From an uncultured Planctomycetia bacterium (GTDB lineage: Bacteria; Omnitrophota; Gorgyraeia; Duberdicusellales; 4484-171), in the NCBI GenBank assembly GCA_964635565.1, contig CAZWON010000003.1, positions 5,345-69,344 on the forward strand: a stretch of 64,000 nucleotides of DNA, given 5' to 3'. Both the position numbers and the translations under genes were made by a program. Positions 1 through 64,000 of this stretch are shown piece by piece (the stretch's first letter is position 1; the number at the start of each line of letters is the position of its first letter). Below the pieces are notes generated by a model. That model saw only the letters and a program-made list of their open reading frames with translations. It made no database searches and was not told the DNA's origin.

Positions 1-792
1 CGCAGCATCAGAAATAGGGGTTAAGGTATATGCGGATTTGCTTAAGAGCTCTCCTAAAACTCCTGTGGTTACAAAAACAACTAAAAAATAAAGGACGCTC
101 ACTACAAGAAGGGAAAAAATCATTCCTAAAGGAACAACCCTGGCTGGCTCTTTTGTCTCCTCCGCTATACTGGCTACTTTAAGGAGACCGCCATAAGAAA
201 CAAAAACAAAACCTGCTGTAGAAAATACTGATTTCCACTCTCCTCTGATAAAAGGCTCAAAATTACTTACTTTAACAAAAGGAAGTCCTCTAACAATATA
301 AAATATAAGAACAGAAATAAGCGCAAAAACCATAAATACCTGCAACCTTCCTGCTTCTTTTATACCTATAATATTGATAAAAACAAAAAGTATAGTAAAA
401 ACAAAAGCAATAATATTAATATTAATATTAACCAGCAAAACTGTAAAAGCAGCCATTCCCACAAGAGCAAAAACACTCTTCAAAGACAGAGAAAACCAAG
501 TAATAAGACCATCTATTGTCCCCATAGCAGGACCCATACTGCGTACAACATAAAAGTATGTTCCTCCTGCTTTGGGCATTGCAGAAACTAACTCTGCCTG
601 GCTTAACATTCCTGTAACAGCTAACAAACCAGCAAGAAAATAAGAAACTACCACTGCGGGACCGCATTGAGCATAGGCTAAACCAGGAAGGATAAATAGC
701 CCTGAACTTATCATTGCCCCTGAAGCTACAGAGAAAATATCTATGAAAGTGAGCTCTTTTTTTAATTTAAAAAAGTCTTTTTTCAAAACCAT
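1..792 (-). CDS. APC-family amino acid permease, N-terminal part; gene runs off the window start
   Basis: Own translation of the minus strand from the ATG at 792: MVLKKDFFKLKKELTFIDIFSVASGAMISSGLFILPGLAYAQCGPAVVVSYFLAGLLAVTGMLSQAELVSAMPKAGGTYFYVVRSMGPAMG... The GAMIGSG-like and AGG.Y.Y motifs and hydrophobic TM segments are typical of the APC superfamily. Absent from the supplied ORF track because it is open to the edge. The start codon sits 1 nt after the murF stop (TAAGATG). Confidence 0.6.
   Translation of the reverse strand, partial: MVLKKDFFKLKKELTFIDIFSVASGAMISSGLFILPGLAYAQCGPAVVVSYFLAGLLAVTGMLSQAELVSAMPKAGGTYFYVVRSMGPAMGTIDGLITWFSLSLKSVFALVGMAAFTVLLVNININIIAFVFTILFVFINIIGIKEAGRLQVFMVFALISVLIFYIVRGLPFVKVSNFEPFIRGEWKSVFSTAGFVFVSYGGLLKVASIAEETKEPARVVPLGMIFSLLVVSVLYFLVVFVTTGVLGELLSKSAYTLTPISDAA
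411..437. repeat. (ATTAAT)n hexanucleotide microsatellite inside the permease coding region (encodes NINININ)
   Basis: aatattaatattaatattaatattaac read directly; four or more units. Confidence 0.6.
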
Positions 793-793
793 C

Positions 794-2167
794 TTATTCT
801 TTAAAAAGGAGGCTGAATTTTTCTGCAAGTCTTTCCAACCCCATTGCCCGCGAACCTTTAATAAGTAAAAAAGAGCGACGCCTTAACACACTAATAAGAA
901 ATTTTACAGCCTCGTCAATGGTTTTACAATAGGCAATTTTAAAACCAGCTCCTCCTTCTTCTGCACCGCGCCCAATATAATAAGCATTATTACCTACACA
1001 GACTAACGCCTTAAAGTTAAATCTACTAACAAACCTACCTATCTCATAATGAAAACGCACAGAATCTTTACCTAGCTCAGACATATCCCCTAAAATAGCT
1101 ATCTTATTTTTACTCTTTATCACTCCAAAAGAAATTAAAGCCTCCTTTACCGAAACAGGGTTGGCATTAAAACAGTCGTTAATTATACATATATCTTTTA
1201 TTCTGATGACCTCTGAACGTAGAGGAAGAAATTTAAAGTTCTTAAAAAGCTCTGCGCTCTTTTTTAAAGATAGACCAAAAATCCCTACACTTACTCCTAT
1301 CGCTGCTATGGCATTATAAATATTCTTATAAAAAACTGTAGGCAAAACGAACCGCACTCCTTCTACATCAAAATAAAAATGGTTCCTCTTAAATTCAATA
1401 TTCTTTGCTCTAAAATCAGCCTTTTTCTTTACTCCAAAAGTTATTATACATTTTGTTGCTGATGATTTCTTTAACTTAAAGAAATACTCGTCGTCTTTAT
1501 TTATAACAGAAATACCTTCTGAAGGAAGCGATTTAAGCAATTCCGCTTTTTCTCTGAAAACACCATAAACTGTTCTTAAACTCTCTAAGTGAGTAGGACC
1601 GATATTAGTAACCACCCCCACTATAGGTTTAACTATCTTAGATAACCGTTTTATTCCTCCTATTATATTTGTTTCCATTTCCTGAATAAGTATCTGTGTA
1701 TCCTCTTTTATCTTAAATATTGTAAGAGGAACCCCTACAAAATTATTGAAACTCGCAAAAGATGCAATAACTCTAAATTTATGTGATAAAAGATAACATA
1801 TCATCTCTTTGGTAGTAGTTTTCCCATTAGACCCTGTTACTCCTACTACTTTCACATTATATTTAGAACGATAATAAGAAGCGATATCCCCCAAAGCCTT
1901 AAGAGTATCTTTTACTTTTATAACAGAAATTTCTTCTTTTAAAGCAGGTATCCTTTTAGACACCAAAGCTGCTTGCGCTCCCCTTTTAAGTGCTTCTTTA
2001 ACAAAGCTGTGACCATCAAATCTTCTCCCTTCTAAAGCAATAAATAAATCTCCCTTTTTTGTAGTACGAGAGTCTATAGATATACCCTTAATGATTTTAT
2101 TTCCTAATGATGACTGAGGTAAAGGAACAGAAAGAGCTTTTGATATTTCTCTAAATGTAAGTTTCAT
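794..2167 (-). CDS. murF: UDP-N-acetylmuramoyl-tripeptide--D-alanyl-D-alanine ligase
   Basis: Mur ligase P-loop GVTGSNGKTTTKEM, 457 aa, Mur ligase middle and C-terminal domain pattern. Located away from the dcw cluster. Confidence 0.88.
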   Translation of the reverse strand: MKLTFREISKALSVPLPQSSLGNKIIKGISIDSRTTKKGDLFIALEGRRFDGHSFVKEALKRGAQAALVSKRIPALKEEISVIKVKDTLKALGDIASYYRSKYNVKVVGVTGSNGKTTTKEMICYLLSHKFRVIASFASFNNFVGVPLTIFKIKEDTQILIQEMETNIIGGIKRLSKIVKPIVGVVTNIGPTHLESLRTVYGVFREKAELLKSLPSEGISVINKDDEYFFKLKKSSATKCIITFGVKKKADFRAKNIEFKRNHFYFDVEGVRFVLPTVFYKNIYNAIAAIGVSVGIFGLSLKKSAELFKNFKFLPLRSEVIRIKDICIINDCFNANPVSVKEALISFGVIKSKNKIAILGDMSELGKDSVRFHYEIGRFVSRFNFKALVCVGNNAYYIGRGAEEGGAGFKIAYCKTIDEAVKFLISVLRRRSFLLIKGSRAMGLERLAEKFSLLFKE

Positions 2168-2174
2168 ACAGCTT

Positions 2175-3233
2175 TTAAATAATCAACATTGCATCACCAA
2201 AACTATAAAATCGGAATTTCCTTTTGATAGCATAATTATAGGCTTCTTTGATAAGCTCACCTCCTGCAAAAGCAGACACTAGAACAAGATTGGTTGATAA
2301 AGGAAGATGAAAATTAGTAAGAAGGCTATCGATAATCTTAAACTTGTATTGGGGATGGATAAAAAGAGAGGTTTTTTTTCTACCTGCCTTAATATAAAAA
2401 CCACTCTTCTTTTTCTCTACAGAACTTTCCAATGCACGGACAGCAGTAGTACCCACAGCAATAACTCTCTTTTTCTCCTTTTTTGCCCTGTTAATTATAT
2501 CAGCACACTTAGAAGAGATAAAGAACTCTTCCTCTTCCATTCTATGGTCTTCTATATTTTCTGTCCTAATAGGACGGAAAGTTCCTATTCCTACATGGAG
2601 AGTGAGATAAACAACAGTTATTCCTTTTTCTTTTAATTTAGCAAGAATATCTTTGGTAAAATGGAATCCTGCAGTAGGGGCTGCTATTGAACCTTCTTTT
2701 TCAGCATAAACAGTTTGATAACGGCTATTATCCTTTAATTTTGTTTTAATATATGGAGGAGTAGGCATTTCTCCATAAAGGTTAAGGATAGATTTAACAT
2801 CGAGGAAGGGTGTTTTAACCAACCATCTTCCTCCTCTAATTCTCTTTACTGCTTTAAACTCCACGTTATCGGATAAAATAACTTTTGTATCTTCCTTCAA
2901 TCTTTTCTGGGGCTTAACCAAAACTTCCCATAATCCTTTTCTATATTCTTTAATAAATAAAAACTCAATTCTTGCTCCACTTTCCTTTCTACCGTATATC
3001 TTTGCAGGTAAAACTTTTGTATCGTTTAAGACCAAACAATCAGAGGGCAAGAGTAAATCAACAATATCCTTAAAAACAAATTCCTTTAATTTTCTTTCCT
3101 TTCTTTGAACCACTAAAAGACGCGAAAACTCCCTTTTCTCTAAAGGTTCTTGAGCAATATACTGGTGTGGTAGATAGTAGTTAAACTCAGCCGACTTCAT
3201 AGATAAGTTGTTATTCAATATCTTTCCCTGCAA
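2175..3233 (-). CDS. queA: S-adenosylmethionine:tRNA ribosyltransferase-isomerase
   Basis: N-terminus MKSAEFNYYLPHQYIAQEPLEKREFSRLLVV is the QueA signature; 352 aa. Confidence 0.88.
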   Translation of the reverse strand: MQGKILNNNLSMKSAEFNYYLPHQYIAQEPLEKREFSRLLVVQRKERKLKEFVFKDIVDLLLPSDCLVLNDTKVLPAKIYGRKESGARIEFLFIKEYRKGLWEVLVKPQKRLKEDTKVILSDNVEFKAVKRIRGGRWLVKTPFLDVKSILNLYGEMPTPPYIKTKLKDNSRYQTVYAEKEGSIAAPTAGFHFTKDILAKLKEKGITVVYLTLHVGIGTFRPIRTENIEDHRMEEEEFFISSKCADIINRAKKEKKRVIAVGTTAVRALESSVEKKKSGFYIKAGRKKTSLFIHPQYKFKIIDSLLTNFHLPLSTNLVLVSAFAGGELIKEAYNYAIKRKFRFYSFGDAMLII

Positions 3234-4116
3234 GAAGACGCAGTGCTTCTCGATATTTCTCCTCTGTTTTTGCTACTATCTCTGGGGGAAGAGGTGGGGC
3301 AGGAGGGCTTTTGTCCCAATTAATATTCTCCAAGTAATCACGGACAAACTGTTTGTCAAAACTAATCTGTGGTCCCCCTGGCTTATATTTTTTCTTGGAC
3401 CAAAAACGAGAGGAATCAGGTGTTAATACCTCATCAATAAGTGTAAGTTGGTTATTAATGAGCCCAAATTCAAACTTAGTATCTGCTATAACAATTCCTC
3501 TTATAAATGCATAAATCCTTGCTCCCTTATATAACTGAATACTTATCTCTCTCATCTTCTGAACCAGAGTATTTCCCAGAAGCTGTTGGGCATTCTGGAA
3601 ATTAATATTCTCATCATGGCCATGTTCTGCTTTGCGTGCAGGAGTAAAGATTGGCTCAGAGAGCTTATCTGCCTCTCTTAACCCTTCAGGAAGCTTAATC
3701 CCGCATATCTCCCCTCTTTCCTTATATTCCCGCCAGGCAGAACCTGCTAAATAACCACGCACCACACACTCTAAAGGTATGGGCCGTGCTTTTCTTACTA
3801 TCATAGAACGACCTTTTAGTATATCAGCATATTTGGATAATTGCGGATACTTAGAAATATCAGAAGTAACAAAGTGATTAGGAGTAATCACACGAGAAAA
3901 ATTAAACCACAAACAGGATAGTTGGGTTAATACCTTTCCTTTGTTAGGAATACCTGTGGGTAGAACAACATCGAAGCAGGAAATTCTATCTGTAGCAACA
4001 ATAAGAAAATGTTTATCGTCAAGTTCATATATATCACGTACTTTACCCCGTTTAAAAAGCTTTAAATCTTTAAAATCAGTTGTAGAAACAATTTTTTCTG
4101 CCATGCTAAAACCCAT
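3211..4116 (-). CDS. purC: phosphoribosylaminoimidazole-succinocarboxamide (SAICAR) synthase
   Basis: GKVRDIYELDDKHFLIVATDRISCFDVVL motif typical of long-form PurC; 301 aa. Confidence 0.88.
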   Translation of the reverse strand: MGFSMAEKIVSTTDFKDLKLFKRGKVRDIYELDDKHFLIVATDRISCFDVVLPTGIPNKGKVLTQLSCLWFNFSRVITPNHFVTSDISKYPQLSKYADILKGRSMIVRKARPIPLECVVRGYLAGSAWREYKERGEICGIKLPEGLREADKLSEPIFTPARKAEHGHDENINFQNAQQLLGNTLVQKMREISIQLYKGARIYAFIRGIVIADTKFEFGLINNQLTLIDEVLTPDSSRFWSKKKYKPGGPQISFDKQFVRDYLENINWDKSPPAPPLPPEIVAKTEEKYREALRLLAGKDIE

Positions 4117-4420
4117 CTTAAATCCTTTTCAAAAAATAAACCAATATATTCATCGTTTTCCTCTTAAGAAGAAAAAATTTTTTGTGCCTTATGCATATTA
4201 AGAAGTATTAAAATTATCTTATCTTTTTCTTTATATATTATATTTTAGCGAAATTTTTAAGATACGCAAGACAAAGTAACCGAAACAAAGAAAAGTAAAG
4301 ACACATGGTATACAGATAAAACCTTTTCTTTGATAAGGAGCTATTTAAAAGGTTAAAAAGGAGCGCACTAAAAATCAAAGTTACTTCTAAAAAGCCCAAA
4401 ACAAAGAATACTCCTTTTCC

Positions 4421-4433
4421 TGAAAATCGGACT
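4421..4433. terminator. Short GC hairpin (cggac-ttt-gtccg) flanked by A/T runs; candidate bidirectional terminator in the 1 kb gene-poor spacer
   Basis: Perfect 5-bp stem with a 3-nt loop. aaaaatt follows on the plus strand; attttc follows on the minus strand. Confidence 0.25.
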
Positions 4434-5111
4434 TTGTCCGAAAAATTAAGAAAGATAAACAAAGTAAATAAAGAAAGTTAAATTTTAAAGGGAATTATTC
4501 AGTTTATCAGCCTTCTAATATAATAAATACACACTCTCTTTTTACCACCAACCCAAAAAAGAAATGGCAAAGATTTAAAGAATTTATAAAAAACAATACT
4601 TTCATAACACCCCAACCTCTTTCTTCCTGGAAAGATTATAGTAAATAATATCCTCTTTTGAAAAATCTGACCAAAAAGAAAGCTGGGGCTATGACTTATT
4701 ATACCATCTATTCAGGAATGATGAACTTTTTTGATTGCCGGCTTAAAATGATGCAGTTTGCTGATGAAGACTATATATTATCCTTAAGGGATAAACATCC
4801 ATCCTGGAGAGTGAATGTGAAAGTTTCAATAGTCAAGATGATTTCTTTGTTAAAGTCTATTCCTACCTTTTATTCTTTAACTATGAAAGAGAAAATACCA
4901 ATAAAGATAATAAATCCCCTTATCAGTTACTCAAAGAAAAAGAACCTCATTTAAATGATAAAATCTTGAATTTACCACCAATGAGGTTAGAATGGTTAGT
5001 TGAAGAAATGAAAGAGAGTAACGATTATAAAAGTGTATACCATCTACTTTTACTGTCCAAAGTAATCGAAACAAACTTGCCAGTATTAGAATATTCTCAT
5101 TCCTCCATCAT

Positions 5112-7094
5112 CTAATATATCTTTTCTATCTTTATATTTTTGTAGTAGTGTCTAAGAATATCTTTATAGCTATAGCCCTCTTCTGCCATCTGTATTGCTC
5201 CTTCTTGACACATTCCCACGCCATGACCAAAACCTCCCCCCCATATTAAAACAAGTTTAGGGAGTCGGTTTTTTTCTTCATTTGTATATTTTATTTCTAT
5301 AATGAAAGTACTGCTTCTTAGATTATCCCAGAAATTTCTTATATCTAAATCGCCCCTTAAGTCAATCACTTTATTACCTAAAACTATCTTCATCGCATCT
5401 ATATGACCACAATCTCCTCGTTTAACTATCTTGATATCTTTAATACTCTTAAGAGAAAAACCAAAAACCATTACAAAATCTTCCTCATCATAAATTCTTT
5501 GCCAGCGAAAATTGCTTTTGCGTTTCGTATAAGAACAAAAAGTTAAAGGATAAGATTTAAGCCAATTTTCTAAATTTTCCTTTAAAAAATAAGAAGTTCT
5601 CTTTTTTTCTAAGTCGTATTTGTTTTGGAGATACTGTTTCTTCCCAAATAAATCACTCCTTAAACATCCTCCACAATTAGAATGATAAAATGCTTCAATA
5701 GGTTTATCACCACAAAACATAACCTCTCCATATGTCTGGTTAACAGCTCTGATAGTCTCTTTTCTCTCACTACTCATCCCGCAATAAACCTGACAATGGA
5801 CAGTGCGACAAAAATCAAATCTTTTGTGTCTATACCCTTTACCCATATGTTTAACAATAAGCGTGCGTGCTGCTACTGCCTGGGCTTTTAATGCCTCTAA
5901 AGGAGCATAAGAATATATTTCGCTGGGTAAAATTCCATAAAGATACTCTTCTATATTTATCACATTAATAACAGTTAAAGTGTGGTGGTGACCAATAATC
6001 TCTAAACTACCTCTTAAAGATAAATCTCTGGTAGCTTCCCAGAAATTACCCTTCCCATAAATAGCCCCGAGAATATAAAAGGGATGATTCGTTGTCTTTA
6101 AATAGAGGGGCAATTTTATTTTTGTGATTATTTTATTATCCTCGTAGGTTTTAAGATAAGCCTCCCCCTTTTCTATCGTGATGGTATATAAAGTATCTTC
6201 TTTAAGAAGAAGATGATATTCGTTATCTTCTAAGATAATATTTCCTGAAGATTTAAAACTAACTGAATTCACTCCTTCCAAAATACCTATCCTGACCAAG
6301 GGAATATTATCCCCTAATGACTTGTAGGAAGTTAGTTTTATCTCTTTTCTCTTCTTTAAGAGTTGTTTCTTTTTTTGTAAAAAATACTCTTTACCGAGCA
6401 ATTTCTTAATATAAACTATATCTTGAGCAATCATCTTACTATGGGGATAGAAATTCTGTGCTTTAAGAAAATATCTATACGCAAAGGGAAAGTTTTTTTT
6501 CTTTAAATAGCACTTACCTAAATAATAATTGGCCAATCTTACACTGGGATCGTATTCTATCAGTCTACTAAAATACTTAATTGCCAAAGAATAATTCTTT
6601 CTCCGATAGAACATCTTTCCTAGCCTATACAATGCTATTGAATTATCTTCTAATTTTAAGGATCTCCGATAGTATTTAACTGCAGAAAAGAAATCTTTTA
6701 AATCCTCGTATATCAATCCTAAATAAATATAAACAAATACAGTAGGATGTTTATAAACTAAAGGTTTTAAAAGAGAAAGGGCCTTTTTACTTTCTCCTGT
6801 AAGATAATAAAGTTGAGATAATAAAAACTTCGTTTTATTATTCGTTTTTTTATCTGAGGATGAATTTAGTAATTTAATAGCTTCCTTATATTTCCTTTCC
6901 TCTTTATAATCAAATATCTTTTTTAGGTAAGTACCATCTTTATAGTCAATTTTTCTAAGATAATTCTCAATAATATCGGAGGAAAGATTATCCTTGTAGG
7001 TTTTAGAAAAAACCATCGAGAAAATAGAAGAGAATATAATAGAAAATAAAAAGAGTCTCCTGGGAATAATATTCTTATTCACGCATCTGGCCAT
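5112..7094 (-). CDS. Secreted TPR-repeat protein with a C-terminal SpoIID/LytB domain
   Basis: N-terminal signal peptide and multiple TPR-like repeats. C-terminal EALKAQAVAARTL...CRTVHCQVYCG...YHSNCGG matches SpoIID/LytB family motifs. Overlaps the downstream ORF by 20 nt. Confidence 0.72.
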   Translation of the reverse strand: MARCVNKNIIPRRLFLFSIIFSSIFSMVFSKTYKDNLSSDIIENYLRKIDYKDGTYLKKIFDYKEERKYKEAIKLLNSSSDKKTNNKTKFLLSQLYYLTGESKKALSLLKPLVYKHPTVFVYIYLGLIYEDLKDFFSAVKYYRRSLKLEDNSIALYRLGKMFYRRKNYSLAIKYFSRLIEYDPSVRLANYYLGKCYLKKKNFPFAYRYFLKAQNFYPHSKMIAQDIVYIKKLLGKEYFLQKKKQLLKKRKEIKLTSYKSLGDNIPLVRIGILEGVNSVSFKSSGNIILEDNEYHLLLKEDTLYTITIEKGEAYLKTYEDNKIITKIKLPLYLKTTNHPFYILGAIYGKGNFWEATRDLSLRGSLEIIGHHHTLTVINVINIEEYLYGILPSEIYSYAPLEALKAQAVAARTLIVKHMGKGYRHKRFDFCRTVHCQVYCGMSSERKETIRAVNQTYGEVMFCGDKPIEAFYHSNCGGCLRSDLFGKKQYLQNKYDLEKKRTSYFLKENLENWLKSYPLTFCSYTKRKSNFRWQRIYDEEDFVMVFGFSLKSIKDIKIVKRGDCGHIDAMKIVLGNKVIDLRGDLDIRNFWDNLRSSTFIIEIKYTNEEKNRLPKLVLIWGGGFGHGVGMCQEGAIQMAEEGYSYKDILRHYYKNIKIEKIY

Positions 7095-7542
7095 CAGGAG
7101 GGCTTAAACTAATAATCTCTTTAGGTTCCACTCTAATTACATACTTGGGATGAGACATCCTAATCTCAGGATGATACAAAGAAGATTTATCTTTTTTAAT
7201 ATGAATCAGAATTCTTCTTAAGACCCTCTCTAACAATCTCTCATCCCACCTCTTTAATAAACTGCTTCTATCAGAGGATAAATCCACTATTGTCGCTTTT
7301 CCCTTTACGCAGTATCCCATAAATTTTTCCTCATCTACTGCAGTAATACTTACTAAATTATTCTTCTTAATATTAACATAGGTATTATGGGTGTATAAAT
7401 CAAGTAAATAAATTTTATCTTCTTCAACATCCAGTATTCCTTTACAAGAAGTATGAGGGAAACCATTATTATCTACTGTTGCAATAATTACAAAGCGTTG
7501 ACGGTTAAAAAAGTCTATAATATCTTTTCCTAGTTTCTTCAT
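7075..7542 (-). CDS. Pyridoxamine 5'-phosphate oxidase-like FMN-binding split-barrel protein (putative)
   Basis: FVIIATVDNNGFPHTSCKG pattern typical of the PNPOx-like fold; 155 aa. Confidence 0.4.
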   Translation of the reverse strand: MKKLGKDIIDFFNRQRFVIIATVDNNGFPHTSCKGILDVEEDKIYLLDLYTHNTYVNIKKNNLVSITAVDEEKFMGYCVKGKATIVDLSSDRSSLLKRWDERLLERVLRRILIHIKKDKSSLYHPEIRMSHPKYVIRVEPKEIISLSPPDGQMRE

Positions 7543-7575
7543 TTATCTGGAGAAATAATATATTCTCTCTTGTTC

Positions 7576-7830
7576 CTATTCCTTTACAAGAAATACTCTA
7601 TCATTAGGATGAACTTTGTTAATTATTTTTATTCCTACTAAATCACCTTTTTTAGCTTTCTCAACGGATTTATGTTCTATCTGCATAGATTCAACAATTT
7701 GGGTAAAATCGTCATGTACTCCTTTAATATGGATAGTATCGCCGACTTTTAGCTCATCTTTCAGCTGGACTATTCCTACAGAAATTTTGCCAAAGTAATG
7801 TGTTACAATTCCTATTTCTTTTTCTTCCAT
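7576..7830 (-). CDS. Small beta-barrel protein, EF-Tu domain-2-like (translation elongation factor-like hypothetical)
   Basis: 84 aa, GKISVGIVQLKDELKVGDTIHIKG...GDLVGIKI pattern resembling EF-Tu domain 2 / TRAM-like barrels. Confidence 0.3.
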   Translation of the reverse strand: MEEKEIGIVTHYFGKISVGIVQLKDELKVGDTIHIKGVHDDFTQIVESMQIEHKSVEKAKKGDLVGIKIINKVHPNDRVFLVKE

Positions 7831-7942
7831 TATCCACCTCCCTTTTAATTACTCTCACTAACCCACCTTTACCTGCAAATATAAAATCAAATGCTAAATA
7901 AAATACACCGCCTCTATAAAAGGTAAACTCAACAAAAATAAC

Positions 7943-8770
7943 TTAAGAATTGAAAAAACCAATTTTTTCTTTTCCTATCACAGGAATCTTAAGGGCGTAA
8001 GCATATTTTAAAAAGTTTTTCTTGTCTAGAATAATCACTCTGTTTTTCTCCAATACAAGAGCAGAAGCTTTTATTTTATTAAGAATCTTTAAAGTACTCA
8101 TTCCTACAATAGGAACATCAAATCTGAAATCCTGGTCTTTTTTACTAAACTTTAATACCACACAATCTTTTCCTGCAACTCTATATCCGCGAATAATAGT
8201 ATTATCTGTACCCTCAAGAGCCTCTAAAGCTATCACACTTTTATTTTTTATAATTATAGTTTGCCCTACATCCAGCTCCACATATCTTGAGATAAGCTCA
8301 AGTCCAAAATTTATATCCTTCCATGTTTCTTTAGCAGGCTCAATGGCACTCATTAACCCTCCGTTAGCTAAGTGTTCTTTCATATAAAGAGTAGAATCCA
8401 GAAACTCTACACCCATAATTTCTAAGGTACGAATAACTCGTGAAAATACTGTGTGGGGACGAAAATCTTTTATGTCATCAACGAGTCTTACCATACTATC
8501 ATCCCAATATTTTCTTTCAAATATTCTCTTAGGACTTATCTGGCCTACCATTACCATCTGCTTAATCTCTTCTCTATGAATTATTTCTACTAACTTCTTC
8601 AATTCACCTACATGTAACCAAAAAACTTTATCAACATAACGAGCTATTAAACGAGAAGTCTCCCCATAAAAACAAAAAGCTATTAACTCAATATCCTTAA
8701 TTTTCTCTTTTGCTGACTGAGAGAAAATAAGAGGAAAAAATTTGCTCCCTGCAATAATTCCTATTTTCAT
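7943..8770 (-). CDS. lpxI: UDP-2,3-diacylglucosamine pyrophosphatase LpxI family (DUF1009)
   Basis: N-terminus MKIGIIAGSKFFPL typical of LpxI; 275 aa; immediately downstream of lpxA as in lpxA-lpxI-lpxB clusters. Confidence 0.6.
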   Translation of the reverse strand: MKIGIIAGSKFFPLIFSQSAKEKIKDIELIAFCFYGETSRLIARYVDKVFWLHVGELKKLVEIIHREEIKQMVMVGQISPKRIFERKYWDDSMVRLVDDIKDFRPHTVFSRVIRTLEIMGVEFLDSTLYMKEHLANGGLMSAIEPAKETWKDINFGLELISRYVELDVGQTIIIKNKSVIALEALEGTDNTIIRGYRVAGKDCVVLKFSKKDQDFRFDVPIVGMSTLKILNKIKASALVLEKNRVIILDKKNFLKYAYALKIPVIGKEKIGFFNS

Positions 8771-9540
8771 CGGGAAATTCCTCTTTTAGAGGCAGAAATA
8801 AAAGATATTAAATATTCTAACTCTGAAAATGAGGGTAATGTTTTATTAATTATATCTTTGGCGTAATCAAAAGAGTGCCCTTCAAAAAATAATATTTTAA
8901 ATGCCTTGCGAAGAACTACTATTTTATCTTTTGAAAATTTTGCTCTCTTTAAGCCTATAAGATTCAACCCCTTGACGCTTGCAGGGTGACCATCACATAA
9001 AGAAAAAGGAGGGATATCTTGAACAACCTTAGAACACCCTCCAACAATGGCAAAGTCGCCAACTCGACAAAACTGATGAATCGCCACCACACCCCCAATT
9101 ACCACACGGTTACCTATTGTTACATGTCCTGCTAAAGTGGCTAAGTTTGCCAAAACATTATTATCGCCTATAACACAATTATGAGCGATATGAGAATAAG
9201 CCATAATAAGGTTGCTGCTACCTATGAGCGTCTTAGAGCCTTCTTCCGTGCCAGGATTAATTGTAACAAATTCTCTTATAATATTCTTCTCGCCAATAAT
9301 AAGAAAACTCTTTTTGCCTTTGTATTTTAAATCTTGAGGAGAACTTCCTACTACTGCGTGCGAAAATATTCTACATTCCTTCCCAATCTCAGTATAGCCG
9401 GAAATATGCGTAAATGCTCCAATTTCTGTAAACTTACCTATCTTTACATAAGGTCCAATAACAGCATAAGGGCCTACAGAAACGCCTTTATCAAGTTCGG
9501 CATGGGGGTTAACTAAAGCCTGAGGATGGATATTGCTCAT
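8767..9540 (-). CDS. lpxA: acyl-ACP--UDP-N-acetylglucosamine O-acyltransferase
   Basis: MSNIHPQALVNPHAELDKGVSVGPYAVIGPYVKIG hexapeptide left-handed beta-helix N-terminus plus C-terminal helical domain; 257 aa. Confidence 0.88.
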   Translation of the reverse strand: MSNIHPQALVNPHAELDKGVSVGPYAVIGPYVKIGKFTEIGAFTHISGYTEIGKECRIFSHAVVGSSPQDLKYKGKKSFLIIGEKNIIREFVTINPGTEEGSKTLIGSSNLIMAYSHIAHNCVIGDNNVLANLATLAGHVTIGNRVVIGGVVAIHQFCRVGDFAIVGGCSKVVQDIPPFSLCDGHPASVKGLNLIGLKRAKFSKDKIVVLRKAFKILFFEGHSFDYAKDIINKTLPSFSELEYLISFISASKRGISR

Positions 9541-9607
9541 AACACTCTTATTATATCAAAAAAATAAGGAGGGACAATAAAAATCAAATCCTGATAAAAT
9601 AAAAAGG

Positions 9608-10921
9608 TCAATTATCAACCAAAGCAAACATAAGCTCTGCTTCTGCTACAATCTTATTATCCACAAAGGCCTTGGTAATTACAGTACCTGTACGTTTTTT
9701 TATCTTTCCTGTAGTTACCTCAATAATTAACTGATCTCCTGGTTCTACAGTTTTCCTAAATTTAATATTGTTTGCAGCCATAAAATAGGCTAATTTTCCT
9801 TTATTCTCTTCATCAGCAAGCATCAATACCCCTCCTACTTGAGCCATTGCTTCAATAATAAGTACTCCTGGCATTACTGCTTTGGAAGGAAAATGCCCCT
9901 GGAAAAAATAATCATTTATAGTGACATTTTTTATCCCCACTGCTTTCTTACCCTTTTCCATATAAATAATACGGTCCACTAAAAGAAAAGGATAGCGATG
10001 GGGCAAAACTTGTTTTATATCATCAATAAAAAGCTCTCCTTCTTCTCTAAAATAACTTGCGCTAGAACCCACACCACCTAACAATGCCTTTTCTTTATAT
10101 TTCTTGAGCCTATTAAGAAGTTTAATGTTTAAACTATGACCGCTTCTTATAGCAATAACATGGGCCTTAAGAAATCCTGCCAGATACAAATCACCTAAGA
10201 GGTCTAATACTTTATGCTTTACAAACTCATCAGAAAGCCTCAGCTGGTTTTTAATTATTTTTCTTTTAGAAACAACTAAAGTATTTTCGTAATTAGAACC
10301 TTTTCCCAACCCCATTTTCATTAAAGAATCAACTTCTTCCTCCAAACAAAATGTTCTTGCTTCATAAATCTTATCTGAAAAATCTCCATTTAAAATAATA
10401 TCCAAAAAACCAGTATTAATTATTCTATTATCATACTTTAAAGTGTAAGAAATTCTTGTTTCACGATAAGGAACAACCGCAATGCAAGAATCATTCTCCT
10501 CTACCCACAAGGGCTCTCTAATTACTAGATATTTACGCAATGCTTCCTGAGAAACTATTTCTGCCTCAAGAAGTTTCTCTACAAATTCCTTGGCACTTCC
10601 ATCCATTCCTGGAACCTCTTCTCCCCATATACCCACATAAATATTATCTATCCCTAAAAGATAGAATGCAGACATAAGATGCTCAATGGTATGAATAAAA
10701 ACGTCTCCCTGACCTATAGAAGTACGGCGAGGATACTTTTCCGGATCTAACACCGAATAAAGATCAGCTTTTATCATTACTTCGGGAGATAAATCTTTTC
10801 TAATAAATACCACTCCTGTATTGCACGGAGCAGGTAAAAATTCCATCTTTACTCTTTTTCCTGTATGAAGTCCTACTCCTTCAACTACTACTCTATTCTT
10901 AATAGTATTCTGTTTATCCAT
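9608..10921 (-). CDS. lpxC: Bifunctional UDP-3-O-acyl-GlcNAc deacetylase / 3-hydroxyacyl-ACP dehydratase (LpxC-FabZ fusion)
   Basis: N-terminal [29 protein letters not shown] is the LpxC signature. C-terminal [12 protein letters not shown]...FFQGHFP...[11 protein letters not shown] is the FabZ hot-dog fold signature. 437 aa fits LpxC plus FabZ. Confidence 0.85.
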
Positions 10922-11954
10922 TCTTATTTTGTTTCTCTTCTAATTCTCTTACCCTTTCCTCTAATTCCTTCAGCTTACGGTAAACTTCTGGTAGTCTTTG
11001 CACACAGGCATTAACTCTTTTTGCTTTTTCGTGAGGTTTAGCAGGGTAACCCGAGACTTTCACTCCTGGAGGGACAGATTTTGTAACTCCTGCCTGAGCA
11101 GCAACAATTGCTCCATCTCCAATAGTAATATGACCAACCAATCCTGCCTGACCTGCTAAAATTACTCCTTTACCTAAAATTGTACTTCCTGAAATCCCTG
11201 CTTGAGCAACAATGATAGAGTTTTTGCCAATAATAACATTATGAGCTATCTGGACAAGATTATCTATCTTTGTTCCTTTACCTACAATAGTTTTGTCAAA
11301 ACGCGCTCTATCAATAGTAACATTGGCTCCAATCTCCACATCATCCTCTATTACTACTGTTCCTATCTGAGGAATCTTTTTCTGCACTCCCTTTACTGTA
11401 GCAAAACCAAAACCATCACTCCCTATTACTGTTCCTGAATGAATAATTACCCTATCACCAATTTCTACTCTCTGAAGCACAGTAACATTAGGATAGATAA
11501 GACATTCCCTGCCAATAACTACTGACCTACCTATATAGCTACCGCCGTATACAACAGTATTATCCCCTAAAGAAGCACTATCTTCTATAATCACATAGGG
11601 CCCAAGAGAGACATTCTCTCCCAACTTTACATTTTTGCCAATGATTGCTGTGGGGTGAATTCCCCGGGGATGCCTGATATAATTGGGAGCCACTAACTCT
11701 ACTACCTTTGAAAAAGCCAAAGAAGGATTTTCTGTCCTAATTAGAGCTCTTCTACTATTGGTTACCTCTTTAGAAGTTATGATTGCAGAAGCACGGGTTA
11801 TTTCCATAAGCCGTTGGTATTTAGAGTTAGCCAAAAAAGTTATATCCCCTTTTTCAGCTTCTTTAATCCCAGAAATTCCTGTAATTACAATATCAGGGTC
11901 ACCAATAAGCTCTCCCCCTATAATCTGAGCAATTTCTCTTAACGTAAATTTCAT
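10914..11954 (-). CDS. lpxD: UDP-3-O-acylglucosamine N-acyltransferase
   Basis: [47 protein letters not shown]-terminal domain plus hexapeptide repeats; 346 aa. Confidence 0.88.
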
Positions 11955-12460
11955 TTTGCCTTATACCCTTCGTTAAGCTTCTTTAATATAATATCTGTTA
12001 TATCTATCCCTTCACTACCATAAAGAACAGCACTCCTGTTAAAAATTAAATCAAATCTATTCTTTTCTGCATATCTACTTATAGTATTATTAATATCACC
12101 TATAATTTCACTTATTTTCTCATCGCTTTCTTTTTTTAAATCCGCCACTATCTGTGACTCTAAAGTTCTATATTCCCTGATTGCTATCTTAATTTTTTCT
12201 TCCTGTTGAGCTTTTTCTTTATCCTTAAGTAATTCTAACTTATCTCTCATTTTAATTATTTCACTCCTCTTTTCCTCTAACTTATTCTCCTTTTCTTTAT
12301 TTTTCTTCTTTTCATCAAGAATCTTCTCGTAGTCTTTAGTTTTTTTATAATTATTGAAAAGCTTAATAATATCAGCATATCCTATTTTTATATCTTTACT
12401 ATATCCTGGAAAACTTATACACAAACATAATATAATAACTAATCCCCCTATTCTCTTCAT
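11951..12460 (-). CDS. skp: Periplasmic chaperone Skp/OmpH
   Basis: Signal peptide then coiled K/E-rich 169-aa protein, positioned between bamA and lpxD as in canonical OM clusters. Confidence 0.7.
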
Positions 12461-12483
12461 CTTCTCTCCTCCTTCTTAGTTAA

Positions 12484-14751
12484 TCAAAAGCCTCTGCTAA
12501 TATTGAAATGAAATCTCCCTTCTTTTCCTTCCTCTCCCGGCTCAGTATTAAGTGGCCACCCATAATCTAAACTTATAGGACCAAGGGGAGTCTTTAATCT
12601 TATCCCTATTCCTATACTAGACTTAAAACCCCCACTTAATAAATCGCTCCGTCTCTCCCAGACATTTCCTGTATCAAAAAAAACAGCTAACTTGATAATA
12701 TCAGTAAGAAGGTATGTATACTCAATATTGCCAATAAAAAGAGCTTCTCCCCCAATAGGATCCTCTGTTAAAGAATCAATAGGTCCTATTTTCCTTTCGT
12801 GATATCCTCTTATTGTAGAAGACCCACCCGCAAAGAACCTCTTATAGATAGGAACTTTATCCGTATTAGAAAAAGCTTCGGCAATGCCTAAACGCAACTT
12901 AAACTCTATAACTGCCTTCTGGGATAAAGAAAAAAACTTACTAGCAATTGAAGAAAAACGAATAAAATCCTTCTTTCCCCCTAAAAAACTTGCTGTAATA
13001 TCCAAAGAATTACTAAAATAAATACCTGTAGTGGGAGAGAAAATATTATCTCTCGTATCATAAGTTAAACCTAACTCTATTGTACTTAAACTGTGTGTTC
13101 CTGCTTCTTCTTTAAGCGCTTGAGAAGCATCACTAACTACATCCGTAATTTCTACCGACTCAAAACGGTAGCCCACTCTACCTTTAAGATAATCACTGAA
13201 TTCGCGAGCAAACATTACTGCTCCTCCTGCAACATCTTCTTCATATCCATAGCCTACATCTTCATCCTGCTGGTGCCCTCTTTTATAACCTTGGAAACCA
13301 AAAGAAATCGGCTTATCAAAAATCCAAGGATTAGTAAAATCCAATTCATAGCGATCTGCTATACTTCCAAAACTTGCTCTAATACTTAAGTCCTGCCCTC
13401 CCCCTGTAAATGTAGACCAGTTTTTATAGTCAAAATTACGTTGTCTCAGTTCTATAAAGCCAGTAAATTGATCAATAGAACTGTACCCTCCTCCAAAACT
13501 TAAATAGCCAGTCTTTGCCTCCTTAACATTGATAATTAAATTCTCCCATTGAGGTCTTGAACCCGGCTCAGAATTAAACCTTATTTCCTCAAAAAAACCA
13601 AGATTTTCTAAACGTTGACGGCTCTTCCTAATTTTTTCTCCTTCAAACTTATCGCCGGGATAAATTCTCAATTCTCTTCTAATAACTTTATCTCTTGTCT
13701 TGGTATTACCTCGAATTTCAATTTTCTCTACATAAGCAACTTCATTTTCTGTAATATTAAAACTCACATCAACTTTGTTGGTCTGAAGATTAAGGAACAT
13801 TGTTGGCTTAACCTCTACATAAATATATCCCCCATCAATATATAATCCTCTTATATTATTACTTCCTTCTCTAACCTTTCGCTCGATATAAATGTCACCT
13901 TCTTTAAAACCTATGACTTTTTTAATCGCATCCAAAGGCAATACTTCATTGCCTTCTATTCTAATGGTTCCCACATAGTAACGTTTTCCTTCGTTAATAT
14001 TAATAGTAATATAAGCCTCATTTACAATTCTCTCTATTGCATAATCTACTTTTACCTCACTGAATCCCTCTTCTTTATAAAAATCCTCTATCCTTTTGAT
14101 ATCATCTATTAATATCTCCTCCTTCAACAATCCTTTATTAAAAAGCCATTTTGCTTTCGTACGCATAAGTTTCTGGAGTCTTTTTGTCTTTATATGAACA
14201 TTCCCTTTAAAGACAATCCTTTTTACTCTAACAACCCTTCCCTCATTAATATTAAAAGTGATTTTCGCATATCTCTTCTCATCGTCTAACTCAATGTTAT
14301 AACTAACTTCTGCCTCAGAAAACCCTCTCTTATTATATAAATCCTTTATTTTATTTTTTATCTCCTCTAGCCTATACTCGTCAAGAAACGAACCTTCTTC
14401 TAAATCTATTAACTTCTCTATCCGTTTTTTATGAATACGGTGCGTTCCCTTTACATCGATCTCCTTTATCACCGCTCTTTCTTTAAATTTGAAAATTACA
14501 ATTATCCCCTCCCCTGTAGCCATCTTTTCCACTCTAATATCATCGAAGTAACCTGTCTCATATAAATTTTTTATATCGTTATCTATAACGCTCTCATTAT
14601 ACACTTCTCCCCGACGGGTCTTGAGTATAGAGAATATAGTTGCATCACTTACGATTTTATTACCTGCAATTTTTATCTGGAAAATCTTTTGGGAAGAATA
14701 AGCAGAAATGACAAGAAGGAAAGTACTAAAAAAAACAGTTGGTTTTTTCAT
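12484..14751 (-). CDS. bamA: Outer membrane protein assembly factor BamA
   Basis: 755 aa, signal peptide, repeated POTRA-like segments, C-terminal beta-barrel ending in an aromatic residue (...NISRGF). Confidence 0.85.
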   Translation of the reverse strand: MKKPTVFFSTFLLVISAYSSQKIFQIKIAGNKIVSDATIFSILKTRRGEVYNESVIDNDIKNLYETGYFDDIRVEKMATGEGIIVIFKFKERAVIKEIDVKGTHRIHKKRIEKLIDLEEGSFLDEYRLEEIKNKIKDLYNKRGFSEAEVSYNIELDDEKRYAKITFNINEGRVVRVKRIVFKGNVHIKTKRLQKLMRTKAKWLFNKGLLKEEILIDDIKRIEDFYKEEGFSEVKVDYAIERIVNEAYITININEGKRYYVGTIRIEGNEVLPLDAIKKVIGFKEGDIYIERKVREGSNNIRGLYIDGGYIYVEVKPTMFLNLQTNKVDVSFNITENEVAYVEKIEIRGNTKTRDKVIRRELRIYPGDKFEGEKIRKSRQRLENLGFFEEIRFNSEPGSRPQWENLIINVKEAKTGYLSFGGGYSSIDQFTGFIELRQRNFDYKNWSTFTGGGQDLSIRASFGSIADRYELDFTNPWIFDKPISFGFQGYKRGHQQDEDVGYGYEEDVAGGAVMFAREFSDYLKGRVGYRFESVEITDVVSDASQALKEEAGTHSLSTIELGLTYDTRDNIFSPTTGIYFSNSLDITASFLGGKKDFIRFSSIASKFFSLSQKAVIEFKLRLGIAEAFSNTDKVPIYKRFFAGGSSTIRGYHERKIGPIDSLTEDPIGGEALFIGNIEYTYLLTDIIKLAVFFDTGNVWERRSDLLSGGFKSSIGIGIRLKTPLGPISLDYGWPLNTEPGEEGKEGRFHFNISRGF

Positions 14752-14786
14752 TATTCAAAATATTATAAGGAAATTGTCTCTAAAAG

Positions 14787-16154
14787 TCAATCTTCCCTCA
14801 ATTTAGAAAGATTCACAAATTTCATATACTCTCTTATAAAACCTAAATAAACGCTCCCTGTAGGTCCATTTCTCTGTTTTGCAATTATAACCTCAGCAAT
14901 ACCTTTATTTTCAGGAGTAGGAGTATAGTACTCCTCCCTTAAAAGTAAAACTACTACATCAGCATCCTGTTCTATTGCTCCGGATTCTCTTAAATCCGAT
15001 AATTGGGGACGATGGTCCTGTCTTGCTTCAACAGCACGGGAAAGTTGACTCACTGCAATAAGAGGAACACTAACTTCTTTTGCCAGTGCTTTTAAAGAAC
15101 GGGAAATCTCTGAAATCTCCTGTTGTCTACTTTCTCCCTTCCTCATTGAGCGAATCATTTGAAGATAATCAACAATTATCAACTTAATATTATGATGCGC
15201 TTTTAAACGGCGTGCTTTTGCTCTTAATTCGAATATATTTAAAGTAGGAGTATCATCAATAAAAATTGGTGCCTCAGAAAGTCTCCCTGCTGCTGAAGTA
15301 AGAAGGGGCCATTCACTAGGCGCTAAGAAACCCGTCCTTAATTTATGAACATCCACTTTAGCTTGAGAACAAAGAAATCTTTGCATAAGTTGGTCTTTGG
15401 ACATTTCCAGACTGAAAAATCCTACAGGAATTTTCTCCTCACACCCCACATACTCCGCAATATTTACCGCTAAAGCACTCTTACCCATAGAAGGTCGACC
15501 TGCTAAAATTATCAAATCTCCATTTTGTAAACCTGCAGTCTTTACATCAAAATCGCGGAACCCTGTCGGGATCCCTGTTATATGAGACTTCTTATGATAA
15601 AGTGACTCTATAAGTTCTATACCATCTTTAATAATATCCTTTATATGAATATAACTCCCTTCGATTCTTTTATCACTTATTTCAAAAATAAGACGTTCTG
15701 CTTTATCCAGTATTACACTAACATCCTCCTCTTCTTTATATACAGACTCAACTATCTTTGTAGCGTTAGCTACCAATGACCGTAAGATACTTTTCTCTTT
15801 AACAATATGTGCATAATGGGTTACATTTGCTGAAGTAGGAACAAAATCTGCAAGCATAGTAAGATAAACAGCCCCTCCTATTTTTTCTAATAATCTTTTT
15901 TTATTTAAATCTTCAGAGACTGTAAGGATATCTACTTTCTTTCCTGTATCAAATAAAGATACGATACTAGAGAAAATCAATTTATGTTCGTCTCGATAAA
16001 AAGAATTCACATCAATAACTTCTAAAGCTTCGGAAATTGCTTTTTCATCAATAAGCATTGCCCCCAAAACCGCCATTTCCGCATCGATGTTTTGAGGAGG
16101 AAGCTTCTGAATATCTTGCTTTACGGAAGGACTATTCATTTTTGCACAACCCAA
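14787..16154 (-). CDS. dnaB: Replicative DNA helicase
   Basis: PPQNIDAEMAVLGAMLID N-terminal motif, Walker A GRPSMGKSALAVN, RecA-like C-domain; 455 aa, no intein. Confidence 0.9.
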   Translation of the reverse strand: MGCAKMNSPSVKQDIQKLPPQNIDAEMAVLGAMLIDEKAISEALEVIDVNSFYRDEHKLIFSSIVSLFDTGKKVDILTVSEDLNKKRLLEKIGGAVYLTMLADFVPTSANVTHYAHIVKEKSILRSLVANATKIVESVYKEEEDVSVILDKAERLIFEISDKRIEGSYIHIKDIIKDGIELIESLYHKKSHITGIPTGFRDFDVKTAGLQNGDLIILAGRPSMGKSALAVNIAEYVGCEEKIPVGFFSLEMSKDQLMQRFLCSQAKVDVHKLRTGFLAPSEWPLLTSAAGRLSEAPIFIDDTPTLNIFELRAKARRLKAHHNIKLIIVDYLQMIRSMRKGESRQQEISEISRSLKALAKEVSVPLIAVSQLSRAVEARQDHRPQLSDLRESGAIEQDADVVVLLLREEYYTPTPENKGIAEVIIAKQRNGPTGSVYLGFIREYMKFVNLSKLRED

Positions 16155-16579
16155 ATTCTTAACTTAGCCTCTATCTGAGAATGGAGCTTAACTATCACAT
16201 CATATGCTCCTAATTTTTTAATAGAAGGAGAGATAATAATCTGTTGACGTTTTAACTCAATATCTTCCTCTTTTAATGCTTTAACAATATGTGCTTCATT
16301 TATTGAACCGTAAATCTCTCCATTTTCTTTAGCCTCTACCGTTAGAGTTAAAGATATATTTTCCAATTTCTCTTTCAATTTAAGATTGGCTTGATAGATG
16401 CGCTCTTCTGACTTTTTACGTTCCCTCTCTATCTTTGCAAATCTTTTCATATTATCTTTTGTAGCTAAAAGAGCAAACCCTTTTGGTATAAGATAATTAC
16501 GGGCATACCCATCTTTCACTCCTACAATATCACCTTCTTTCCCTAATTTCCTTATTTCTTTTAAAAGAATAATCTTCAT
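16136..16579 (-). CDS. rplI: 50S ribosomal protein L9
   Basis: [36 protein letters not shown]. Confidence 0.9.
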
Positions 16580-16806
16580 TTTGCCAAATAAGGTAAAAGA
16601 TTTAAAAACCGTGCGCGTTTAATCTCTCGGGCTAAAACTCTCTGGTGTTTAGCACAATTCCCACTGGAACGGCGAGAAACAATCTTTTTTTTAGAAGAGA
16701 TAAAACGGCTCAGTAAATCTATATTTTTATAGTCTATCTCTAATTTCTTTTTACAGAAAATGCAATTCTTTTTAAATCTAATAGGTTTTCTCTTCTTCTT
16801 CTGCAT
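16576..16806 (-). CDS. rpsR: 30S ribosomal protein S18
   Basis: [23 protein letters not shown]...[21 protein letters not shown]. Confidence 0.9.
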
Positions 16807-16808
16807 GA

Positions 16809-17213
16809 TTAAACCACCTCTCCTAAATCTGCTACTTCCTCTGGTTCACTGCCTAAATCTACCTCTTTTGTCTCTGCTTTTACTCCTTTCGGCATAAACT
16901 GCACACTGTTAGCTCTTACTTCAATAATGTTTCGAGATTTACCTTCGGAATTCTGCCAACTACGGGAAATAAGTCTTCCCTCAACAAATATACTTCTTCC
17001 CTTTTCTAAATACTGGTTACAAATCTCTGCTAATTGTCCCCAAGCTACAACATTTACGAAACACGTATCCTTTTTTGCCTCGCCATTCTTATCCTTAAAG
17101 GAAGTATTCACAGCAATTCTTAAAGTAGTAACTGCTGTTCCTTGGGAAGTATAGCGAAGTTCAGGATCTTTTGTAAGATTGCCTACCAAAAGTACTTTAT
17201 TTAAACTAACCAC
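16809..17213 (-). CDS. ssb: Single-stranded DNA-binding protein
   Basis: [25 protein letters not shown]...[10 protein letters not shown]-fold; acidic C-terminal tail. Confidence 0.9.
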
Positions 17214-17366
17214 TTTACCTCCTTCTTATTTAATGTTCCCCTCTCGGAGAAGTTTAACCCTCCTCTTTAAAAATAACTACTGGCAAAATAAAATACAATT
17301 TTTATATTAAAATTATCTCGCTATTTATTTTAATATCTCTTTATTTTATAAAAATTCTAATCCTTT

Positions 17367-17684
17367 CTACTTTTTCTCTCTTCTAATAATAAGATAACGT
17401 AAGATATTTTCTTCTAGGCGAATAGTCTCCTTTAATTCAGGTAACTTGGCAGTATCGAGGATAAAATGAATAAGCCAATAGCATCCTTTGTTAAATTTCT
17501 TCTTCCCCGCCCCTCGGGAACGTAAAGGATAAACAAAATTCCTTTCTCTTGCCCAAACCTCTACTTTCTCAACCTTACCTCCATACTCTTCTATTTTCGT
17601 AGATATTTTATCAAAGATGGCCTTTAAATCTTGATCCGATAGCTCGCTATTAATAATCACCATTGATTCATAAAATCTTTCCAC
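17367..17684 (-). CDS. rpsF: 30S ribosomal protein S6
   Basis: MERFYESMVIINSELSDQDLKAIFDKI...; rpsF-ssb-rpsR-rplI synteny. Confidence 0.9.
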   Translation of the reverse strand: MERFYESMVIINSELSDQDLKAIFDKISTKIEEYGGKVEKVEVWARERNFVYPLRSRGAGKKKFNKGCYWLIHFILDTAKLPELKETIRLEENILRYLIIRREKK

Positions 17685-17712
17685 TATTTCTCTCCTGTTT
17701 TACTTTTAAATT

Positions 17713-18291
17713 TTATGAAGCAATATTCGCTTTCTTAGCTATATTACTACATAAGATTCTCCCTTTGTTTATCCACTCCCCACAGCACAATACAGCCCTC
17801 TCAAGCACATCTTCTATCGTATCTTTTTCTTCCTCGCTAAAAGAACTCAATACATAATCTGTTATGTCTTTCCTATTATGCGGTCGTCCAATACCTATCT
17901 TTAAACGTTTTATTCTCTCACTACCCAGATGCTGAATAACCGACTCCATTCCTTTATGTCCTGCACTTCTCCCTTTTATTCTAAAGCGGATTCTACCTAA
18001 AGGTAAATCCACATCATCATATACTATTAATATTTCTTCTACATTTATTTTCCAATGTGTAACAATCTTCTTAACACACGCTCCTGAATTATTCATAAAA
18101 GTCGAGGGCTTAACCAACATTATTTTTTCTTTAAATAAATCACTCTTAACAAGGTAAGCTTTAAAAATATTAGATTTCTTAAAACGTAAAGAATACCTTT
18201 CTGCTATCTTGTCTAAAACCATAAATCCCACATTATGTCTGGTAAATACATACTCTTTACCAACGTTACCTAAACCTACAATTAGTTTCAA
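17713..18291 (-). CDS. pth: Peptidyl-tRNA hydrolase
   Basis: MKLIVGLGNVGKEYVFTRHNVGFMVLD. Confidence 0.9.
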   Translation of the reverse strand: MKLIVGLGNVGKEYVFTRHNVGFMVLDKIAERYSLRFKKSNIFKAYLVKSDLFKEKIMLVKPSTFMNNSGACVKKIVTHWKINVEEILIVYDDVDLPLGRIRFRIKGRSAGHKGMESVIQHLGSERIKRLKIGIGRPHNRKDITDYVLSSFSEEEKDTIEDVLERAVLCCGEWINKGRILCSNIAKKANIAS

Positions 18292-18953
18292 CCTTCCTCT
18301 TTCTCTATCTTAGCTTCTTTTTCTTTCTCTTTTTCTTTAATAACTTCCGGCTCCTCCTCTGGTGACTTCTCCTCTACTTCTACTTCCTCCTGTTTTGCTA
18401 CAACAGTAACAATTGTTTCACTAGCGTCCTCAATCACCTTTATATTCTTATCAAAACTTATGTCCTTAACATGCAAAGAATCTCCTATTTCTAACGAAGA
18501 AACATTTAATTCTATCTTTTCAGGAATCTCCAAAGGCAAAGCTTCTACCTCCACCTCCCAAAGCATCTGCTCCAATATCCCTCCATCCTTTACACCTTTA
18601 CAATCCCCTTTTAACACTACAGGAATGTTTACACGAATTTTTTCCTCCAGAGAAACCTTAACAAAGTCAATATGAATAACCTCCTCTGTAAGAGGATTAT
18701 ATTGAATATCTTTTATCAAAACATTTATCTTACTCGAATTATCTCTATAACCTTCAATTACCATATCTATAACTGTACTTTCAGAAAAATGGATGGCGCG
18801 CAGAGCGGTTAAAGAAAAACGAGAAAGTTTAACGGGAACGTTAAAGCCTCTACCGTAAATAACTGCAGGAATAAACCCCTCTCTTCGTATCTTCTTAGAA
18901 GCCTCTTTACCTGATTCTTTACGCAATAAACTTTTTATCTTGACTCTCTCCAC
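18288..18953 (-). CDS. rplY: 50S ribosomal protein L25 / general stress protein Ctc
   Basis: Ribosomal L25/Ctc fold motifs, 221 aa with acidic E/K-rich C-terminal tail, located upstream of pth on the coding strand (pth-ctc-prs synteny). Confidence 0.85.
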   Translation of the reverse strand: MERVKIKSLLRKESGKEASKKIRREGFIPAVIYGRGFNVPVKLSRFSLTALRAIHFSESTVIDMVIEGYRDNSSKINVLIKDIQYNPLTEEVIHIDFVKVSLEEKIRVNIPVVLKGDCKGVKDGGILEQMLWEVEVEALPLEIPEKIELNVSSLEIGDSLHVKDISFDKNIKVIEDASETIVTVVAKQEEVEVEEKSPEEEPEVIKEKEKEKEAKIEKEEG

Positions 18954-18956
18954 GAA

Positions 18957-19904
18957 TTAACTCCTTATTGAACCAAATAAAACACTTATCGATTCTTCGC
19001 GGTGAATCCTTTTAATTGCCTCAGCAAACAATTTCGCCATGGAAACTATCTTAATATGACCGCTTCTCTTACTTTTATCCAAAAGAATAGAATCAGAAAT
19101 AACCAAGCAATCAATATAAGAATTGTCTATTCTCTTAACAGCATCATTGGATAATACTCCATGGGTGACACATGCATAAATCTTCTTTGCTCCTGCCTGT
19201 TTTAAAGCTTTTGCCGCCTCTACTAAGGAACTTCCTGTAGCAATAATATCATCTACAAGAATAACATTTTTATTATTCACATCTCCCAAAATATGCATAA
19301 CTTCCGTAGCTTCAGGACTGCTTCTTCTCTTATCCACAATGGCTAAACCAGCTCTAAATTTCTTAGCATAGGCTCGCGCCATTTTTATTCCTCCTACATC
19401 TGGAGAAACAATAACTAAGTTACTAAGCTTTCTCTTTTTAAAATATCCTAAAAACTCATTTACTGCATAAAGATGATCAAGCGGTATGTCAAAAAACCCC
19501 TGGAGCTGGCCTGCATGGAGATCTAAAGTCAAAACTCTACTTGCTCCTGCAACTGTTAATAAATTAGCTACCAATTTTGCAGTAATAGGAACTCGGGGTT
19601 GATCCTTTCTATCTTGACGAGCATAACCAAAATAAGGAATAACTGCAGTAATCCTCGACGGTGAAGCACGTCTTAAAGCATCCAACATTACCAAAAGTTC
19701 CATAAGATTTTCATTAACAGGAGGGGAGGTAGATTGAATAATAAAAACATCCTTCCCTCTCACATTCTCTCCGATTTTAACCCTTGCCTCTCCATCACTG
19801 AAACGAGATACTAAAGCTTTACCTAACTTAATATTAAGACACTGGCATATCCTCTTTGCCAAAACTATATTGGAATTCCCACTAAAAACTACCAACTTAT
19901 CCAT
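18957..19904 (-). CDS. prs: Ribose-phosphate pyrophosphokinase
   Basis: MDKLVVFSGNSNIVLAKRICQCL...RFSDGEARVKI...; PRPP-binding motif VILVDDIIATGSS. Confidence 0.9.
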   Translation of the reverse strand: MDKLVVFSGNSNIVLAKRICQCLNIKLGKALVSRFSDGEARVKIGENVRGKDVFIIQSTSPPVNENLMELLVMLDALRRASPSRITAVIPYFGYARQDRKDQPRVPITAKLVANLLTVAGASRVLTLDLHAGQLQGFFDIPLDHLYAVNEFLGYFKKRKLSNLVIVSPDVGGIKMARAYAKKFRAGLAIVDKRRSSPEATEVMHILGDVNNKNVILVDDIIATGSSLVEAAKALKQAGAKKIYACVTHGVLSNDAVKRIDNSYIDCLVISDSILLDKSKRSGHIKIVSMAKLFAEAIKRIHREESISVLFGSIRS

Positions 19905-19916
19905 AACTCTAGAAAA

Positions 19917-21188
19917 CTATTTACTCTTTTTTCTTTTAAAAACCCTTGCGGGTACTCCTACAACAATAGTATTTGATTTAACTGGTTTAGTTACTACCGA
20001 GCCTGCTCCTGTCATAGCACCTTCACCTATATTAGCAGGAGCCACAATTACTGTTCCCGAACCAATAAAGGCTCTTTTTCCTATAGTAGTATTGTGTTTT
20101 CTTTTGCCATCGTAGTTAGCAATAACTGTCCCTGCTCCAATATTGACAGCTTCGCCTACAGTAGTATCTCCTATGTAGCTAAAATGTTTCATTCTTACGT
20201 TTTTCTTAAGGACACTCCGGTTTATCTCCGTGAAATTACCAACTTTACTATTATCCTCTATTTTACTATGAGCACGAATGTGAGCAAAAGGCCCAACTAC
20301 ACAGTTGTTGCCAATTATAACATTTTTCTCAATAAAGGTAAAGGGATACACTATAGAATTTATCCCTATCTTTGTATCAAAACTTACAAATGTAGTCTCA
20401 GGATCAACAATAGAAACCCCTCTGCTCATAAGTTTCTCCAGAAATCTCTGATTTATAATTTTACGCACCAAGGCGAAATTTTTTTGAGTATTAACCCCCA
20501 GAATCTCCTCTTCATCATCTACAATAAAACTTTCTATCTTAAACCCTTTGTTATAAAAAATATTTATAATATCAGTAAGAAAAAACTCTCTCTTTTTTTT
20601 ATTTAATTTAATTTTACTTAATTCCTTAAAAAGAAAATTTTTCTTAAAACAATAAATTCCACTATTTACCTCTTCGTTATCTCTGCTTTTAATGTTTGTC
20701 TTCTCTATGATGGCTTTTATTCTATTAGATGAATCACGAATAACCTTCCCTAAATCACTTTTCTCTTTAAACAAAGCGGTAATAATAGCACAATCCGCAT
20801 CTTTTTTAAAGAAAAAATTTATAAATTTCTTCAACGTATCTTTTCTAATAAGAGGGGTATCGCCACATATAACTAAAAGATTTCTCTTTTCCTTCAGAAA
20901 ATCCTTAGTAGCCTCTACTGCTTTTGCTGTGCCATTTTGTCTTGGTTGCACTACAAAACGAACATTTCTAAATTTTCTGTAAACCACTTGCTGTATTTTT
21001 TCTCTTTTATGTCCTACAACGAGAAAAATTTCATCGATCATTTTTATAGAAGATAAAGTCTCTAAGATATAAAAAATAAGAGGTTTACCTCCTAAGTCTA
21101 AAAGAACTTTAGGAACATTTGTTCTTGTTCTTTTACTTTTCCCTGCCCCTAATACTACTGCTGTTACTTTTTTTACCATTGTCTCCAT
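19917..21188 (-). CDS. glmU: Bifunctional UDP-GlcNAc pyrophosphorylase / GlcN-1-P N-acetyltransferase
   Basis: N-terminal AVVLGAGKSKRTRTNVPKVL nucleotidyltransferase motif plus C-terminal hexapeptide-repeat acetyltransferase; 423 aa. Confidence 0.85.
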   Translation of the reverse strand: METMVKKVTAVVLGAGKSKRTRTNVPKVLLDLGGKPLIFYILETLSSIKMIDEIFLVVGHKREKIQQVVYRKFRNVRFVVQPRQNGTAKAVEATKDFLKEKRNLLVICGDTPLIRKDTLKKFINFFFKKDADCAIITALFKEKSDLGKVIRDSSNRIKAIIEKTNIKSRDNEEVNSGIYCFKKNFLFKELSKIKLNKKKREFFLTDIINIFYNKGFKIESFIVDDEEEILGVNTQKNFALVRKIINQRFLEKLMSRGVSIVDPETTFVSFDTKIGINSIVYPFTFIEKNVIIGNNCVVGPFAHIRAHSKIEDNSKVGNFTEINRSVLKKNVRMKHFSYIGDTTVGEAVNIGAGTVIANYDGKRKHNTTIGKRAFIGSGTVIVAPANIGEGAMTGAGSVVTKPVKSNTIVVGVPARVFKRKKSK

Positions 21189-21287
21189 TTAAAAACCAAG
21201 AGAAATTCTCTCTTATGTTTATATACAAAGTAAAGTGACATCTCTGAATCTGCTCTTTTTTATGCCTCTTTGGTATATTTACTCCTC

Positions 21288-21357
21288 TGCCCGGTGAGGA
21301 CTCGAACCTCAAAACCCAGATCCAAATTCTGGTGTGTTACCAATTACACCACCGGGC
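21288..21357 (-). tRNA. tRNA-Gln (anticodon UUG)
   Basis: Minus-strand sequence GCCCGGTGGTGTAATTGGTAACACACCAGAATTTGGATCTGGGTTTTGAGGTTCGAGTCCTCACCGGGCA. Acceptor stem GCCCGGT/ACCGGGC, D-stem GTGT/ACAC, anticodon stem CCAGA/TCTGG with loop ATTTGGA (anticodon TTG), T-arm GAGG-TTCGAGT-CCTC, discriminator A. CCA is not encoded. Confidence 0.8.
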
Positions 21358-21561
21358 AATAAAATTAAAACTCTTATTTCTAAAACCTGTTTTAAAAATC
21401 CCTAATACATCAGAACAAATCCTGCATCCGGTATGTTACCATTACACCCTACTCTCCCTCTTTTTTAAAAACTCAAAAAAACCATCTCAACGTAAAAATC
21501 TCCTTCTTCTAAAGGAAAGCGGGATATATATGCCCTGGTAATCTTTAGTACTTAAATCTTT

Positions 21562-21969
21562 TTAGGTAGAACTTTCCTGTTTGTCTGAGGTCTCTTTATG
21601 TTCAGAAGACTTCTCTTTGTAGTATGCATCTAAAACTTTACTTTGAAGATAATCTCTAAACTCTTGATTTATAGGATGCGCCAAGTCTTGATGTGTGCCT
21701 TGTTTATCTTTGGAAATATCTTTTGGTGGCGGAGGAAGCTGTACTCCACAGTAACTACAATATTTTCCCCCTACATCTACTTTTCTTCCGCAGCGAGGAC
21801 AAAACTGTTTTAACTTTCTTGCTGGCATGGCTACAAAAAGACCATTGTTGCCTTCGATTACTTTAATATTTCTCACTACGAAAGAATTATCAAAAGTTAC
21901 TGTTGCATACGCCTTCAATCTTTTACCTTCTCCTTCCCGAAGAGAAACTCTTACTTCTGTAATATCCAT
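21562..21969 (-). CDS. spoVG: SpoVG family protein with an internal Cys4 zinc-ribbon insertion
   Basis: MDITEVRVSL...YATVTFDNSFVVRNIKVIEGNNGLFVAMPARK ... DLAHPINQEFRDYLQSKVLDAY matches SpoVG. About 40 aa containing CPRCG...CSYCG are inserted in place of the usual TPDGEF loop. Confidence 0.8.
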   Translation of the reverse strand: MDITEVRVSLREGEGKRLKAYATVTFDNSFVVRNIKVIEGNNGLFVAMPARKLKQFCPRCGRKVDVGGKYCSYCGVQLPPPPKDISKDKQGTHQDLAHPINQEFRDYLQSKVLDAYYKEKSSEHKETSDKQESST

Positions 21970-21984
21970 AAAGAACCCCTCCTT

Positions 21985-22908
21985 TTAATAAGTTTGTGCC
22001 AAAAAAACTAAAAAACCCTTCTCCCGCATTTTTTGTGCCAGGGCATTAATCTTTTTCTTTATAGTGTGAGAGTAATTTCTTAATAGGACAAATAATGTAC
22101 TTCCCGATCCTGTTAATTGACAAAAAAAACCTCCCTTTCTAAAAGATATCTTAATATCTCTTAGTTTTTTACACACAGCCATTGCACTTTTCTCTAAAGC
22201 ATTGTAGCTCGTTTTTTCCACTAGAAGATAATCTTGTCTTTTTAAAGCATGAATTAATATATTAACATTGTCAATAAATTTTGTCAAACCAACTTTTGTT
22301 TTCCTATAAATATCCGCAGTGGAAATCGGGATATTAGGATAGACTAAAAGATAATGCAACCTTGTACTTATATCAAGAGGTTTTACTTTTTCTCCCCTTC
22401 CTTCTACATAAGCCCAAGGACACTCTGCAAGAAAAAAATTAACATCACTCCCTAACTGTCTGCCTATTTTTGTCAATTCTTCAAAGCTCAGCTTCAAATT
22501 TAATATCTTATTGACTCCTAAAATAACAGAAGCAGCATTCGAAGAGCCCCCTCCTAAACCACCTCCTATAGGAATATTTTTTTTTAAATAAATATTTAAT
22601 CCATATTTTAGATTGTATTTCTCCTTTAATAGAGAGGCAACTTTTACACATAAATTATCTTCTTTCTCTAAATTTTTTTTATTACAAGAAAAATATATAT
22701 CCTCTCCAGAAGTAACTTCTATAGTTATCTCATCAAACAGATTAATCCTGTTTATAATACTTTCAATCTTATGAAATCCATCTCTGTATTGTTCTATTAT
22801 ATTAAGGTAAAGATTTATTTTGGCAGGAGAATAAACCTTAATTCTTTGAGGAACGGATAAAATCTTCCACTTTTTTTGCAATATAGGGACTCGCCAGCTC
22901 ATAAGCAT
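21985..22908 (-). CDS. ispE: 4-diphosphocytidyl-2-C-methyl-D-erythritol kinase
   Basis: SPAKINLYLNI, GHMP kinase motif PIGGGLGGGSSNAA. The ORF is open back to 22950, but the real start is probably one of the internal Met codons (22908 or 22902). Even so it overlaps the transketolase C-subunit gene by about 65 nt. Confidence 0.82.
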   Translation of the reverse strand: MLMSWRVPILQKKWKILSVPQRIKVYSPAKINLYLNIIEQYRDGFHKIESIINRINLFDEITIEVTSGEDIYFSCNKKNLEKEDNLCVKVASLLKEKYNLKYGLNIYLKKNIPIGGGLGGGSSNAASVILGVNKILNLKLSFEELTKIGRQLGSDVNFFLAECPWAYVEGRGEKVKPLDISTRLHYLLVYPNIPISTADIYRKTKVGLTKFIDNVNILIHALKRQDYLLVEKTSYNALEKSAMAVCKKLRDIKISFRKGGFFCQLTGSGSTLFVLLRNYSHTIKKKINALAQKMREKGFLVFLAQTY

Positions 22909-23776
22909 TGAGTAATTCTTCTGGTGACCCTGATTGACCAAAACGGTCATTTACGCCTACACTCTCTACCCACACAGGACACTTTTTACTCAGGATTTCA
23001 CATACACTAGAATACAATCCTCCGGTTGTCTGATGCTCCTCACATACAATAATCCGTTTATAGCGTTTTGCTAAACTTATTATAAGTTCCTCATCTATAG
23101 GTTTTATTGTATGAATATTAACTATAGTAGCGGAAATCCCTTTACTCTTAAGAATCTTATTAGCTTCTAAAGCTTGATATACCATAATTCCACAGGCAAT
23201 TATTACTAAATCTCTGCCCTCTTCTAAAATATAACCCTTACCCAGAATAAATTTCTTTTTATTCTTTAAGGTAGGAACTTTGGCTCTCCCTAGTCTAATA
23301 TAAAAAGGCCCAGAAGTTTCATAGGCACTTAATACAGCATATTTTGTCTCTAAAGCATCCGCAGGTACTATGATTTTAATATTAGGAATAGACCTTAATA
23401 AAGCTATATCTTCTAAAGCTTGGTGAGAAGAACCGTCCTCTCCTACGGTAATACCCGCATGAGTAGCAACTATTTTCACGTTAAAATTGTTATAACATAT
23501 CGTATTTCTTATCTGATCAAGAGGCCGTGCTGTAGCAAACATTGCAAATGTAGAGACAAAGACAACTTTTCCACAGCTGGCAAAACCAGCGGAAGCAGCC
23601 ATCATATTCTGTTCTGCTACCCCAAAATTAAAAAATCTCTCAGGAAATTCTTTAGCAAACATAGAAGTACGTGTTGAACCAGAAAGATCAGCATCTAAAA
23701 CCACAATGTTACTATCTTTTCGTCCCAATTCTAAAAGAGTCTTCCCATAAATATCCCGCGCGTATAATAGTTCCAT
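22838..23776 (-). CDS. Transketolase, C-terminal subunit (pyrimidine-binding and C-terminal domains)
   Basis: FGVAEQNMMAASAGFA..., 312 aa; forms a split transketolase with the upstream gene. Confidence 0.88.
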   Translation of the reverse strand: MELLYARDIYGKTLLELGRKDSNIVVLDADLSGSTRTSMFAKEFPERFFNFGVAEQNMMAASAGFASCGKVVFVSTFAMFATARPLDQIRNTICYNNFNVKIVATHAGITVGEDGSSHQALEDIALLRSIPNIKIIVPADALETKYAVLSAYETSGPFYIRLGRAKVPTLKNKKKFILGKGYILEEGRDLVIIACGIMVYQALEANKILKSKGISATIVNIHTIKPIDEELIISLAKRYKRIIVCEEHQTTGGLYSSVCEILSKKCPVWVESVGVNDRFGQSGSPEELLNAYELASPYIAKKVEDFIRSSKN

Positions 23777-23781
23777 TCTAT

Positions 23782-24618
23782 TCAGTTAATATCTTCCAAT
23801 AATCTCTTATCCAACTCCTCCAAGGCAATTTTCTTCTCCTCTTCTGAAGGGGCCCTACCATGAAAATCTACCACATTCTCCATAAAAGAAATTCCTTTAC
23901 CCTTTATTGTTTGAGCGATAATTACTGTGGGTTTACCTTTAACTGTTTGGGCCTTATTAAAACACTCCAAAAGCTCTTCTATATTATGACCATCACATTG
24001 AACTACATACCAACCAAAGGCTGTCCATTTATCCACCAAGGGTTCTAAATCTATAACTTCCTCTACTCTCCCATCTATTTGAAAATGATTATAATCTACA
24101 ATCCCACAAAGATTATCAACCTTAAAGTGTGCTGCTGCCATTGCTGCTTCCCATATATTACCTTCCTGTAATTCTCCATCCCCCATAAGGCAATACACAC
24201 GGTAGTATTGTCTATCAAGCTTACCTGCTAAACCCATCCCCAACGCAACACTTAAACCCTGCCCCAATGATCCACTTCCCACATCTATACCAGGTATGCG
24301 GGAATCAGAATGACCTTGGAGAAGGGCGCCGAACTTTCTAAGATTCCAAAGCTTATCTTTATCAAAATAACCACATAAAGCCAACGCAGCATAAAGTGCT
24401 GGACAAGCATGCCCTTTAGAAAGGTGAAATCTATCTCTCTGTGGCCAATTAGGGTCTCTGGGATTATGGCGCAATACATCAAAGAAAAGGCAGGTAATTA
24501 TCTCTGTAGAAGATAAAGAACCGCCGGGATGTCCACTTCTTGCACGAGCAAGCATCTCAATTATCAACCTTCTTATCTCATTCGCCTTTTGTCTGAGATT
24601 TTTTATCTTCTCTTTCAT
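23782..24618 (-). CDS. Transketolase, N-terminal subunit (TPP-binding)
   Basis: RSGHPGGSLSSTEIITCLFF..., GDG TPP motif (MGDGELQEGNIWEA); 278 aa. Confidence 0.88.
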   Translation of the reverse strand: MKEKIKNLRQKANEIRRLIIEMLARARSGHPGGSLSSTEIITCLFFDVLRHNPRDPNWPQRDRFHLSKGHACPALYAALALCGYFDKDKLWNLRKFGALLQGHSDSRIPGIDVGSGSLGQGLSVALGMGLAGKLDRQYYRVYCLMGDGELQEGNIWEAAMAAAHFKVDNLCGIVDYNHFQIDGRVEEVIDLEPLVDKWTAFGWYVVQCDGHNIEELLECFNKAQTVKGKPTVIIAQTIKGKGISFMENVVDFHGRAPSEEEKKIALEELDKRLLEDIN

Positions 24619-25567
24619 ACTCAGTGATTTTCTCTTTCAACGATTTACTTTGAGGGTCTAATTCCAACCCCTTCTTATAATAATCAAGGGCAATATCTAT
24701 ATCGTTAAGTTTAATATACAAATCTCCTATATGCTCATAAATTACAGGATCTTTAGTATTACTAACTGCCTTTTTTAGATATTCCTCCGCCTTCTTGTAA
24801 GATTGGCGCTTAAAATATACCCATCCTAAACTATCAAGGTAAGCACCATTATTAGGATCCTGCTCCAAAGCTTTTTTAATCATTTCCTCTGCTTTATCTA
24901 AATTTATACCTTCCTCTGCATATACATAACCTAATGCATTCAATGTATTAACGTGCGAAGGATTTTCTTCGAGAATCTTCTCCCATATCTCAATTGCCTT
25001 CTCTCTGTTACCTTTTTCATCATATAGATAGCCCAGAAGATAACGAGCATCAATATAATCAGGATGTATCTTTACAATTGTTTCATATAATCTTATAGCA
25101 TCATCTATTCTTTTCCTGTAGAAATAAAACTGAGCTAAATATTCAGAAACTTTGGTATCTTGAGGGCGAAGCTGATGTGCTTTCTCTAAAAACTCTCCAT
25201 ATTCATCTTCTAACTCTTTATTTTTACCTAAATAAGAGTAAAGAAAAATAAGACCCAACGAAGCTTCTAAGTTCTGAGAATCTAATTTTTTAACTTCTTT
25301 AAGTTCCTTTTCTGCCTCTTTCAGTTTCCCTAACCTTACCAATACAAAAGATATCTTTATCCTAATATCACTGGAATCGGGATCTATGCTTTTTGCCTTG
25401 TTAAATGCTTCCAGCGCCTCTTTATATTTCCCCTCATTAAAATAAGAAAGTCCCTTAAGATAGTTACCGTAAAGAAAAGAGAGGTTTTTTTGGCTAAAAG
25501 AAAAAACAGGGAAAGAAAAAAATAATACTATACTACTTACAAGAGCAAAAATAAAGATTTTTTTCAT
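24578..25567 (-). CDS. Secreted or lipoprotein TPR-repeat protein
   Basis: Signal peptide followed by about seven TPR-like repeats (A..Y..AL..DP patterns). Confidence 0.65.
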   Translation of the reverse strand: MKKIFIFALVSSIVLFFSFPVFSFSQKNLSFLYGNYLKGLSYFNEGKYKEALEAFNKAKSIDPDSSDIRIKISFVLVRLGKLKEAEKELKEVKKLDSQNLEASLGLIFLYSYLGKNKELEDEYGEFLEKAHQLRPQDTKVSEYLAQFYFYRKRIDDAIRLYETIVKIHPDYIDARYLLGYLYDEKGNREKAIEIWEKILEENPSHVNTLNALGYVYAEEGINLDKAEEMIKKALEQDPNNGAYLDSLGWVYFKRQSYKKAEEYLKKAVSNTKDPVIYEHIGDLYIKLNDIDIALDYYKKGLELDPQSKSLKEKITEYEREDKKSQTKGE

Positions 25568-25679
25568 TATGCTTATTTGTTCTTATGTCGTTGTTGTTTC
25601 CTTCTTTTTTTAAACCAGTGTCTTTTTACTTTCTTCAACTTTTTTTTTCTTCCACATGGCATAATTGTCCTCCCTACCG

Positions 25680-26555
25680 TCAATAAATAAGCTTATTTAA
25701 AGGGTACTCAATAATTCCCTGGGCACCTTTTTCTTTAAGCTTAGGAATTAAATCCCGTACCTTTTTCTCCTCAATAATTACCTCCAAAGCATACCAATTT
25801 TTAAGAGTTAAAGGAGAAATGGTCGGATTCTTAAGGGAAGGAAGGAGGGTCAATATTTTTTTTAAATCTTTACCTTTCACATTCAACTTAAGACCTACCC
25901 TACCATCTGCTTCTAAAGCTCCCTTAAGAAGTAGAATGAGATAGTCTATCTTCTTCTTTTTCCACTTATCCTTATATGAGCTTTTATTGGCAATGAACTG
26001 CGTAGTAGAAATACAAATGGTAGCAATTTCCTTTAAGCCATTTGCTTTAAGAGACTGGCCTGTTTCAGTAAGTTCAACTATAGCATCTACAAGACCACTT
26101 TTTACCTTTACCTCTGTGGCTCCCCAACTAAATTCTACATCGACTTTGATTCTTTTCTTTTTAAAAAAACGCTTTGTAAAATTAACTAACTCCGTAGCGA
26201 CTCTCCTTCCTTCCAAATCGGTAAGCTTTTTTATAGAAGAATCTTCTCTCACAGCAACTACCCAACGCACGGGCTGTTTTGTTCGCTTGGCGTAGACAAG
26301 CTCTGCGAGCTTTAAAACCTTGGAGTTATTTTCTATTATCCAATCTTCTCCCGTAATCCCACAGTCTAAAATACCTTTCTCTACGTAATGAGAAAGTTCC
26401 TGAGCTCTTACCAAAACAGGCTTAATTTGATTATCGTCAATAGAAGGAAAATAAGAACGACCTTCTACATTAATCTCAAACCCTGCTTTTTTAAATAAAG
26501 AAATGGTTTTATCCTGTAAACTTCCTTTAGGGAGACCTAACTTTAATATCTTCAT
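25680..26555 (-). CDS. hisG: ATP phosphoribosyltransferase (long form with C-terminal regulatory domain)
   Basis: MKILKLGLPKGSL N-terminus, ...DAIVELTETGQSLKANGL..., C-terminal LPSLKNPTISPL...; 291 aa. No other his genes nearby. Confidence 0.78.
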   Translation of the reverse strand: MKILKLGLPKGSLQDKTISLFKKAGFEINVEGRSYFPSIDDNQIKPVLVRAQELSHYVEKGILDCGITGEDWIIENNSKVLKLAELVYAKRTKQPVRWVVAVREDSSIKKLTDLEGRRVATELVNFTKRFFKKKRIKVDVEFSWGATEVKVKSGLVDAIVELTETGQSLKANGLKEIATICISTTQFIANKSSYKDKWKKKKIDYLILLLKGALEADGRVGLKLNVKGKDLKKILTLLPSLKNPTISPLTLKNWYALEVIIEEKKVRDLIPKLKEKGAQGIIEYPLNKLIY

Positions 26556-26749
26556 AGTATTAACCTCAAAGCGAATTAAAATTATACAATTTTAAATATA
26601 ATTTGTAAAGTAAAGTTTTTATAACAACCAAAAAGCACCTTTCCCTAACCAGCCACTTACAACTTTTATAATCACCTTCTTTTAGAACTAATTCTTTACG
26701 GACTGATTTTGGTGATGGAATCAGATAATGTATAAAATAGAAAACTTCT

Positions 26750-27832
26750 TTATTTCTCTTTATCTCTACTCAATATTTGTTTTACAGCATCGAATACTTC
26801 CTTTACTCTGATATCACGCAAACATTTCTTATCATACAAACATCCTCTAAATTTAAACATTTTATAACAAGGCCTACAGGGAATGTCTTTCTTAATTACT
26901 ATCCCTAAAGTCTCATTAGGATATAACCCATATACATTTTCATCTACAGGTCCAAATAATACTACAACTTTTTTCCCCAGAGCCTGAGCAATATGTAAAG
27001 GCCCTCCATCATTAGTAACTACAAGGTCGCAAAAAGAAAGGACACTGCAAAATTCTTTAAGTGTTAACTTGCCCGCCAAATTCACTGGCTTAAAGTTAGA
27101 AAGATTATATACTTTATCAACAACAGAAATCTCCTTAGAAGAACCAAAAAGAACTACTTTTGCTTCCAATTCTTTGATAAGTAAATTCACAAGATAAGCA
27201 AAATATTGCTCTGGCCATCTCTTATAATAAGCTCTCTCATTCCAGCTGTCACCTGAACCAGGGACTAAACCAATGAGCAAATCATCTCTTTTTATATTGT
27301 ACTTCTCTAAGAATACCTCTGCTTTCTCCCAATCTTCTTTCTTAAAAAAAATGTCAAACTTATAGTCCCTCGTCGGTATATTAAGAAACTTGGCTAATTC
27401 TAAATAGTAATGTGCCACGTGTTTATCTTTATAATATAAGATATTAATCTTGTGAGTTAAAAAATGTCTTCTGTTCTTAAAGCTGAAACCTATTCGTTTT
27501 TTTATATAGAGAGTTTTTAAAAAAAGTCTATAATAAGGGTTCAAAGATAAATCAAAAACAACATCATATTTTTCCTTTTTAATATTTCTCCAGAATGAAA
27601 CGGCTCTTTTTAAAAAAGATACTTTTGACCTTCTTAAATCTTTCCTCCACTCGTCTTTTTCAAAAATAAAAACTTTATCTAAGAAAATATTATCTTCAAG
27701 TAAAGGAAATGTTCGGCGATTAGAAATATAACCAATATAGCTGGAAGGTAAATGCTCTTTTATGTTTCTTATAAGAGGAGTAGTAAAAAGTACATCTCCT
27801 ATGCCAAAAGGATTAAAAATAAGTATTTTCAT
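26750..27832 (-). CDS. Glycosyltransferase family 9 (LPS heptosyltransferase-like)
   Basis: MKILIFNPFGIGDVLFTTPLIRNIK N-terminus typical of RfaC/RfaF/WaaQ heptosyltransferases. Confidence 0.8.
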   Translation of the reverse strand: MKILIFNPFGIGDVLFTTPLIRNIKEHLPSSYIGYISNRRTFPLLEDNIFLDKVFIFEKDEWRKDLRRSKVSFLKRAVSFWRNIKKEKYDVVFDLSLNPYYRLFLKTLYIKKRIGFSFKNRRHFLTHKINILYYKDKHVAHYYLELAKFLNIPTRDYKFDIFFKKEDWEKAEVFLEKYNIKRDDLLIGLVPGSGDSWNERAYYKRWPEQYFAYLVNLLIKELEAKVVLFGSSKEISVVDKVYNLSNFKPVNLAGKLTLKEFCSVLSFCDLVVTNDGGPLHIAQALGKKVVVLFGPVDENVYGLYPNETLGIVIKKDIPCRPCYKMFKFRGCLYDKKCLRDIRVKEVFDAVKQILSRDKEK

Positions 27833-27837
27833 AGAAA

Positions 27838-29214
27838 CTAATAAGTATCGAACCTCTTTATATCATCTTCACCGAGGTAACTGCCAATTTGCACCTCAAT
27901 AACAATCGTCATCTTAGAGGTAGGGTTATAAACTTTATGCCTTATTCCTTTGGGAACATAAATACTTTCATTTTTCTTAATCAGGAATTTCTTCTCCCCT
28001 AGGGTAACTTCTGCTTTCCCTTCTACAATATTCCAATGTTCACTCCGATACCTATGCCGTTGTAAAGAGATAAACTTTTTAGGGTATATTCCTATCTCCT
28101 TTACCTTATAATTATTTCTTTCTATAAGAATAGTATAGTAACCCCACGGTCTATATACCGTGGCACTCTCTTTAACATGGGGAATCTTTTTCTTTCTTAA
28201 ATAAACTGTGAAATCCTTCACTCTATCTGATTCACCTCTTTTCATTATAAGGATGGAATCAGAACTCTCTATAAGAAGTATATCTCTAACTCCCAGCATA
28301 CCAACGAACTTTTCTGGAGAAAAGGAAAAGCATCTTTCACTATCAAAGAACTCCGCATTTCCAATACTGATGTTGTTTTCTCCCGAAGAGAAATAATCCC
28401 ATACACTTTCCCAACTCCCCATATCAGACCATTTAGCTTTAAGTTCTAATAACACAGCTCGTTGGGTTTTCTGCATAATGGCATAGTCTATAGAACGAGA
28501 AGGGCATTTAATAAAATTAGAAAATACATCATGGTAACTTCCAAGCGTATACTTAAAAATATCAGGGGCATATTGCTTCAACTCATCAAAAAATACTTCT
28601 CCCTTAAAAACAAAAACTCCTGCATTCCAATAAGCATTTTTTTTCAGCAACCATTTTATTTTATACTTTGAGGGTTTTTCTACAAACTCAAAAACTTTAT
28701 ATCCCCATAAGATTTTCTTCCCCTTTAGAATATACCCATAGCCGGGATTAGCAGAATAAGGCCTTATTCCAAAAACTACCACATAACCATTATCCGCTAA
28801 TACCTGCGCTTTCTTCAATGTTTCAATAAACTTACTGACAGGCTTAATAATGTGGTCTGAAGGAAAAACAAAGAAAATCTCTTCCCTGAACTTTTTCTGT
28901 GACTTCATTGCTAAAACAACAGCAGGGGCTGTACTTTTAGGATAAGGTTCTAAGATAATATTCTTTTTAAGATGTGCTTTTGTTTTCCTATTAATATTTA
29001 AAAGATTGTCAATCTGATTAATAATGTGGAACTTATAACTTAAAGAAGTAACAACAATGATATCTTTTGCTTCAAAATACTTAAGAAGCCTCTTTACTGT
29101 AAGCTGGAACAGAGATTCTTTCTTTATAAATTCCACAAACTGTTTGGGATAATTCTCCCTTGATAATGGCCACAGTCTTGTCCCTTTCCCTCCTCCTAAA
29201 ACTATTGCTTTCAT
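27838..29214 (-). CDS. manC: Mannose-1-phosphate guanylyltransferase / mannose-6-phosphate isomerase (type II PMI, cupin C-terminus)
   Basis: MKAIVLGGGKGTRLWPLSRENYPKQF nucleotidyltransferase N-terminus; C-terminal cupin motif HRYRSEHWNIVEGKAEVTLG; 458 aa. Confidence 0.8.
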   Translation of the reverse strand: MKAIVLGGGKGTRLWPLSRENYPKQFVEFIKKESLFQLTVKRLLKYFEAKDIIVVTSLSYKFHIINQIDNLLNINRKTKAHLKKNIILEPYPKSTAPAVVLAMKSQKKFREEIFFVFPSDHIIKPVSKFIETLKKAQVLADNGYVVVFGIRPYSANPGYGYILKGKKILWGYKVFEFVEKPSKYKIKWLLKKNAYWNAGVFVFKGEVFFDELKQYAPDIFKYTLGSYHDVFSNFIKCPSRSIDYAIMQKTQRAVLLELKAKWSDMGSWESVWDYFSSGENNISIGNAEFFDSERCFSFSPEKFVGMLGVRDILLIESSDSILIMKRGESDRVKDFTVYLRKKKIPHVKESATVYRPWGYYTILIERNNYKVKEIGIYPKKFISLQRHRYRSEHWNIVEGKAEVTLGEKKFLIKKNESIYVPKGIRHKVYNPTSKMTIVIEVQIGSYLGEDDIKRFDTY

Positions 29215-29221
29215 TACATTT

Positions 29222-29260
29222 AGTCAATGGTCAATGGTCGAAAGTCAATGGTCAATCATA
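29222..29260. repeat. Imperfect tandem heptad repeat (GTCAATG x4-5) in the manC upstream intergenic region
   Basis: tagtcaatg gtcaatg gtcgaaa gtcaatg gtcaatc, read directly from the sequence. Confidence 0.7.
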
Positions 29261-29358
29261 TCCTTCGTTACGCGTTACTCATTACTATTCGCTCCACCCT
29301 TCAACCTCCATCCTAATCTCTAACTATAAGCTAATAGCTAAAAACTATGAGTTATTTT

Positions 29359-30870
29359 CTATTCGCTATTTTCTTTCTTTTGAATCTCCCTCACTTTCTT
29401 TGAGAAATAACCTCCTGTATAAGCATCTAAAGACGCAGTTAGTTCTCTTAACCTGATTTCATCTTTAAATCTCTCACTTCTATCTTTGTACTCTTTACTT
29501 CTTAATCTCTGTTTAACCTTAAGACGTTCAAAATAGGTTGTATTTATATCATCAAGGATGCTTATACGAAGTTGAGTTACCAGACGACTACGTGTATCAA
29601 CCTCATCCTCATAAGAATTCCATATCAAGTTGGCAATATCCCAGGAAAAGCTTACTCCCCAGTCTTTTGGTCCTATAGCAAAATTCCCACTGGAGCTTCC
29701 ATAAACTGTCTTATCGTAATCTAGGCTTATACTGGGGAAAAAAGCACGGTATTTCAATGCCCTGCGCCACTTTCTAATCTTAGAAGGGTCTACCTCATTA
29801 TAGATAAGAGCTGCTTCCTGTACTTCTCTAATGGAAGGTTCATTTTTGCAAAGTTCATCAAATTCTCTCCATGACGTTGCTTTTGTAAACCTATCCTGAT
29901 AAAATAAACCTTTTGAAGTAGCTACAAAAAGAACACCTTTACGGTTAAAATCAACACTGAAAATATTTCTTGTTGGTAAACCTTCAAATAGAGGAAGTGA
30001 ATCATTTGAAGTAATGTCTGCTAAATATATTCCTCTATCAGTAGCTAAATAAATCTTGTTCTTCTCAAGATGACTTTGAGCGATATCTTTAATGTTAAGT
30101 TTATCTATACCTGATAAGGATATTTTCACCCAGCTTCTCCCTCTATCATAAGAAACAAAAAGACCCCGTTGTGTACCTGCATATATACGTCCGGGATAAA
30201 AAATATCATGAATGATTATACCATTACTAACATCTCCCTCATTACTCTCCTCTTCAATTTCTTCTTCATTAATTGCAGTATGTTTAAACACAAGACTTCT
30301 TTTAAACCCTTCTCTGTTGTGTGCTACATAAATACCATCTTCTGTGGCTATAAATATCTCATTTCCTGAACAATCAATAGAATATACTGAACGGTGAGGT
30401 AACCCTTTAAGGACTTTCCACTTCCATATATTTTCTTCTGCATAATACACACCTTCTGTAGTACCTAAATAGAATATTTTTCCGCACTTCTTAATACAAC
30501 TTCCTTTTACTTCAGGGGGAAAATTGAAAATCTTCTTCTTTGTATTACTACTGAACCAATAGAGAGCATAATCCGTAACCAGATAGAAGACATCATAAAC
30601 ATATTTATCGGCATATATATCCTGTATCTGGCCACTTTCTGAGACAAAAATTTTTTTCCACTGTCTCCCTCCATTAGTACTCTTAAAAAGAGAATTTAAA
30701 CCTCTCACATAAATAATATTGTCGTCCAGTGGATTAACACAGACTTTCCTAATCAATGTTTCTTCTATCCCTCTAACCTTTATAAATAAAGGATGTGCTT
30801 CTCCCAGCAAAGAAAAACATAAAATAATCCCTCCCATTAACTTCACTTTTCTTCTTGCATTCTTACCCAT
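29359..30870 (-). CDS. Secreted BNR/Asp-box (Ycf48-like) repeat protein with a C-terminal helical/charged domain
   Basis: Signal peptide; BNR-like motifs STNGGRQWKKI and SYDRGRSWVKI; propeller-like repeats (GIYVA, GIYLA, GLFYQD); 503 aa. No specific family recognised. Confidence 0.5.
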   Translation of the reverse strand: MGKNARRKVKLMGGIILCFSLLGEAHPLFIKVRGIEETLIRKVCVNPLDDNIIYVRGLNSLFKSTNGGRQWKKIFVSESGQIQDIYADKYVYDVFYLVTDYALYWFSSNTKKKIFNFPPEVKGSCIKKCGKIFYLGTTEGVYYAEENIWKWKVLKGLPHRSVYSIDCSGNEIFIATEDGIYVAHNREGFKRSLVFKHTAINEEEIEEESNEGDVSNGIIIHDIFYPGRIYAGTQRGLFVSYDRGRSWVKISLSGIDKLNIKDIAQSHLEKNKIYLATDRGIYLADITSNDSLPLFEGLPTRNIFSVDFNRKGVLFVATSKGLFYQDRFTKATSWREFDELCKNEPSIREVQEAALIYNEVDPSKIRKWRRALKYRAFFPSISLDYDKTVYGSSSGNFAIGPKDWGVSFSWDIANLIWNSYEDEVDTRSRLVTQLRISILDDINTTYFERLKVKQRLRSKEYKDRSERFKDEIRLRELTASLDAYTGGYFSKKVREIQKKENSE

Positions 30871-30877
30871 ACTTTAC

Positions 30878-31930
30878 CCCCTAACTTTACACATACCTTT
30901 CAAAAGTATATGTCAAGTTAACCCTCTAACTTTACATTTAACGTTCAAAAGGTTTTGTAAGGTTTTGTAAAATTAGTGTTTAAAGTGTTATAAATGCTTT
31001 GCCTTGACACATTAAGAATACAAGCGATATCTTTTATACTATATCCCCTTGATTTTAACTGTTCGATTAAATATCTTCGGGCTTGGAATTCATGTGGATG
31101 CTTGAGACGTTTTTTACTCATTACCCTCTCAATATCTACTGCTATATCATTCAAACTGTCTTTTTTTACTTTAAGAAAATTTCTTATTTTCCCAAAAAGC
31201 ATAAGAGAAAATTTCTCGGTAGCCCGATTATCCTCAATAACACTATTGATATTTAGTTTGTATGCTTTATCCATAATCTCCTCGTACATTAGAGAGGCTT
31301 TCCTAAGATCGCAACTTAGTAGCCCCAACACATATTCATAATTTATAAAAGTATTTTTAGGAAGTTTAGAATACGCAGATAAAGATGACCATCTATAATC
31401 TACAAGGGGATTTACTAATCTAGCTTTGTAGGGATTAAGATGAATATACACTGAAACAGTAATAAGATAATTATCATCCAAACATAAAAAGGCTTTATAA
31501 TTACTATAAAAAACATGCCCTTTTCTTTTATATTTGGAGTTAAAATAAAGAGCGTATTTTGTAAAAAGCGACTTCATACCTTCAGAAAGATTAGCACTGT
31601 TAATTTTAACCAGTAAATGAAGATGATTAGGCATAAGACAGAAACAATAAATATCAAAAGAAAACCTCAATTTAGTTTCTTTTAAAATATGAAGAAAGTA
31701 GAGATAGTCTCTATTTTCTAAGAAAAGGATGTCTTTACCTGTAGCTCGCTGAACTATATGATATACATAACCTGCGCAAATAATTTTTTGGTAAGGATTA
31801 GATACGTGCGCAGAGTTTTTTTCTTGTGGGTCCATAAAATATTAAAGGATTATCTCATCTCTTTATACAAAAATCAAGCCAAAATTTCCTAACTTGACAA
31901 AATCTTTTGAACGTTATGTGTCAAGTTAAA
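30878..31930 (-). mobile_element. REP-RAYT-REP-like unit: Y1 transposase gene bracketed by inverted imperfect palindromes
   Basis: Left flank hairpin tgtcaagtt-N8-aactttaca (30911-30936) followed by aacgttcaaaaggttttgt. Right flank hairpin aacttgaca-N19-tgtcaagtt (31892-31928) with cttttgaacgtt in its loop. The left block and the reverse complement of the right block match at about 26 of 30 nt. An extra ctaactttaca copy lies at 30881. Confidence 0.5.
30945..31835 (-). CDS. IS200-like Y1 tyrosine transposase (RAYT/COG1943-like) with a C-terminal DnaA-domain-IV-like HTH
   Basis: YHIVQRATGKDILF start, HxH motif MPNHLHLL, catalytic-Tyr region YIHLNPYKARLV plus YRWSS. C-terminal ~100 aa contain the HTH SIKDIACILNVSRQSIYNTL. 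Confidence 0.75.
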   Translation of the reverse strand: MDPQEKNSAHVSNPYQKIICAGYVYHIVQRATGKDILFLENRDYLYFLHILKETKLRFSFDIYCFCLMPNHLHLLVKINSANLSEGMKSLFTKYALYFNSKYKRKGHVFYSNYKAFLCLDDNYLITVSVYIHLNPYKARLVNPLVDYRWSSLSAYSKLPKNTFINYEYVLGLLSCDLRKASLMYEEIMDKAYKLNINSVIEDNRATEKFSLMLFGKIRNFLKVKKDSLNDIAVDIERVMSKKRLKHPHEFQARRYLIEQLKSRGYSIKDIACILNVSRQSIYNTLNTNFTKPYKTF

Positions 31931-32717
31931 AAGAAGGAGGGTAGTTTTGGAAGTGGCGATATTTAGCGTAACTTACTATCTGATACAGGGAAGAAAAGTA
32001 AGCTACCATAAAACCTACAAACCCATCGCGATATCCTTTCTTCACAAAAAAAGTGCGTACAAATCTATCTATTGTCCGCCATAAAGCATGAATTAAATTC
32101 ATCTTATACTGGGCTTTTTTAAAATCCTCTAAAGATAATTTATACCATTTAAGTGCTTCTAAGGTAGTTTGATTATTAAGTTTCCTCAAATAATCTTCCC
32201 AATTCCGGTAAGTATAGTGAACGATATCACTTTTAAGCCTTCCACAAGCTCCCTTTAGGAATGCCCGTGGATGAACTTCTACTTCTTCCCATCTAAACTT
32301 ATCTTTTCTAAATAGTTTTATCTGAGGGGCAGGATATAACCCTCCCCAGCGTATCCAATAATTTCCTATATAATTTCGACGGGGAACAGTAAAACCACAG
32401 AATTGCGTGTTACTTCTTAAAATATTCCTAATCTCATCTCTCAATCCTTCGGTTACCCTCTCGTCAGCATCTAAACTCAATACCCAATCATTCCTCACTT
32501 TGCTATACGCCCAATTGCGATGTCTGCCTTCTATATCCATCTTTTTTACAAAAACTTTTGCCCCTAAACTTTCCGCAATTTCTTTTGTCCTATCACACGA
32601 CTCATCATCAATAACGACTATCTCATCTACCCACTCAACAACAGATTTTATACAATCAGGAATTCTTTTCTCTTCATTCTTTGTTAAAATAACTACAGAT
32701 ATACGCTCTTTTTCCAT
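31926..32717 (-). CDS. Glycosyltransferase family 2 (LPS-core WaaE/KdtX-like)
   Basis: ISVVILTKNEEKRI...VIDDESCDRT...LDADE GT-A fold motifs (DxD); 263 aa. Confidence 0.78.
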   Translation of the reverse strand: MEKERISVVILTKNEEKRIPDCIKSVVEWVDEIVVIDDESCDRTKEIAESLGAKVFVKKMDIEGRHRNWAYSKVRNDWVLSLDADERVTEGLRDEIRNILRSNTQFCGFTVPRRNYIGNYWIRWGGLYPAPQIKLFRKDKFRWEEVEVHPRAFLKGACGRLKSDIVHYTYRNWEDYLRKLNNQTTLEALKWYKLSLEDFKKAQYKMNLIHALWRTIDRFVRTFFVKKGYRDGFVGFMVAYFSSLYQIVSYAKYRHFQNYPPSF

Positions 32718-32744
32718 AATAGAAACTTCTCTATTTTTATTAAA

Positions 32745-33716
32745 CTATATTATACAATCTTTCTGAGAAGAAATAAAACTCAAAATATCTTCTATTTTAT
32801 CTAAGAAGTCTTTAACTTTTTCCCCTTCTATCACTAAAGAAATTGTCTTATAAGGACCCCAACGATAAGGTGATGTCACCTTAAATAAACCTACAACTGG
32901 CCTTTTAAATATACTGGCAAGGTGCATTGGCCCCGAATCTAAACCAATAAATACTCCGCAATAATATTTAAAAAATACGGCTAAATTTCTCAAAGTAAGC
33001 CTCCCCACAAGATTTATTACTTTAAGGCCTCCTATAAAATCCACACTTTCTTCTTTATCCTCTTCTGTCCCTATAATAACTATTTTATTTTTAATTTTTT
33101 CATTAATCTTCTCTATTAATTTATGCCAAAATTCTTTTTCTATTCTCTTAGCTTGGTGAGAAGAAAAAGGGTGAATAACTACATATTTCTCTCTAAAAAA
33201 TAATTTATTATCTAAAAAATGCAAAGATTCTCTTTTATCAAAAGGAAATTCTAATGAAGGGGCTTTCGTATCTTTACATATCAAACGTACCAAATCTATA
33301 TTATATTCTGCTTCGTGTTTCTTGGATAAATGTTTTCTATCGGTTATTTTTTTGTTCAAACAGAATCCCCATTTTCTATCATAACCCACCCTTAAAGACG
33401 CTCTGCCTAAAAAGGAAGCTAAATGAAACTCTCTTTGGGGATTAAAAACAACCACAGTATCAATACTATATTCCTTAATTATTCCCGCCAACTTAAAAGC
33501 CCCCCTAAGACCTCTAAATTCTTCTTTTTGATAAAAGAGAAATTCGTCTATAAACTCCGTCCCCTTAATAAGCTCAATATTCTCCTCTTTAGCCAATAAA
33601 TATAATTTACTTTCTGGATAGTTAATCTTGATAATCTTTATGGCATAAAGAGTCAACAGAAATTCTCCTAATCTATCTGAGCGAATACACAAAATTCTCC
33701 TTTGCATATTAGACAC
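32745..33716 (-). CDS. Glycosyltransferase family 9 (heptosyltransferase-like)
   Basis: ILCIRSDRLGEFLLTLYAIKII N-terminus and C-terminal GxDSGPMHLA motif (GLDSGPMHLA). Confidence 0.8.
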   Translation of the reverse strand: MSNMQRRILCIRSDRLGEFLLTLYAIKIIKINYPESKLYLLAKEENIELIKGTEFIDEFLFYQKEEFRGLRGAFKLAGIIKEYSIDTVVVFNPQREFHLASFLGRASLRVGYDRKWGFCLNKKITDRKHLSKKHEAEYNIDLVRLICKDTKAPSLEFPFDKRESLHFLDNKLFFREKYVVIHPFSSHQAKRIEKEFWHKLIEKINEKIKNKIVIIGTEEDKEESVDFIGGLKVINLVGRLTLRNLAVFFKYYCGVFIGLDSGPMHLASIFKRPVVGLFKVTSPYRWGPYKTISLVIEGEKVKDFLDKIEDILSFISSQKDCII

Positions 33717-33841
33717 TTATATTAATTTAGTTTTAGCATCAAGGGAAAGATACTTTTATCAAAAGATAAACAGCAGAATTTATCTTAAATGTATATATTT
33801 GGTAACATAACACAAATTCATAAAGATACTTATAGCCAAAA

Positions 33842-35104
<1,263 letters not shown>

Positions 35105-36334
35105 CTAAGGCTGCATGGTAAAAAGCTCTTTTGCAATATCAGGATATTGAGCAATAAACTTCAATTCCTCTTCTACCAAAGGCTTCTGATTATGAACATT
35201 GGCATAACGCGCTAACTCTAAAATTTCTCTTGCTTCTTTATCATCCTTAAACTTTATTTCTAACTTCTCATAAACATTTCTAAAGCCTTTTATCCCCGAA
35301 TATTCTCCCACAGTAATTTTTCTTCCTGTATCAATAACTTCAGGCTCCCCTCTACCTAATTCTTCAAAATCATACAACTCATAATTTCTTCTATCCTTCA
35401 ACGTCCCATCTGCATGAATTCCTGACTCATGAGCAAAAGCATTAGCTCCTACTCCAGGATGGTTAATGGAGATAGGTATCCCAAAAGCATAGGAGGCATA
35501 TTTAGAAATACGCCAGGCCATTTTGAGATTAATGCGTTCATCTAAGTGGTAATTCTGCGTTCCGCTACCATATTTCAAGGCTAAAATTACACTCACCAGG
35601 TCCGCATTACCAGCACGTTCTCCTACACCATTTATGCAGGTATTGATATAAACATCTACCCCCCCTTCCAGAGCAGCTTTAGCTGCTGCCACAGAAGAAG
35701 CCACAGCAAGGCCCAAATCATTATGGCAATGCACCTCAATGCCAATTTTAACCTTATCCACAATATATCTTACCCTTTCATATATAGAAAATGGTGTATC
35801 AAACCCTAATGTATCGCAGTAACGAAACCGTTCTCCTCCTGCCTCTTTTGCTGCCTCTACAAACTCAACAAGATATTCTAACCGGCTACGAGAAGCATCT
35901 TCCGCATTAACTCCTACAGCTTTAGCACCTAACTTTTTGGCCAATTTTACCGCCTCTACCATACTTTTTATTACCCCATCATAATCTAATTTACCCTGAA
36001 ATTTGTGCTTAATCATCTGGTCAGAAGTAGAAATGGAAAGATTCAGATGTTCAAGATGTTTTACATTCCTAAAAGCCAGCTCTACATCCTGTTCTATAGC
36101 TCTTATCCATCCCGAAAGTCGCAAATTTTCAATTACTTTCTTCCGCTGTAGTTTCAGATTAGCATTGAGATAATTAATCTCATGATTAGTAGTAGGAAAA
36201 CCAAATTCACTCTGGAAAATCCCCATTTTATCCAAGTATATATTAATTATTGTTTTCTGCAATTTGGATAGACATATACGCGATGTCTGTACTCCATCCC
36301 GATTAGTAACATCAATAATATATATCTTTGGCAT
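35105..36334 (-). CDS. LeuA/NifV/CimA family (HMGL-like) synthase, short form without regulatory domain
   Basis: IIDVTNRDGVQ (DTTLRDGEQ-like), HCHNDLGLAVA, C-terminal subdomain resembling the homocitrate/citramalate synthase C-terminus; 409 aa. No leuBCD nearby. Confidence 0.6.
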   Translation of the reverse strand: MPKIYIIDVTNRDGVQTSRICLSKLQKTIINIYLDKMGIFQSEFGFPTTNHEINYLNANLKLQRKKVIENLRLSGWIRAIEQDVELAFRNVKHLEHLNLSISTSDQMIKHKFQGKLDYDGVIKSMVEAVKLAKKLGAKAVGVNAEDASRSRLEYLVEFVEAAKEAGGERFRYCDTLGFDTPFSIYERVRYIVDKVKIGIEVHCHNDLGLAVASSVAAAKAALEGGVDVYINTCINGVGERAGNADLVSVILALKYGSGTQNYHLDERINLKMAWRISKYASYAFGIPISINHPGVGANAFAHESGIHADGTLKDRRNYELYDFEELGRGEPEVIDTGRKITVGEYSGIKGFRNVYEKLEIKFKDDKEAREILELARYANVHNQKPLVEEELKFIAQYPDIAKELFTMQP

Positions 36335-36337
36335 CCT

Positions 36338-38086
36338 TCACCTCCTCAATAGCTCACTTAAATTCTCCTCTTTTATTTTATACGCTCTAAATATATACTT
36401 ATTATTTATTAATAAAGCTATTCCCTTATCTATCCCTAATTGAGAAATCAACTTATCATTGTCTTTAAGCATATTTTTTATTTTATTAGAATTTATGAAT
36501 CCTGCTATTTTTTTATAATCAATACCTAAACTATCCATCACTTCTACCCACCAACTGCTACTTATATTACTAAGACGCATCATAAGATAACTAAAGAACT
36601 TATCAGGATAAAGATACTTTACCGCTAACATTCTTTTTGTCTCTTCTTTCTCAAAAGATGCTTCTAAGGATTTATCTTCTTTAGGTGGGTAAATAAAATA
36701 AATATTTAAAGCTACCTTCTTCTTGTCACAAAAGTTTTTTAATTCTCTAAGTACACTGAAACAATTATGGTCATAAATACTAAAAAATACATCAATATTA
36801 TTTGGTATCTTTTTCCGATTAAGAAAAAGAAACATTCCTGAGAGATCATTTTTAATGAGAAATTTATCGCCTTTGTCTTCCAAAAAATTACTCACTTTAG
36901 AAAAAACATTTTCTTCCTCTATTGTTTTAGGAACAATAAAAGCAGGTAAATAATTTATACCATACTTTTTTATTAATTGTCGTGCTTCTTTAGTCCGATA
37001 ATCAATTATTCTAAAATTTACACCTGCAAATATTTTTTTAAGATATTCTTCTGTAAAACGTGTAACACAAAAAGAGCACTGCTTATCTGTAATAATGATA
37101 ATATCAATTTCTTTAGCTTCTACATAGATACAGCGAGCAAAAAGAGTACCCGGATTATCACATTGAACAACTAACCTTTCCTTAGAAGGGCAATCTTTAT
37201 CAGAAAAACATTGAGGGAAAAATTTTTTAATCTCTCTGTCCTCTTCTACTGTAAGAGGTAAAAGCTCCTTCTTTAAACTGTATTCTTCAATCCTGTTGTT
37301 TCTCATTTCAATATCTAAAATATCTAAACTCTTTGCTTCATAAGACGGCTTTAGAATTAACGTGTTATTAACCTTATTCTTAGAATATGCTGCCTTTCTA
37401 CCCCCTGAACTAATAATAAAACGTATATCTTTAAAATTATTAGCTATTTCTTCATTAATGTAATCAGGCATACTAGAAAGTAAAATAATAAAATCAACCT
37501 TATCTTTAATCTCCTTAACTACTTTTTCTAAAGAAATCCTATAATCTTTTTGGGAAAGATTATTCTTATTTAACACCTCTGAATCAGTAATACCTACGAT
37601 TCCTACTTTAGCACTGTGGATATCTTTTATAATATAAGCTCGTACCCCTTCTAGAGAGATATTACAAGAGACAAAAGGAAGGCTATATTTCTTAATAATC
37701 TCTTTAAGAAATTCAATACCGAAATTAAACTCTGCCTCGCCAATTGCAATAGCATCATACTTCAGCTTATTTAGAATCCTTAAGTAGTAAGTGGTTCTTT
37801 TTTTGTCTAAGCTTGCATTGATACGAGAAGAATCAAGAAATCCCCCTGCAGTAAAATTACCTGCATCAACAAGCAGTAAACTCTTTTCTTTCTTACGCAA
37901 GCGTTTAATAACTTTCGAGCGCCTCGTAACTCCTCCTGAACTACCAGGACAATAGCCACAAGGATATAAAGAGGAATAAGTATTGCCAGTGTAAACTATA
38001 GAAAGTCTCTCGCCAAAAAGAGGCAAACATATACCCCCACTAATCCAAAATATAACTATAATAACTATAATTTTTTTTATCGCCAT
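36338..38086 (-). CDS. Secreted or membrane-anchored hypothetical protein: 5'-nucleotidase-type metallophosphatase-like N-domain with substituted metal ligands plus thioredoxin-like CxxC region
   Basis: N-terminal TM/signal. SIVYTGNTYSSL...LLLVDAGNFTAGG...YDAIAIGEAEFNFG parallels the HTNDLHG...DAGDxxQG...GNHEF motifs of the 5'-NT/CapA family, but the D/H/N ligands are replaced. C-terminal part has CSFC and other Cys pairs. Confidence 0.4.
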   Translation of the reverse strand: MAIKKIIVIIVIFWISGGICLPLFGERLSIVYTGNTYSSLYPCGYCPGSSGGVTRRSKVIKRLRKKEKSLLLVDAGNFTAGGFLDSSRINASLDKKRTTYYLRILNKLKYDAIAIGEAEFNFGIEFLKEIIKKYSLPFVSCNISLEGVRAYIIKDIHSAKVGIVGITDSEVLNKNNLSQKDYRISLEKVVKEIKDKVDFIILLSSMPDYINEEIANNFKDIRFIISSGGRKAAYSKNKVNNTLILKPSYEAKSLDILDIEMRNNRIEEYSLKKELLPLTVEEDREIKKFFPQCFSDKDCPSKERLVVQCDNPGTLFARCIYVEAKEIDIIIITDKQCSFCVTRFTEEYLKKIFAGVNFRIIDYRTKEARQLIKKYGINYLPAFIVPKTIEEENVFSKVSNFLEDKGDKFLIKNDLSGMFLFLNRKKIPNNIDVFFSIYDHNCFSVLRELKNFCDKKKVALNIYFIYPPKEDKSLEASFEKEETKRMLAVKYLYPDKFFSYLMMRLSNISSSWWVEVMDSLGIDYKKIAGFINSNKIKNMLKDNDKLISQLGIDKGIALLINNKYIFRAYKIKEENLSELLRR

Positions 38087-38091
38087 ATTTT

Positions 38092-39678
38092 TTAATCCTT
38101 AAGTACAATGAATTTTAAAGAGATAATATTTGGATTTGCTTTAATATCATTTATAACATCCTCTTTTAAGGGGGTATCTACATTAAGAACGGTTATAGCC
38201 ATATTTTCTTTTTTCTTTCTCCCTAAACTCATATTAGCAATGTTAACGTTATGGTTACCCAGAACTGTACCTAAATTTCCTATAACCCCTGGTCTATCCT
38301 GATTCTTTACTACTACCATATATTCAGAAGGAGCTATTTCAATATACACATCATCCATTTTTACAAAACGTGCTTCTCTATTAGCAAAAAGAGTTCCTTC
38401 TAAAAGCCTTTCTTCCTTAGATGTTTTTACTTCCGCTCTTATAGAATTTACATACTCCTGTTCTCTATCTATCTTAACCTGCTCTATTTTTATTTTTCGT
38501 TCTTTGGCTATTCCTAAGGAATTAATATAATTTACATTTTCTTCCAAAATAGTAGAAAGAAATCCTTTGGTAAATGCCATAGTAAGAGGATCCACCTTAA
38601 AAGAAGCAATTTCACCTATATAATAAATCTTAATCTCTTGAGTTGCTCCACTAACTAATTGGGAAAGAAACTTACCCATTTTCTCTGCCAAAACTATATA
38701 GGGAAAAACAACTTTATAAACTTCAGGCTCCATCTGAACATAATTTACAGCATTACGAATAGCTTTCCCCAGCAAAGCATCTTTTATACAATGAGCGATT
38801 TCTACTGCAACATTTACTTGAGCTTCCTGCGTCGATGCTCCCAGATGAGGAGTAACCACGATGTTGTCTAACTCCAGAAGTTTAGAATCTACGGGAGGTT
38901 CTTTCTCAAAAACATCTAATGCTGCCCCAGAAATTTTCTTATCCTTCAGAAATTTATAAAGTGCCTCTTCATCTATTATCCCTCCCCGAGCACAATTAAT
39001 GATAAATGCTGTAGGTTTCATTAAAGATAACTCTTTATAAGAAATTAATCCTTTTGTCTCACCTGTTAAAGGGGTGTGAATTGTGACAATATCAGATTTT
39101 CTTAGTAACTCTTCTAATGCTACAATCTTAACTCCGATACTATCTGCTACTTCTTGAGTAATAAAAGGGTCACAAGTTAAAACTTCCATACCAAAAGCAC
39201 TTGCTCTTTTAGCAACCTCTTTTCCTATACGACCTAATCCAATAATCCCCAATATCTTACCATATATTTCTGTTCCTTTAAATTTAGAACGGTTCCAATC
39301 TCCTTTTTTAAGAGAAAAATGACCAAAAGGAACTTTCCGTGCTAAAGATAAAATAAGAGCAAATGTATGTTCACACGTAGAAATGGTATTTCCACCAGGA
39401 GCATTCATAACAATAATACCTTTCTTAGTAGCTGTAAGAACATCTACATTATCCAAACCCACACCTGCTCTCCCAATCACTTTAAGAGACGAAGCTCTTT
39501 CAATTACATCGCTGGTTAGTTTAGTCTGACTACGGACGATAATCGCTTCATAATCTTTAATAACCTTCATCAACTCTTCCTTATCTAAACCTATTTTGCA
39601 ATCTACCTCAAAACCACTGTCTTTTAATATATCTATCCCTTCATGAGCCAACTTATCAGCCACCAAAACTTTCGCCAT
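38092..39678 (-). CDS. serA: D-3-phosphoglycerate dehydrogenase with C-terminal ACT domain
   Basis: [10 protein letters not shown]...[12 protein letters not shown]...[10 protein letters not shown] Rossmann motif; 528 aa. Confidence 0.9.
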
Positions 39679-40801
39679 AATAAACCTCCTGCAATTTAGC
39701 TAAAGATGCACCTAAATCTAATTTATAGCCCATTTCTCTAAGAGCTTTTTCTAAAAAACAAAATCCTATCACTAAATCATCAATATCCACCGCTCCCATA
39801 TGAGCAATTCTAATAATTTTATCTTTTAAATGTTCTTGCCCTCCTGCAATGCTTACCCCATAATCCTTTCTTAATTTTTTAACTAAAAGTGAAGTTGTTA
39901 TTCCAGAAACCGTAAGAGCGGTAACCGAAGAAGAAGGGTTTTTAGAAAACGTCTCTAAACCAATTGCCCGCGCCGCTTCACGTGTAGCAAAAGCAAGTTT
40001 CTTAAATTTTTCCCATCGATTTTCTAAACCTTCCTCTCTTATAATATCAATTGCTTTCTCTAAACCCCTAATTAGAGATACACTGGGTGTAAAGGAAGTA
40101 TCATTCTTACCATAACTCTTTAAAGCTTTAGACAAATTATAATAATACTTAGGAAGATTGGATATTGTCAAAAACTTCTCTGCTTTCTTACTAATACTTA
40201 TAAAAGAAAGACCTGGTGGCAACATAAGTCCTTTTTGTGAACCACCTACTACTACATCTACTCCCCAAGCATCTGTTAAAAGTCTATCTTGACCCAAGCC
40301 ACTTATGGCATCCACAATAAGAATTGTATCCTTATTTTTTAAAATCTCACCCATTTCTTTAACATCATAAACTGTTGCTGTTGACGTCTCGCAGAGAGTA
40401 GTGAATACTGCTTTAACATCTGGATTTTTGTCCAGAAGTTCTCTTATATCCTCAATAGAAGGAGCCATACCCCATTCTATATTAAGCTCTAACACATTAA
40501 GACCATAAGTATAACCAATTTCTGCCCATCTTTTACCAAATTTACCTCCTACAATTACTATTACTTTATCATTTAAAGAACAAAAATTAGAAACCGCTGC
40601 TTCCATAGCTCCTGTACCTGAAGAGGCAAAAATAACAACCGGATTATCTGTGCAAAAAATATACTTAAGGCCTTCGGAAGTTTTTTTTAAAATATCTCTA
40701 AATTCATCGGTGCGATGATGAATTATCTCCTTTGATAAAACCTCCCTAATAGAAGAAGGTACTCTCGTAGGGCCTGGCGTAAGAAGGTATTTACTTCTCA
40801 T
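39656..40801 (-). CDS. Class V aminotransferase (AGXT/serine-pyruvate type; probable phosphoserine aminotransferase partner of serA)
   Basis: LLTPGPTRVPSSI N-terminus typical of the AGXT-like class V family; 381 aa; immediately downstream of serA. Confidence 0.72.
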   Translation of the reverse strand: MRSKYLLTPGPTRVPSSIREVLSKEIIHHRTDEFRDILKKTSEGLKYIFCTDNPVVIFASSGTGAMEAAVSNFCSLNDKVIVIVGGKFGKRWAEIGYTYGLNVLELNIEWGMAPSIEDIRELLDKNPDVKAVFTTLCETSTATVYDVKEMGEILKNKDTILIVDAISGLGQDRLLTDAWGVDVVVGGSQKGLMLPPGLSFISISKKAEKFLTISNLPKYYYNLSKALKSYGKNDTSFTPSVSLIRGLEKAIDIIREEGLENRWEKFKKLAFATREAARAIGLETFSKNPSSSVTALTVSGITTSLLVKKLRKDYGVSIAGGQEHLKDKIIRIAHMGAVDIDDLVIGFCFLEKALREMGYKLDLGASLAKLQEVYYGESFGG

Positions 40802-40839
40802 GCTCCCTCCTCAATTTAAACTGATTATAATACGAACAC

Positions 40840-41442
40840 CTATTTTTTATCTTGAGGCTGAATAACCTCATCAACAACCCCGTAATCCTTTGCTTCCTGA
40901 GCACTCATAAAATAATCCCGATCTGTATCCTCTTTAATTTTTTCTATAGGATTGTTGGTGTGAAAAGCAAGAATCTCGTTTACTTTTTCTCTTAATCTTA
41001 ATATTTCTTTAGTTTGCCGGGAAATATCTTCCGCAGAACCCTGAACACCTCCCCAAGGCTGGTGAATCATAATACGCGAATTGGGAAGAGCAAAACGCTT
41101 TCCTTTTTTGCCTGCGCATAAAAGAAGAGCACCTAACGATGCTGCTTGTCCTACACAATAAGTAGCGACGTCACATTTAACAAATTGCATTGTATCGTAA
41201 ATTGCTAATCCTGCAGTAATTGACCCTCCAGGAGTATTTATATAAATATTTATATCTTTATTCACATCTTCCATCTGTAAGAATAACATTTGCGCAATTA
41301 CCACATTAGCAACGTTATCATCTACAGCTGTTCCTACAAAAATTATTCTATCCTTAAGAAGTCTTGAATATATATCATAAGCTCTTTCAACTCTTCCTGT
41401 CTGCTCAATCACCATGGGAATATAATATTGATTTCTCATCAC
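40840..41442 (-). CDS. clpP: ATP-dependent Clp protease proteolytic subunit
   Basis: [16 protein letters not shown]...; catalytic Ser context [11 protein letters not shown]; 200 aa. Confidence 0.9.
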
Positions 41443-41694
41443 TGCCTCCTTTCAGGAAATAAATAAAAAATCCTCTTATCTTTTATTTTGTATACCACTT
41501 ATATAACAAAATATATTTATCGTTGGTAATTATCTTCTCCTGAATAGATTCTTTTGTGATTTTCCTCTTATTTTTGTTTTATTTAATGGTATTTGCAACG
41601 CTAAGGGATTTTTGTATTTTATCTGTGGGAATCATTTAAACTTTCCAATTTTTCTTTCCTTACCAAGTTTTTTTATCCTCTCTCATCAGCTCTA

Positions 41695-42588
41695 TTACCT
41701 TACATAATTCGCACAGCTTAACACAAACCCTATCACCGCATTAGAAAGATTATTTTCGTCTACATCTAAAGATTCTCTTTCTGCAATGGCCTCAAAAATA
41801 TAATAGAGCTTTATCTGTCTTTCGGCAAGATTACTAATCTTTCTCCTCATATCTTCCTCATATTTTTTAATATCCCTTTCCTCTACCCCTCGTCTTCTCA
41901 AATCTGATATATGAAGATTAAAAAGCCTCTCTTCCTGTTGCTTTAATAAAACAGTGGGGACATCTATATTTATTCTTTTTATAAGCTCATTAGTAACAAT
42001 CTCTTCTATATCGGTGCGTCTTATTCTTAGTTTATTGACAAAAATCTCCCCTCGGATAGCTTCTCTTAAATCTTCCTTAGAGGAATAACCTGCCCATTTT
42101 GCCAATTCCTCATCAGAATAGTCCTTTTTGGTAACTTTTTTTACATCATCTTTAAGCTGAGTAATTAACTTTTCTATCTCAATTCCCTCTACCTCTGTTT
42201 TCTTAACTTTTACTTTTATATTTTTATAATCTTCGTCTTTAAGCTCTAAATGGGGCTTTACCTCGAATTCAGCATAAAAAGACAGTCCTTTCTCTCTAAA
42301 ATCAACGTCATAAATCCTTGGTAGACCTACCGCTTTTAATTCATTCTTCTCTAATGCTTGGGAATAATAGCTGGGGATAATCCTTTTTAAAAATGTTTCC
42401 TCTAAAAACTTCTTATAGTGCTTCTCTACAACTTCCAAAGGTGCACTTCCCTTTCTAAAACCAGGAACATTTAACTCTTTAGAAAGTTCTTTATAAATTT
42501 CCTTCTTATCCTTCAATAAAACATCCTCTTCTACTTCTACCTTTAAAACTCTTTTTAACCTGTTGAGCTTTTTTATTTCTGTTCTCAT
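41695..42588 (-). CDS. tig: Trigger factor, short form lacking the central FKBP PPIase domain
   Basis: N-terminal ribosome-binding motif GFRKGSAPLEVV and C-terminal domain LYYIFEAIAERESLDVDENNL. Only 297 aa with no FKBP-like segment. Upstream of clpP as usual. Confidence 0.65.
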   Translation of the reverse strand: MRTEIKKLNRLKRVLKVEVEEDVLLKDKKEIYKELSKELNVPGFRKGSAPLEVVEKHYKKFLEETFLKRIIPSYYSQALEKNELKAVGLPRIYDVDFREKGLSFYAEFEVKPHLELKDEDYKNIKVKVKKTEVEGIEIEKLITQLKDDVKKVTKKDYSDEELAKWAGYSSKEDLREAIRGEIFVNKLRIRRTDIEEIVTNELIKRINIDVPTVLLKQQEERLFNLHISDLRRRGVEERDIKKYEEDMRRKISNLAERQIKLYYIFEAIAERESLDVDENNLSNAVIGFVLSCANYVR

Positions 42589-42597
42589 TCGTCCTTC

Positions 42598-43332
42598 TTA
42601 TAAAACAAAATTATCACCTAAATATATCTGACGTGCTTTAGGATTATTAATTAAATCTGTGGAACTGCCCGAAATTAAAATTTTACCTTCAGCAATAAGA
42701 TAGGCCCTATCAGTAATAGAAAGTGTTTCACGTACATTATGATCGGTAAGAAGAATCCCTATACCTTTTTTCTTAAGATTAGCTATTATCTGCTTTGCCT
42801 CATTTACAATAATAGGGTCAATCCCGCTAAAAGGCTCATCCAAAAGAAGAAATGAAGGATTAGTAACTAAAGCACGTGTTATTTCTAAACGGCGGACTTC
42901 TCCTCCACTTAAAGTATAGGCTTTATTCTTCCTAAGATGAGCGATATTAAGTTCTTTTAATAGAGATTCTAAACGTTGATATCTCTCTTTTCTTGTAAGA
43001 GGAAGGATTTCTAAAATTGCCATAATATTTTCTTCTACAGTAAGTTTTCGGAACACAGAAGATTCCTGAGAAAGATAACCAATGCCATATCTACTTCTTA
43101 TATGAATAGGAAGATGTGTAATATCTTGGTTATCAAAAAGGATCTGGCCACTATCAGGAGAAATTATGCCTACAATCATATAAAAACAAGTTGTTTTACC
43201 TGCGCCATTAGGCCCAAGTAAACCTACTACCTCTCCTCTCTTTACAGTAATATCTATTCCTCTTACTACCTTTTTCCCATTATAAGATTTGGACAAGTCC
43301 TTTACTTCAAGGATTCTCATCTCTTCTCCCAA
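42598..43332 (-). CDS. lptB: LPS export ABC transporter ATP-binding protein
   Basis: Walker A GPNGAGKTT, ABC signature LSGGEVRRLEI, 244 aa, adjacent to lptA/C. Confidence 0.88.
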   Translation of the reverse strand: MGEEMRILEVKDLSKSYNGKKVVRGIDITVKRGEVVGLLGPNGAGKTTCFYMIVGIISPDSGQILFDNQDITHLPIHIRSRYGIGYLSQESSVFRKLTVEENIMAILEILPLTRKERYQRLESLLKELNIAHLRKNKAYTLSGGEVRRLEITRALVTNPSFLLLDEPFSGIDPIIVNEAKQIIANLKKKGIGILLTDHNVRETLSITDRAYLIAEGKILISGSSTDLINNPKARQIYLGDNFVL

Positions 43333-44134
43333 AAAAAGATTTTGATTTTCCTTTAGGGAAAATTATAAGTCGGGGTTGCCCTTCTAAAGTAATCTTATTT
43401 TCTTTTTGAAAATATATAGCCCTTTCTGCAAAGGTAACATTATCATCTCTTATAACCTTAACATCTCCTTCTGCAACAACTTTATTTACCTGACTATTTA
43501 CCGTATCAAAATATACTGTAGCCTTATTAGCAAACATCTTCCCCTGAATATTATCAACTACAACATTATTATTAAATATAGCCTTGCCTTCATTATAGTT
43601 TATCTCAAGAGGCCCATTACATTTAATATTTATAACACCATCTTTACTAAATAAATTTACTTTCACTTCTTTGCCAAAACTAACTTTATTAAGTTCTGTA
43701 TCAGCATTCATTCCTTTTGCTTCAACTTTAAGAGCACTTTCTTTCCTTATTTCTACTTTCTCATCAGTATATACTCTGTTTTTATTCTGCTCCCAACTTA
43801 AAGTACTAGTCTCTAATTCTATCCCTTTTTTACTATTTATATGAACGTCATTATTTAAATAAACATTCATATTTTCTTTATCCAAGTGCGCTTTATCTGC
43901 CTTTATATCTATAGTATCATCTTCTCTAAAATACTTTGCCTTCATCTGGTCTATCTTTACATATCTTTCAGAGACAAGAGCTTTTTCCCCTTTTACCTCC
44001 CATTCTTTTTCTCCATTATTTTTATAATTGGAAAGGTAAAAATCCTCAATTTTTTGCTGAGGATAAACAGAAAAACAAACAGAAAAACAAATTAATATAC
44101 CAAAGTATCGAACTATGTCAATATACTTTCTCAC
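43307..44134 (-). CDS. LptA/LptC (OstA-like) family periplasmic LPS transport protein
   Basis: N-terminal hydrophobic anchor or signal, OstA-like beta-jellyroll repeats; 275 aa, upstream of lptB. Confidence 0.6.
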   Translation of the reverse strand: MRKYIDIVRYFGILICFSVCFSVYPQQKIEDFYLSNYKNNGEKEWEVKGEKALVSERYVKIDQMKAKYFREDDTIDIKADKAHLDKENMNVYLNNDVHINSKKGIELETSTLSWEQNKNRVYTDEKVEIRKESALKVEAKGMNADTELNKVSFGKEVKVNLFSKDGVINIKCNGPLEINYNEGKAIFNNNVVVDNIQGKMFANKATVYFDTVNSQVNKVVAEGDVKVIRDDNVTFAERAIYFQKENKITLEGQPRLIIFPKGKSKSFFGRRDENP

Positions 44135-44165
44135 TTTAATCTTTACATTTAAATAAAAAGACTAC

Positions 44166-44696
44166 TTATGATTTTGAGATAAATAAATTGCCTAAAGATT
44201 CTCTCCATATGCCTTTTGATTTTAAAATGAGCTCTACAACTTCTCTTACTGCTCCTTTACCTCCTTTGTGTTGAGTAACATACTGAGCTACTCTTTTAAC
44301 TTCCTTACAAGCATCCCCTACTGCTACAGGCAAACCTATCTTTCTCATTATACCTATATCAATCAAATCATCTCCTACAAAACATATCTCACTGGTAGCA
44401 ACCCTGTATCTTTTTCTTATTTCTCCAAGAAGCTTTTCCTTAGGCAGAACTCCCCCGTATACATCTGCCCCCATATCTTTTGCCCGCCTTCTTACTACAG
44501 CTGAATCCCTGGCAGTAAGAAGAACTACTTTTATCCCTGCTTTTACCAAAAGAAATATACCTAATCCATCTTTTACATTGAAAACTTTAAGCTCCCTCCC
44601 TAAACTATCGTAAATTATCTCTCCTTTTGTTAATACACCATCTACATCTAAAATAAGTAACTTCACTTTTCTAAATAAATATTCTGCCTTTTTCAC
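44166..44696 (-). CDS. kdsC: 3-deoxy-D-manno-octulosonate 8-phosphate phosphatase
   Basis: LLILDVDGVLT HAD motif I, ...VCFVGDDLIDI motif; 176 aa. Confidence 0.85.
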   Translation of the reverse strand: MKKAEYLFRKVKLLILDVDGVLTKGEIIYDSLGRELKVFNVKDGLGIFLLVKAGIKVVLLTARDSAVVRRRAKDMGADVYGGVLPKEKLLGEIRKRYRVATSEICFVGDDLIDIGIMRKIGLPVAVGDACKEVKRVAQYVTQHKGGKGAVREVVELILKSKGIWRESLGNLFISKS

Positions 44697-44715
44697 TCTT
44701 ATTTCTTAACTTCTA

Positions 44716-45693
44716 TTAAATAATTCCTGCAGCAATTAAATCCTGCACATCAAGCATACCTACAACCCGAAGGGTCCTATCTACTACAGGAACTTCGTCA
44801 ATTTTTCTTCTTTCTAAAACCTTAAGAGCATAAGAAGCTAAATCATCTTCATAAACTTTAGTAGGATTTTTTGTCATCACCTCTTTTATTTTTTTCTCAA
44901 GAATATAAGGGTCTTTTTCTAAGTTTCTTCTTAGGTCTCCATCAGTAAATATTCCTACTAACCTTTTTTTTCTATCCACTACCGAAGCTGCTCCTGCATG
45001 TGAAGAGGTGATTTTAACTAAAACTTCTTTTACCAAAGTGTTCTCATTAACTATCGGGTTAAATTTTCCCCTTCGCATAATATCTTCCACCTTAAGCAAT
45101 AATTTCCTTCCCAAAGAACCACGGGGATGAAAAAAAGCAAAATCTTTTTCTCGAAATCCTTTTATTTTCTGCAAACATACTGCTACAGCATCACACATCG
45201 CCAACATTGCTGTAGTAGATGTAGTAGGAGCTAAACCTAAAGAGCATGCCTCCTTTTCCACCTTAACATCAATAATGCTATCAGCGTATTTTGCAAGCTT
45301 AGAGTGTTTGTTCCCGGTAAAAGCGATTATCATAGCGCCAATTTTTTTTATAAAAGGAATGAGATTTTTTATCTCTTCTGTCTCTCCACTATAAGAAAAT
45401 ATACATACAACATCATCTTCTTTAATTCTGCCTAAATCACCATGTACTGCTTCTGCTGCATGCAACCAGAAAGAACTAGAACCTGTGGAAGATAAAGTTG
45501 CTGAAAATTTTTGACCTATAATACCTGCCTTACCCATACCTGTAACAACAACTCTTCCTTTACAAAAAGCAAGGAGTTTAATCGCTTTTAGAAAATTATA
45601 ATTAATATTATTCCTTAAATTTTTTACTGCCTTTGCCTCAATAGTTAATACATCCTTAGCCCACTTTTCTATTTTTTTTCTATTAATCTTCAT
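44716..45693 (-). CDS. kdsD: Arabinose-5-phosphate isomerase (SIS plus tandem CBS domains)
   Basis: GRVVVTGMGKAGIIGQKF SIS motif, C-terminal CBS pair; 325 aa. Confidence 0.88.
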   Translation of the reverse strand: MKINRKKIEKWAKDVLTIEAKAVKNLRNNINYNFLKAIKLLAFCKGRVVVTGMGKAGIIGQKFSATLSSTGSSSFWLHAAEAVHGDLGRIKEDDVVCIFSYSGETEEIKNLIPFIKKIGAMIIAFTGNKHSKLAKYADSIIDVKVEKEACSLGLAPTTSTTAMLAMCDAVAVCLQKIKGFREKDFAFFHPRGSLGRKLLLKVEDIMRRGKFNPIVNENTLVKEVLVKITSSHAGAASVVDRKKRLVGIFTDGDLRRNLEKDPYILEKKIKEVMTKNPTKVYEDDLASYALKVLERRKIDEVPVVDRTLRVVGMLDVQDLIAAGII

Positions 45694-46477
45694 TTCTTAC
45701 TTCCCTTATTTTAATAATCTTCTCTATTAATTTTCCTATATCTTTTAAAGGAAAAGAAGTTGCTCTATCGGAAAGAGCTTTTTGGGGATTAGGATGGACC
45801 TCCAAAAATATGCCATCAACCCCACATCCAACACCTGCTAAACTTAGAGGATAAATAAATTCCCTATCCCCTCCAGATACTCCTTTCTCCAAAGAAGGTT
45901 TTTGCAAAGAATGGGTAACATCAAAAATAACAGGATAACCAAATTTCTTCATAATCAAAAAAGAACGAAAATCAACAATGAGATTATTATAACCGAAGCA
46001 ACTGCCTCTCTCCGTAATAAAAATTTTTTTATTTCCCGTTGATGTTATCTTTTCAATTACATACTTTATATCATAGGGAGACATAAATTGCGCCTTCTTA
46101 ACATTTATAAACTTAAAAGTCTTCGCAGCCTTTATTATCAAATCGGTCTGTCGAGACAAAAATGCTGGTATCTGAATAACATCAAGCACTTTCTCGGCCT
46201 CTTTAATATCATTTTGGCAATGAACATCACTCAAAATTTTAAGGCCTAATTTTTCTTTAACATATGCAAGTATCTTTAAACCTTTCTTTAATCCCGGACC
46301 ACGAAATGACTTAAGAGAAGTCCTGTTTGCTTTATAAAAACTTGCTTTAAAGATAAAGTTTATAGAATAGGAGGAAATTATTTCCTTTAAATACTTTGCT
46401 ATTTCAAAAACCTTTCTTTTGCCTTCTATTACACAAGGGCCAGCAATAAAAATAAAATTATTTTTATTTTTTTTCAT
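45683..46477 (-). CDS. kdsA: 2-dehydro-3-deoxyphosphooctonate aldolase (Kdo8P synthase)
   Basis: FIFIAGPCVIE...KASFDKANRTS-like motif (KASFYKANRTS); 264 aa. Confidence 0.88.
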   Translation of the reverse strand: MKKNKNNFIFIAGPCVIEGKRKVFEIAKYLKEIISSYSINFIFKASFYKANRTSLKSFRGPGLKKGLKILAYVKEKLGLKILSDVHCQNDIKEAEKVLDVIQIPAFLSRQTDLIIKAAKTFKFINVKKAQFMSPYDIKYVIEKITSTGNKKIFITERGSCFGYNNLIVDFRSFLIMKKFGYPVIFDVTHSLQKPSLEKGVSGGDREFIYPLSLAGVGCGVDGIFLEVHPNPQKALSDRATSFPLKDIGKLIEKIIKIREVRNED

Positions 46478-48080
46478 AGGACCTATTTAAAGAGGCGTTT
46501 ATAAACTCCCTGAACAGAGGATGCGCCTTATCTGGTTTTGACTTAAACTCAGGATGAAACTGACAGGCTACAAACCACGGATGATTTTTCAACTCCATTA
46601 TCTCTACAAGATTTTTCTTCTCATAAATCCCAGAAAATACTGCTCCTGCGTTTTCAAAAAGACGTCTAAATTTGTTATTAAACTCATAACGATGTCGATG
46701 GCGTTCGTGGACTAAATTTTTTCCATAAGCATAATATGCTTTTGTGTTATCTTTTATTTTACAAGGATAAACTCCCAGACGCATAGTTGCACCTAAATTT
46801 TTCCTTGCTCGCTGAGAAGGTAAAAGAAAAATTACCGCATGCTTCACTTTGCGATTAAATTCTGTTGAATGAACATCGCGTAACCCCAAAACATTCCTGC
46901 AAAATTCAATAGCAGCAAGCTGCATCCCTAAGCAAATTCCTAAAAAAGGGACATTATGTTCGCGGGCAAATTGTATAGCAGAAATTTTTCCTTCAATGCC
47001 TCTCTCACCAAACCCGCCTGGAACGAGAATACCACCCACATCCTCCAGAAGCTCACCAGGCCTTTTTACTTCAATCTCTTCAGAATCTACTTTCTTTATT
47101 ACCACACGGGCATTATTGCTAAATCCCGCATGGCGTAGTGCCTCATAAATAGACTTGTAAGCATCTTGCAACTGGATATATTTACCCACCACAGCGATGC
47201 TTACTTCTCTTTTAGGATACAAAGCTGGTTCCACTACCTTGCTGTACCACTCTTTAAGGTCTTTCTCTTTACATTTTAAATTGAGCTTAGAAACAATAAT
47301 ATCATCCAAACCTTCCTTGCTAAAAATAAGAGGTATCTCATAGACTTCTTTTACATCCAAAGCTTGAATCACTGCCTGGGGGTCTACATTGCAAAATAAT
47401 GCAATTTTTTCTTTTATCTTTTTATTTAAAGGTTGTTCTGTGCGACAAAGAATAATGTCAGGCTGAATCCCTATCTCTCTAAGTTTCCCTACACTATGCT
47501 GAGTGGGTTTTGTCTTAAGCTCTGAAGCTGCCTTTATAAAAGGAATCAAGCTCATATGGATATTTACAGCATTATATCTTCCTAATTCAATTCTCATCTG
47601 TCTTATCGCCTCTAAGAAGGGTAAACTCTCAATATCTCCCACTGTGCCACCAATTTCTACAATGACAATATCGAATTTCTTATACGCAGAGGCTTTTTTA
47701 ATAAATGCCTTAATCTCATCTGTTATATGAGGAATAACCTGAACCGTACTTCCCAAATAATCACCTTTTCTTTCTTTAGTGATAACAGAATGATAGATTT
47801 TGCCTGTAGTTATATTGTTGTTACTATTTACCACAATCGAAGTAAACCGTTCATAATGTCCTAAATCTAAATCTGTCTCTGCTCCATCATCAGTAACATA
47901 AACCTCTCCATGCTGAAAAGGATTCATCGTACCTGCATCAACATTAATATAGGGATCACATTTTATAATATTAACCTTAAGACCACGGGACTCTAAAAGT
48001 CTTCCTATACAGGCAGAGGCAATTCCTTTTCCTAAACTAGATACCACCCCTCCTGTTATAAAAATATATTTCTTAGGCAT
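46464..48080 (-). CDS. pyrG: CTP synthase
   Basis: MPKKYIFITGGVVSSLGKGI...; glutamine amidotransferase triad region GICLGMQ; 538 aa. Confidence 0.9.
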   Translation of the reverse strand: MPKKYIFITGGVVSSLGKGIASACIGRLLESRGLKVNIIKCDPYINVDAGTMNPFQHGEVYVTDDGAETDLDLGHYERFTSIVVNSNNNITTGKIYHSVITKERKGDYLGSTVQVIPHITDEIKAFIKKASAYKKFDIVIVEIGGTVGDIESLPFLEAIRQMRIELGRYNAVNIHMSLIPFIKAASELKTKPTQHSVGKLREIGIQPDIILCRTEQPLNKKIKEKIALFCNVDPQAVIQALDVKEVYEIPLIFSKEGLDDIIVSKLNLKCKEKDLKEWYSKVVEPALYPKREVSIAVVGKYIQLQDAYKSIYEALRHAGFSNNARVVIKKVDSEEIEVKRPGELLEDVGGILVPGGFGERGIEGKISAIQFAREHNVPFLGICLGMQLAAIEFCRNVLGLRDVHSTEFNRKVKHAVIFLLPSQRARKNLGATMRLGVYPCKIKDNTKAYYAYGKNLVHERHRHRYEFNNKFRRLFENAGAVFSGIYEKKNLVEIMELKNHPWFVACQFHPEFKSKPDKAHPLFREFINASLNRSYEKK

Positions 48081-48810
48081 ATCCTTTTTGAGATAAAATT
48101 CTCTCTACTTTCCTCAAATCCTCCTCTGTATCCACACCCCAAGAATCAAAATTAGTCTCGATAACCTTAATCTTAATTCCTGCCTCAAGAGCTCTTAACT
48201 GTTCTAAGCGCTCAGCCTCTTCAAGAAAAGAATAAGGAAGATTTTTAAAAGTATATAGGAAGTCTTTCGTATACGCATATATTCCTAAGTGCTTATAATA
48301 AATTGATTCTTTATCTTTATCCCTATAGAAAGGTATGGGCAAACGGGAAAAATAAAGAGCAAAATTGTCTTTATCCGTAACTACTTTTACAATATTAACA
48401 TCATTTATTTCCTCAATATCATCTATCTTTTTTTTAACTGTAGCCATAACTAAATCATAATCATCACTCATACAGGAAACAAGACTGTCAATAATAGAAG
48501 GATGAATCAAAGGTTCGTCAGCCTGAATATTAACAATTACCCTTGCATCTATATCTCCTACTACCTCTGCTATTCTATCACTTCCTGAACGATGACCGGA
48601 GGAAGTCAAGACAACCTCTCCTCCAAAATCTTTTACTATTCTTTCTATCTGAACACTGTCACACGCTACAATTAGCTTATCGAGCAAATGTGCTTTTTTA
48701 GCACTTTCCCACGTCCATTGAATAAGAGGCTTACCTAATATTTTCCTTAAGAGTTTATGAGATAATCTCTGTGATTCTAAACGTGCGGGTATAACCCCTA
48801 TTGTCTCCAT
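48073..48810 (-). CDS. kdsB: 3-deoxy-manno-octulosonate cytidylyltransferase (CMP-Kdo synthetase)
   Basis: IGVIPARLESQRLSHKLL...NIQADEP; 245 aa. Confidence 0.88.
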   Translation of the reverse strand: METIGVIPARLESQRLSHKLLRKILGKPLIQWTWESAKKAHLLDKLIVACDSVQIERIVKDFGGEVVLTSSGHRSGSDRIAEVVGDIDARVIVNIQADEPLIHPSIIDSLVSCMSDDYDLVMATVKKKIDDIEEINDVNIVKVVTDKDNFALYFSRLPIPFYRDKDKESIYYKHLGIYAYTKDFLYTFKNLPYSFLEEAERLEQLRALEAGIKIKVIETNFDSWGVDTEEDLRKVERILSQKGYA

Positions 48811-48811
48811 C

Positions 48812-49816
48812 TCAGTGGATAACTAATTTATTAAAACTATTATCTATTACTTCTCGCAGTTCCTGAGGATGTGTAGTAGAAGCACCGAGTTTACCTACTA
48901 CAATTCCTGCAGCAAAATTAGCCAAAATAGCAGCGTCTAAAAAGGAAGCGCCTGCTGTTAAACTCAAGGTAAAAACAGCTATTACTGTGTCTCCTGCTCC
49001 TGTAACATCAAACACCTCCAGTGCAGTGGTAGGAATCTTATAATCTTTGCTCTCGCAAAATAATCTCATTCCTTCCTCTCCCAAAGTAATAAGTAATGCT
49101 TTGGGCTTTATTTTCTCTATAATTGCATTACCTAAAATCTCAATATCAGAAGATTTTTTCACCTTAAATCCAGCAGTATATTCTGCTTCTTTTAGGTTAG
49201 GCGTGAGAGCAGTCACTCCTTCATAATAATCCAGATGCTCTTCTTTTGGGTCAACAGTTATTATCTTACTCTTTTTCTTACATAAACTCACCAACCCCTC
49301 TACCAGATAAGAATTAATCATCCCTTTACCATAATCTTCTAAAATAATAGCGTCAAATTTATCAATTGCTTTTTTAACCTTTCTCAATATTTTATTACAC
49401 GTATCCAAAGACATCTCCTCATGCGACTCCCAATCCACTCTTACTACTTGTTGGTGTCTAGCAAGAACACGCGTTTTTAGAGTAGTAGGCCTTTTTTTAT
49501 CTTTGATAATAAAACTAGTATCTATCTTTTTCTTTTCTACTAAAGAAAGAAGAACTTTCCCAAAGTAATCCTCACCTACAATACCACATAAACTAACCTT
49601 TGCTTCTAAATCAATAATATTAAGCCCCACATTAGCTGTCCCTCCTCCTACATATTTCTCTCTCCTCGCCCATACTACAGGAACAGGCGCTTCAGGAGAA
49701 ATTCTCTCTACTTCTCCAAAGATATAATGGTCTAAAATAAGGTCTCCTACTACAAGAATTTTTTTACCCTTGAATCGGGAGATAATTTTTTTTAATTTCC
49801 GTGGTGCTATATTCAT
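48812..49816 (-). CDS. hldE: D-glycero-beta-D-manno-heptose-7-phosphate kinase (RfaE domain I only; PfkB family)
   Basis: ILVVGDLILDHYIFGEVERISPEAPVPVV..., C-terminal DVTGAGDT; 334 aa. No adenylyltransferase domain. Confidence 0.78.
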   Translation of the reverse strand: MNIAPRKLKKIISRFKGKKILVVGDLILDHYIFGEVERISPEAPVPVVWARREKYVGGGTANVGLNIIDLEAKVSLCGIVGEDYFGKVLLSLVEKKKIDTSFIIKDKKRPTTLKTRVLARHQQVVRVDWESHEEMSLDTCNKILRKVKKAIDKFDAIILEDYGKGMINSYLVEGLVSLCKKKSKIITVDPKEEHLDYYEGVTALTPNLKEAEYTAGFKVKKSSDIEILGNAIIEKIKPKALLITLGEEGMRLFCESKDYKIPTTALEVFDVTGAGDTVIAVFTLSLTAGASFLDAAILANFAAGIVVGKLGASTTHPQELREVIDNSFNKLVIH

Positions 49817-49959
49817 CTATCTTCTGGACTTACAAATTCCTAAAATAAATATATCTTTTGTTGTAAAAATTGATATTTCTAACTGCGTAATTTTATCATA
49901 CATTACTCACCTTCGCAATATAAATTAAATTAATTTATTAAAATAATAAAGAAAGAAGG

Positions 49960-51318
49960 TTAGAGAAAAGGAAGATAATCTTTACCACTCGACAAAGGGT
50001 TCAAAGACGATTTTATATGAATATCTGGGTGAGTCTTTAAACTAATCAGCTCTCCTTTCTTAGAAGGGGGGAAAACGATCTCTACCTCAGGAGAAAAAAT
50101 ATCATCCTCATTTTGTTTTCTCACTATTCCTACCCATCCTTTATCCAGTTCTACAATTGTACTTATAGGATATACCCCCAAAAACCCAAAAAATTTCTCA
50201 AATAGCCAAGGGTCAAATAATCCCCCTTTTTCTTTAAGCATAATTTCATATATCATCTCAGGAGGGTAGTATCTTTTATAACTTCTTCTTGAACGGAGCG
50301 CATCGTAACAATCACATAGAGAAACCATTAAAGAAATAAAATGAGGCCTTTTAGAATAATGAACCTTAGGATACCCTTTTAGGTCATAACGTAAATGGTG
50401 CTCAAAAGCAACAACAGGCGGAAGCATTCCTAAGGAGTCTACATAACGAAGAAGAATCTCCGCCCCTAAAATAGTGTGGCTCTTAATATATCTCATTTCT
50501 TCCTCAGTCAAAATACCCGGCTTACTAATTACTCTTTGTGATATAGCAATTTTACCCATATCATGGAAAAGACCTGCTATTCCTATTTCTAATACATTCT
50601 CCTTATTCAGTGATAATTTAGAAGCAAAAACCATTGCCAATACACTTACATTCAAAGAGTGAACAAATGTAGATAAATCGTGCCTTTTGATTGAAACAAG
50701 CATAAGTAAATCCCAACGCCCCCCTAAAACCATATCCAAAATACTTTTTATTACTCTACGTGCATCATAAAAATCAATAGATTCCCCCCTTAATATTCCT
50801 TTAAATGATTCAGAAATAGTCTCTAATGTATTTTCATAAATACTTGGTTCTACAACATTAAATTTTCCATCTTTCTTCTTCTCTTTGCTTATTCCAATTT
50901 TCTTCTTCTCTTTGCTTATTCCAATTCTTCCTATCTCAATATGTTCTAATGCCAGATGAGAAAAATAATTTGAAAAATCTTCTGCACTCTCCACTTTTTC
51001 TACAAGTGCTCCTATATATTTTCTCAACTCCTCTTTACTCACTCCTCTTTTAAATATCATTTTTTCAATACCTTTATCCTCCAAATTTTTTGTAAGGACA
51101 CCTAACTTTTTGCTTAACTCAAAGAATACCTCCTTGTCATAAACTAATTCTCCCCCTACAAAACCAATGGTTATATCTTTTGAGCTTTCCAAAATCTCCC
51201 TTAATATTTTATATATATTATCTATCGCTTCTTCTGATTTCGGATGGGTTTGAGAATAAAGCATTATAATTTGAAGTGCAGATGCTAATTCTTTTAAAAA
51301 AAGTTCTATCTTACTCAT
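49960..51318 (-). CDS. HD-GYP domain phosphodiesterase (putative c-di-GMP PDE) with an N-terminal domain of unknown function
   Basis: HDMGKIAI...HHLRYDLKGYP (HD ... HH..GYP); 452 aa. The start overlaps the upstream gene's stop by 4 nt. Confidence 0.78.
   Translation of the reverse strand: MSKIELFLKELASALQIIMLYSQTHPKSEEAIDNIYKILREILESSKDITIGFVGGELVYDKEVFFELSKKLGVLTKNLEDKGIEKMIFKRGVSKEELRKYIGALVEKVESAEDFSNYFSHLALEHIEIGRIGISKEKKKIGISKEKKKDGKFNVVEPSIYENTLETISESFKGILRGESIDFYDARRVIKSILDMVLGGRWDLLMLVSIKRHDLSTFVHSLNVSVLAMVFASKLSLNKENVLEIGIAGLFHDMGKIAISQRVISKPGILTEEEMRYIKSHTILGAEILLRYVDSLGMLPPVVAFEHHLRYDLKGYPKVHYSKRPHFISLMVSLCDCYDALRSRRSYKRYYPPEMIYEIMLKEKGGLFDPWLFEKFFGFLGVYPISTIVELDKGWVGIVRKQNEDDIFSPEVEIVFPPSKKGELISLKTHPDIHIKSSLNPLSSGKDYLPFL
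50873..50926. repeat. Perfect 27-bp in-frame tandem duplication inside the HD-GYP gene (encodes IGISKEKKK twice)
   Basis: ttcttcttctctttgcttattccaatt appears twice back to back; the protein shows KKKIGISKEKKKIGISKEKKK. Confidence 0.8.
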
Positions 51319-53273
51319 TTTTCCCTAAAAGTCTCTAATGTTTCCTCAATTGCTTTCCTTAAGGCTTTTCTCCCAAAGAGATAAAATCTTTTTCCTAATC
51401 TCTCCAATGGCTCTTTTGCTTCTCTAATATTATTATTTCCAATTAACCTAACATTATCTATCAAAATATTATTTCTTATGCCTAAAGGATTAAAAATATT
51501 AAGAAGCAAACCTACTGCTTTTTTCTTCAAATGAGGGGCCTTCATAACAATAATATTTAAAATCTCACGTTTAAGAAACATACTTTTGTTTTTCAATACT
51601 CTCAAGATAAAATCTTCATCTATAAAAGACATATTTTGTATTACCCTTATAATTTCTATTTTGATAAAAGGGTTATTAATATTAAATATATACTTCATAA
51701 CTTCCCATGATTCTTTTGTGTCTATATATTTTAATATATTTATTGCTTGCTCTGCCCTTTTAACAGTATAAACATTTTCTCTTATTGTTTTAAATAATAA
51801 ACTCAATTTGTCAGGGAAAAACTGCAAAAAAAGTGCTACTAATCTCCCCACTGAAAGGGTATCTTCCATAATTCTCTCTATATATATATTCGGACCAAGC
51901 GTACTGACAGATATTAACTTAGAGAGGGTATAGAAATCTTCATTGCTCATCCTGCTAATATTATTAAGAACAAAATCCTCTAGGGAAGATATAATCTGTT
52001 TTTTTGTCTTTTTACAGATGTCTACTACTTTATCCCTTAAAGAGCTCCTAATCTTTTTATCTAAAATATCAAGGAGATTTCTAATAAATACAAAATCTTC
52101 TAATTCAATGATTTTCTCCCAATTCTTCATAATATTAAAAATTATAAGCTCAATCCGCATATCTTTTTCCTCCAGATAAAGGAGATTTAAAAGCAGATAA
52201 ATATAGTTATTAAATATCTCCTTCTGATTAAATCTAAAAGAATCCGTTGTTCCCATCTCTCTAATAAGAGAACTTAAAGTAATCATATACACAGGAGAAA
52301 CAAATTTATTCTTAAAAGAGGTAATCAATTCTCTAAGTTTTTCTCTTGTTTCTATGCTATTTAAAATATCTCTGTTAGCGACAAATTTCTCCTTAAGATA
52401 ACCAGCTACTTTTTTCTGCTTATCACCATCAAGAAACTGAGAAAATACCTCTAAGGGGAAAGAATCAAATTTCTTATTTTCAAAATTATACTTCCATAGC
52501 GTCTCTGTCAATGTAAAAGGGTCCATCTTCTCTAAAAGATTTTTTATATCTTTCGCTATTTCCTCTTTCTTAAACAAATCTCTATTGTCCAGGCTAAATT
52601 TAACAAAAGATTCACTACATTGCTTAAATTTATCTATATCTGTTTCTCCCAGATTTTGAAGGACTTTTGTTATTTCTAAAGCTAAAGAGGTATCTCCTGT
52701 TAAATCTTCTGGAGAAAAATTTGATAAAACTTCCTCAAAATGATCAGTCAACTTTTTCATCTCCTCCGCAGGTGCTCTTTTTTTATAAGCTCTTTCTATA
52801 ATAAATTTCCAAATATCTTTTCTTTCCTCTCCTTCTGCTGAACCCAATAACTCTGAATAATCTAACTCCTCAACTTCAATACAAGAGACATTCTCCTTCA
52901 TAAGCCAGCTTTTAATCCCCTCCTCTTTAATAATATCCTTAAACGGTTTACTTACAATATCTATAAAAGTAGCTAATCCTCCAATCGTTACCCCTCTAAA
53001 AAACAGTATCTTTTTTACCTTCCTATAATGAAAGTGTTGGGCTAAACTTTTATATAACAATTCTCCCTTAAAATAGTCTTTCTCAACAAGAAGAGAATCA
53101 GAAGTTATACCAATCCAAAAAGGATCTACAGTATAAGTAATTTCCTCTAATAATTGGTAAGTATCAGAAAGAGATTTTTTAAGAACAGGGTGGTTTTTAA
53201 AATATACGCTAGCATTAGTAAGAGAAATTTTGAGTTGCTTAAAAAACCTCTCAATTAGTTCTCTTTCTATCAT
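51315..53273 (-). CDS. Hypothetical 652-aa helical protein; N-terminal ~140 aa paralogous to the N-domain of the adjacent HD-GYP protein
   Basis: No Walker, tubulin or other catalytic motifs. N-terminus MIERELIERFFKQLKISLTNASVYFKNHPVLKK aligns with MSKIELFLKELASALQIIMLYSQTHPKSEEAI of the downstream protein. Start overlaps the ftsA-like stop (ATGA) and stop overlaps the HD-GYP start. Confidence 0.4.
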   Translation of the reverse strand: MIERELIERFFKQLKISLTNASVYFKNHPVLKKSLSDTYQLLEEITYTVDPFWIGITSDSLLVEKDYFKGELLYKSLAQHFHYRKVKKILFFRGVTIGGLATFIDIVSKPFKDIIKEEGIKSWLMKENVSCIEVEELDYSELLGSAEGEERKDIWKFIIERAYKKRAPAEEMKKLTDHFEEVLSNFSPEDLTGDTSLALEITKVLQNLGETDIDKFKQCSESFVKFSLDNRDLFKKEEIAKDIKNLLEKMDPFTLTETLWKYNFENKKFDSFPLEVFSQFLDGDKQKKVAGYLKEKFVANRDILNSIETREKLRELITSFKNKFVSPVYMITLSSLIREMGTTDSFRFNQKEIFNNYIYLLLNLLYLEEKDMRIELIIFNIMKNWEKIIELEDFVFIRNLLDILDKKIRSSLRDKVVDICKKTKKQIISSLEDFVLNNISRMSNEDFYTLSKLISVSTLGPNIYIERIMEDTLSVGRLVALFLQFFPDKLSLLFKTIRENVYTVKRAEQAINILKYIDTKESWEVMKYIFNINNPFIKIEIIRVIQNMSFIDEDFILRVLKNKSMFLKREILNIIVMKAPHLKKKAVGLLLNIFNPLGIRNNILIDNVRLIGNNNIREAKEPLERLGKRFYLFGRKALRKAIEETLETFREK

Positions 53274-54418
53274 CAGAAATACTCTCTAAAAACATTAACT
53301 ACCCTACACCATAAAGAGTCTTGAATATCTTTCTCAAATAACATCTTTTTCCCATAATATACACAGCCAAACGCCGCAGGACACCTTTCTCTAAAATAAG
53401 AGTTACTATGGATATTCAAATTAAAATTACCCTTCATAAAAGTGTAAAAACCATCTCTCTCTGTTAACTCTCCTACAAAAGATACCGTATAATCTTTTTG
53501 CTGACGTATCTTATTAATATCATGTATAACTTCTTCCATGTTATTCTTAATAACTTCCTTAACAATACTATTAATAATAGTAGCTTCTATAGTAAAATAC
53601 CTATCTCCATTTTTAATGCTTATCTCCTTATCGTGGGGGAGACTGTCAAAAGAACTATAATTTATTACTAAATTTTTCGCTAAATATTCAGGCAGACGAA
53701 ACCTTTTTGCTATCTCTTCTATAATATTATCCTCTCCAAATTCATAAACTCTCTCAAATAATAACCTTCTTCCTAAAAAACACCACAAAAAAGTAGCTTT
53801 CTCTTTTATCTTTATAATAAAAGAGTGGACTTTGCTCGGTATACGATAAAGAGCGCTATACTCAGCGATACTTTCGTGAATAAAGGTAGAAAACTTCCGG
53901 TTAACATTACTGAAGCATTCTCTAAAAGTATCATATAAATCGTAAGGTATAGTTATAAGCATAGATTTTAAAAAAACTTTCTTTGCCCATTCTCCTATAG
54001 GTGAATTATAAAAAATTTTCTCTCCAATTCTATATTCCATAATAATATGATGAAGACAATAATCTCCTAAGTCTAAAGCAATATTTTCCATTTGTTTTTT
54101 TATAGAGACAATGTCTTGAAGAGTTAATTTCTTATAGAAACTTAGGGGCACAACATCCTCTAATATCTTTATTTTTGCATAAGAAGAAGGTAATTTAAAA
54201 AATATATCTCCCATTTTAAAAGAATGCTTTTTTTCCTGGCTTCTAATATACCCGTCAATTTCGTCAATATTAGCAATAATAAAATCTCTTAAATCTTTTC
54301 CTGAATAAGATATTTTCTGCCTTCCTTCAACATACGGAATTATTATCTTTTTTTTACTTAAAACAAAAGAAAAAAATAAGTTATCTTTCTCTAAACTTAA
54401 ACCTCCGTAAACTTTCAT
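53273..54418 (-). CDS. ftsA: Divergent FtsA-like actin-fold protein with degenerate nucleotide-binding motifs
   Basis: Occupies the ftsA slot after ftsQ. HHIIMEYRIGEKIFYNSPIGE parallels FtsA HVIPQEYAIDYQEGIKNPVG. SFIIKIKEKATFLWCFLGRRLLFERVYEFGEDNIIEEIAKRFRLP parallels [43 protein letters not shown] with the glycines lost. C-terminal SLWCRVVNVFREYF resembles the FtsA membrane-targeting helix (GSWIKRLNSWLRKEF). Confidence 0.5.
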   Translation of the reverse strand: MKVYGGLSLEKDNLFFSFVLSKKKIIIPYVEGRQKISYSGKDLRDFIIANIDEIDGYIRSQEKKHSFKMGDIFFKLPSSYAKIKILEDVVPLSFYKKLTLQDIVSIKKQMENIALDLGDYCLHHIIMEYRIGEKIFYNSPIGEWAKKVFLKSMLITIPYDLYDTFRECFSNVNRKFSTFIHESIAEYSALYRIPSKVHSFIIKIKEKATFLWCFLGRRLLFERVYEFGEDNIIEEIAKRFRLPEYLAKNLVINYSSFDSLPHDKEISIKNGDRYFTIEATIINSIVKEVIKNNMEEVIHDINKIRQQKDYTVSFVGELTERDGFYTFMKGNFNLNIHSNSYFRERCPAAFGCVYYGKKMLFEKDIQDSLWCRVVNVFREYF

Positions 54419-54427
54419 CTTTCGTTC

Positions 54428-55195
54428 TTACCATTTATTGCCAACATATATATCGCCGTCCGTAGAGGCATGTCTTAAGTCTATATACCGCAAAGAATCG
54501 ATTTTATTACTGAATTTTTTCTCAAGAAGCCTCTCCAGAAGAAAAAGTTTTTTAGAAAAATTTCCCTCTCCCACAATTATATTAACATCTTTTATAAAAA
54601 ATGAGATAGTATAAAGGGAAGTAGCACTAATAGTATTTATATTAAATCTATGGATTAAAGAACTCTTTTTCAACTCCTTAATCAATTGGTAAACAGAAAC
54701 AAGTCTTCTATCATTAATTGCTTTACCTATTTCTAAAGGAAAATTATAATCTCCTAGCTCAATAATAAAAATGTTAGGGTAGGGAGTGGGGCATCTTTTT
54801 TTTAATAATACTCTCTCTTCATCTAAAATATAAAAACCATCCTTTTTTAATTGAACAAAAGGTTCTCTCTTTTCTGCTTTGATTCTTAAAGTAGAGGGAA
54901 ATACTTTTACTATAGAAACATCTTTAATATTAGGATATTTTTTTATTATTTTACTGCGGAGAGCTTCTACCTTGATAGAAAATATCAATTTTCCTTTTAT
55001 TTGATCCTCTATATTTTTTCCAATCTCTATATTAGAAGTAATGGTATTAATGTTAAATGTAGGTAAAGAAGCTATTTGAAAAGAAAGAAAAAATATCCCT
55101 CCTAATGTTACAAAAATAAGAAATATCTTAACTATATTACTCAAAGGGATAAATTTTCTTCTCTCTTTAAACTTTTTGCTTCGCTTTTTTCTCAT
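54428..55195 (-). CDS. ftsQ: Cell division protein FtsQ/DivIB (TM anchor plus POTRA)
   Basis: Basic N-terminus, single TM (IFLIFVTLGGIFFLSF), POTRA-like region; position between ddl and ftsA. Confidence 0.72.
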   Translation of the reverse strand: MRKKRSKKFKERRKFIPLSNIVKIFLIFVTLGGIFFLSFQIASLPTFNINTITSNIEIGKNIEDQIKGKLIFSIKVEALRSKIIKKYPNIKDVSIVKVFPSTLRIKAEKREPFVQLKKDGFYILDEERVLLKKRCPTPYPNIFIIELGDYNFPLEIGKAINDRRLVSVYQLIKELKKSSLIHRFNINTISATSLYTISFFIKDVNIIVGEGNFSKKLFLLERLLEKKFSNKIDSLRYIDLRHASTDGDIYVGNKW

Positions 55196-56141
55196 TCTTT
55201 AAAGCAGATATTAACATTCTCATTATAAGATTATCAAAATCTATTCCGCACACTTTAGCAGAAAGAGGAAGCAGACTATGAGACGTAAGGCCAGGAATAG
55301 AATTAACCTCCAAAACAAAAGGATTATTATAATTATCCAACCTAATATCTACTCTTGAAAAGTGCCTACACCCTAAACAACGATGTGCTCTTTCCGCCAT
55401 TTCCATAACTTTTTTATATGTATCTTTATTTAAAGGAGCAGGTGCTTTAAATTCTGCCAAGGCATCACTATACTTAGTAGTAAAATCAAAATAACCTTCT
55501 TTAGGAACAATCTCAATAACACTTAAAGGCTTATCATCAAGTATCCCTACAGTAATTTCTCTACCTCGAATATACTCCTCTATAATTAACCTATCACTTA
55601 TCTCAAATGCTTTATTAATACTCTTATCCCATGCCTTAATATCATCAACAATAAATACTCCAATACTTGAACCAGAATAATAAGGCTTTATAACTTTAGG
55701 AAAAGATAAAGGAGAAGCTACCTTATCTTTGTGGATAATATAGAAATCAGGTGTCAAAACATTATTCTCTAAAAATAACCTCTTAGAAGCAATTTTATCC
55801 ATTGCCAAATAGCTTGCTTCTGGTCCAGAGCCTGTATAAGGAATATCAATGCCTTCCAGTATTTTTTGAATCTGGCCATCTTCTCCAAACTCACCATGAA
55901 GAGCAATAAAAGCAATTTCAATATTGTTCGCTAAAAGAATTTCTTCTATCGTATGTTCATCAGAAGTATTTATCTCTATCTCTTCTGCATCTAATCCCTT
56001 TCTTTTAAGGGCTAAAAAAACTTCTCTTCCCGAGATTAAGGAAATTTTTCTTTCTTCAGAGATTCCTCCTTTAAGTACACCAATTTTATAATTCTTAAGC
56101 TCCTCTAAATCTCTCTCTATCTTTTTAGTTAACATCCCCAT
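55167..56141 (-). CDS. ddl: D-alanine--D-alanine ligase
   Basis: IALHGEFGEDGQIQKILEGIDIPYTGSG..., ATP-grasp C-terminus; 324 aa. Confidence 0.9.
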   Translation of the reverse strand: MGMLTKKIERDLEELKNYKIGVLKGGISEERKISLISGREVFLALKRKGLDAEEIEINTSDEHTIEEILLANNIEIAFIALHGEFGEDGQIQKILEGIDIPYTGSGPEASYLAMDKIASKRLFLENNVLTPDFYIIHKDKVASPLSFPKVIKPYYSGSSIGVFIVDDIKAWDKSINKAFEISDRLIIEEYIRGREITVGILDDKPLSVIEIVPKEGYFDFTTKYSDALAEFKAPAPLNKDTYKKVMEMAERAHRCLGCRHFSRVDIRLDNYNNPFVLEVNSIPGLTSHSLLPLSAKVCGIDFDNLIMRMLISALKNEKKAKQKV

Positions 56142-57001
56142 CTTACCACTTCTTCTTCTAAATATATTCCAAATCTATCGTAAACCCTTTCTTTTATTAC
56201 ACTAATAAGATAAATTACATCCTTGGTTTTTGCTTTCCCCCTATTAATAATGAAATTAGCATGTTTTAAAGAAATCTGAGCATCTCCTACTCTAAATCCT
56301 TTAAGAAAACACCTTTCAATAAGCAACCCCACGCTTACATAAGGAGGATTTTTGAAAATACACCCTGCAGAAGGAAACATAAAATCCTGATACGCCAATC
56401 TTTGCCTTAGATATAACCCTATAGAATCTTTTATACCTGCAGCTTCCTGCAATTTTATTTTTACTTTAATTATTATATATTCTTTTAAAGAAGAATAATG
56501 ATAACCAAATTTTATCTCATCTTTCCCTATATGCTTTATCTCACCTTCTTTGGTAAAAACCACAACCTCCTCAACAAGAGAAGAAAACTCCTTCCCAAAA
56601 GCAGAAGCATTCATTACTGTCATCCCCCCAATAGTTGCAGGGATACCCACTAATTCCTCTAATCCCTTAAGACTTTTCCCTATAGCATAAGAGATTAATT
56701 TAGATAAAGGAGTCATTGCTCCTACTATTAAAGTCGTATTATCCTGCCTTTCTATAAAACTGAACTCCTCTCCTAAAGTAACAATTGGTTTATCGATACT
56801 ACTATCACTGATAAGAAGATTTGAGCCTCCGCCTAAAAAATAAAAATCTTTCTCTTTTTTAATAATTCTCTGCAGTTCGTCTATGCTATGGGCTATAAAA
56901 AAATAAGACGCTCTTCCTCCTATCTTAAAAGTATTTAGATTCTTCAATAAAAAATCTCTCCTTACATCTATTTTCTTATTAGATTTTAGTCTAATACCCA
57001 T
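56129..57001 (-). CDS. murB: UDP-N-acetylenolpyruvoylglucosamine reductase
   Basis: NTFKIGGRASYFF...FLGGGSNLL FAD-binding motif; 290 aa. Confidence 0.88.
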   Translation of the reverse strand: MGIRLKSNKKIDVRRDFLLKNLNTFKIGGRASYFFIAHSIDELQRIIKKEKDFYFLGGGSNLLISDSSIDKPIVTLGEEFSFIERQDNTTLIVGAMTPLSKLISYAIGKSLKGLEELVGIPATIGGMTVMNASAFGKEFSSLVEEVVVFTKEGEIKHIGKDEIKFGYHYSSLKEYIIIKVKIKLQEAAGIKDSIGLYLRQRLAYQDFMFPSAGCIFKNPPYVSVGLLIERCFLKGFRVGDAQISLKHANFIINRGKAKTKDVIYLISVIKERVYDRFGIYLEEEVVRWGC

Positions 57002-58388
57002 AAACAGTATCGGTCTTTAAAGAAATTTCTTTCAAAATAGTATCCATTATTATATTTATATCTCCTGCTCCTAAACCCATTACTAAATCACCTTCTTTTA
57101 ATAATAGAGGGACCTCAAAAGGCAATTTCTCTTTGGGAATATAAACAACATTAGAAAAATATTTTTTAATCTCCTTTGCAAGAAAATGTCCATTGATTCC
57201 TTCCTGGGAAGTTTCTCCTGCAGAATATATATCCGTTACCACAAGATAATCACAGGAGTAGAAACATTTTGCAAATTCTCTATAAAGCAACTTTACCCTA
57301 CTGTAACGATGTGGTTGAATAATAACAACTAATCTTTTAGGTAAAAGTTGCCGTGCTGCTTTTAATGTTGCCGATATCTCTGTGGGATGATGGGCATAAT
57401 CATCTACAAAGATTATCCCTCCTATATTAGCTTTAAATTGAAAACGGCGAGATGTTCCTTTGAACTCTCTCAATAAGGGGATAATATTAAAGATATCCTC
57501 ACCTAAATAACTACATAAGGATATAACTGCTAAGGCATTTAAAACATTATGTTCTCCTAAAAGAGACAATTCTATCCCTTTCACTTTTTTTTCTTTCAAG
57601 ATAAGATCAAAAACTGTATATTTACTATAAAAACGGACATTCTCTGCTCTAATAGTATTGCTTTTGAGAAACCCATAGGAACACGAAGAAACTTTTTCTA
57701 ATAACTGTCTTACATTTTTATCATCACCACATCCAATGGTTAAAGACCTTGTATTTAACATAAGCTTATAGAAACTATTATATAAGTTTTCAAAACTCTT
57801 ATAAAAGTCTAAATGCTCATAATCTATATTGGTCACAACAAAAATCCAAGGATTATAATACAAAAAACTACCATCGCTCTCATCTGCTTCAATCACAAAC
57901 AAATCTTTACCACTCCAAGCGTATCTGCCAAAATCCAAAGAGATTCCTCCAATAAATACATTAGGGGCATATCCCAACTTAGTTAAAACAAATGCTATTA
58001 AAGCACTGGTAGTAGTCTTACCATGACTTCCACTTATCACAATATTTTTAGCATTCAAAGAAATCCATGATAACAACTCTGCTCTTTTTATAACCTCAAT
58101 ACCTTTCCTCTTGGCTTCTAAGATCTCAATATTATCCTCTTTAACTGCAGAAGAATAACAGAGAAGTTGGGCGCCATAAATATTTTCTCTTCTATGACCT
58201 ACATAAACCTTAAAATCCTCTTTTCTTAATGCCATTATATTTTTGCTTTCCTTTATATCGGAACCGCTCACAATAAACCCTCTATCTCTTAACAAAAATG
58301 CCAAACCCATCATTCCTACTCCTCCTATCCCCACCAGATGTATCCTCTTTATCTTAAAAAGGTAATCCTTCATAATATTACTCTTCAA
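56991..58388 (-). CDS. murC: UDP-N-acetylmuramate--L-alanine ligase
   Basis: IHLVGIGGVGMMGLAFLL, GSHGKTTTSALIA P-loop; 465 aa. Confidence 0.9.
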   Translation of the reverse strand: MKSNIMKDYLFKIKRIHLVGIGGVGMMGLAFLLRDRGFIVSGSDIKESKNIMALRKEDFKVYVGHRRENIYGAQLLCYSSAVKEDNIEILEAKRKGIEVIKRAELLSWISLNAKNIVISGSHGKTTTSALIAFVLTKLGYAPNVFIGGISLDFGRYAWSGKDLFVIEADESDGSFLYYNPWIFVVTNIDYEHLDFYKSFENLYNSFYKLMLNTRSLTIGCGDDKNVRQLLEKVSSCSYGFLKSNTIRAENVRFYSKYTVFDLILKEKKVKGIELSLLGEHNVLNALAVISLCSYLGEDIFNIIPLLREFKGTSRRFQFKANIGGIIFVDDYAHHPTEISATLKAARQLLPKRLVVIIQPHRYSRVKLLYREFAKCFYSCDYLVVTDIYSAGETSQEGINGHFLAKEIKKYFSNVVYIPKEKLPFEVPLLLKEGDLVMGLGAGDINIIMDTILKEISLKTDTVYGY

Positions 58389-59397
58389 AACTGCGAGAGA
58401 ACTCTCTACAATCTACTATTATATCTATCTTCTTAAGATTGTCCTTAATCCTTAAGCGCTCTTCACTATCTGAAAGAAGTTTCTCTAGGCACTCTTTAAA
58501 TGCCTTAAAAGAAAAATTTCTCTGGTCTACCATATAACAGGCATCCCTTTTCTTTAAGTAAGAAACATTAACATATTGATGATTTTCTGCACCAGGATAA
58601 GGCACAAAAATCGCAGGAATCTTATAAGAAACTACCTCACCAATACTTAATGCTCCTCCTCTACAAATCACAATATCTGCTGCGGAATAAAGAAATTCTA
58701 TATTCTCACAAAAATCATAAACTATAGCTTTTTTCTTTATTTTATCATAAAATCCTAAAAAATAAGAGTATTGTTTAAATCCCGTAATATGAATAATTGA
58801 ACAATCCTCTTCTAAAATCTCTATCATTTGCCTAAAAACAGTATTGATAAATTCTGAACCTTGACTTCCCCCAAAACACATAATTACAGGAATGTTATAA
58901 TCCAATCCTAAAATTTTTCTTGCATATTTTTTATCATATCTCATAAGTTCATCTCTTATAGGGACTTTTACCCATTTATCTTTATTAGAAAACTTAAAAG
59001 GAGGCATCCCTCGGTATACTCTTTTAACGAATAGAGCAAGGACTCTGTTTGTTTTACCCAAAATAACATTGGGTTCATAAATAGCAACATCTATAAAAAA
59101 TAAACGGGAAAGTAAAATCAAGAAAAAAGTATCCCTACCTCCAAAACCAATTACTCTGTGAGGACGGAGCTTAAATATTAAATAAACCGACTCCCAAAAC
59201 CTAAAGATACTTTCGATAAGGATATTTCTAAATTTCAAAGTAAAACCGTAAACACTAAAACCATCTTTTCTCAATAAAAATTTAAAATAATAGGAAGGAA
59301 CAAAAAAGAAAACTCTTTCTTTGCCAAAATAATTAGCTAGACACCTTGCAGGGAAAAAATGTCCTCCACTTCTATCGCATGCGAGGATAATCCTCAT
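58378..59397 (-). CDS. murG: Undecaprenyldiphospho-muramoylpentapeptide beta-N-acetylglucosaminyltransferase
   Basis: MRIILACDRSGGHFFPA (GGTGGH-like) motif; 339 aa; position in the dcw cluster. Confidence 0.85.
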   Translation of the reverse strand: MRIILACDRSGGHFFPARCLANYFGKERVFFFVPSYYFKFLLRKDGFSVYGFTLKFRNILIESIFRFWESVYLIFKLRPHRVIGFGGRDTFFLILLSRLFFIDVAIYEPNVILGKTNRVLALFVKRVYRGMPPFKFSNKDKWVKVPIRDELMRYDKKYARKILGLDYNIPVIMCFGGSQGSEFINTVFRQMIEILEEDCSIIHITGFKQYSYFLGFYDKIKKKAIVYDFCENIEFLYSAADIVICRGGALSIGEVVSYKIPAIFVPYPGAENHQYVNVSYLKKRDACYMVDQRNFSFKAFKECLEKLLSDSEERLRIKDNLKKIDIIVDCREFSRSFEE

Positions 59398-60502
59398 AAC
59401 TCTTACTCACATTAAAGAATATCCCTAAAAGTATATAGTGGATAAGTAAATTACTGCCTCCATAGCTTATAAAAGGAAGGGACATACCTTTAGTAGGAAA
59501 AAGCCCACAACTTACCCCTACATTAATTATAACCTCAAGGCCAAGCATGATACTTACTCCCATACAGAAATAACAAAAGAATACATTACCAATTCTCCAG
59601 GAAACTCGTAATAGCGTTATAATTATAGAAAAATATAATAATAGAACTCCTAAACACCCTACTATCCCACACTCCTCTGCAATAATAGAAAAAATAAAAT
59701 CAGTATGTGCCGCAGGAAGAAAAAACAATTTTTGCTTACCTTCTCCCAAGCCTACCCCCCAAATTCCTCCCTCTGCAAAAGCAATTTGAGACTGAAGTAT
59801 CTGAAATCCGCTCCCCTTAGGGTCCCTCCATGGATTTAGGAATACCAAAAGTCGTTTAGACCGATAAGGGTCTGCTTTTATCAGAACTAAAGAGGCAACA
59901 ACTCCTAAGAGAACAAGGAAAAAAATATGCTTAGTTTTAACCTTTATCAGAAAAAACATAAAAAGGATCCATATCAACCAGAAAATAATCATTCCAAAAT
60001 CGGGCTCAAGAATAACCAGAAGAAAGACTAAACATGCTACACAAATAAAAGGAAAAACACCTTCTTTAAAATGTTGCATGTGGTTACCCTTCCTAAAAAA
60101 ATAACCTGACGTATATAAAAGAAAAGAAAGTTTTAATAGCTCAGAAGGTTGAAAATTAAAATTACCTATTTCTAACCATCTTCGTGCTCCTCCTATTTTC
60201 CTGCCTACAATAAGGACTAAAAAAAGAAGCAATAGATTAAAGAGGAATATTTTTCTGTTATGCTCTCTTAAAATATCAACATTCACAAATAATATTGCAA
60301 AAAATGCCACTAAAGAAATACACAAAAATAAAAACTGTCTCTTAAGAAAATATTCAGAATCTTGATATAATCTCCACGCATATATTCCTGAAGAACTATA
60401 TACCATAAGCAAGCCGAATAAACTCAAGCTAAGAACTGCTAAAAATATAAACTGTCTTTTTTTCCGTAGTTCTTCCTTGGGTATATCGATGATTTTTGTC
60501 AT
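59372..60502 (-). CDS. ftsW: SEDS family peptidoglycan glycosyltransferase FtsW
   Basis: Ten-TM SEDS topology, conserved PAAHTDFIFS motif; position between murD and murG. Confidence 0.85.
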   Translation of the reverse strand: MTKIIDIPKEELRKKRQFIFLAVLSLSLFGLLMVYSSSGIYAWRLYQDSEYFLKRQFLFLCISLVAFFAILFVNVDILREHNRKIFLFNLLLLFLVLIVGRKIGGARRWLEIGNFNFQPSELLKLSFLLYTSGYFFRKGNHMQHFKEGVFPFICVACLVFLLVILEPDFGMIIFWLIWILFMFFLIKVKTKHIFFLVLLGVVASLVLIKADPYRSKRLLVFLNPWRDPKGSGFQILQSQIAFAEGGIWGVGLGEGKQKLFFLPAAHTDFIFSIIAEECGIVGCLGVLLLYFSIIITLLRVSWRIGNVFFCYFCMGVSIMLGLEVIINVGVSCGLFPTKGMSLPFISYGGSNLLIHYILLGIFFNVSKSYEDYPRMR

Positions 60503-60529
60503 TTCAAAAAAAAGATAAGAAAGAGCTTT

Positions 60530-61774
60530 CTAGAGAGCATTCACTATCTCAATAAATCTTCTACCTCTTTCTATATAATTTGAAAACATATCAAAACTAG
60601 AGCACATAGGAGAGAATAAAACAGTATCCTTACTTCCTGCTGAAGCATACGCATCCCTGACAGCCTCTCTTAAGGAATTGAAAAGATAAACCCTTCTATC
60701 GTAAGAAAGACTCTCTCTAATTTTATCTGCAGATTCTCCAATAAGGTTTATCTTCTTCACTCTTCTAAGATAGGGCTTAACAACTGTATAATCTAAGCCC
60801 TTATCTTTACCTCCAGCAATAAGAATTATATCTGAATTAATGTTTTTAAGTGCCCATATTGTAGAAGTAGGATTTGTTGCTTTAGAATCATTAATGAAAG
60901 TGATACCTCTTACTTTGCGGACTATCTGGAAACGATGGGGTAATCCTTTAAAATCAGCGAAAAATTTTATACAATCTGTTTTATCTATTCCCAATATACT
61001 TAACACTCGATATACTGCAGAGAAATTAGGATTAGAAAGCTCTGAAGAAAAATAAACAATGCGGGAGTTTATATTTTTGGTGATAGTCTTAAGATTAAAT
61101 ATTTCTTTATTTAAAACTGCCCACTCATTTCCTGTGTGATTACGAAAAATATTCAGTTTCGCTCTGATATAACTATCAAAATCCTGATAGCGGTCTAAAT
61201 GATCTGGCTTTAAATTAAGAAGACAGGCAATAAAAGGCTTAAACTCTATAATACTTTCCAGCTGAAAAGAACTAACCTCCAGAATCACAATATCCGATGG
61301 TTTTAGCACTAAAGCATAACAAGAAAAGGGAATTCCTATATTACCTGCCAGATAAACATTTTTCCCTTTTCTCTTAAGGATCCGATAGGTTAGAAATGAG
61401 GTAGTAGTCTTGCCATTTGTCCCTGTAATAGCAACAATTTTAGCAGAAGTAAGCCAACTTACCAACTCAATTTCTCCCACAACAGGAATACCTTCTTTGT
61501 CAGCTATCTCAATTATAGGTGTATTTTGAATATCCACGCCAGGGCTTACTACCACCAAATCTGAACCTTCAATAAAACTTTTAGTATGTTGGGAGAACTC
61601 AAAATTAACTTTTGCTTGAGAAAAACGTTTAATAAGAAAAGGAGAAAAATTCTCTTTATCCTTCTTATCAGTAACCTTTACTCTCTTACCAAGTTTAACA
61701 AGGAGATCTACAAGATATACGCCTGTACGACCAAAACCCACCACGCATATAGTGTGGAAATTATTAATATTCAT
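60530..61774 (-). CDS. murD: UDP-N-acetylmuramoylalanine--D-glutamate ligase
   Basis: ICVVGFGRTGVYLV Rossmann-like N-domain; VAITGTNGKTTTSFL P-loop; 414 aa. Confidence 0.9.
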   Translation of the reverse strand: MNINNFHTICVVGFGRTGVYLVDLLVKLGKRVKVTDKKDKENFSPFLIKRFSQAKVNFEFSQHTKSFIEGSDLVVVSPGVDIQNTPIIEIADKEGIPVVGEIELVSWLTSAKIVAITGTNGKTTTSFLTYRILKRKGKNVYLAGNIGIPFSCYALVLKPSDIVILEVSSFQLESIIEFKPFIACLLNLKPDHLDRYQDFDSYIRAKLNIFRNHTGNEWAVLNKEIFNLKTITKNINSRIVYFSSELSNPNFSAVYRVLSILGIDKTDCIKFFADFKGLPHRFQIVRKVRGITFINDSKATNPTSTIWALKNINSDIILIAGGKDKGLDYTVVKPYLRRVKKINLIGESADKIRESLSYDRRVYLFNSLREAVRDAYASAGSKDTVLFSPMCSSFDMFSNYIERGRRFIEIVNAL

Positions 61775-61795
61775 TTTCGTTAGACTTAAATATAA

Positions 61796-62887
61796 TTATC
61801 TTATCTTTAAACTCATAAGAGCAAATACAGCAAAAATGATACCAACTATCCATAATCTTATTACAATTTTTGATTCCGACCATCCCAAAAGCTGGAGATG
61901 ATGATGTAAGGGTGCAGCCTTAAATATCTTCTTTTTACATATCTTCACTGCCAAAATCTGAAGAAGAACACTTAAAGCCTCAATAACAAATATTCCTCCT
62001 GCAATAATCAAAAGAAACTCCTCTTTTATAAATAAAGAGACTGCTCCGATGCTCCCCCCTAAAGACAATGCTCCTACATCTCCCATAAAAATCTGGGCAG
62101 GATAAGAATTGAACCAGAGAAAGCCTAAACCTGCACCTCCAATAGATGCACAGAAAATACTCAGTTCACCTGCATCTTTTATATAAGGAAGAAAAAGGTA
62201 ACGAGAAAAATCTATATGTCCTGCGATATAACTTAATACTACAAAAACAAAAGAATTTATTACTACTGTTCCTACCGCCAATCCATCCAAACCATCAGTA
62301 AAATTAACAGCGTTAGACGAAGAGACCAATACCAATACTACCCAAAAAATATAAAAATAACAAAACTGACCTAAATCTAAGATTATTTTTTTAAAAAAAG
62401 GTATATTTAATGTAAGAGGGAAATTATTAGTAAAAATAAGCATAACTCCTAAAATTATCCCGATAATAATTTGAAAAAATAACTTCTCTTTTCTTCTTAA
62501 TCCTTTTCCTCTCTTTATCTTTAAGAAATCATCTCTTAATCCTACTAATCCTAACGAGAGGATAACAAATACTGAATACCAAATAAAAACACTATTCCAT
62601 CGCCCCCATAAAAGAGAAGAAAGAACTACCGCATATATAATAAGAATACCTCCCATAGTAGGAGTTCCTTCTTTATCCTCATGAAGTGCTTCGAGATGTA
62701 AATGACCATACATATCTACTCTCTCCTCCATTTTTAAGCTTTTCAATCTCTTTACTGCTTTTTTGAAAAAAAACATCACAATAACAAAAGACATTATAAA
62801 AGCACAAGCAGACCTAAAAGTTATATAGCGAAAGATATTAAAAATAAAAAAATATTTACTTAAAGGATAAAAAAGATGGTAAAACAT
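61796..62887 (-). CDS. mraY: Phospho-N-acetylmuramoyl-pentapeptide transferase
   Basis: Polytopic membrane protein with DDxxD-type motifs (NFTDGLDGLA, MGDVGALSLGG); 363 aa. Confidence 0.9.
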   Translation of the reverse strand: MFYHLFYPLSKYFFIFNIFRYITFRSACAFIMSFVIVMFFFKKAVKRLKSLKMEERVDMYGHLHLEALHEDKEGTPTMGGILIIYAVVLSSLLWGRWNSVFIWYSVFVILSLGLVGLRDDFLKIKRGKGLRRKEKLFFQIIIGIILGVMLIFTNNFPLTLNIPFFKKIILDLGQFCYFYIFWVVLVLVSSSNAVNFTDGLDGLAVGTVVINSFVFVVLSYIAGHIDFSRYLFLPYIKDAGELSIFCASIGGAGLGFLWFNSYPAQIFMGDVGALSLGGSIGAVSLFIKEEFLLIIAGGIFVIEALSVLLQILAVKICKKKIFKAAPLHHHLQLLGWSESKIVIRLWIVGIIFAVFALMSLKIR

Positions 62888-63042
62888 AAATTTCCTCCTC
62901 TGTGTTTGTCAATTCATCAAGTATTCAACCACTATTTATCAAAAATCAATATATAATTTTAAGATACCATTCTCAATAGCCAAAAACAAGCTATTCCTGT
63001 GCTTATCCCTTGATTATGGAAGATGTAAATATATTTATGAGC

Positions 63043-64000
63043 TTATCCTTTCATTATGTTCCTTTCTTTTATCAACTCTTTTATTATGTATTTATCTTTA
63101 AACCGAATTTGTTTATTACCTATTATTTGGTAATCTTCGTGTCCTTTACCTGCAACAATCATTGCACAGTTCTTATAATGCTCTTTTAAACTGAAAGCTT
63201 TCTTAATTGCTTCCTTTCGGTCAACAATAATGAAGAAATTATCTTTTAAAAATCCTTTTTTAATCTGCTGGCAAATCATTAAAGGATCCTCATTGCGAGG
63301 ATTATCTGAGGTAATGATAGTAAAAGTAGCTTTTAAACACGCGATTTTACCCATCTTTTCTCTCTTTTTAGTATCTCTATTTCCTCCGCATCCAAAAACT
63401 AATATTATATTTTTATACCCGGAATTTCTTAAAGCTATTAAAGCATTTCTTAAGGCATCAGGAGTATGCGCATAATCTACAAAAATATCACTACCTACCC
63501 TTTCCATCCGACCATCTAATTTGCGAAAAGAAGAGATAAGCTGACCAGCTTCTTTTATAGAAAACCCTAATTTATCTAATGAGACCAATGAAGCCAAGAT
63601 ATTTAGTATATTATAACGACCTATAAGAGCATTTTTAATCCTTTCCTTTTTTCCTCTAACCTTTACCATAAAATCTACACCTTTAGGAGATATTTTATAG
63701 TCTGTTATTCTATAATCTGCATACTTAGAAAAACCATAACTATATTTTTCCCTTTCTAATGTACAAAAAATTTTTTTTCCATATCTATCATCTATATTAA
63801 TAATAGAAATTGCAGAAGGATTTTCGACAAATAATCTTTCTTTTGTAGAAAAATAATTGTGCATTGTTAAATGATAATCAAGATGGTCACAAGTAAGATT
63901 AGTAAATATACACTGCAAAAAATTTATTCCTTCTATTCTCTTCTGTTGTATACTATGAGAGGAAACTTCCATAATTACATACTCAATACCTTCTCTCTGA
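63043..64000 (-). CDS. murE: UDP-N-acetylmuramoyl-L-alanyl-D-glutamate--2,6-diaminopimelate ligase, C-terminal part (gene continues past the window end)
   Basis: Mur ligase middle-domain motif NLTCDHLDYH and the DNPR motif (ITSDNPRNEDP) diagnostic of meso-DAP-adding MurE. The N-terminal P-loop domain must lie beyond 64000; the Met at 63972 is internal. Confidence 0.78.
   Translation of the reverse strand, partial: QREGIEYVIMEVSSHSIQQKRIEGINFLQCIFTNLTCDHLDYHLTMHNYFSTKERLFVENPSAISIINIDDRYGKKIFCTLEREKYSYGFSKYADYRITDYKISPKGVDFMVKVRGKKERIKNALIGRYNILNILASLVSLDKLGFSIKEAGQLISSFRKLDGRMERVGSDIFVDYAHTPDALRNALIALRNSGYKNIILVFGCGGNRDTKKREKMGKIACLKATFTIITSDNPRNEDPLMICQQIKKGFLKDNFFIIVDRKEAIKKAFSLKEHYKNCAMIVAGKGHEDYQIIGNKQIRFKDKYIIKELIKERNIMKG

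Follow-up and report, generated by a model that had tools for sequence, protein, structure and literature searches.

The Y1 transposase gene at 30945..31835 on the minus strand of the window (the whole 64-kb stretch of DNA analysed here) is bracketed by three copies of a 39-nt hairpin, TAACTT(G/T)ACA-N19-TGT(C/A)AAGTTA, one lying upstream of the gene and two downstream. The encoded protein is a RAYT-like Y1/HUH enzyme with a C-terminal helix-turn-helix (HTH). By analogy with characterised relatives, the locus is likely to be a system of the REPtron/TIRtron type, in which a domesticated Y1-HTH nuclease would act together with cognate hairpins that it could process on single-stranded DNA. RAYTs and their REP sequences are the standard example of a bacterial transposase that has been domesticated, and the HTH-bearing class (subclass 2.1, Group 1 or TIRYT) is the largest class of RAYTs, with no clear substrate. 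The loci described here provide this architecture with an unambiguous, easily recognised cognate hairpin that shows natural variation, and with them a domesticated transposase system of known type reaches a new phylum, the Omnitrophota.

The assignment of the protein draws on Pfam, NCBIfam, its homologs and structural modelling by AlphaFold (AF2) with Foldseek. The 296-aa product of the sole Y1 gene copy in the window matches the Pfam Y1_Tnp profile (PF01797) over residues 24-132 (E 2.8e-12), with a score of 47.3 bits against a cutoff of 23. Its sole NCBIfam match is REP_Tyr_transpos (NF047646), which is covered in full by residues 15-150 at a score of 60.2 bits, below the curated equivalog cutoff of 80. 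Several HTH families of Pfam (HTH_38, HTH_7, HTH_28 and HTH_23) match at residues ~253-287, HTH_28 with an E value of 6.4e-4, HTH_23 with 2.6e-3 and HTH_7 at its cutoff. The motifs HLHLL (residues 71-75, with H71 and H73 forming the HUH motif), YIHLNP (130-135, with Y130 as the catalytic-type tyrosine) and YRWSS (147-151, with WSS at 149-151) are all present. Among 49 homologs of 38-62% identity, N70, H71, H73, the whole of Y130-I-H-L-N-P135 and W149 are invariant, and S150 and S151 are kept in at least 90%. The C-terminal HTH is similarly constrained in these homologs, Q259 being invariant and L260, G264, I270 and R278 being conserved in at least 90%. The AF2 model (pLDDT 85.6) consists of a Y1 core, a helical linker and a C-terminal module of three helices at residues 247-286. 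Foldseek ranks E. coli TnpAREP in complex with a REP hairpin first (4ER8; E 1.8e-6, target TM 0.75), ahead of the IS200, IS608 and ISDra2 transposases; the fold also matches 2VJV and 2XMA. Searches of the PDB by sequence, with either the single sequence or a profile, gave nothing significant, so the link to TnpAREP comes from fold comparison only. These results bear out the preliminary description of this DNA, which had named the protein a RAYT-like enzyme from its hallmark motifs and had proposed the Y1_Tnp profile as a check.

The three hairpins differ in their state of preservation. The upstream copy (31890..31928) has a perfect 10-bp outer stem, formed by TAACTTGACA and TGTCAAGTTA around a 19-nt interior, and a DNA fold of -6.4 kcal/mol (z -2.9); its last three nucleotides (31926-31928) double as the TAA at which the minus-strand GT2 gene ends. 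The gene-proximal downstream copy (30927..30965) is degenerate, with the arm AAACCTTACA in place of TAACTTGACA and a 10-nt tandem duplication at 30949-30968, and its fold is no better than that of shuffles (z -0.57). In relatives, the Y1 gene stops at the TAA of this arm; the window has AAA there, and the reading frame therefore continues for six codons to a TGA in the hairpin interior. The second downstream copy (30882..30920), in tandem with the first at a 45-nt period, has one T.C/G.A mismatch in its outer stem and an inner stem that pairs on the gene strand, where its fold reaches -7.1 kcal/mol (z -4.2). It is followed by GGGGG (30877-30881) and by the ATG of the BNR-like gene at 30870 on the minus strand. 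The extended inner stem still folds in only one of the three copies, and two of the three are partly decayed. Palindromes on both sides of the gene, and a right-hand one overlapping the GT2 stop codon, had been described before and are confirmed; the left-hand one ends 11 nt before the BNR-like ATG rather than the 8 nt given previously. The earlier estimate that about 26 of 30 nt match in inverted comparison of left and right was a fair one: complementarity between the left and right arms is 85% over 39 nt and 84% over 38 nt. The interior of the right-hand copy is likewise inverted relative to those of the left-hand copies, agreeing with the copy at 30927 at 16 of 19 positions.

Shuffling the window gives an expected count of 0.00 for the hairpin pattern. 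The window holds no fourth copy, as the exact pattern is absent elsewhere in it and allowing up to four mismatches gave only chance-level matches. Walking outward from the edge genes added about 14 kb, which is without a hairpin, so that ~78 kb of the source contig carries no dispersed copies beyond the three that flank the gene. From these ~78 kb the system looks quiescent or low-copy in the window's genome.

The picture is different in related genomes, where the hairpin forms a dispersed, multi-copy family, in line with the preliminary description's reading of the flanking palindromes as part of a REPtron/BIME unit. When one genome per GTDB species was scanned with the exact pattern TAACTTKACA-N19-TGTMAAGTTA, we found at least 136 exact hairpins in at least 119 stretches from about 34 assemblies; among the matches listed, the hosts are nearly all Omnitrophota MAGs or SAGs, with some labelled Planctomycetia or Elusimicrobia. 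Copies number at least 41 in CAZWYD, at least 18 in AUK132 (JAGGWS), at least 12 in the SAG AM-311-J02 (JBHPFI) and at least 8 in B32_G15 (QNCG), and tandem arrays occur at L101 (three copies), L103 and L040. The hairpins of the window and of four other loci match no Rfam family, and a full-text literature search on the hairpin decamers or on RAYTs in Omnitrophota found no relevant paper. A scan of viral contigs found the decamer only as an array in an unrelated phage, without a Y1 gene, and a metagenome scan with the window-type interior pattern returned 21 stretches, mostly of an unrelated TTGACA-N19-TGTCAA motif and none from the window's contig.

Each 39-mer is a near-perfect palindrome composed of a 10-bp foot, a short A/T-rich zone, an inner stem of 5-6 bp and a 3-nt tip. 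Outside it, neither a conserved head nor complementarity between the flanks was found, the one signal being a weak preference for C at -2/-3. Across 94 distinct hairpin sequences, 88.7% of cells are paired, compared with 76.8% in shuffles, and the covariation score is 0.323 against 0.125 for shuffled sequences (reached by 0 of 500) and ~0.06-0.09 with slid partners. The search pattern itself dictates nine of the ten foot pairs, leaving variation possible only at pair 7/33 and in the interior; pair 7/33 is T-A in 45 sequences and G-C in 41, with a mismatch in the other 8. With few exceptions, the G/T state of the foot is specific to the genome. The outer stem is common to many genomes, and the inner stem is genome-specific and covarying. 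Because the 19-nt interiors have an identity of 0.93 within genomes and 0.43 between genomes, we read the pattern as homogenisation within each genome by recent amplification or conversion. In the high-copy genomes the folds reach -12 to -15 kcal/mol.

The association between gene and hairpin recurs well beyond the window. Homologous Y1-HTH genes are bracketed by their own genome's hairpin variant at 10 of 11 other loci, with such own-variant flanks seen at L002-L008, L036, L066, L093, L138/139 and L152. In six close relatives, one hairpin lies upstream of the Y1 start and a tandem pair extends from the Y1 TAA to the Shine-Dalgarno sequence of the BNR-like gene. In CAZWYD (L036), inverted hairpins are found 18 nt ahead of the start and at the stop codon. 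An Omnitrophica MAG (PCWA; L066) carries its own variant in direct orientation, in an Omnitrophota MAG (DAOVNW; L093) a single hairpin precedes the start of the gene by 9 nt, the 3' end of the gene being off the contig, and an Elusimicrobia-labelled locus (L152) has 46-nt arms that are 96% complementary. Flanks unlike the window's type were found at two loci. One, from WOR-3 (L153), has the same 10+19+10 architecture with the foot AAAYTACACA/TGTGTAATTT (WOR-3 variant AAATTACACA), in two copies upstream and one downstream; the other, from an Omnitrophota MAG (L106), has a longer foot, TAACGCAATACGCAACA. L154 has no flanking hairpin. This recurrence in homologs of many lineages agrees with the earlier proposal that the arrangement resembles a REPtron rather than an insertion sequence (IS). 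The inverted orientation stressed in that proposal is real in the window and is found also at L036, L106 and L152, but it is not a trait of the family, since the flanks are direct at L002, L004, L007 and L066.

Among the matches listed, 126 of the 136 copies are intergenic. Of the copies with a visible gene on either side, 82 have co-directional neighbours, 10 convergent and 6 divergent ones. The gene that follows typically starts 3-25 nt beyond the hairpin. In 40 of the 136 copies (29%), an ORF of at least 80 codons ends in frame on the terminal TAA, against 2.2% of the TAA triplets in these loci overall. One junction provides a pair of filled and empty sites: the window's leuA-like gene closes with TMQP-TAG and is separated from the purA start by 12 nt, with no hairpin between them, whereas the CAZWYD ortholog (L120) ends TMHP-TAA, this TAA being the first triplet of a hairpin that is followed by GGAAGGAG and the purA start. 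Hairpin orientation shows no significant bias with respect to gene direction (44 versus 31, p 0.17). A strictly strand-specific mechanism on single-stranded DNA might predict such a bias, and its absence counts against a mechanism of that kind.

The Y1 gene is a vertically inherited, old resident of a glycosyltransferase cluster and not a recent insertion. All of its neighbours, identified by ORF and domain searches, lie on the same (minus) strand: upstream are the GT2 glycosyltransferase gene (31926..32717) and a second GT9 heptosyltransferase-like gene (32745..33716), and downstream are the genes for a BNR/sortilin-like protein of 503 aa (29359..30870), ManC (27838..29214) and a GT9 heptosyltransferase-like protein (26750..27832). 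The closest homologs of the Y1 protein (~60% identity, 284-289 aa) are encoded on other Omnitrophota metagenome contigs. Three lineages at this identity (P0002, P0007 and P0015) keep the order Y1 gene, BNR-like gene, ManC and GT9, with varying genes upstream of Y1, and it is this shared position and downstream order that indicate long residence. No empty GT2/BNR-like junction was found among relatives, and the earlier wording that the gene was inserted in an LPS island is therefore not upheld. More distant homologs (40-46% identity) lie in unrelated genomic contexts. Each protein cluster looked up has one member on one to three contigs, and the gene is probably single-copy. It fits the housekeeping-like pattern that has been described for RAYTs, unlike insertion sequences (PMC5581495).

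We infer catalysis on the hairpins, the mode of recognition and mobility from E. coli TnpAREP and the TnpA proteins of IS200/IS605. On this model, the enzyme, a single-stranded DNA nuclease/ligase, would bind the folded hairpin on single-stranded DNA, with the conserved 10-bp foot TAACTT(G/T)ACA / TGT(C/A)AAGTTA as the putative recognition element. Cutting and rejoining beside the foot would copy or move the hairpin. In compact genomes coded largely on one strand, survival of copies would be limited to gaps near stop codons. The copies present sit in tiny intergenic gaps of operons, and the preceding gene very often ends on the first TAA of the hairpin. Several related Omnitrophota genomes carry dozens of copies, multiplied and homogenised genome by genome.

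The conserved HTH could also be taken to mean that the protein is mainly a transcription factor, which would bind the two 10-bp arms as half-sites in double-stranded DNA, control its own gene and the BNR-like/ManC/GT9 operon, and have the dispersed copies as its regulon. The fixed half-site sequence and 19-nt spacing agree with this, as do the hairpins placed directly before the Y1 and BNR-like starts, abutting the Shine-Dalgarno sequence, in six of six close relatives and the use of the same decamer as an iterated site by an unrelated phage. However, the invariant HUH and tyrosine motifs would be needless in a pure repressor, the changes in the interior are compensatory and keep pairing rather than sequence, copies occupy stop codons between unrelated genes and also occur where genes converge, and their homogenisation within genomes is that of repeats. 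We regard such an operator role as quite unlikely. A role in mRNA, as stabiliser, processing site or translational coupling element, with the Y1 gene merely seeding the copies, is also unlikely, if slightly less so. The 82 of 98 classifiable copies that lie between co-directional genes, typically reaching from a stop codon to within 3-25 nt of the following start, would suit this role; the palindrome gives the same hairpin in either orientation, the folds of the high-copy genomes are stable, and REPs are known to influence mRNA turnover (PMC3479197, PMC3733652). The lack of an Rfam match argues against it, as does the finding that the better-folding strand is not significantly preferred as the sense strand, and it leaves the tight association with the Y1 gene and the homogenisation within genomes unexplained. 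An action in mRNA is, moreover, compatible with hairpin processing by the nuclease and not exclusive of it.

An autonomous IS200-type element, whose gene and end hairpins moved together into the gap between the GT2 and BNR-like genes, would account for the Y1 transposase fold, for hairpins at both gene ends and for the scattered contexts of the distant homologs. We consider it very improbable, given the position and downstream order shared by three lineages at ~60% identity and the small protein clusters noted above. The 215 kb sampled from CAZWYD contain at least 41 hairpins and a single Y1-HTH gene; most hairpins have no such gene nearby, and the window itself holds no second gene copy.

A domesticated nuclease with cognate hairpins thus remains our preferred reading, and a bolder form of it may be put forward tentatively, as one that we think more doubtful than probable. 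In this form, the Y1-HTH protein would be a stop-codon-targeting, single-stranded DNA transposase with TAA as its target, which places a 36-39-nt hairpin exactly at the ends of operon genes and reads the foot through its HTH. The foot is nearly unchanged across Omnitrophota and neighbouring candidate phyla and the interior would be re-homogenised in every genome, and the system might then represent an ancient partnership of replicator and host within a RAYT class that has been reported without REPs. IS608 has TTAC as its target. Insertion beside a short specific target sequence, as in the IS200/IS605 family, is a possible analogy to the TAA placement seen here. The foot is common to genomes whose proteins are ~40% identical and differs in WOR-3 and in one Omnitrophota lineage; this shared or variant foot, together with the genome-specific interior and the precise placement on TAA, makes both the recognition rules and the choice of target testable.

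Comparison with described RAYT classes places the protein closest to the HTH-bearing class, of which it is a putative member by motifs and domains. Quentin et al. (2018) defined subclass 2.1 of TnpA-Y1 by a C-terminal HTH (Bac_DnaA_C, HTH_23 or HTH_28) and an SS motif, with the signature motifs NHVH/NH[YF]H, W[EQ]/FQ, Y[IV]HLNP or YIELNP, and SS (Table 1, PMC6006769); they equated it with the Group 1 of Bertels and the TIRYTs of Di Nocera et al. (2013) and reported no REP-like sequences beside its genes (PMC6006769). Bertels et al. (2017) found that the 16-mers flanking Group 1 genes have only ~12 occurrences (PMC5581495). The repeats flanking TIRYT genes are sometimes self-complementary, clustered and moderately abundant (PMC3733652). 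The window protein shares with this class its length, its C-terminal HTH (HTH_23 and HTH_28 both match), Y[IV]HLNP and the SS after the tyrosine helix, and its gene, like those of TIRtrons, has a low copy number and is flanked by repeats that may be self-complementary. It differs in having NHLH in place of NHVH/NH[YF]H and F-[C/S/Y] in place of W[EQ]/FQ, and its flanks are 39-nt TAACTTKACA hairpins without the GGGGWSAS terminal inverted repeats (TIRs) of TIRYTs. We therefore file it nearest to subclass 2.1 on the shared architecture, YIHLNP and SS, with NHLH, F-[C/S/Y] and the missing GGGGWSAS set against this. Unlike in subclass 2.1 and Group 1, relatives of the window's gene are accompanied by up to at least 41 hairpin copies, and the family occurs in Omnitrophota, Elusimicrobia-labelled MAGs and WOR-3 rather than in Proteobacteria.

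The E. coli REPtron (TnpAREP/RAYT with REP/BIME; 4ER8, PMC3479197, PMC8266576) offers the best structural match. There, too, a domesticated, single-copy, vertically inherited gene has cognate hairpins on both sides, and the hairpins are extragenic and dispersed both singly and in tandem clusters. The window protein is ~130 aa longer than TnpAREP, carries an HTH and falls below the NCBIfam RAYT cutoff. Its hairpins begin with TAAC, without a GTAG/CGTC head or a bulged imperfect palindrome, and their copy number is low to moderate, only three being seen in ~78 kb here. REPs are usually specific to a species or genus, whereas this hairpin foot recurs in genomes with Y1-HTH proteins that share only ~40% identity with that of the window. 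Lacking a GTAG head, the hairpin is not a canonical REP, and the locus works like a REPtron/TIRtron yet fails the GTAG-REP definition. A precedent for repeats that donate a stop codon does exist among GTAG REPs, which often supply a TAG stop (PMC3733652). With IS200/IS605 TnpA proteins (IS608, ISDra2) the system shares the HUH/Y1 fold and subterminal hairpins, which would likewise be recognised on single-stranded DNA. It differs in having no tnpB, in not being multi-copy, in hairpins that have spread without the gene, and in a tyrosine motif of the RAYT type (YIHLNP, not Y---Q) with WSS and HTH extensions.

Transcription signals around the gene were also considered. A promoter-like site, TTGATT-17-GATAAT with an upstream TG, lies at 31849..31877 on the minus strand between the upstream hairpin and the Y1 start, a candidate by consensus match alone; similar sequence occurs at the equivalent position in L002/L003, and the number of promoter-like sites found by a promoter scan of the Y1 gene region is at chance level. 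A sigma-70 promoter role for the TTGACA/TTTACA within the stem was rejected as the main function, because reading by eye gave no acceptable -10 element at 16-18 nt (TAAAGT lies 21 nt away) and the regional promoter scan stood at chance level. For annotators of Omnitrophota MAGs, the hairpins constitute a repeat family to mask or track. CAZWYD also contains a short, different Y1 gene (L057), which has TIRs of the GGGAC type.

Hairpins also flank two Y1-HTH homologs, encoding RAYT-like Y1/HUH nucleases with a C-terminal helix-turn-helix, in which the foot, or 10-bp outer stem, is a different one. The hairpins of locus L106, from an Omnitrophota MAG, lie at about 150-330 and 1190-1300 and have the foot TAACGCAATACGCAACA...; those of locus L153, from a WOR-3 MAG (9870-9965 and 10870-10908), read AAAYTACACA-N19-TGTGTAATTT and retain the 10+19+10 layout. 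The presence of different feet beside these homologs suggests co-evolution of protein and foot. In the window, the degenerate hairpin contains a 10-nt tandem duplication (two copies of AAGGTTTTGT at 30949-30968), and the Y1 ORF is six codons longer than its homologs due to this duplication and a TAA-to-AAA change.

The decamer of the hairpin foot recurs elsewhere, and so, separately, does the geometry. In an IMG/VR phage sequence of 54% GC (L155, 10100-10480), some 300 bp of non-coding DNA are crowded with this decamer, TAACTT(G/T)ACA, in both orientations. This stretch, found also in L156 and L157, is located upstream of terminase genes and has the look of an array of repeated protein-binding sites; the phage is unrelated and lacks a Y1 gene. 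Metagenome matches L128-L147, from organisms with 38-47% GC, have a conserved motif, ACTCTTGACATCATTCGTTCAAAAGYTATTGTCAATTTG, directly 5' of a Shine-Dalgarno sequence and ATG. The geometry of this motif is TTGACA-N19-TGTCAA, as in the Omnitrophota hairpin, to which it nevertheless seems unrelated.

The hairpin-rich assembly CAZWYD has a second, short Y1 gene of about 158 aa (L057, about 3830-4310), with the motifs HNHVH, YIEHNP and YTWSS. Around this gene are its own terminal inverted repeats, GGGACGGTTCTyAGCCCAATCCCAGACCTGTC, each roughly 36 nt long; the whole is a different, TIRtron-like unit. In L007 (4583-7507), from a relative at about 60% protein identity, the BNR/sortilin-like gene beside the Y1 gene is apparently split by a gene on the opposite strand for a 431-aa DDE_Tnp_1 transposase.

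In the window (1-64000), the minus strand carries all 58 ORFs of at least 100 aa, and each 2-kb bin has a negative GC skew; the window is an unusually long one-strand coding block without interruption. A conserved promoter-like sequence, TTTACAA...TTTAAAATTGTATAAT, occurs in the window (about 26560-26620) and in MAG AUK132 (L119, about 2000-2040), upstream of orthologous genes despite unlike upstream neighbours. Immediately outside the window's left end, the same contig carries an rRNA operon that includes three tRNAs (L149, 15849-21374). At 16938-17192 its 16S gene contains a group I intron, which matches Rfam RF00028 at 57.6 bits; immediately past the 23S match, an ORF of the LAGLIDADG type starts at 21015.

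Follow-up and report, generated by a model that had tools for sequence, protein, structure and literature searches.

The interval 36,338–38,086 of the window, the 64,000-nucleotide stretch of DNA that was analysed, contains a single gene on the minus strand. The gene encodes a 582-residue protein with the domain order of signal, N-terminal domain, four-cysteine connector, thioredoxin-like domain, and DsbA-like domain, which is predicted to be a periplasmic multidomain protein. The AF2 model of the protein has a mean pLDDT of 90.6. The TAA stop codon of the upstream gene serA is located at 38,092–38,094 and is separated from the ATG by a gap of five nucleotides. The features of the locus are as follows:

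36,338–38,086, minus strand: the whole gene; in the list of open reading frames its 582 codons and stop fill the interval exactly
38,096–38,100, minus strand: AAGGA ribosome-binding site, read from the sequence 9 nucleotides 5' of the ATG, within the final codons of serA
38,012–38,086, minus strand: residues 1–25, Sec-type signal peptide or signal anchor (MAIKK, 18 hydrophobic residues, and LFG followed by ER)
37,241–38,011, minus strand: residues 26–282, UshA/5'-nucleotidase-like metallophosphatase-fold domain, from the NF041198 match, phmmer against the PDB, and Foldseek
37,949–37,960, minus strand: residues 43–46, C-G-Y-C dithiol in the loop after motif I, with C46 in the selenocysteine (Sec) column
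37,115–37,225, minus strand: residues 288–324, four-cysteine connector (C293-x5-C299-x9-C309-x9-C319), a short helix and a β-hairpin in the AF2 model
36,812–37,114, minus strand: residues 325–425, thioredoxin-like domain, from a profile match and predicted secondary structure, closest to a unit of the glutaredoxin/PDO type
37,067–37,078, minus strand: residues 337–340, C-S-F-C active-site motif of the thioredoxin-like domain (family consensus C-x-F-C)
36,341–36,811, minus strand: residues 426–582, DsbA-fold domain without CxxC, a thioredoxin fold with a four-helix insertion

The export signal includes a helix predicted by AF2 at residues 3–18. All complete N-termini of the orthologs carry a signal of the n-h-c type, which consists of MKK, a hydrophobic stretch, and (V/S/A)YA followed by H, and no twin-arginine motif was found in the ortholog signal peptides. 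These features agree with the preliminary description of the protein as secreted. The possibility of a lipoprotein was rejected: C20 is not conserved among the orthologs, and there is no lipobox.

The N-terminal domain has the 5'-nucleotidase metallophosphatase fold that had been proposed for it. Its AF2 model was matched by Foldseek to CD73, UshA, YfkN, and 2z1a (E = 7.5e-20 for CD73, approximately 300 columns), phmmer matched the domain to 5'-nucleotidases in the PDB with E = 3e-10, and the NCBIfam model NF041198 matched it with E = 1.2e-43, values that put the homology well outside chance. The Pfam model Metallophos does not match the 582-residue protein even at E ≤ 10. A proposed likeness to CapA found nothing specific in its favor, and kinship to CapA/PGA_cap was rejected, its sole support being one weak PGA_cap match of 16.9 bits on a distant relative. 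The three motif correspondences listed in the preliminary description were reproduced when HMMER aligned the protein to 5'-nucleotidases from snake venom and from humans, with LSIVYTGNTYSS of the N-terminal domain lying opposite LTILHTNDVHAR of the 5'-nucleotidases, DAGNFTAGG opposite DAGDQYQGT, and GEAEFNFG opposite GNHEFDNG. The later histidine motifs are also substituted, with LLSS opposite ALGH and IISSGG opposite VVGGHS. Seven positions that serve CD73 as ligands or in catalysis were mapped onto the domain, and at each of them the canonical residue has been replaced: D36 corresponds to N35, H38 to Y37, D85 to N77, N117 to E117, H118 to A118, H220 to S205, and H243 to G228. The claim that all metal ligands are replaced is thus borne out at every mapped position.

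Column counts of the ortholog alignment indicate that the ligand substitutions are common to the orthologs from Omnitrophota, which answers the call for a conservation check. Residues N35, Y37, N77, N121, S204, and G228 are themselves conserved among the orthologs; positions 117, 118, and 205 are not. The mean pairwise identity among the orthologs is 0.427 for the N-terminal domain, 0.400 for the thioredoxin-like domain, and 0.359 for the DsbA-like domain. Because its identity is above that of the other two domains and the six residues listed above are conserved, the N-terminal domain is considered to be under purifying selection. The identical 582-residue protein has also been recorded on other contigs and from other sources. 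The identical copies, together with the orthologs, exclude a pseudogene and the sequencing error that had been named as a possible refutation.

The two nearby cysteines noticed previously in the N-terminal domain, C43 and C46, are retained in 33 and 32 of the 34 orthologs, respectively. They belong to a ten-residue block with a pLDDT of 69, the lowest in the N-terminal domain. Selenoproteins of the UshA-like type comprise a family with a CxU motif and a family 2 with a CxxU motif (PMC2398784, PMC13188914). The Sec residue of an NF041198 member from Desulfolithobacter aligns with C46 in a MAFFT alignment, and the P-C-G-Y-C segment places C43 and C46 opposite the Cys and Sec of NF041198 with an insertion of one residue. 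In the related locus L005, translation continued past an in-frame TGA yields EPCG*KSKQLGGLSRK. The domain is therefore not a novel family, as had been considered possible, but a cysteine-type relative of the catalogued selenoproteins NF041198 and NF049981. The preliminary description offered a catalytically dead binding module or a redox-regulated envelope protein; either may apply, and the correspondence of Sec to Cys favors a redox role for C43 and C46. Selenocysteine may also be a metal ligand, and the Sec/Cys correspondence alone is no proof of thiol-disulfide chemistry.

The distant orthologs P0030–P0034 contain CxC instead of CxxC. The cysteine pair is missing from about 10 of 110 N-terminal domains, most of which retain the CxxC of the thioredoxin-like domain. 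That motif is intact in 43 of 46 proteins with an N-terminal domain of the CxxC type, and 16 relatives of the CxC type are without it. Because of the N-terminal domains that lack the pair and the CxC relatives that lack the thioredoxin CxxC, the two sites are not strictly interdependent.

The C-terminal half had been described as a single thioredoxin/DsbA-like region with a CSFC motif and further cysteine pairs. The likeness to both folds stands, as do the cysteines; however, the region consists of three units. The connector contains the four invariant cysteines C293, C299, C309, and C319, and in 146 of 147 instances of the domain in the superfamily all four of these positions are cysteine. 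The profile of the thioredoxin-like domain matches the Pyrococcus PDO structures 1a8l and 1j08 with E = 0.0025–0.005, the CxxC lying opposite CQYC and LPAF opposite APAT, and thioredoxins with E = 0.01–0.05. The order of secondary structure elements predicted by AF2 for residues 325–425 is compatible with the thioredoxin fold. The best curated thioredoxin model, Thioredoxin_8 of Pfam, reaches E = 0.066 and 14 bits, below its cutoff of 27. Cysteines C337 and C340 are each retained in 33 of 34 orthologs, and P381, which by alignment lies opposite the cis-proline position of thioredoxins, is retained in all 34. In the AF2 model, C337-S-F-C340 directly precedes the helix of residues 343–352, and P381 directly precedes the strand of residues 382–386.

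Residues 426–582 match DsbA proteins from E. coli, Vibrio, and other bacteria in Foldseek searches (E = 5e-6, approximately 175 columns, target-normalised TM-score of 0.6), and the predicted order of helices and strands agrees with the DsbA fold. The profile of this segment matches BdbD with E = 0.02, and the Pfam model DSBA reaches E = 4.7e-4 and 20.4 bits against the 582-residue protein, under its gathering cutoff of 25.6. The position of the DsbA CxxC reads Y-D-H-N and is not conserved. The C-terminal module is widespread, with 2,383 cluster representatives at 50% identity; its profile gave four matches in a word-indexed homolog search. Nothing in Pfam or NCBIfam exceeded its cutoff for the module in the sequences scanned, and the module is a clear candidate for the definition of a new domain family.

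Full-length orthologs (n = 34, 31–57% identity) occupy, without exception, a single syntenic slot in Omnitrophota, in the order serA, the gene in question, HMGL, and purA. The search for related loci used a 15-sequence subset of the ortholog alignment. The protein was found in every sampled genome of Candidatus Omnitrophota; in two genomes the slot encodes the thioredoxin/DsbA part alone (in L007 and L028 it lacks the phosphatase-like domain). Directly upstream are serA, which overlaps the gene by 4 nucleotides in L004, and a gene for a class-V aminotransferase. The synteny block is a housekeeping mix of kdsD, kdsC, lptC, lptB, tig, clpP, and purA and gives no hint of function. A conserved link to a rhodanese was rejected, as the association was found once and did not recur.

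Because the slot in two genomes contains only the thioredoxin/DsbA part, the N-terminal domain is accessory. Some lineages have the gene slot without the pseudo-phosphatase domain, and therefore the conserved core function resides in the thioredoxin/DsbA part. This reverses the earlier view of that part as an appendage, since proteins without the N-terminal domain fill the same slot. Among representatives of the module without the N-terminal domain, 25 of 34 have their own signal sequence, and the module thus exists as a secreted protein in its own right. The N-terminal domain is also found with a different partner, because its relatives carry a tetraheme cytochrome c. Both the cytochrome and the thioredoxin/DsbA arrangements are present in the single 1,207-residue chain of P0157. 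Literature searches found no mention of an architecture that joins the N-terminal domain to a thioredoxin/DsbA module.

The most likely role of the protein, as read from its sequence, is disulfide or thiol chemistry in the cell envelope and not the hydrolysis of phosphate. It is somewhat probable that the protein is a periplasmic thiol-disulfide oxidoreductase with a logic similar to that of PDI and DsbC, extended by a pseudo-phosphatase domain bearing an additional dithiol. After export by the Sec pathway, the thioredoxin-like domain would be the catalytic unit, with C337-x-F-C340 at the start of its first helix facing the conserved P381. The DsbA-fold domain, which has lost its own CxxC, would probably bind substrate or provide a scaffold, with no catalysis of its own, and the four cysteines of the connector most likely form two structural disulfides. 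The N-terminal domain would have no dimetal center and would not hydrolyse phosphoesters; instead, a flexible loop beside the former active site would bear C43/C46 as a second dithiol. The position of C46 as the counterpart of Sec in the UshA-like selenoproteins points to a redox-active residue. The CxxC of the thioredoxin-like domain may exchange electrons with the N-terminal dithiol, or work beside it, on a substrate in the envelope. Such cooperation is suggested because the selenoproteins pair the domain with a tetraheme cytochrome c, and the present protein pairs it with a thioredoxin/DsbA module. The fold, the lost ligands, the conserved motifs, the match of Sec to Cys, the export signal, the synteny, and the modular build of the protein are observations; we infer that either motif is redox-active, which way electrons flow, that the two sites are coupled, and that the connector cysteines form disulfides. 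Against the redox reading, the thioredoxin and DSBA models remain below the Pfam gathering cutoffs, and the sequence matches of the thioredoxin-like domain in the PDB are weak, with E values of approximately 0.003.

A bolder version of the redox reading, which is speculative and rather unlikely, is that a metallophosphatase fold has turned into a metal-free Cys/Sec redox catalyst. The C43/C46 loop would act on a small substrate in the old phosphate pocket, lined by N35, Y37, N77, and N121, and would be recharged by the fused electron module, for which the selenoproteins have a tetraheme cytochrome c and the present protein has thioredoxin/DsbA. The origin of arsenate reductases from phosphatase folds would be a parallel to such a conversion. 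Should this reading prove correct, it would establish a new class of enzymes and provide a function for the orphan UshA-like selenoproteins.

The same observations allow the N-terminal domain to be seen as a non-catalytic module that binds a ligand or protein or acts as a scaffold, with all cysteines outside the thioredoxin CxxC, including C43 and C46, forming structural disulfides. This is unlikely. Approximately 9% of the N-terminal domains lack the cysteine pair and are otherwise conserved, the domain is dispensable in some lineages, and the conservation of the former pocket residues N35, Y37, N77, and N121 is as expected for a binding pocket. The equivalent loop of vertebrate ecto-5'-nucleotidases also has two cysteines (GKCSGEDCYGGVARR); the first aligns with C46, and in human CD73 the two form a structural disulfide. 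By contrast, C46 occupies the Sec column of homologous selenoproteins, and structural disulfides do not use Sec. Over a very wide divergence, the N-terminal domain keeps the CxxC or CxC spacing, and the model confidence of the C43/C46 loop, the lowest in the domain, suits a mobile segment better than a rigid staple. It is quite improbable that C43/C46, the connector cysteines, or both are the site of an Fe-S cluster or of Zn, Fe, or Cu, and that the protein functions as a metallochaperone or in electron transfer and not as a thiol-disulfide enzyme. The near-complete invariance of the connector cysteines would suit such a site; however, the spacing C-x5-C-x9-C-x9-C differs from the classical patterns of zinc ribbons and rubredoxins. 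The broader CxC relatives retain three histidines and acidic residues where ligands formerly lay (E-x-H, D-E-E, S-H, G-H-R) and have cytochromes as fusion partners or as the products of nearby genes, which is compatible with a remodelled center that includes Cys or Sec, whereas those histidines are absent from the 582-residue protein and its Omnitrophota orthologs (Y37, S205, G228). Furthermore, export of the Sec type, not Tat, argues against pre-assembled Fe-S cofactors.

The location of a gene for a phosphatase fold directly 3' of serA and the class-V aminotransferase gene raises the idea of an active phosphoesterase with a non-canonical site, such as a missing phosphoserine phosphatase. It is highly improbable: the protein is predicted to be exported, no mapped ligand is canonical, the catalytic histidine is replaced, positions 117, 118, and 205 vary, and the surrounding block mixes housekeeping genes. 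Phosphoserine phosphatase was accordingly rejected: the protein has an export signal, its catalytic residues are lost, and in L007 and L028 the slot has no phosphatase-like domain at all.

The preferred reading, a periplasmic oxidoreductase with a dithiol-bearing pseudo-phosphatase domain, concerns a syntenically fixed envelope gene found throughout Candidatus Omnitrophota, a phylum that to our knowledge has no cultured, genetically tractable member. It places a cysteine-type, experimentally tractable relative beside the UshA-like selenoproteins, a group on record since 2008 with no function assigned. The partner module of the degenerate phosphatase domain is either a cytochrome or thioredoxin/DsbA, and these alternatives argue that the domain is a redox component.

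Among known systems, the closest to the N-terminal domain is NF041198 (PCGU motif; COG0737 UshA-like, CxU, Zhang & Gladyshev 2008), with residues 26–278 homologous to profile positions 22–285. Both proteins are exported, and both have degenerate metallophosphatase motifs and a cysteine pair in the same loop. However, the 582-residue protein scores 149.5 bits against a cutoff of 275 and matches only positions 22–285 of 519; it has CxxC and no selenocysteine, whereas NF041198 has CxU/CxC spacing. The unmatched positions 286–519 correspond to a tetraheme cytochrome c in the members examined, in place of which the protein has the four-cysteine, thioredoxin-like, and DsbA-like units; its translation contains no CxxCH motif, of which the NF041198 cytochrome has four. 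The domain of NF049981 (family 2, CxxU) is also homologous (E = 1.8e-14, residues 28–268 against profile positions 1–231 of 262); however, the 582-residue protein reaches 53.8 bits and so falls far short of the 140-bit cutoff, and NF049981 is a stand-alone domain of approximately 262 residues, unlike the multidomain protein described here. According to the published description, the CxxU spacing of NF049981 equals the CxxC spacing of the 582-residue protein (PMC13188914).

The N-terminal domain shares with 5'-nucleotidase, UshA, and CD73 the fold, the order of five motif blocks, and the structural motifs GGxxRR, YDA, and SxN. It differs from them in the metal ligands and catalytic histidine, and the C-terminal nucleotide-binding domain of 5'-nucleotidases, PF02872, is absent from the protein (no Pfam match). 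With the multidomain thioredoxin-fold oxidoreductases (Pyrococcus PDO 1a8l, DsbA/BdbD, and eukaryotic PDI) the protein shares a catalytic thioredoxin-fold unit with CxxC and a conserved proline, after which comes a second thioredoxin-fold unit, here of the DsbA type, with marginal sequence similarity of the C-terminal module to PDO, DsbA, and BdbD (E = 0.003–0.02). The DsbA domain has no CxxC here and, in the 582-residue protein, no cis-proline. The combination of catalytic and non-catalytic thioredoxin folds resembles the a and b domains of PDI. Relative to the multidomain thioredoxin-fold oxidoreductases, the invariant four-cysteine connector and the pseudo-phosphatase domain are additions.

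The N-terminal domain of the protein (N-domain, residues 26–282) has the metallophosphatase fold that the preliminary description had proposed. An AlphaFold2 model of the protein, built from 34 orthologs with a mean pLDDT of 90.6, matches the N-domains of CD73, UshA, YfkN, and the Thermus 5'-nucleotidase in Foldseek (E about 1e-19, ~300 columns). Solved 5'-nucleotidases are matched by phmmer (E 3e-10), and among NCBIfam models the domain matches NF041198, 'UshA-like (seleno)protein' (E 1.2e-43), as well as SoxB and many 5'-nucleotidase and cyclic phosphodiesterase models (1e-17 to 1e-9). Even with the threshold relaxed to E ≤ 10, a Pfam scan of the protein picks up no metallophosphatase domain. 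Residue-level alignments to CD73, from which the ligand and catalytic positions were assigned, uphold the three proposed correspondences with 5'-nucleotidase motifs. CD73 residues D36, H38, D85, N117, H118, H220, and H243 are replaced by N35, Y37, N77, E117, A118, S205, and G228, respectively; with the last two changes, the two later His motifs are gone too. The orthologs share most of the replacements (N35 in 26/33, Y37 in 25/33, N77 in 30/34, G228 in 27/34), together with N121 (27/34) and S204 (33/34); positions 117, 118, and 205 drift. The mean pairwise identity among the 34 orthologs is higher in the N-domain (0.427) than in the thioredoxin-like (0.400) and DsbA-like (0.359) domains; selection therefore preserves the N-domain, which is not in decay. 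The loop carrying C43 and C46 lies within the lowest-pLDDT 10-residue block of the domain (69).

The N-domain had been suspected of being a novel family; however, it has catalogued relatives, the UshA-like (seleno)proteins of NF041198. UshA-like proteins are a known, functionally uncharacterised selenoprotein family with a CxU motif, assigned to COG0737 (PMC2398784); NF041198 covers the CxU form, and a second family, NF049981, the CxxU form (PMC13188914). Three distant matches (P0036–P0038) start just downstream of the expected place of the Cys loop and carry four CxxCH heme motifs at their C-terminal end. At a Desulfolithobacter locus (L005), reading on from a small ORF upstream, across an in-frame TGA, yields a signal peptide and then ...FFYSNDIRGETEPCG*KSKQLGGLSRK...
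L005:3791–3949, 52-codon ORF, the true start of the selenoprotein, with signal peptide and motif I
L005:4001–5419, UshA-like (seleno)protein gene as called by NCBI, 472 aa, N-terminally truncated
The two ORFs join across L005:3791–5419 via the in-frame TGA (Sec) inside PCG-U. In a MAFFT alignment of N-domains, this Sec falls in the C46 column and the preceding Cys in the C43 column; relative to CxxC, the motif has one residue fewer in its CxC and CxU versions.

The C-terminal half had been described as thioredoxin/DsbA-like, which profile and Foldseek matches support; however, it is composed of three parts, and its DsbA-fold domain lacks a CxxC. Residues 283–582, modelled separately (pLDDT 91.8, pTM 0.81), split into a connector, a thioredoxin-like unit, and a DsbA-fold domain. 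The connector (C293-x5-C299-x9-C309-x9-C319) is predicted to form a short helix and a beta-hairpin. The thioredoxin-like unit comprises strand 327–333, C337-S-F-C340, helix 343–352, and the invariant P381 ahead of strand 382–386. The family profile aligns these two features with the CxxC and Pro of unit one in Pyrococcus protein disulfide oxidoreductase (E 0.0025); it also matches thioredoxins, at E 0.01–0.05. The DsbA-fold domain matches dozens of DsbA structures in Foldseek (E 5e-6, ~175 columns); the position of the CxxC reads Y-D-H-N and is not conserved, and this particular protein has no cis-Pro. Pfam and NCBIfam scans of residues 283–582 return no model at its cutoff. Ortholog P0009 has W-K-F-C as its thioredoxin motif, with Trp replacing the first active-site Cys of C-x-F-C, and two other CxxC-type proteins also retain the second Cys only.

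Preceded by an AAGGA site, the gene starts 5 nt past the stop codon of serA and ends 3 nt ahead of an HMGL-like synthase gene. Records from other public contigs and sources contain the identical protein; the sequence is therefore not a local error.
36338–38086, minus strand, target gene, single ORF of 582 codons and stop
35105–36334, minus strand, downstream neighbour, HMGL-like and HCS_D2 protein of 409 aa, homocitrate/citramalate-synthase-like
30945–31835, minus strand, IS200-like Y1 transposase with C-terminal HTH (Pfam Y1_Tnp, E 3e-12)
21287–21358, minus strand, single tRNA gene, the sole Rfam gathering-threshold match in the window
In the HMGL-like protein, Pfam shows no C-terminal regulatory domain of the LeuA type; the gene for this protein adjoins the target in most orthologous loci and is absent from L003. 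The gene order kdsD-kdsC-lptC-lptB-tig-clpP-aminotransferase-serA-X-HMGL-like-purA, where X is the target, is kept even around orthologs at 31% identity. This block is housekeeping and points to no specific function for the target. An H+-pyrophosphatase gene follows purA in two of three orthologous loci examined (L002, L003). Past purA, the window order differs (GT9, GT2, transposase, BNR/sortilin-like protein), with the transposase a few genes downstream. The window displays extreme gene co-orientation across 64 kb: ORFs of at least 150 aa in 1–64000 all lie on the minus strand, except one at 20094–20606 (+), which shares its position with part of a longer ORF on the minus strand. Every 2-kb bin has a negative GC skew (-0.12 to -0.40), and the cumulative curve is monotonic.

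Candidatus Omnitrophota MAGs are the source of nearly all of the 34 full-length orthologs found by word-indexed search (31–57% identity, all unnamed). Scanning a single genome for each GTDB species gave 20 loci, all in MAGs, titled Candidatus Omnitrophota (15), the automatic label 'Planctomycetia' (4), or 'bacterium' only (1). At locus L007, a signal sequence, Trx(CSFC), and a DsbA-like domain make up the whole of a 297-aa protein, which begins 3 nt past serA, ahead of the HMGL-like and purA genes; at L028, the same slot holds a 318-aa protein with signal, connector, thioredoxin-like, and DsbA-like parts. Among N-less representatives, 25/34 have a Met start and their own hydrophobic leader and are hence not fragments. 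Therefore, the conserved core of the locus is the Trx/DsbA module, and the N-domain is an accessory addition, retained and well conserved in most lineages. The preliminary description was essentially right; it needs correcting chiefly on two points, the catalogued relatives of the N-domain and the conserved core, which is the Trx/DsbA part and not the pseudo-phosphatase.

The module of four-Cys connector, thioredoxin-like, and DsbA-like domains (residues 283–582; window 36341–37240, minus strand) belongs to a large family (P0040–P0185). The module can stand by itself, be duplicated together with GILT/DsbA-like domains, follow Ig-like DUF1573 domains, or accompany multiheme cytochromes. Run in an exhaustive HMMER search, the C-terminal profile matched 2,383 representatives of clusters at 50% identity at E ≤ 1e-3, of which 389 reached E ≤ 1e-30. 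The module reaches a Pfam or NCBIfam cutoff in no member scanned.
Architectures among 185 gathered sequences, assigned with four sub-domain HMMs (C4, connector)
N-C4-TRX-DSBA, 95
DSBA-C4-TRX-DSBA, 30
TRX-DSBA, 27
N-DSBA-C4-TRX-DSBA, 12
C4-TRX-DSBA, 7
N-DSBA-C4-TRX-DSBA-N + tetraheme cytochrome, 1 (P0157, 1,207 aa)
All four Cys of the connector occur in 146/147 instances. P0157 unites the thioredoxin-type and cytochrome-type architectures within one protein, and its second half clears the NF041198 cutoff (376 bits).
L006:215–3838, P0157, UshA-like(PCECP) + GILT/DsbA-like + 4-Cys/Trx-like/DsbA-like + UshA-like(ACGCPG) + tetraheme cytochrome c
L029:5635–8441 and 11106–12631, P0128, a 793-aa CxC-type relative, and its surroundings
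A rhodanese gene lies 3 nt after that of P0128, with genes for a NosD-like beta-helix protein and two cytochromes c3 nearby; the rhodanese link does not recur in L032, nor in L030/L031, where the neighbour is AhpC/Redoxin-like.

N-domains fall into two types. In the CxxC form of Omnitrophota, none of the ligand positions holds a His, whereas the broader CxC form (P0084, P0100, P0128, P0157, and others) keeps E-x-H, D-E-E(-N), S-H, and (x-)G-H-R, so that three His and acidic residues remain at former ligand positions; the bridging Asp is missing. A remodelled mononuclear metal site may lie beside the CxC/CxU loop of CxC-type domains, unlike in the fully metal-free Omnitrophota form. The thioredoxin CxxC is intact in 43/46 proteins with a CxxC-type N-domain and missing from 16 CxC-type proteins; 10 N-domains lack the Cys pair, and their thioredoxin CxxC is mostly kept.

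The export signal, folds, lost ligands, Sec/Cys correspondence, and cytochrome module swapping, together with the conservation of both CxxC motifs, the four connector Cys, and the Pro, lead us to favour, by a modest degree, a general reading of the protein as a putative periplasmic thiol-disulfide oxidoreductase. The thioredoxin CxxC would be the catalytic site and the DsbA-like domain a non-catalytic partner, the connector would be stapled by disulfides, and the N-domain may supply a second redox-active dithiol, a binding pocket, or both. A purely structural or binding pseudoenzyme is a rather unlikely alternative. A Cys-based metal site is improbable, the His-retaining CxC relatives being more plausible holders of one. 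An unconventional phosphatase tied to serine biosynthesis is very hard to credit: the protein is exported, its ligand and catalytic residues are lost, and N-less proteins occupy the same slot, all of which contradict this reading.

As a putative oxidoreductase, the protein may work in a manner analogous to multidomain Trx-fold oxidoreductases. It is homologous to the UshA-like selenoproteins; however, it lacks their cytochrome and scores below the cutoffs of both NF041198 and NF049981. Unlike 5'-nucleotidases, it has neither the metal ligands nor the PF02872 domain, and unlike the DsbA family, its DsbA domain has no CxxC. By membership tests it falls within no named family, and its most fitting description is a new architecture that brings known kinds together.

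Follow-up and report, generated by a model that had tools for sequence, protein, structure and literature searches.

Results

Three genes follow ftsQ at the distal end of a dcw cluster

The stretch of DNA analyzed here (64 kb; the window), probably from a member of the Omnitrophota, contains a dcw cluster in the order mraZ-rsmH-ftsL-ftsI-murE-mraY-murD-ftsW-murG-murC-murB-ddl, directly followed by ftsQ (54428-55195, minus strand; 255 aa; Pfam POTRA_1, E = 4e-7, and FtsQ_DivIB_C, E = 7e-4), the last canonical dcw gene in the window. Next on the minus strand are an ftsA-like gene, FtsA* (53273-54418; 381 aa; TIGR01174, E = 7.6e-11), orf652 (51315-53273; 652 aa), which belongs to no Pfam or NCBIfam family, and the gene for an HD-GYP protein (49960-51318; 452 aa; HD_5, E = 4e-11). 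ORF layout and family matches thus bear out the canonical mur/fts order, ending with ftsQ and an ftsA-like gene, that an earlier note on this DNA had proposed. The same note had described overlaps of 1-4 nt with ATGA at both junctions. The overlaps are there (1 nt and 4 nt), but ATGA is found only where orf652 meets the HD-GYP gene (51315-51318, minus strand; stop and start overlapping by 4 nt); the FtsA*/orf652 junction (53271-53275, minus strand) reads TGATG, the stop and the start codon having one base in common. As to the single operon claimed for ftsQ, FtsA*, orf652 and the HD-GYP gene, the co-oriented, overlapping string is evident, and its layout makes co-transcription of the four genes probable. 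The co-translated string likely ends at an AT-rich spacer of 143 nt 3′ of the HD-GYP gene (49817-49959, minus strand), after which a gene for a PfkB-family kinase follows. A promoter-like site lies in this spacer (49918-49890); when the region, which is AT-rich, was scanned for promoters and terminators, sites were no more frequent than in shuffled sequences.

FtsA* is a divergent relative of FtsA

FtsA* scored 41.7 bits against the ftsA equivalog model TIGR01174 (cut-off 175.85) and 12.9 bits against Pfam SHS2_FTSA (cut-off 25.4), reaching neither threshold. By hhalign, it aligned with E. coli FtsA over 315 columns (92.8% probability, E = 4e-7), and the top matches of its family profile in the PDB were six FtsA sequences (3.6e-12 to 2e-5; among them 7q6d, 3.6e-12; 1e4f, 8e-6; 3wt0, 1.5e-5), the next being PilM at 0.06. 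Judged by these comparisons, FtsA* is, as the earlier note had it, a real but degenerate homolog of FtsA rather than of other actin-fold proteins.

The ATP motifs of the actin fold (phosphate-1 DxG[ST], phosphate-2, and adenosine GGG) were sought in the alignment and found to be degenerate in FtsA*, reading GLSLEK, KIKEKAT, and GELT, respectively. Among 11 members of the family these positions are variable: most members have DxD at phosphate-1, and an IGY..T phosphate-2 resembling that of T. maritima FtsA is retained in only a part of them. FtsA* has probably lost nucleotide binding. Its 1C/SHS2 region is retained, an assignment that rests on the sequence alignment, the AF2 model (from a 3-sequence alignment) having a pLDDT of 40.6. 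The protein terminates in an amphipathic helix, the family C-terminus being invariant (..(K/R)(E/D)YF). The hydrophobic moment of this helix is 0.60, compared with 0.62 for the tail of E. coli FtsA; in eight family members it ranges from 0.45 to 0.71 and exceeds 92-99.6% of shuffles in seven of them and ∼85% in the remaining one (L077). Residues Y254, F257, E265, and Y274 of the 2B region are strongly conserved. Like FtsA (TIGR01174; PDB 7Q6D, 1E4F, 3WQT), FtsA* is thus encoded directly after ftsQ, has an alignable 1C region, and carries an amphipathic helix at its C-terminus (with EYF as the last residues, KEF in E. coli); unlike FtsA, it lacks the conserved phosphate-1, phosphate-2, and adenosine motifs and has no ftsZ 3′ of its gene.

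orf652 combines an α/β domain with a HEAT/ARM-like solenoid

The AF2 model of orf652 (pLDDT 87) consists of an α/β domain of ∼140 aa (residues 1-140; 52854-53273, minus strand; pLDDT 82-94) followed by stacked helical hairpins that form an α-solenoid of the HEAT/ARM type (residues 141-652; 51315-52853, minus strand). The protein is therefore not all-helical, as had been claimed. That it has no tubulin motif was correct: a GGGTG[ST]G-type motif occurs in no frame of the 64-kb window, and the model is not tubulin-like. All structural matches were HEAT/ARM proteins in whole-protein fold searches, in which the solenoid dominates the match list; no filament-former was among them, and the model and these searches exclude orf652 as a cytoskeletal protein or NTPase. 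In Pfam it had no match at E ≤ 1, the HEAT/ARM repeat models included; one of its paralogs (L007:12597-14462) matches HEAT_2 at 5.7e-16. The similarity to HEAT/ARM adaptors (PP2A A subunit, importin-β, MIF4G of eIF4G, and TOG of CLASP) is generic for solenoids and implies no specific partner. These adaptors have no counterpart of the α/β N-domain, and the window protein differs from them also in lacking a HEAT match at the sequence level.

The N-terminal domain is shared by both proteins of the pair

The earlier note had considered the first ∼140 aa of orf652 and of the HD-GYP protein homologous. BLASTP aligned the two N-termini at 26% identity over 91 aa (E = 1e-6), and hhalign aligned the N-domains over 133 columns (98.6% probability, E = 8.6e-16). 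Non-circular HMMs agreed: a model built from orf652-type N-termini only matched all 68 HD-GYP partners (median E = 3e-10), and the reciprocal model, built from HD-GYP N-termini, matched 69 of 70. Homology of the two N-termini is thereby established. In orf652, Y24, H28, and P29 are invariant and the domain closes with ELDYS (residues 136-140); across the HD-GYP partner family, where the domain spans residues 1-135 (50914-51318, minus strand), Q16, Y21, H25, G52, and E57 are conserved. A low-complexity coiled coil as the cause of the similarity is excluded by the confident α/β model, the invariant Y..HP, and the profile-profile E-value.

The N-domain profile matched 4218 representative proteins (∼4,200 protein clusters) at E ≤ 1e-3. 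No Pfam match was obtained across 15 members at E ≤ 1, and nothing better than E = 0.026 among PDB sequences; a search for homologs with the N-domain of the HD-GYP protein alone returned one fragment. As far as these sequence searches tell, the N-domain is absent from Pfam and the PDB and has not been described before.

The second protein is a predicted HD-GYP phosphodiesterase

The catalytic domain of the HD-GYP protein (residues ∼210-380; 50179-50691, minus strand) is defined by Pfam (HD_5, 43.3 bits, cut-off 27.2; HD, 37.2 bits, cut-off 22), by PDB matches, and by its motifs. H220, HD252-253 (FHDMGK), H281, EHH, GYP (LKGYP), and DxYDA are all present, the HD-GYP motif itself reading HHLRYDLKGYP, and each of the motifs H..N, HDxGK, H, EHH, GYP, and DxYDA is at least 90% conserved among 68 orthologous partners. 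In the same 68 proteins, the C-terminal segment of ∼70 aa (49960-50178 with the stop codon, minus strand) shows a conserved GV.P....V.L...A.V..N..DI..P. The closest solved relatives of the domain are active HD-GYP enzymes: 4mcw (PmGH of Persephonella marina; 9e-25, alignment covering residues 210-377), 4r8z (PA4781; 7e-14), and 5z7c (V-cGAP3; 9e-14). Among NCBIfam models, the best match (E = 1e-14) is to a family of NosR-type c-di-GMP phosphodiesterases. The protein is thus predicted to be a catalytically competent phosphodiesterase, with c-di-GMP or pGpG as its most likely substrate.

With HD-GYP enzymes such as PmGH (4MCW), RpfG, and PA4781 (HD_5), it shares the full H..HD..H..HH..GYP..D signature and the presence of an N-terminal regulatory domain. 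It differs from them in that this domain is not REC, GAF, or DUF3391, and in that a HEAT-repeat protein, encoded separately by an obligatorily neighboring gene, carries a paralogous copy; a literature search turned up no description of a partner of this kind for an HD-GYP enzyme. Anti-phage defense was discarded as an assignment, PADLOC having returned no more than weak cross-matches of the HD domain with Cas3 (E = 4e-4); neither FtsA* nor orf652 had a match.

The pair is a conserved unit in Omnitrophota and Aminicenantes

Of the loci in Omnitrophota and Aminicenantes, 77 were readable, and in all of these orf652 is followed by the HD-GYP gene on the same strand, adjacent and usually overlapping. 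L007 and L034 contain additional paralogous pairs that are built in the same way, and one of these has a Pfam HEAT_2 match. The neighbors of the pair are unrelated genes in most loci of Omnitrophota and in every Aminicenantes locus; the pair does not adjoin division genes in ∼70 of the 81 genome loci. Its non-dcw neighbors include gdhA (12 loci), glutamate synthase, glnA, polA, NAD synthase, TPR proteins, and pyrG/carAB; signaling genes are found near it as well, PAS plus a degenerate GGDEF being encoded upstream in five Aminicenantes loci, and REC plus GAF-HD-GYP downstream in many of the loci linked to dcw, which fits a signaling role. The pair is therefore a free-standing conserved module and apparently an obligatory two-gene unit. 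The earlier note knew of no described counterpart, and none was found in Pfam, the PDB, or the literature.

In a neighbor-joining tree of orf652, the dcw-linked sequences formed several deep basal branches, those of Aminicenantes one clade, and those of other Omnitrophota another; its resolution is too poor to tell whether the dcw linkage is ancestral.

Linkage of the pair to ftsQ-FtsA* is confined to one deep lineage

The pair was found 3′ of ftsQ-FtsA* only in one deep lineage of Omnitrophota. There, the genome scan recovered the linkage in 10 distinct loci besides the window, with the pair after FtsA* wherever this could be read (including the complete genome CP070807.1, L009), and a metagenome scan, with a 5-sequence subset of the FtsA* alignment as query, found it in 13 of 15 readable loci. 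The arrangement is thus retained in relatives and is no local accident, the point on which the earlier note had suggested a check. Two loci, L083 and L100, have FtsA* without the pair downstream. At 13 of 25 related FtsA*/orf652 junctions the genes overlap or abut, and 10 more are separated by at most 50 nt (23/25). Adjacency is retained down to identities of 22% for FtsA*, 26% for orf652, and 46% for Ddl. Compared with Ddl from these loci, FtsA* evolves far more rapidly; since Ddl is only 46-57% identical there, the dcw-linked lineage must be deep. L098 and L099 retain the block ddl-ftsQ-FtsA*-pair even without murC and murB upstream. Apparent Ddl matches in L040 and L078 do not represent dcw clusters; the iterated Ddl HMM had drifted into CarB, another ATP-grasp protein.

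FtsZ was searched for around these loci. The E. coli protein as query detected nothing among the ORFs of the window (phmmer) and none within ∼10 kb of the 81 genome loci (tblastn/phmmer); none was found in ∼10 kb around each of 20 metagenome loci, and in ∼25 loci no ftsZ adjoined FtsA*. The Aminicenantes MAG JdFR-80 encodes both the pair (L066, MTOP01000109.1) and a canonical, adjacent ftsA-ftsZ (MTOP01000091.1_68 and _69).

Discussion

With a probability of roughly 55%, we consider the pair to be a self-contained cyclic-dinucleotide signaling module that has joined the dcw operon in one lineage, and not a substitute for FtsZ. The HD-GYP protein would be a phosphodiesterase under the control of its regulatory N-domain of ∼135 aa, and orf652 is a paralogous N-domain fused to a HEAT/ARM solenoid. 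The two N-domains may pair with each other, heterodimerization being suggested by their paralogy and strict co-occurrence, or may sense the same signal; the solenoid could serve as an adaptor that either regulates the phosphodiesterase or positions it in the cell. Having joined the distal dcw end behind ftsQ and FtsA* (predicted membrane-anchored, with degenerate nucleotide motifs), the module would probably be co-expressed with the genes for division and peptidoglycan, and turnover of a nucleotide signal would thereby be coupled to division. Gene order makes such a link to division plausible, and the module may act at the division site.

The earlier note had suggested a division-site module, signaling by c-di-GMP or a related nucleotide, that may replace or supplement FtsZ. 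Read as a replacement in an FtsZ-less lineage, orf652, together with the HD-GYP enzyme, would be the cytoplasmic protein that is tethered to the membrane by FtsA*, and it would organize the division site. The pair does fill the exact slot after ftsA, with overlapping codons, and has kept it across a deep lineage; the searches detected no FtsZ, either in the window or in the 10 kb around related loci; and the conserved 2B residues of FtsA* (Y254, F257, E265, Y274) could bind a new partner. In addition, Pende et al (2021) list four of five Omnitrophica genomes as having no FtsZ, three of these four still having FtsA. What renders this replacement very improbable is that orf652 is a solenoid devoid of GTPase, NTPase, or tubulin features and without filament-formers among its structural matches, that the same pair occurs as a free-standing unit away from dcw genes in Aminicenantes and in the majority of Omnitrophota loci, that it coexists with adjacent FtsA and FtsZ in JdFR-80, and that two FtsA* loci lack it; the search for FtsZ covered the window and ∼10 kb around the loci. 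A related scenario, to which we give little credence, is that FtsZ has been lost, peptidoglycan, FtsQ/L/I/W, and a probably ATP-independent FtsA* have been kept, and the HEAT-repeat protein has become a cytoplasmic partner held at the membrane by FtsA* that forms, with the HD-GYP protein, a division-site organizer controlled by a nucleotide signal. Were this true, an FtsZ-independent division apparatus of a third kind would be added to those of Chlamydiota and Planctomycetota. The PVC-related phylum of the window is reported to resemble these two in lacking FtsZ while having peptidoglycan synthesis and FtsQ/L/I/W; Chlamydiota and Planctomycetota are reported to be also without FtsA, whereas the present lineage, for which the absence of FtsZ is a phylum-level report, retains a remodeled one.

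Because the pair is away from division genes in ∼70 of 81 loci, its dcw linkage could also be inherited synteny, functionally meaningless: an independent module that adjoins FtsA* by descent, after an ancestral ftsZ was lost or moved, with no tie to division. Its diverse and mostly housekeeping neighbors elsewhere fit this explanation, as do the FtsA* loci without it (L083, L100) and the dcw-linked locus L001, in which gltD-like, gdhA, and glnA genes a few kb downstream suggest a rearranged block. However, adjacency has outlasted divergence to 22% (FtsA*), 26% (orf652), and 46% (Ddl), the overlapping or abutting stop and start codons at 13 of 25 junctions are unusually tight for unrelated neighbors, and the block has persisted despite differing upstream dcw genes (L098, L099), so that pure synteny appears possible rather than probable. 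A separate matter is the substrate. Were the enzyme to act on another nucleotide (3′3′-cGAMP, pGpG, or some other signal), the module would belong to a different pathway. The relatives in the PDB include the cGAMP-specific V-cGAP3 and PA4781, GGDEF genes adjoining the pair are degenerate only, and neither a canonical GGDEF gene nor a c-di-GMP riboswitch was found within the window. Still, the best PDB match is the c-di-GMP phosphodiesterase PmGH, the best NCBIfam match is likewise a c-di-GMP phosphodiesterase family, and the search for cyclases spanned only 64 kb of the genome, which leaves a different substrate unlikely.

Control of division by c-di-GMP, to which the signaling module would be comparable, is exemplified by DgcN/YfiN of E. 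coli, which arrests division at the Z-ring, and by PleD, PdeA, and CckA in the c-di-GMP-dependent cell-cycle control of Caulobacter. There, enzymes of c-di-GMP turnover are coupled to an FtsZ-based divisome, and their domain architectures are unlike those of the present pair, for which the coupling is deduced from gene order only. To our knowledge, none of these enzymes is encoded in a dcw operon. As an undescribed two-gene HD-GYP module, the pair offers a route to studying the regulation or cellular positioning of HD-GYP enzymes. Together with FtsA*, it also provides candidate genes for FtsZ-independent division in a bacterium that contains peptidoglycan and retains FtsA. Orthologs of FtsA* are annotated as hypothetical by NCBI; with such labels from standard pipelines, the numbers given for FtsA in surveys of Omnitrophota division genes may be too low.

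Gene order at the end of the dcw cluster

Every gene of the region is encoded on the minus strand. Gene calls and Pfam matches on contigs holding the same proteins, and on one related locus, gave the dcw order mraZ-rsmH-ftsL-ftsI-murE-mraY-murD-ftsW-murG-murC-murB-ddl, followed by four genes: ftsQ (54428-55195; 255 aa; POTRA_1, E = 4e-7), the gene for a divergent FtsA designated FtsA* (53273-54418; 381 aa; TIGR01174 ftsA, E = 7.6e-11), orf652 (51315-53273; 652 aa; no family in Pfam or NCBIfam), and a gene for an HD-GYP protein (49960-51318; 452 aa; HD_5, E = 4e-11). The genes for FtsA* and orf652 overlap by 1 nt (TGATG), orf652 and the HD-GYP gene by 4 nt (ATGA), and an AT-rich spacer of 143 nt (49817-49959) separates the latter from the next gene, which encodes a PfkB-family kinase. 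The description of these genes in the earlier note was correct apart from two minor points, the ATGA assigned to the first junction and the entirely helical fold assigned to orf652.

orf652 and the HD-GYP protein share an N-terminal domain

The homology proposed earlier for the N-termini of orf652 and the HD-GYP protein was confirmed by BLASTP (E = 1e-6), by an HMM built from orf652 N-termini alone, which matched 68 of 68 HD-GYP partners (median E = 3e-10), by the reciprocal search with HD-GYP N-termini (69/70 orf652 proteins), and by hhalign between the two families (98.6% probability, E = 8.6e-16, 133 columns). Y-x3-H-P is invariant in both. No match to this N-domain was found in Pfam or among PDB sequences. 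Its profile retrieved 4218 representative proteins at E ≤ 1e-3 among 1.84 billion, 205 of them at ≤1e-30, and the top 150 were all orf652-type proteins of ~640 aa. Homologues of orf652 measure ~640-670 aa, and those that carry names come from Omnitrophota MAGs. In an AlphaFold model of orf652 computed from a 19-sequence alignment (mean pLDDT 87), residues 1-140 form an alpha/beta domain and the remainder a helical-hairpin solenoid, with no hint of NTPase or filament-forming character. The HD-GYP protein contains all catalytic motifs (H..N, HDxGK, H, EHH, GYP, and DxYDA), each at least 90% conserved (n = 68 orthologues).

FtsA* is a remodelled FtsA

Judged from its sequence profile, FtsA* is a true FtsA homologue, yet far from canonical. 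A profile of 11 orthologues aligned with E. coli FtsA at 92.8% probability (hhalign; E = 4e-7, 315 columns), and its top matches among all PDB sequences were FtsA only (7q6d, 3.6e-12; T. maritima 1e4f, 8e-6; S. aureus 3wt0, 1.5e-5), with PilM next at 0.06. The TIGR01174 score of 41.7 bits is below the equivalog cut-off (175.85 bits), and the orthologue in one complete genome is annotated by NCBI as a hypothetical protein. The family shows no conservation where the nucleotide motifs of the actin fold are expected: GLSLEK stands at phosphate-1 in the window and DxD in most relatives, phosphate-2 reads KIKEKAT in the window, with IGY..T as in T. maritima FtsA kept by some relatives, and the position of the adenosine GGG motif is occupied by GELT or GRLN. 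From this we infer that nucleotide binding has been lost or altered. The alignment is preserved across the 1C region, and the C-terminus invariably ends in ..(K/R)(E/D)YF; over its last 14 residues, amphipathicity matches that of the membrane-targeting helix of E. coli FtsA (hydrophobic moment 0.60 versus 0.62). FtsA* is fast-evolving (pairwise identity, median 39%, minimum 22%; for Ddl of the same loci, 57% and 46%).

Distribution of the pair and its link to the dcw cluster

In GTDB species genomes, 80 loci were recovered; they belong to Omnitrophota and to Candidatus Aminicenantes (Acidobacteriota), and three complete chromosomes are among their sources. Wherever downstream DNA was present (77/77 loci), orf652 was followed on the same strand by an HD-GYP gene with the N-domain, the ORF calls mostly overlapping by 4-17 nt. 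In loci away from the dcw cluster, the pair is preceded by gdhA (12 loci), glutamate synthase, glnA, polA, NAD synthase, MCP, or TPR protein genes, and pyrG/carAB often lie downstream. In five Aminicenantes loci, a gene for a PAS plus degenerate GGDEF protein (~311-320 aa) is directly upstream (L006, 3376-4320; L022, 3290-4225; L033, 9056-9991; L047, 2395-3330; L066, 2-964); because the GGDEF motif is degenerate (GRWEGQEF, GRWSSKKL, GRWKEDEF), these proteins are probably not active cyclases.

Two loci carry second, paralogous pairs of the same architecture a few kilobases from the first copy: L007 (12597-15933; a 621-aa protein with N-domain and Pfam HEAT_2, then a 517-aa protein with N-domain and HD_5) and L034 (14893-18221, minus strand; a 469-aa N-domain protein, then a 489-aa protein with N-domain and HD). 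In a neighbor-joining tree, orf652 of assemblies labelled uncultured Planctomycetia, Planctomycetales, Eubacteriales, or Clostridiales (L002, L005, L012, L013, L018, L020, L046, L048, L057, L065, L068, and L070) falls within the Omnitrophota or Aminicenantes groups, so these taxon names are probably placeholders.

Linkage of the pair to the dcw cluster is restricted to one lineage. FtsQ-FtsA* immediately precedes the pair in just 10 distinct genome loci besides the window. The complete Omnitrophota chromosome CP070807.1 (L009) shows all four genes in this order. When metagenomes were scanned with FtsA*, 20 loci were obtained, 15 of them with readable downstream DNA; orf652 and the HD-GYP gene are immediately 3′ of FtsA* in 13, in agreement with the genome scan. 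The four-gene order that the earlier note had singled out for checking recurs in relatives. In the two exceptions, FtsA* is followed by REC and HD-GYP genes (L083) or by a ComEC-family gene (L100). Among 25 FtsA*/orf652 junctions, 13 overlap or abut, and 10 more span 50 nt or less. The ddl-ftsQ-FtsA*-pair block is kept in L098 and L099, though murC and murB are missing upstream. Many dcw-linked loci continue after the pair with a stand-alone REC protein, a second HD-GYP protein, and an MGDG-synthase-like glycosyltransferase (L085, 12514-15244, with GAF on the HD-GYP protein; L009, 13400-14994; L083, 9301-12132; also L086, L091, L093, and L097). This run directly follows FtsA* in L083, which is without the pair; it is absent from the window, where PfkB kinase, kdsB, and pyrG are found instead.

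The pair and possible FtsZ-independent division

As stated earlier for the place where ftsZ is expected, no tubulin signature is present in any frame of the window. No ORF of the window matched an E. coli FtsZ query, and no FtsZ-like sequence was found in it or within ~10 kb of any of ~100 related loci. FtsZ has been stated to be absent from Omnitrophica (Pende et al, 2021; PMC8178401); Supplementary Data 2 of that study (columns FtsZ, SepF, and FtsA; absences verified by tblastn) gives FtsZ as NA in four of five Omnitrophica genomes, with FtsA present in three of those four. In another study, FtsZ was found only in "Omnitrophica OLB16", the other genomes being left open (Rivas-Marin et al, 2016; PMC5147048), and a 2025 survey placed Omnitrophota among the dcw-conserving phyla, without detail. 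Omnitrophica lacking FtsZ but retaining FtsA are already on record in outline, though confined to an entry in a table and a remark in a figure legend.

The idea that the pair replaces FtsZ, raised because it stands where ftsZ would be expected, is very improbable. The wider distribution of the pair fails to back it, and in Aminicenantes bacterium JdFR-80 FtsZ (MTOP01000091.1_69) adjoins FtsA (_68; table of PMC8178401) while the same MAG carries the pair (L066, contig MTOP01000109.1); the pair occurs there together with a canonical ftsA-ftsZ and is, therefore, not in itself an FtsZ substitute. We favor, with a probability of about 0.55, a self-contained HD-GYP signalling module that, in one deep Omnitrophota lineage, has been appended to the 3′ end of the dcw operon. 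A phosphodiesterase competent by its motifs, and presumably active, and a HEAT-repeat adaptor would bear paralogous regulatory N-domains, which probably either bind one another or respond to a common signal. Joined to the operon behind a remodelled, putatively membrane-anchored FtsA, the module would probably be co-transcribed and co-expressed with the division genes, and may have a septal role. That the arrangement is purely inherited synteny, the pair having no functional tie to division, is less likely. A substrate other than c-di-GMP for the HD-GYP protein, itself unlikely, would be compatible with any of these readings; the best match among PDB sequences is the active c-di-GMP phosphodiesterase PmGH (4mcw, 9e-25), followed by PA4781 and then by the cGAMP-specific V-cGAP3.

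The pair, its N-domain, and the operon link to a degenerate FtsA were not found in Pfam, NCBIfam, the PDB, or the searchable literature; what is new here is a signalling module of the HD-GYP type that combines a novel domain with an obligatory partner. The gene order itself is a solid observation, and FtsZ-independent division makes this lineage of interest.

Other features of the window and its contig

All credible genes of the window (1-64000) are on the minus strand, an unusually uniform bias, and GC skew stays below zero across its whole length (-0.12 to -0.40). No Pfam family is recorded for a 582-aa ORF (36338-38086) that lies between a phosphoglycerate-dehydrogenase-like gene and its next neighbour. 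TPR and SpoIID domains are combined in one protein (5112-7094; 660-aa ORF, 634 aa as called). An LpxC-FabZ fusion (9608-10921) is part of an lpxD-lpxC/fabZ-lpxA-lpxI-skp outer-membrane lipid A cluster, which indicates a diderm organism with lipid A. On the same contig (L103; ENA ERZ1742239 NODE_74), ~4-10 kb beyond window position 1, is an rRNA operon (L103 16388-21374). Its 16S match spans 1861 nt against a 1533-nt model, and the 16S gene contains a group I intron (L103 16938-17192; Rfam RF00028, 57.6 bits); a LAGLIDADG ORF begins at L103 21015, beside or inside the 23S gene. Mobile intron RNA has been reported in the Omnitrophota predator Velamenicoccus (2026 paper).

Follow-up and report, generated by a model that had tools for sequence, protein, structure and literature searches.

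A probable FtsA orthologue without canonical nucleotide-binding residues, and its possible role as a membrane-anchored adaptor, in an uncultured PVC bacterium

The FtsA-like open reading frame (ORF) analyzed here is most likely a divergent FtsA orthologue which, judged from its sequence, lacks the canonical nucleotide-binding residues. It is an intact, uninterrupted reading frame in the window (the whole stretch of DNA that was analyzed, 64 kb long). Its subfamily, monophyletic and without annotation so far, comprises 57 or more clusters at a 50% identity level. The reading that we favor, and hold to be reasonably probable, is that the protein acts as a nucleotide-independent, membrane-anchored adaptor, probably without a Z-ring. 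The case is relevant to the question of how cell division may proceed in some bacteria that have no such ring. The host is an uncultured bacterium of the PVC superphylum whose finer lineage is uncertain, since MAG labels and nearest FtsAs disagree: the closest canonical FtsAs are those of Candidatus Omnitrophota, and two sibling MAGs are labeled Planctomycetia. The features discussed are listed in Table 1.

Table 1. Genes of the cluster and motifs of the FtsA-like protein, with positions in the window
Feature	Position	Strand	Residues	Remarks
FtsA-like ORF	53273..54418	(-)		381 aa, ATG to TGA; stop codon 53273-53275
Phosphate-1 loop equivalent, GLSLEKDN	54380..54403	(-)	6-13	D-I-G-[ST]-S-K replaced by S-L-E-K-D-N
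1C (SHS2-type) subdomain, including HHIIMEYRI	53948..54190	(-)	~77-157	Best-conserved globular part of the subfamily
Phosphate-2 loop equivalent, IKIKEKAT	53792..53815	(-)	202-209	D-I-G-x-x-T-T replaced by K-I-K-E-K-A-T
2B-helix A-E-x-x-K equivalent, AKNLV	53666..53680	(-)	247-251	Glu to Lys, invariant Lys to Val
Adenosine motif equivalent, VGELTERDGF	53447..53476	(-)	315-324	G316 and G323 kept, second position Glu
C-terminal amphipathic helix, SLWCRVVNVFREYF	53276..53317	(-)	368-381	Putative membrane-targeting sequence
ftsQ	54428..55195	(-)		Pfam POTRA_1 (E = 4e-7) and FtsQ_DivIB_C (E = 7e-4); upstream of the FtsA-like ORF
ddl, murB, murC, murG, ftsW, murD, mraY, Mur ligase	55167..63972	(-)		Pfam
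652-aa ORF	51315..53273	(-)		TGATG overlap with the FtsA-like gene (translational coupling)
HD-GYP-type phosphodiesterase-like gene	49960..51318	(-)		Pfam HD_5 (E = 4e-11) and HD (E = 4e-9); ATGA overlap with the 652-aa ORF

The homology to FtsA is evident from profile searches. TIGR01174 was the sole NCBIfam match of the ORF (E = 7.6e-11), with 41.7 bits against a curated cutoff of 175.85. The Pfam scan gave nothing above threshold, the best match being a weak one to SHS2_FTSA on residues 97 to 147 (12.9 bits versus a cutoff of 25.4), and neither PF14450 (FtsA) nor PilM_2 was found in it; the curated FtsA thresholds (TIGR01174; Pfam PF14450 and PF02491) are therefore not reached. The profile of the subfamily (57 members) matched the FtsA structures 7q6f, 7q6d, 3wt0, and 1e4f in the PDB (E = 3e-16 to 2e-7; best E-value, 3.2e-16), whereas PilM reached just 1e-3. 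The matches at E = 3e-16 to 6e-13 cover profile positions 4 to 339, and the HMM alignment to FtsA structures spans residues 39 to 257. A profile of canonical and intermediate FtsAs recovered the ORF with 179 bits (E = 6e-54) and matched no second ORF in the 64-kb window, within which the second, canonical ftsA envisaged by the first-pass annotation was not found.

The fold is also compatible with FtsA. The AlphaFold (AF2) model had a pLDDT of 92.5 and a pTM of 0.88 with an input alignment made mostly of canonical FtsAs, and a pLDDT of 40.6 with just three subfamily sequences. Foldseek ranked FtsA first (TM 0.73; E = 5.6e-24), ahead of PilM (0.58) and MreB (about 0.5), and the first 18 matches were all FtsA. 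Profile and model both fit an actin/ASKHA fold in which 1C (SHS2) is inserted in the place of 1B, alongside subdomains 1A, 2A, and 2B. The first-pass annotation had seen an FtsA homologue at the fold level, with PilM and MreB as other families to consider; the PDB profile, the AF2 model with Foldseek, and TIGR01174 bear out the homology, and no profile search placed the protein outside the actin/ASKHA fold. Profile E-values, Foldseek TM scores, and the ftsA slot after ftsQ thus support its assignment to FtsA rather than to PilM or MreB. An MreB identity was rejected, as there was no Pfam MreB match and the Foldseek superposition had an rmsd of 7 to 12 Å.

The alignments indicate that the nucleotide-site residues are truly replaced and not misaligned. 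HMMER pairs IKIKEKAT (IIKIKEKATF in the alignment) with VDIGGGTM of E. coli FtsA (7q6d), and the register of the motifs was the same when MAFFT aligned the protein with E. coli FtsA or with a set of 120 canonical FtsAs. In phosphate-1, the columns holding Asp (114/120 canonical FtsAs), Gly (104/120), Ser or Thr (119/120), and Lys (111/120) are occupied by S8, E10, K11, and N13. In phosphate-2, K203 stands in place of Asp (117/120) and K205 in place of the invariant Gly (120/120), while T209 is retained (Thr in 116/120). The A-E-x-x-K motif, probably part of the ribose/adenine site as in ASKHA proteins generally, keeps its Ala (120/120), with K248 for Glu (116/120) and V251 for Lys (120/120). 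G316 of the adenosine motif corresponds to a Gly found in all 120 canonical FtsAs, and 55 of the 57 subfamily members have it too; the next position, Gly in 66 and Arg in 53 canonical FtsAs, is E317. The motifs D-x-G-[ST]-x-K, D-x-G-x-x-T, and G-G of phosphate-1, phosphate-2, and adenosine are thus absent, T209 and G316 alone being kept, and the replacing residues are mostly Lys or Glu. The motifs stand where the first-pass annotation had quoted them, and the misaligned glycine-rich loops for which it allowed did not appear in independent alignments. Its description of all three motifs as non-glycine holds for phosphate-1 and phosphate-2 but fails for the adenosine motif, where G316 is kept. 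From these replacements, ATP binding has probably been lost, in line with the nucleotide-free pseudo-ATPase that the first-pass annotation predicted. With T209, G316, and G323 retained, a degenerate pocket may still bind some ligand.

The same pattern extends to the subfamily, whose members, across the 57 or more clusters, are uninterrupted ORFs of full length (about 380 aa) with a mean identity of about 30%; P0001 to P0003, P0065, and P0067 have no precomputed Pfam domains. Column entropy at the phosphate-1, phosphate-2, and A-E-x-x-K contacts is 2.1 to 3.5 bits, compared with less than 0.9 in two canonical FtsA sets, the phosphate-1 Ser column being lower (1.6 bits). The phosphate-2 Asp site holds N, D, K, S, H, or Y and the invariant-Gly site G, R, K, E, S, or D, the invariant Lys column of A-E-x-x-K is mostly F or L, and none of the 57 members has all four key Asp/Gly residues together. 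D102, H123, Y129, P140, G316, and G351 remain conserved. Hypervariable ATP-site columns beside fixed structural ones are what one would expect once ligand binding has been lost, and most likely constraint has been lifted from the Mg-ATP-binding residues of phosphate-1, phosphate-2, and the 2B A-E-x-x-K motif in this fast-evolving subfamily. In a neighbor-joining (NJ) tree, eight partly eroded proteins with EYF tails form the sister group of the subfamily, which adjoins EYF-tailed FtsAs of the Omnitrophota type and may nest inside that clade.

Conservation within the subfamily is strongest in the 1C subdomain and the amphipathic tail. Mean entropy is lower in 1C than in the other three core domains, with K96, D102, K107, E111, L115, H123, Y129, and P140 conserved. 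The H-x-I-x-x-E-Y-x-I block reported earlier is present at residues 123 to 131 (cf. HVIPQEYAI in E. coli). At the C terminus, AF2 predicts a helix at residues 369 to 380, and the subfamily follows the pattern S-[FL]-[LFW]-x-[RK]-[ILV]-[LVI]-x-[IV]-Y-[KR]-[ED]-Y-F, with a conserved i/i+3/i+4 hydrophobic spacing and a final YF in 57/57 members. The hydrophobic moment of the tail is 0.60, compared with 0.57 for the membrane-targeting sequence (MTS) of E. coli FtsA; just 3% of tail shuffles reach 0.60. The intact amphipathic helix resembling that of E. coli, as first proposed, is therefore confirmed, and the tail would be expected to bind the membrane.

The gene closes a complete dcw cluster and immediately follows ftsQ, with 9 nt between the ftsQ stop codon and its start. 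The Mur ligase at the far end is cut by the end of the window; farther upstream in the same genome (Logan contigs L001 and L011) are mraZ, rsmH, a 120-aa ORF without a Pfam match in the usual ftsL position, and ftsI. The cluster order is thus mraZ-rsmH-(120-aa ORF)-ftsI-mur-mraY-murD-ftsW-murG-murC-murB-ddl-ftsQ-FtsA-like. ftsQ directly precedes the FtsA-like gene in the window, as it does in each of the seven further subfamily loci that were retrieved (L001 to L008), and the canonical Omnitrophota ftsA of L009 and L010 also follows a gene in the ftsQ position.

Compared with canonical FtsA (1E4G, 4A2A, 7Q6D, 3WQU), the protein shares the fold with the 1C insertion, the slot after ftsQ, the H-x-I-x-x-E-Y-x-I strand, residues D102, P140, G142, G316, and G351, and an amphipathic C-terminal helix ending in an aromatic residue (…LRKEF in E. 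coli). It is shorter (about 410 to 420 aa in canonical FtsA), with almost no linker before the tail, and it lacks a curated-threshold score, the ATP-site residues, and a following ftsZ. The nearest canonical relatives, from Candidatus Omnitrophota (P0084, P0157, and P0194, annotated “cell division protein FtsA”), have in common with it a …Y-x-E-Y-F C terminus, the order murC-murB-ddl-ftsQ-ftsA, and no adjacent ftsZ. Unlike the eroded subfamily, they are recognized by Pfam and keep D-I-G-S-S-K in phosphate-1, D-I-G-[AS]-D-x-T in phosphate-2, and the adenosine Gly. The eight “…WEEYF” proteins of the sister group (P0074, P0081, P0082, P0091, P0092, P0097, P0121, and P0123; E of about 1e-13 to 1e-6 with the subfamily profile) have the subfamily tail and partly degenerate motifs (e.g., GLQINATN, INVGKTK) but mostly keep the phosphate-2 glycine and the G-G adenosine motif. 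A conceptual precedent is the FtsZ-independent division of Chlamydia, where MreB, a membrane-associated actin fold, organizes septal peptidoglycan synthesis without FtsZ (bioRxiv 10.1101/2021.11.08.467742); that protein is another actin-family member and an active ATPase.

In the adaptor reading, the eroded protein would keep the four-subdomain FtsA fold, 1C, and the C-terminal helix; the tail would insert into the inner membrane, and the 1C and 2B surfaces would hold or organize late divisome proteins of the same cluster (FtsQ, FtsI, FtsW). Such a scaffold would probably do without a Z-ring, given that none of the relatives has ftsZ linked to this gene. For the FtsA traits of recruiting late divisome proteins through 1C and of forming actin-like filaments or minirings on membranes, the strong conservation of 1C would be an indirect sign.

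Linkage of ftsQ, ftsA, and ftsZ is the norm. Despite this, ftsZ follows the FtsA-like gene in 0 of 6 independent subfamily loci (the window, L003/L004, L005, L006, L007, and L008) and the canonical ftsA in 0 of 2 Omnitrophota loci (L009 and L010), and searches of the window and of the 11 fetched loci detected neither FtsZ nor MreB. As the linkage is also missing around canonical Omnitrophota ftsA, its loss is not specific to the eroded subfamily. Since every locus inspected lacks a linked ftsZ, the “tether” of the first-pass annotation is doubtful if an FtsZ tether was meant. An ordinary Z-ring tether, which would bind the C-terminal peptide of an FtsZ encoded elsewhere through 2B and do so without ATP, is in our estimate unlikely. 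It would agree with the retained FtsA fold, 2B subdomain, and membrane tail and with the conserved 2B positions (Y254, F257, K264, E265, K269, and Y274). The search covered the 64-kb window and a few kb more (about 70 kb of the genome), so ftsZ may lie elsewhere, and Omnitrophota have been reported to have FtsZ, or mostly so (PMC5945725, PMC12283558). Pende et al. (2021), to the contrary, place Omnitrophica among the FtsZ-less PVC phyla and find FtsA absent only from Planctomycetes and Chlamydiae (PMC8178401), and the MAG labels point to Planctomycetota, where ftsZ has been lost throughout and ftsA in most species (PMC12673574). FtsZ is probably absent from this genome, and the FtsA-like protein would then be FtsZ independent.

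If FtsA became dispensable after FtsZ loss, the gene could instead be a relic with little or no function, drifting to loss as in most Planctomycetota and in Chlamydiota, where ftsA is gone outright; the hypervariable former active site and the rapid divergence of the gene would fit. We regard this as improbable, since a drifting gene would not keep a constant full length, an invariant YF, a conserved tail and 1C, its gene position, and translational coupling over such distances; the intact ORFs, YF end, amphipathic tail, and coupling are counted in favor of a subfamily kept for function. Between the window and L005/L006, FtsA-like and FtsQ share 30% identity, MurG/MurC/MurB/Ddl 46 to 59%, and PfkB/KdsB/KdsA/KdsD 62 to 77%, the first two being the fastest-diverging genes of the cluster; weak selection could also explain this. 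A little less probable still is the binding of a nucleotide or another phosphorylated ligand in a remodeled, lysine-rich pocket (K11, K203, K205, and K207), in which case the protein would not be a pseudo-ATPase. The kept T209, G316, and G323 are compatible with it, and GLSLEK and I-K/R-EK are conserved in P0001 to P0003 (orthologues 48 to 50% identical, in the subclade of the protein itself), which could mean a new local function; the same positions vary widely among the other members, which speaks against an alternative ligand site conserved in the subfamily. In the ASKHA fold, Asp residues coordinate metal and water and loop glycines hold Mg-ATP, and changing Asp and Gly to Lys removes this canonical hold. 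That the protein is no FtsA but a different ASKHA protein with an SHS2 domain, for instance a pilus or secretion platform component of the PilM type, is very improbable. PilM (2YCH, 5EOU) is the closest non-FtsA fold, giving the next-best structures (TM 0.56 to 0.60) and a detectable profile match, but FtsA scores 10 to 13 orders of magnitude better, TIGR01174 has no NCBIfam competitor, no pilN/O/P/Q gene is near this ftsA slot of the dcw cluster, and the NJ tree sets the subfamily beside EYF-tailed FtsA-type proteins. PilM, the type IV pilus platform, is an ASKHA protein that binds ATP and carries a 1C domain of the SHS2 type; it serves as a scaffold and not as an enzyme, is encoded with pilNOPQ, and has no C-terminal amphipathic helix. 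Its gene company and tail-less end do not apply to the FtsA-like ORF, and its ATP binding probably does not either.

A broader, tentative extension of the adaptor reading is that, in an FtsZ-less PVC clade, FtsA survives as a nucleotide-independent, membrane-bound scaffold that alone organizes FtsQ/FtsL/FtsI/FtsW in an “FtsA-only” divisome, perhaps partnered in some lineages by the co-transcribed helical protein of 652 aa and by a c-di-GMP phosphodiesterase of the HD-GYP type. If this were so, reports that ftsA has been lost in PVC phyla might in some cases reflect detection failures, because standard models miss the subfamily. The 652-aa ORF, which had no Pfam, NCBIfam, or PDB match, is a possible lineage-specific partner: L003 and L004 also carry it 3' of their FtsA-like gene (57% identity), the distant locus L008 has its N-terminal part alone (32% identity; E = 1e-12), and it was not found in L005, L006, or L007. 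An N-terminal domain of about 95 aa is common to this ORF and the HD-GYP-type protein (BLASTP E = 1e-6). Besides the dcw genes, the neighborhood of the FtsA-like gene holds KDO/LPS genes.

A gap of 9 nt separates the stop codon of ftsQ, which carries a POTRA domain, from the FtsA-like gene, whose own stop codon overlaps the ATG of a downstream 652-aa ORF (TGATG). The two genes are translationally coupled, and the 652-aa ORF overlaps a following HD-GYP-type gene by ATGA. Upstream of ftsQ the window carries ddl, murB, murC, murG, ftsW, murD, mraY, and a Mur ligase gene, and a short-read contig from this genome lengthens the cluster by mraZ, rsmH, a 120-aa ORF, and ftsI. The unannotated 120-aa ORF, at the usual position of ftsL, had no match in a Pfam scan. 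The dcw cluster is thus complete, and the FtsA-like ORF stands at its 3' end, in the position of ftsA.

Coordinates of the FtsA-like gene, its neighbors, and other features in the window and in the fetched loci (L003 to L008, subfamily loci; L009 and L010, canonical Omnitrophota ftsA loci)
Feature	Sequence	Position	Strand	Remark
FtsA-like ORF	window	53273-54418	-	ATG to TGA, uninterrupted, 381 aa
652-aa ORF	window	51315-53273	-	
652-aa ORF	L003	11155-13116		
652-aa ORF	L004	6573-8531		
652-aa ORF homologue	L008	5222-5551		
HD-GYP-type gene	window	49960-51318	-	
KDO/LPS block	window	42598-49816	-	just downstream of the division operon
582-aa ORF	window	36338-38086	-	no Pfam match
296-aa ORF	window	30945-31835	-	IS200-like Y1 transposase with C-terminal helix-turn-helix (HTH_38/HTH_7)
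503-aa ORF	window	29359-30870	-	Sortilin-Vps10 repeat, below threshold only
1207-aa protein	L007	4067-7690		3' of ftsA
1097-aa protein	L010	7411-10704		3' of ftsA
Canonical ftsA	L009	6001-7227		
Canonical ftsA	L010	6001-7257		

Curated models nearly missed the protein. Pfam returned SHS2_FTSA alone, below threshold (E = 0.15), NCBIfam TIGR01174 gave E = 7.6e-11 yet 41.7 bits where the cutoff is 175.85, and phmmer with the single sequence against PDB sequences reached FtsA at E = 0.64. The subfamily came to light by an exhaustive HMMER search of a three-sequence profile against 1.84 billion cluster representatives, which gave 241 relatives at E ≤ 1e-3, with ~60 full-length proteins of ~380 aa at E < 1e-27 and a sharp jump to ~1e-13 at proteins of ~400 aa. 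A word-indexed protein database is evidently without most of the subfamily (3 relatives with the single protein, 5 with the 57-member alignment), and a metagenome locus scan with a 5-member subfamily alignment gave 3 loci.

The first-pass annotation had recognized an FtsA fold, and we considered the alternative of a PilM-like protein. The profile built from 57 full-length subfamily members matched the FtsA structures of Vibrio (E = 3.2e-16), Escherichia coli (4.9e-16), Staphylococcus aureus (6e-13, profile positions 4 to 339), and Thermotoga maritima (2e-7), and PilM no better than 1e-3. A reverse profile of canonical and intermediate FtsAs scored the protein at 179 bits (E = 6e-54) and found no second FtsA-like ORF in the window. 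AlphaFold2 with the three closest sequences produced an all-helical model (pLDDT 40.6); an alignment of 125 rows, comprising the protein, four subfamily members, and 120 FtsAs, raised pLDDT to 92.5, with pTM 0.88. The top 18 Foldseek matches of the latter model in the PDB were all FtsA (E = 5.6e-24, TM ~0.73), followed by PilM (TM ~0.58) and then MreB (~0.5). Since this model leans on the canonical FtsA rows, it indicates fold compatibility and is no independent proof; the profile statistics stand independently of it. Both comparisons favor FtsA.

The residue strings quoted in the first-pass annotation were each found in the protein at the position given. Compared with 120 canonical FtsAs, the phosphate-1 residues D (114/120), G (104/120), S/T (119/120), and K (111/120) are replaced by S8, E10, K11, and N13, and the phosphate-2 residues D (117/120) and G (120/120) by K203 and K205, with the T (116/120) kept as T209. 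In the 2B helix motif A-E-x-x-K, the A (120/120) is kept as A247, the E (116/120) is K248, and the K (120/120) is V251. The first G of the adenosine motif (120/120) survives as G316, and the second position, G in 66 and R in 53 canonical proteins, is E317. An HMMER pairwise alignment set IKIKEKAT opposite VDIGGGTM, and this agreement indicates that the motif register is no artefact of a single aligner. The erosion of the two phosphate motifs is confirmed, with most positions replaced, but the earlier description of all three motifs as non-glycine went slightly too far, as G316 and G323 survive. Canonical Omnitrophota FtsAs also differ from the textbook motifs, with D-I-G-[AS]-D-x-T instead of D-I-G-G-G-T in phosphate-2 and often G-R instead of G-G in the adenosine motif.

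The same site is eroded throughout the subfamily, and both a remodelled ligand site and a decaying relic were considered as explanations. None of the 57 members retains the acid and the Gly of both phosphate motifs; 3 still carry the phosphate-1 Gly, and 12 the phosphate-2 acid. The most extreme subclade is the protein's own (P0001 to P0003 and P0005 among the database relatives), with Lys or Asn for the phosphate-2 Asp. The contact residues listed above have entropies of 2.1 to 3.5 bits in the subfamily versus <0.9 bits in Omnitrophota-type and other FtsAs, with a lower value (1.6 bits) at the phosphate-1 Ser column (D12 here). As read from the alignment, the pattern is that of ligand-contacting residues released from constraint and not that of a newly conserved site. 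D102, H123, Y129, P140, G316, and G351 are near-invariant, and mean entropy within the protein is lowest in the SHS2-type 1C subdomain and over the last 15 residues at the C terminus. Between the window and the subfamily loci L005 and L006, identity was ~30% for the FtsA-like protein and 31 to 38% for FtsQ, 46 to 59% for MurG/MurC/MurB/Ddl, and 62 to 77% for PfkB/KdsB/KdsA/KdsD; the fastest evolvers of the cluster are the cytoplasmic and periplasmic early-divisome adaptors.

The subfamily tail follows the pattern S-[FL]-[LFW]-x-[RK]-[ILV]-[LVI]-x-[IV]-Y-[KR]-[ED]-Y-F, and 57/57 members end in YF. The tail has a helical hydrophobic moment of 0.60 in the protein and 0.57±0.10 in the subfamily, the latter being equal to that of the membrane-targeting sequence in E. 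coli FtsA (0.57), and AlphaFold2 places a terminal helix at residues 369 to 380 with hardly any linker before it. These features uphold the earlier claim of an intact putative membrane-targeting helix. A generic amphipathic helix would not need its last residues to be this invariant, and the tail may act as a docking motif as well.

The nearest canonical FtsAs likewise end in EYF, and those with a named source are from Candidatus Omnitrophota. Neighbor-joining of 247 sequences gave a tree in which the eroded proteins, 57 in number, were monophyletic, with eight partly eroded proteins ending in WEEYF as sister group and P0075 (EYF-tailed) plus P0107 as the next branch out; the tree carries no support values and is open to long-branch bias, and any nesting inside the EYF clade is tentative. 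Orthologues 48 to 50% identical were found in two GTDB species genomes titled "uncultured Planctomycetia bacterium," and at this distance, that of the closest orthologues, synonymous sites are saturated. One related contig (Ga0180301) is from Guaymas Basin sediment (PMC6478937). MurG, MurC, MurB, and Ddl shared 31 to 48% identity with their counterparts in two Omnitrophota MAGs and 44 to 59% with those on other subfamily-bearing contigs. An Rfam scan of the window returned one tRNA and no rRNA. We conclude only that the organism is a member of the PVC superphylum, close to Omnitrophota or to deep Planctomycetota, a call that draws on two MAG titles and on how the nearest FtsAs are named.

In none of six independent subfamily contexts is the FtsA-like gene followed by ftsZ. 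Its place is taken by the 652-aa ORF and then the HD-GYP-type gene in the window and L003/L004, by a pfkB-type kinase gene and KDO genes in L005 and L006, by the 1207-aa protein of no recognized family in L007, and by the N terminus of a 652-aa ORF homologue in L008. Neither tblastn nor phmmer found FtsZ or MreB in the window and 11 loci. The two canonical Omnitrophota ftsA genes likewise lack an adjacent ftsZ, which rules out unlinking as a subfamily-specific trait and makes it one that the wider clade shares. Another alternative considered was a Z-ring tether of the conventional kind, with an ftsZ gene at some other place in the genome. The literature is in conflict on whether Omnitrophota have FtsZ: Pende et al. 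(PMC8178401) describe Omnitrophica, Planctomycetes, and Chlamydiae as FtsZ-less, with FtsA absent from Planctomycetes and Chlamydiae only, whereas other reviews place Omnitrophica/Omnitrophota among the FtsZ- or dcw-complete phyla. In Planctomycetota, ftsZ is absent throughout and ftsA in most species (PMC12673574).

The best-supported reading is a nucleotide-independent, membrane-anchored FtsA-fold adaptor. We infer that it does not bind ATP and that its tail would hold it on the inner membrane, from where it would connect to partners in the late divisome encoded by the same operon, probably without a Z-ring. MreB organizes division in FtsZ-less Chlamydia, and FtsA and MreB form similar double filaments (bioRxiv 10.1101/2021.11.08.467742), which by analogy makes a scaffold role plausible. 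A literature search found no description of FtsA homologues without nucleotide-binding residues. Here FtsA persists past the decay of its nucleotide site, without linked ftsZ and with tail and 1C under constraint, in effect a natural separation-of-function variant, suggesting that the FtsA activities of importance without ATP, and possibly without FtsZ, are membrane anchoring and 1C-mediated recruitment. This is relevant to the division of FtsZ-less PVC bacteria, an acknowledged open question (PMC5147048, PMC12673574). Databases give these proteins neither a Pfam domain nor a product name, so COG- or Pfam-based presence/absence surveys will score such genomes as ftsA-less.

The 652-aa ORF had no Pfam, NCBIfam, or PDB matches. 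It recurs 3' of the FtsA-like gene in close relatives (L003 and L004), its homologue in the distant L008 is 32% identical over 99 aa, and it is absent from L005, L006, and L007; a resemblance to FtsZ was sought and none was found. It was therefore rejected as a universal partner or FtsZ substitute; a lineage-specific partnership with the FtsA-like protein is possible. An N-terminal domain of ~95 aa is common to it and the HD-GYP-type protein (BLASTP E = 1e-6), which suggests paralogous sensor/adaptor modules, and a c-di-GMP link to the division operon is possible. Within the HD-GYP-type protein, one stretch is repeated exactly in tandem (GISKEKKK-GISKEKKK). The 1207-aa and 1097-aa proteins, both without Pfam matches, are homologous over ~280 N-terminal residues (34% identity, E = 1e-36) and constitute a second recurrent ftsA neighbor in the clade, at eroded (L007) and canonical Omnitrophota (L010) loci.

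The KDO/LPS block comprises genes for a PfkB-type kinase and a HAD phosphatase, kdsB, pyrG, kdsA, kdsD, an LptC-LptA fusion-like ORF, and lptB. Such a block marks the organism as an LPS-bearing diderm; at the loci L005 and L006 it immediately abuts the FtsA-like gene. The 296-aa transposase ORF sits amid LPS-core glycosyltransferase genes, and the 582-aa and 503-aa ORFs lie amid housekeeping genes. Across window positions 1-64000 (GC ~33%), nearly all credible ORFs of at least 100 aa are on the minus strand and each 2-kb bin shows a negative GC skew (-0.12 to -0.40), an unusually strong strand bias over 64 kb.
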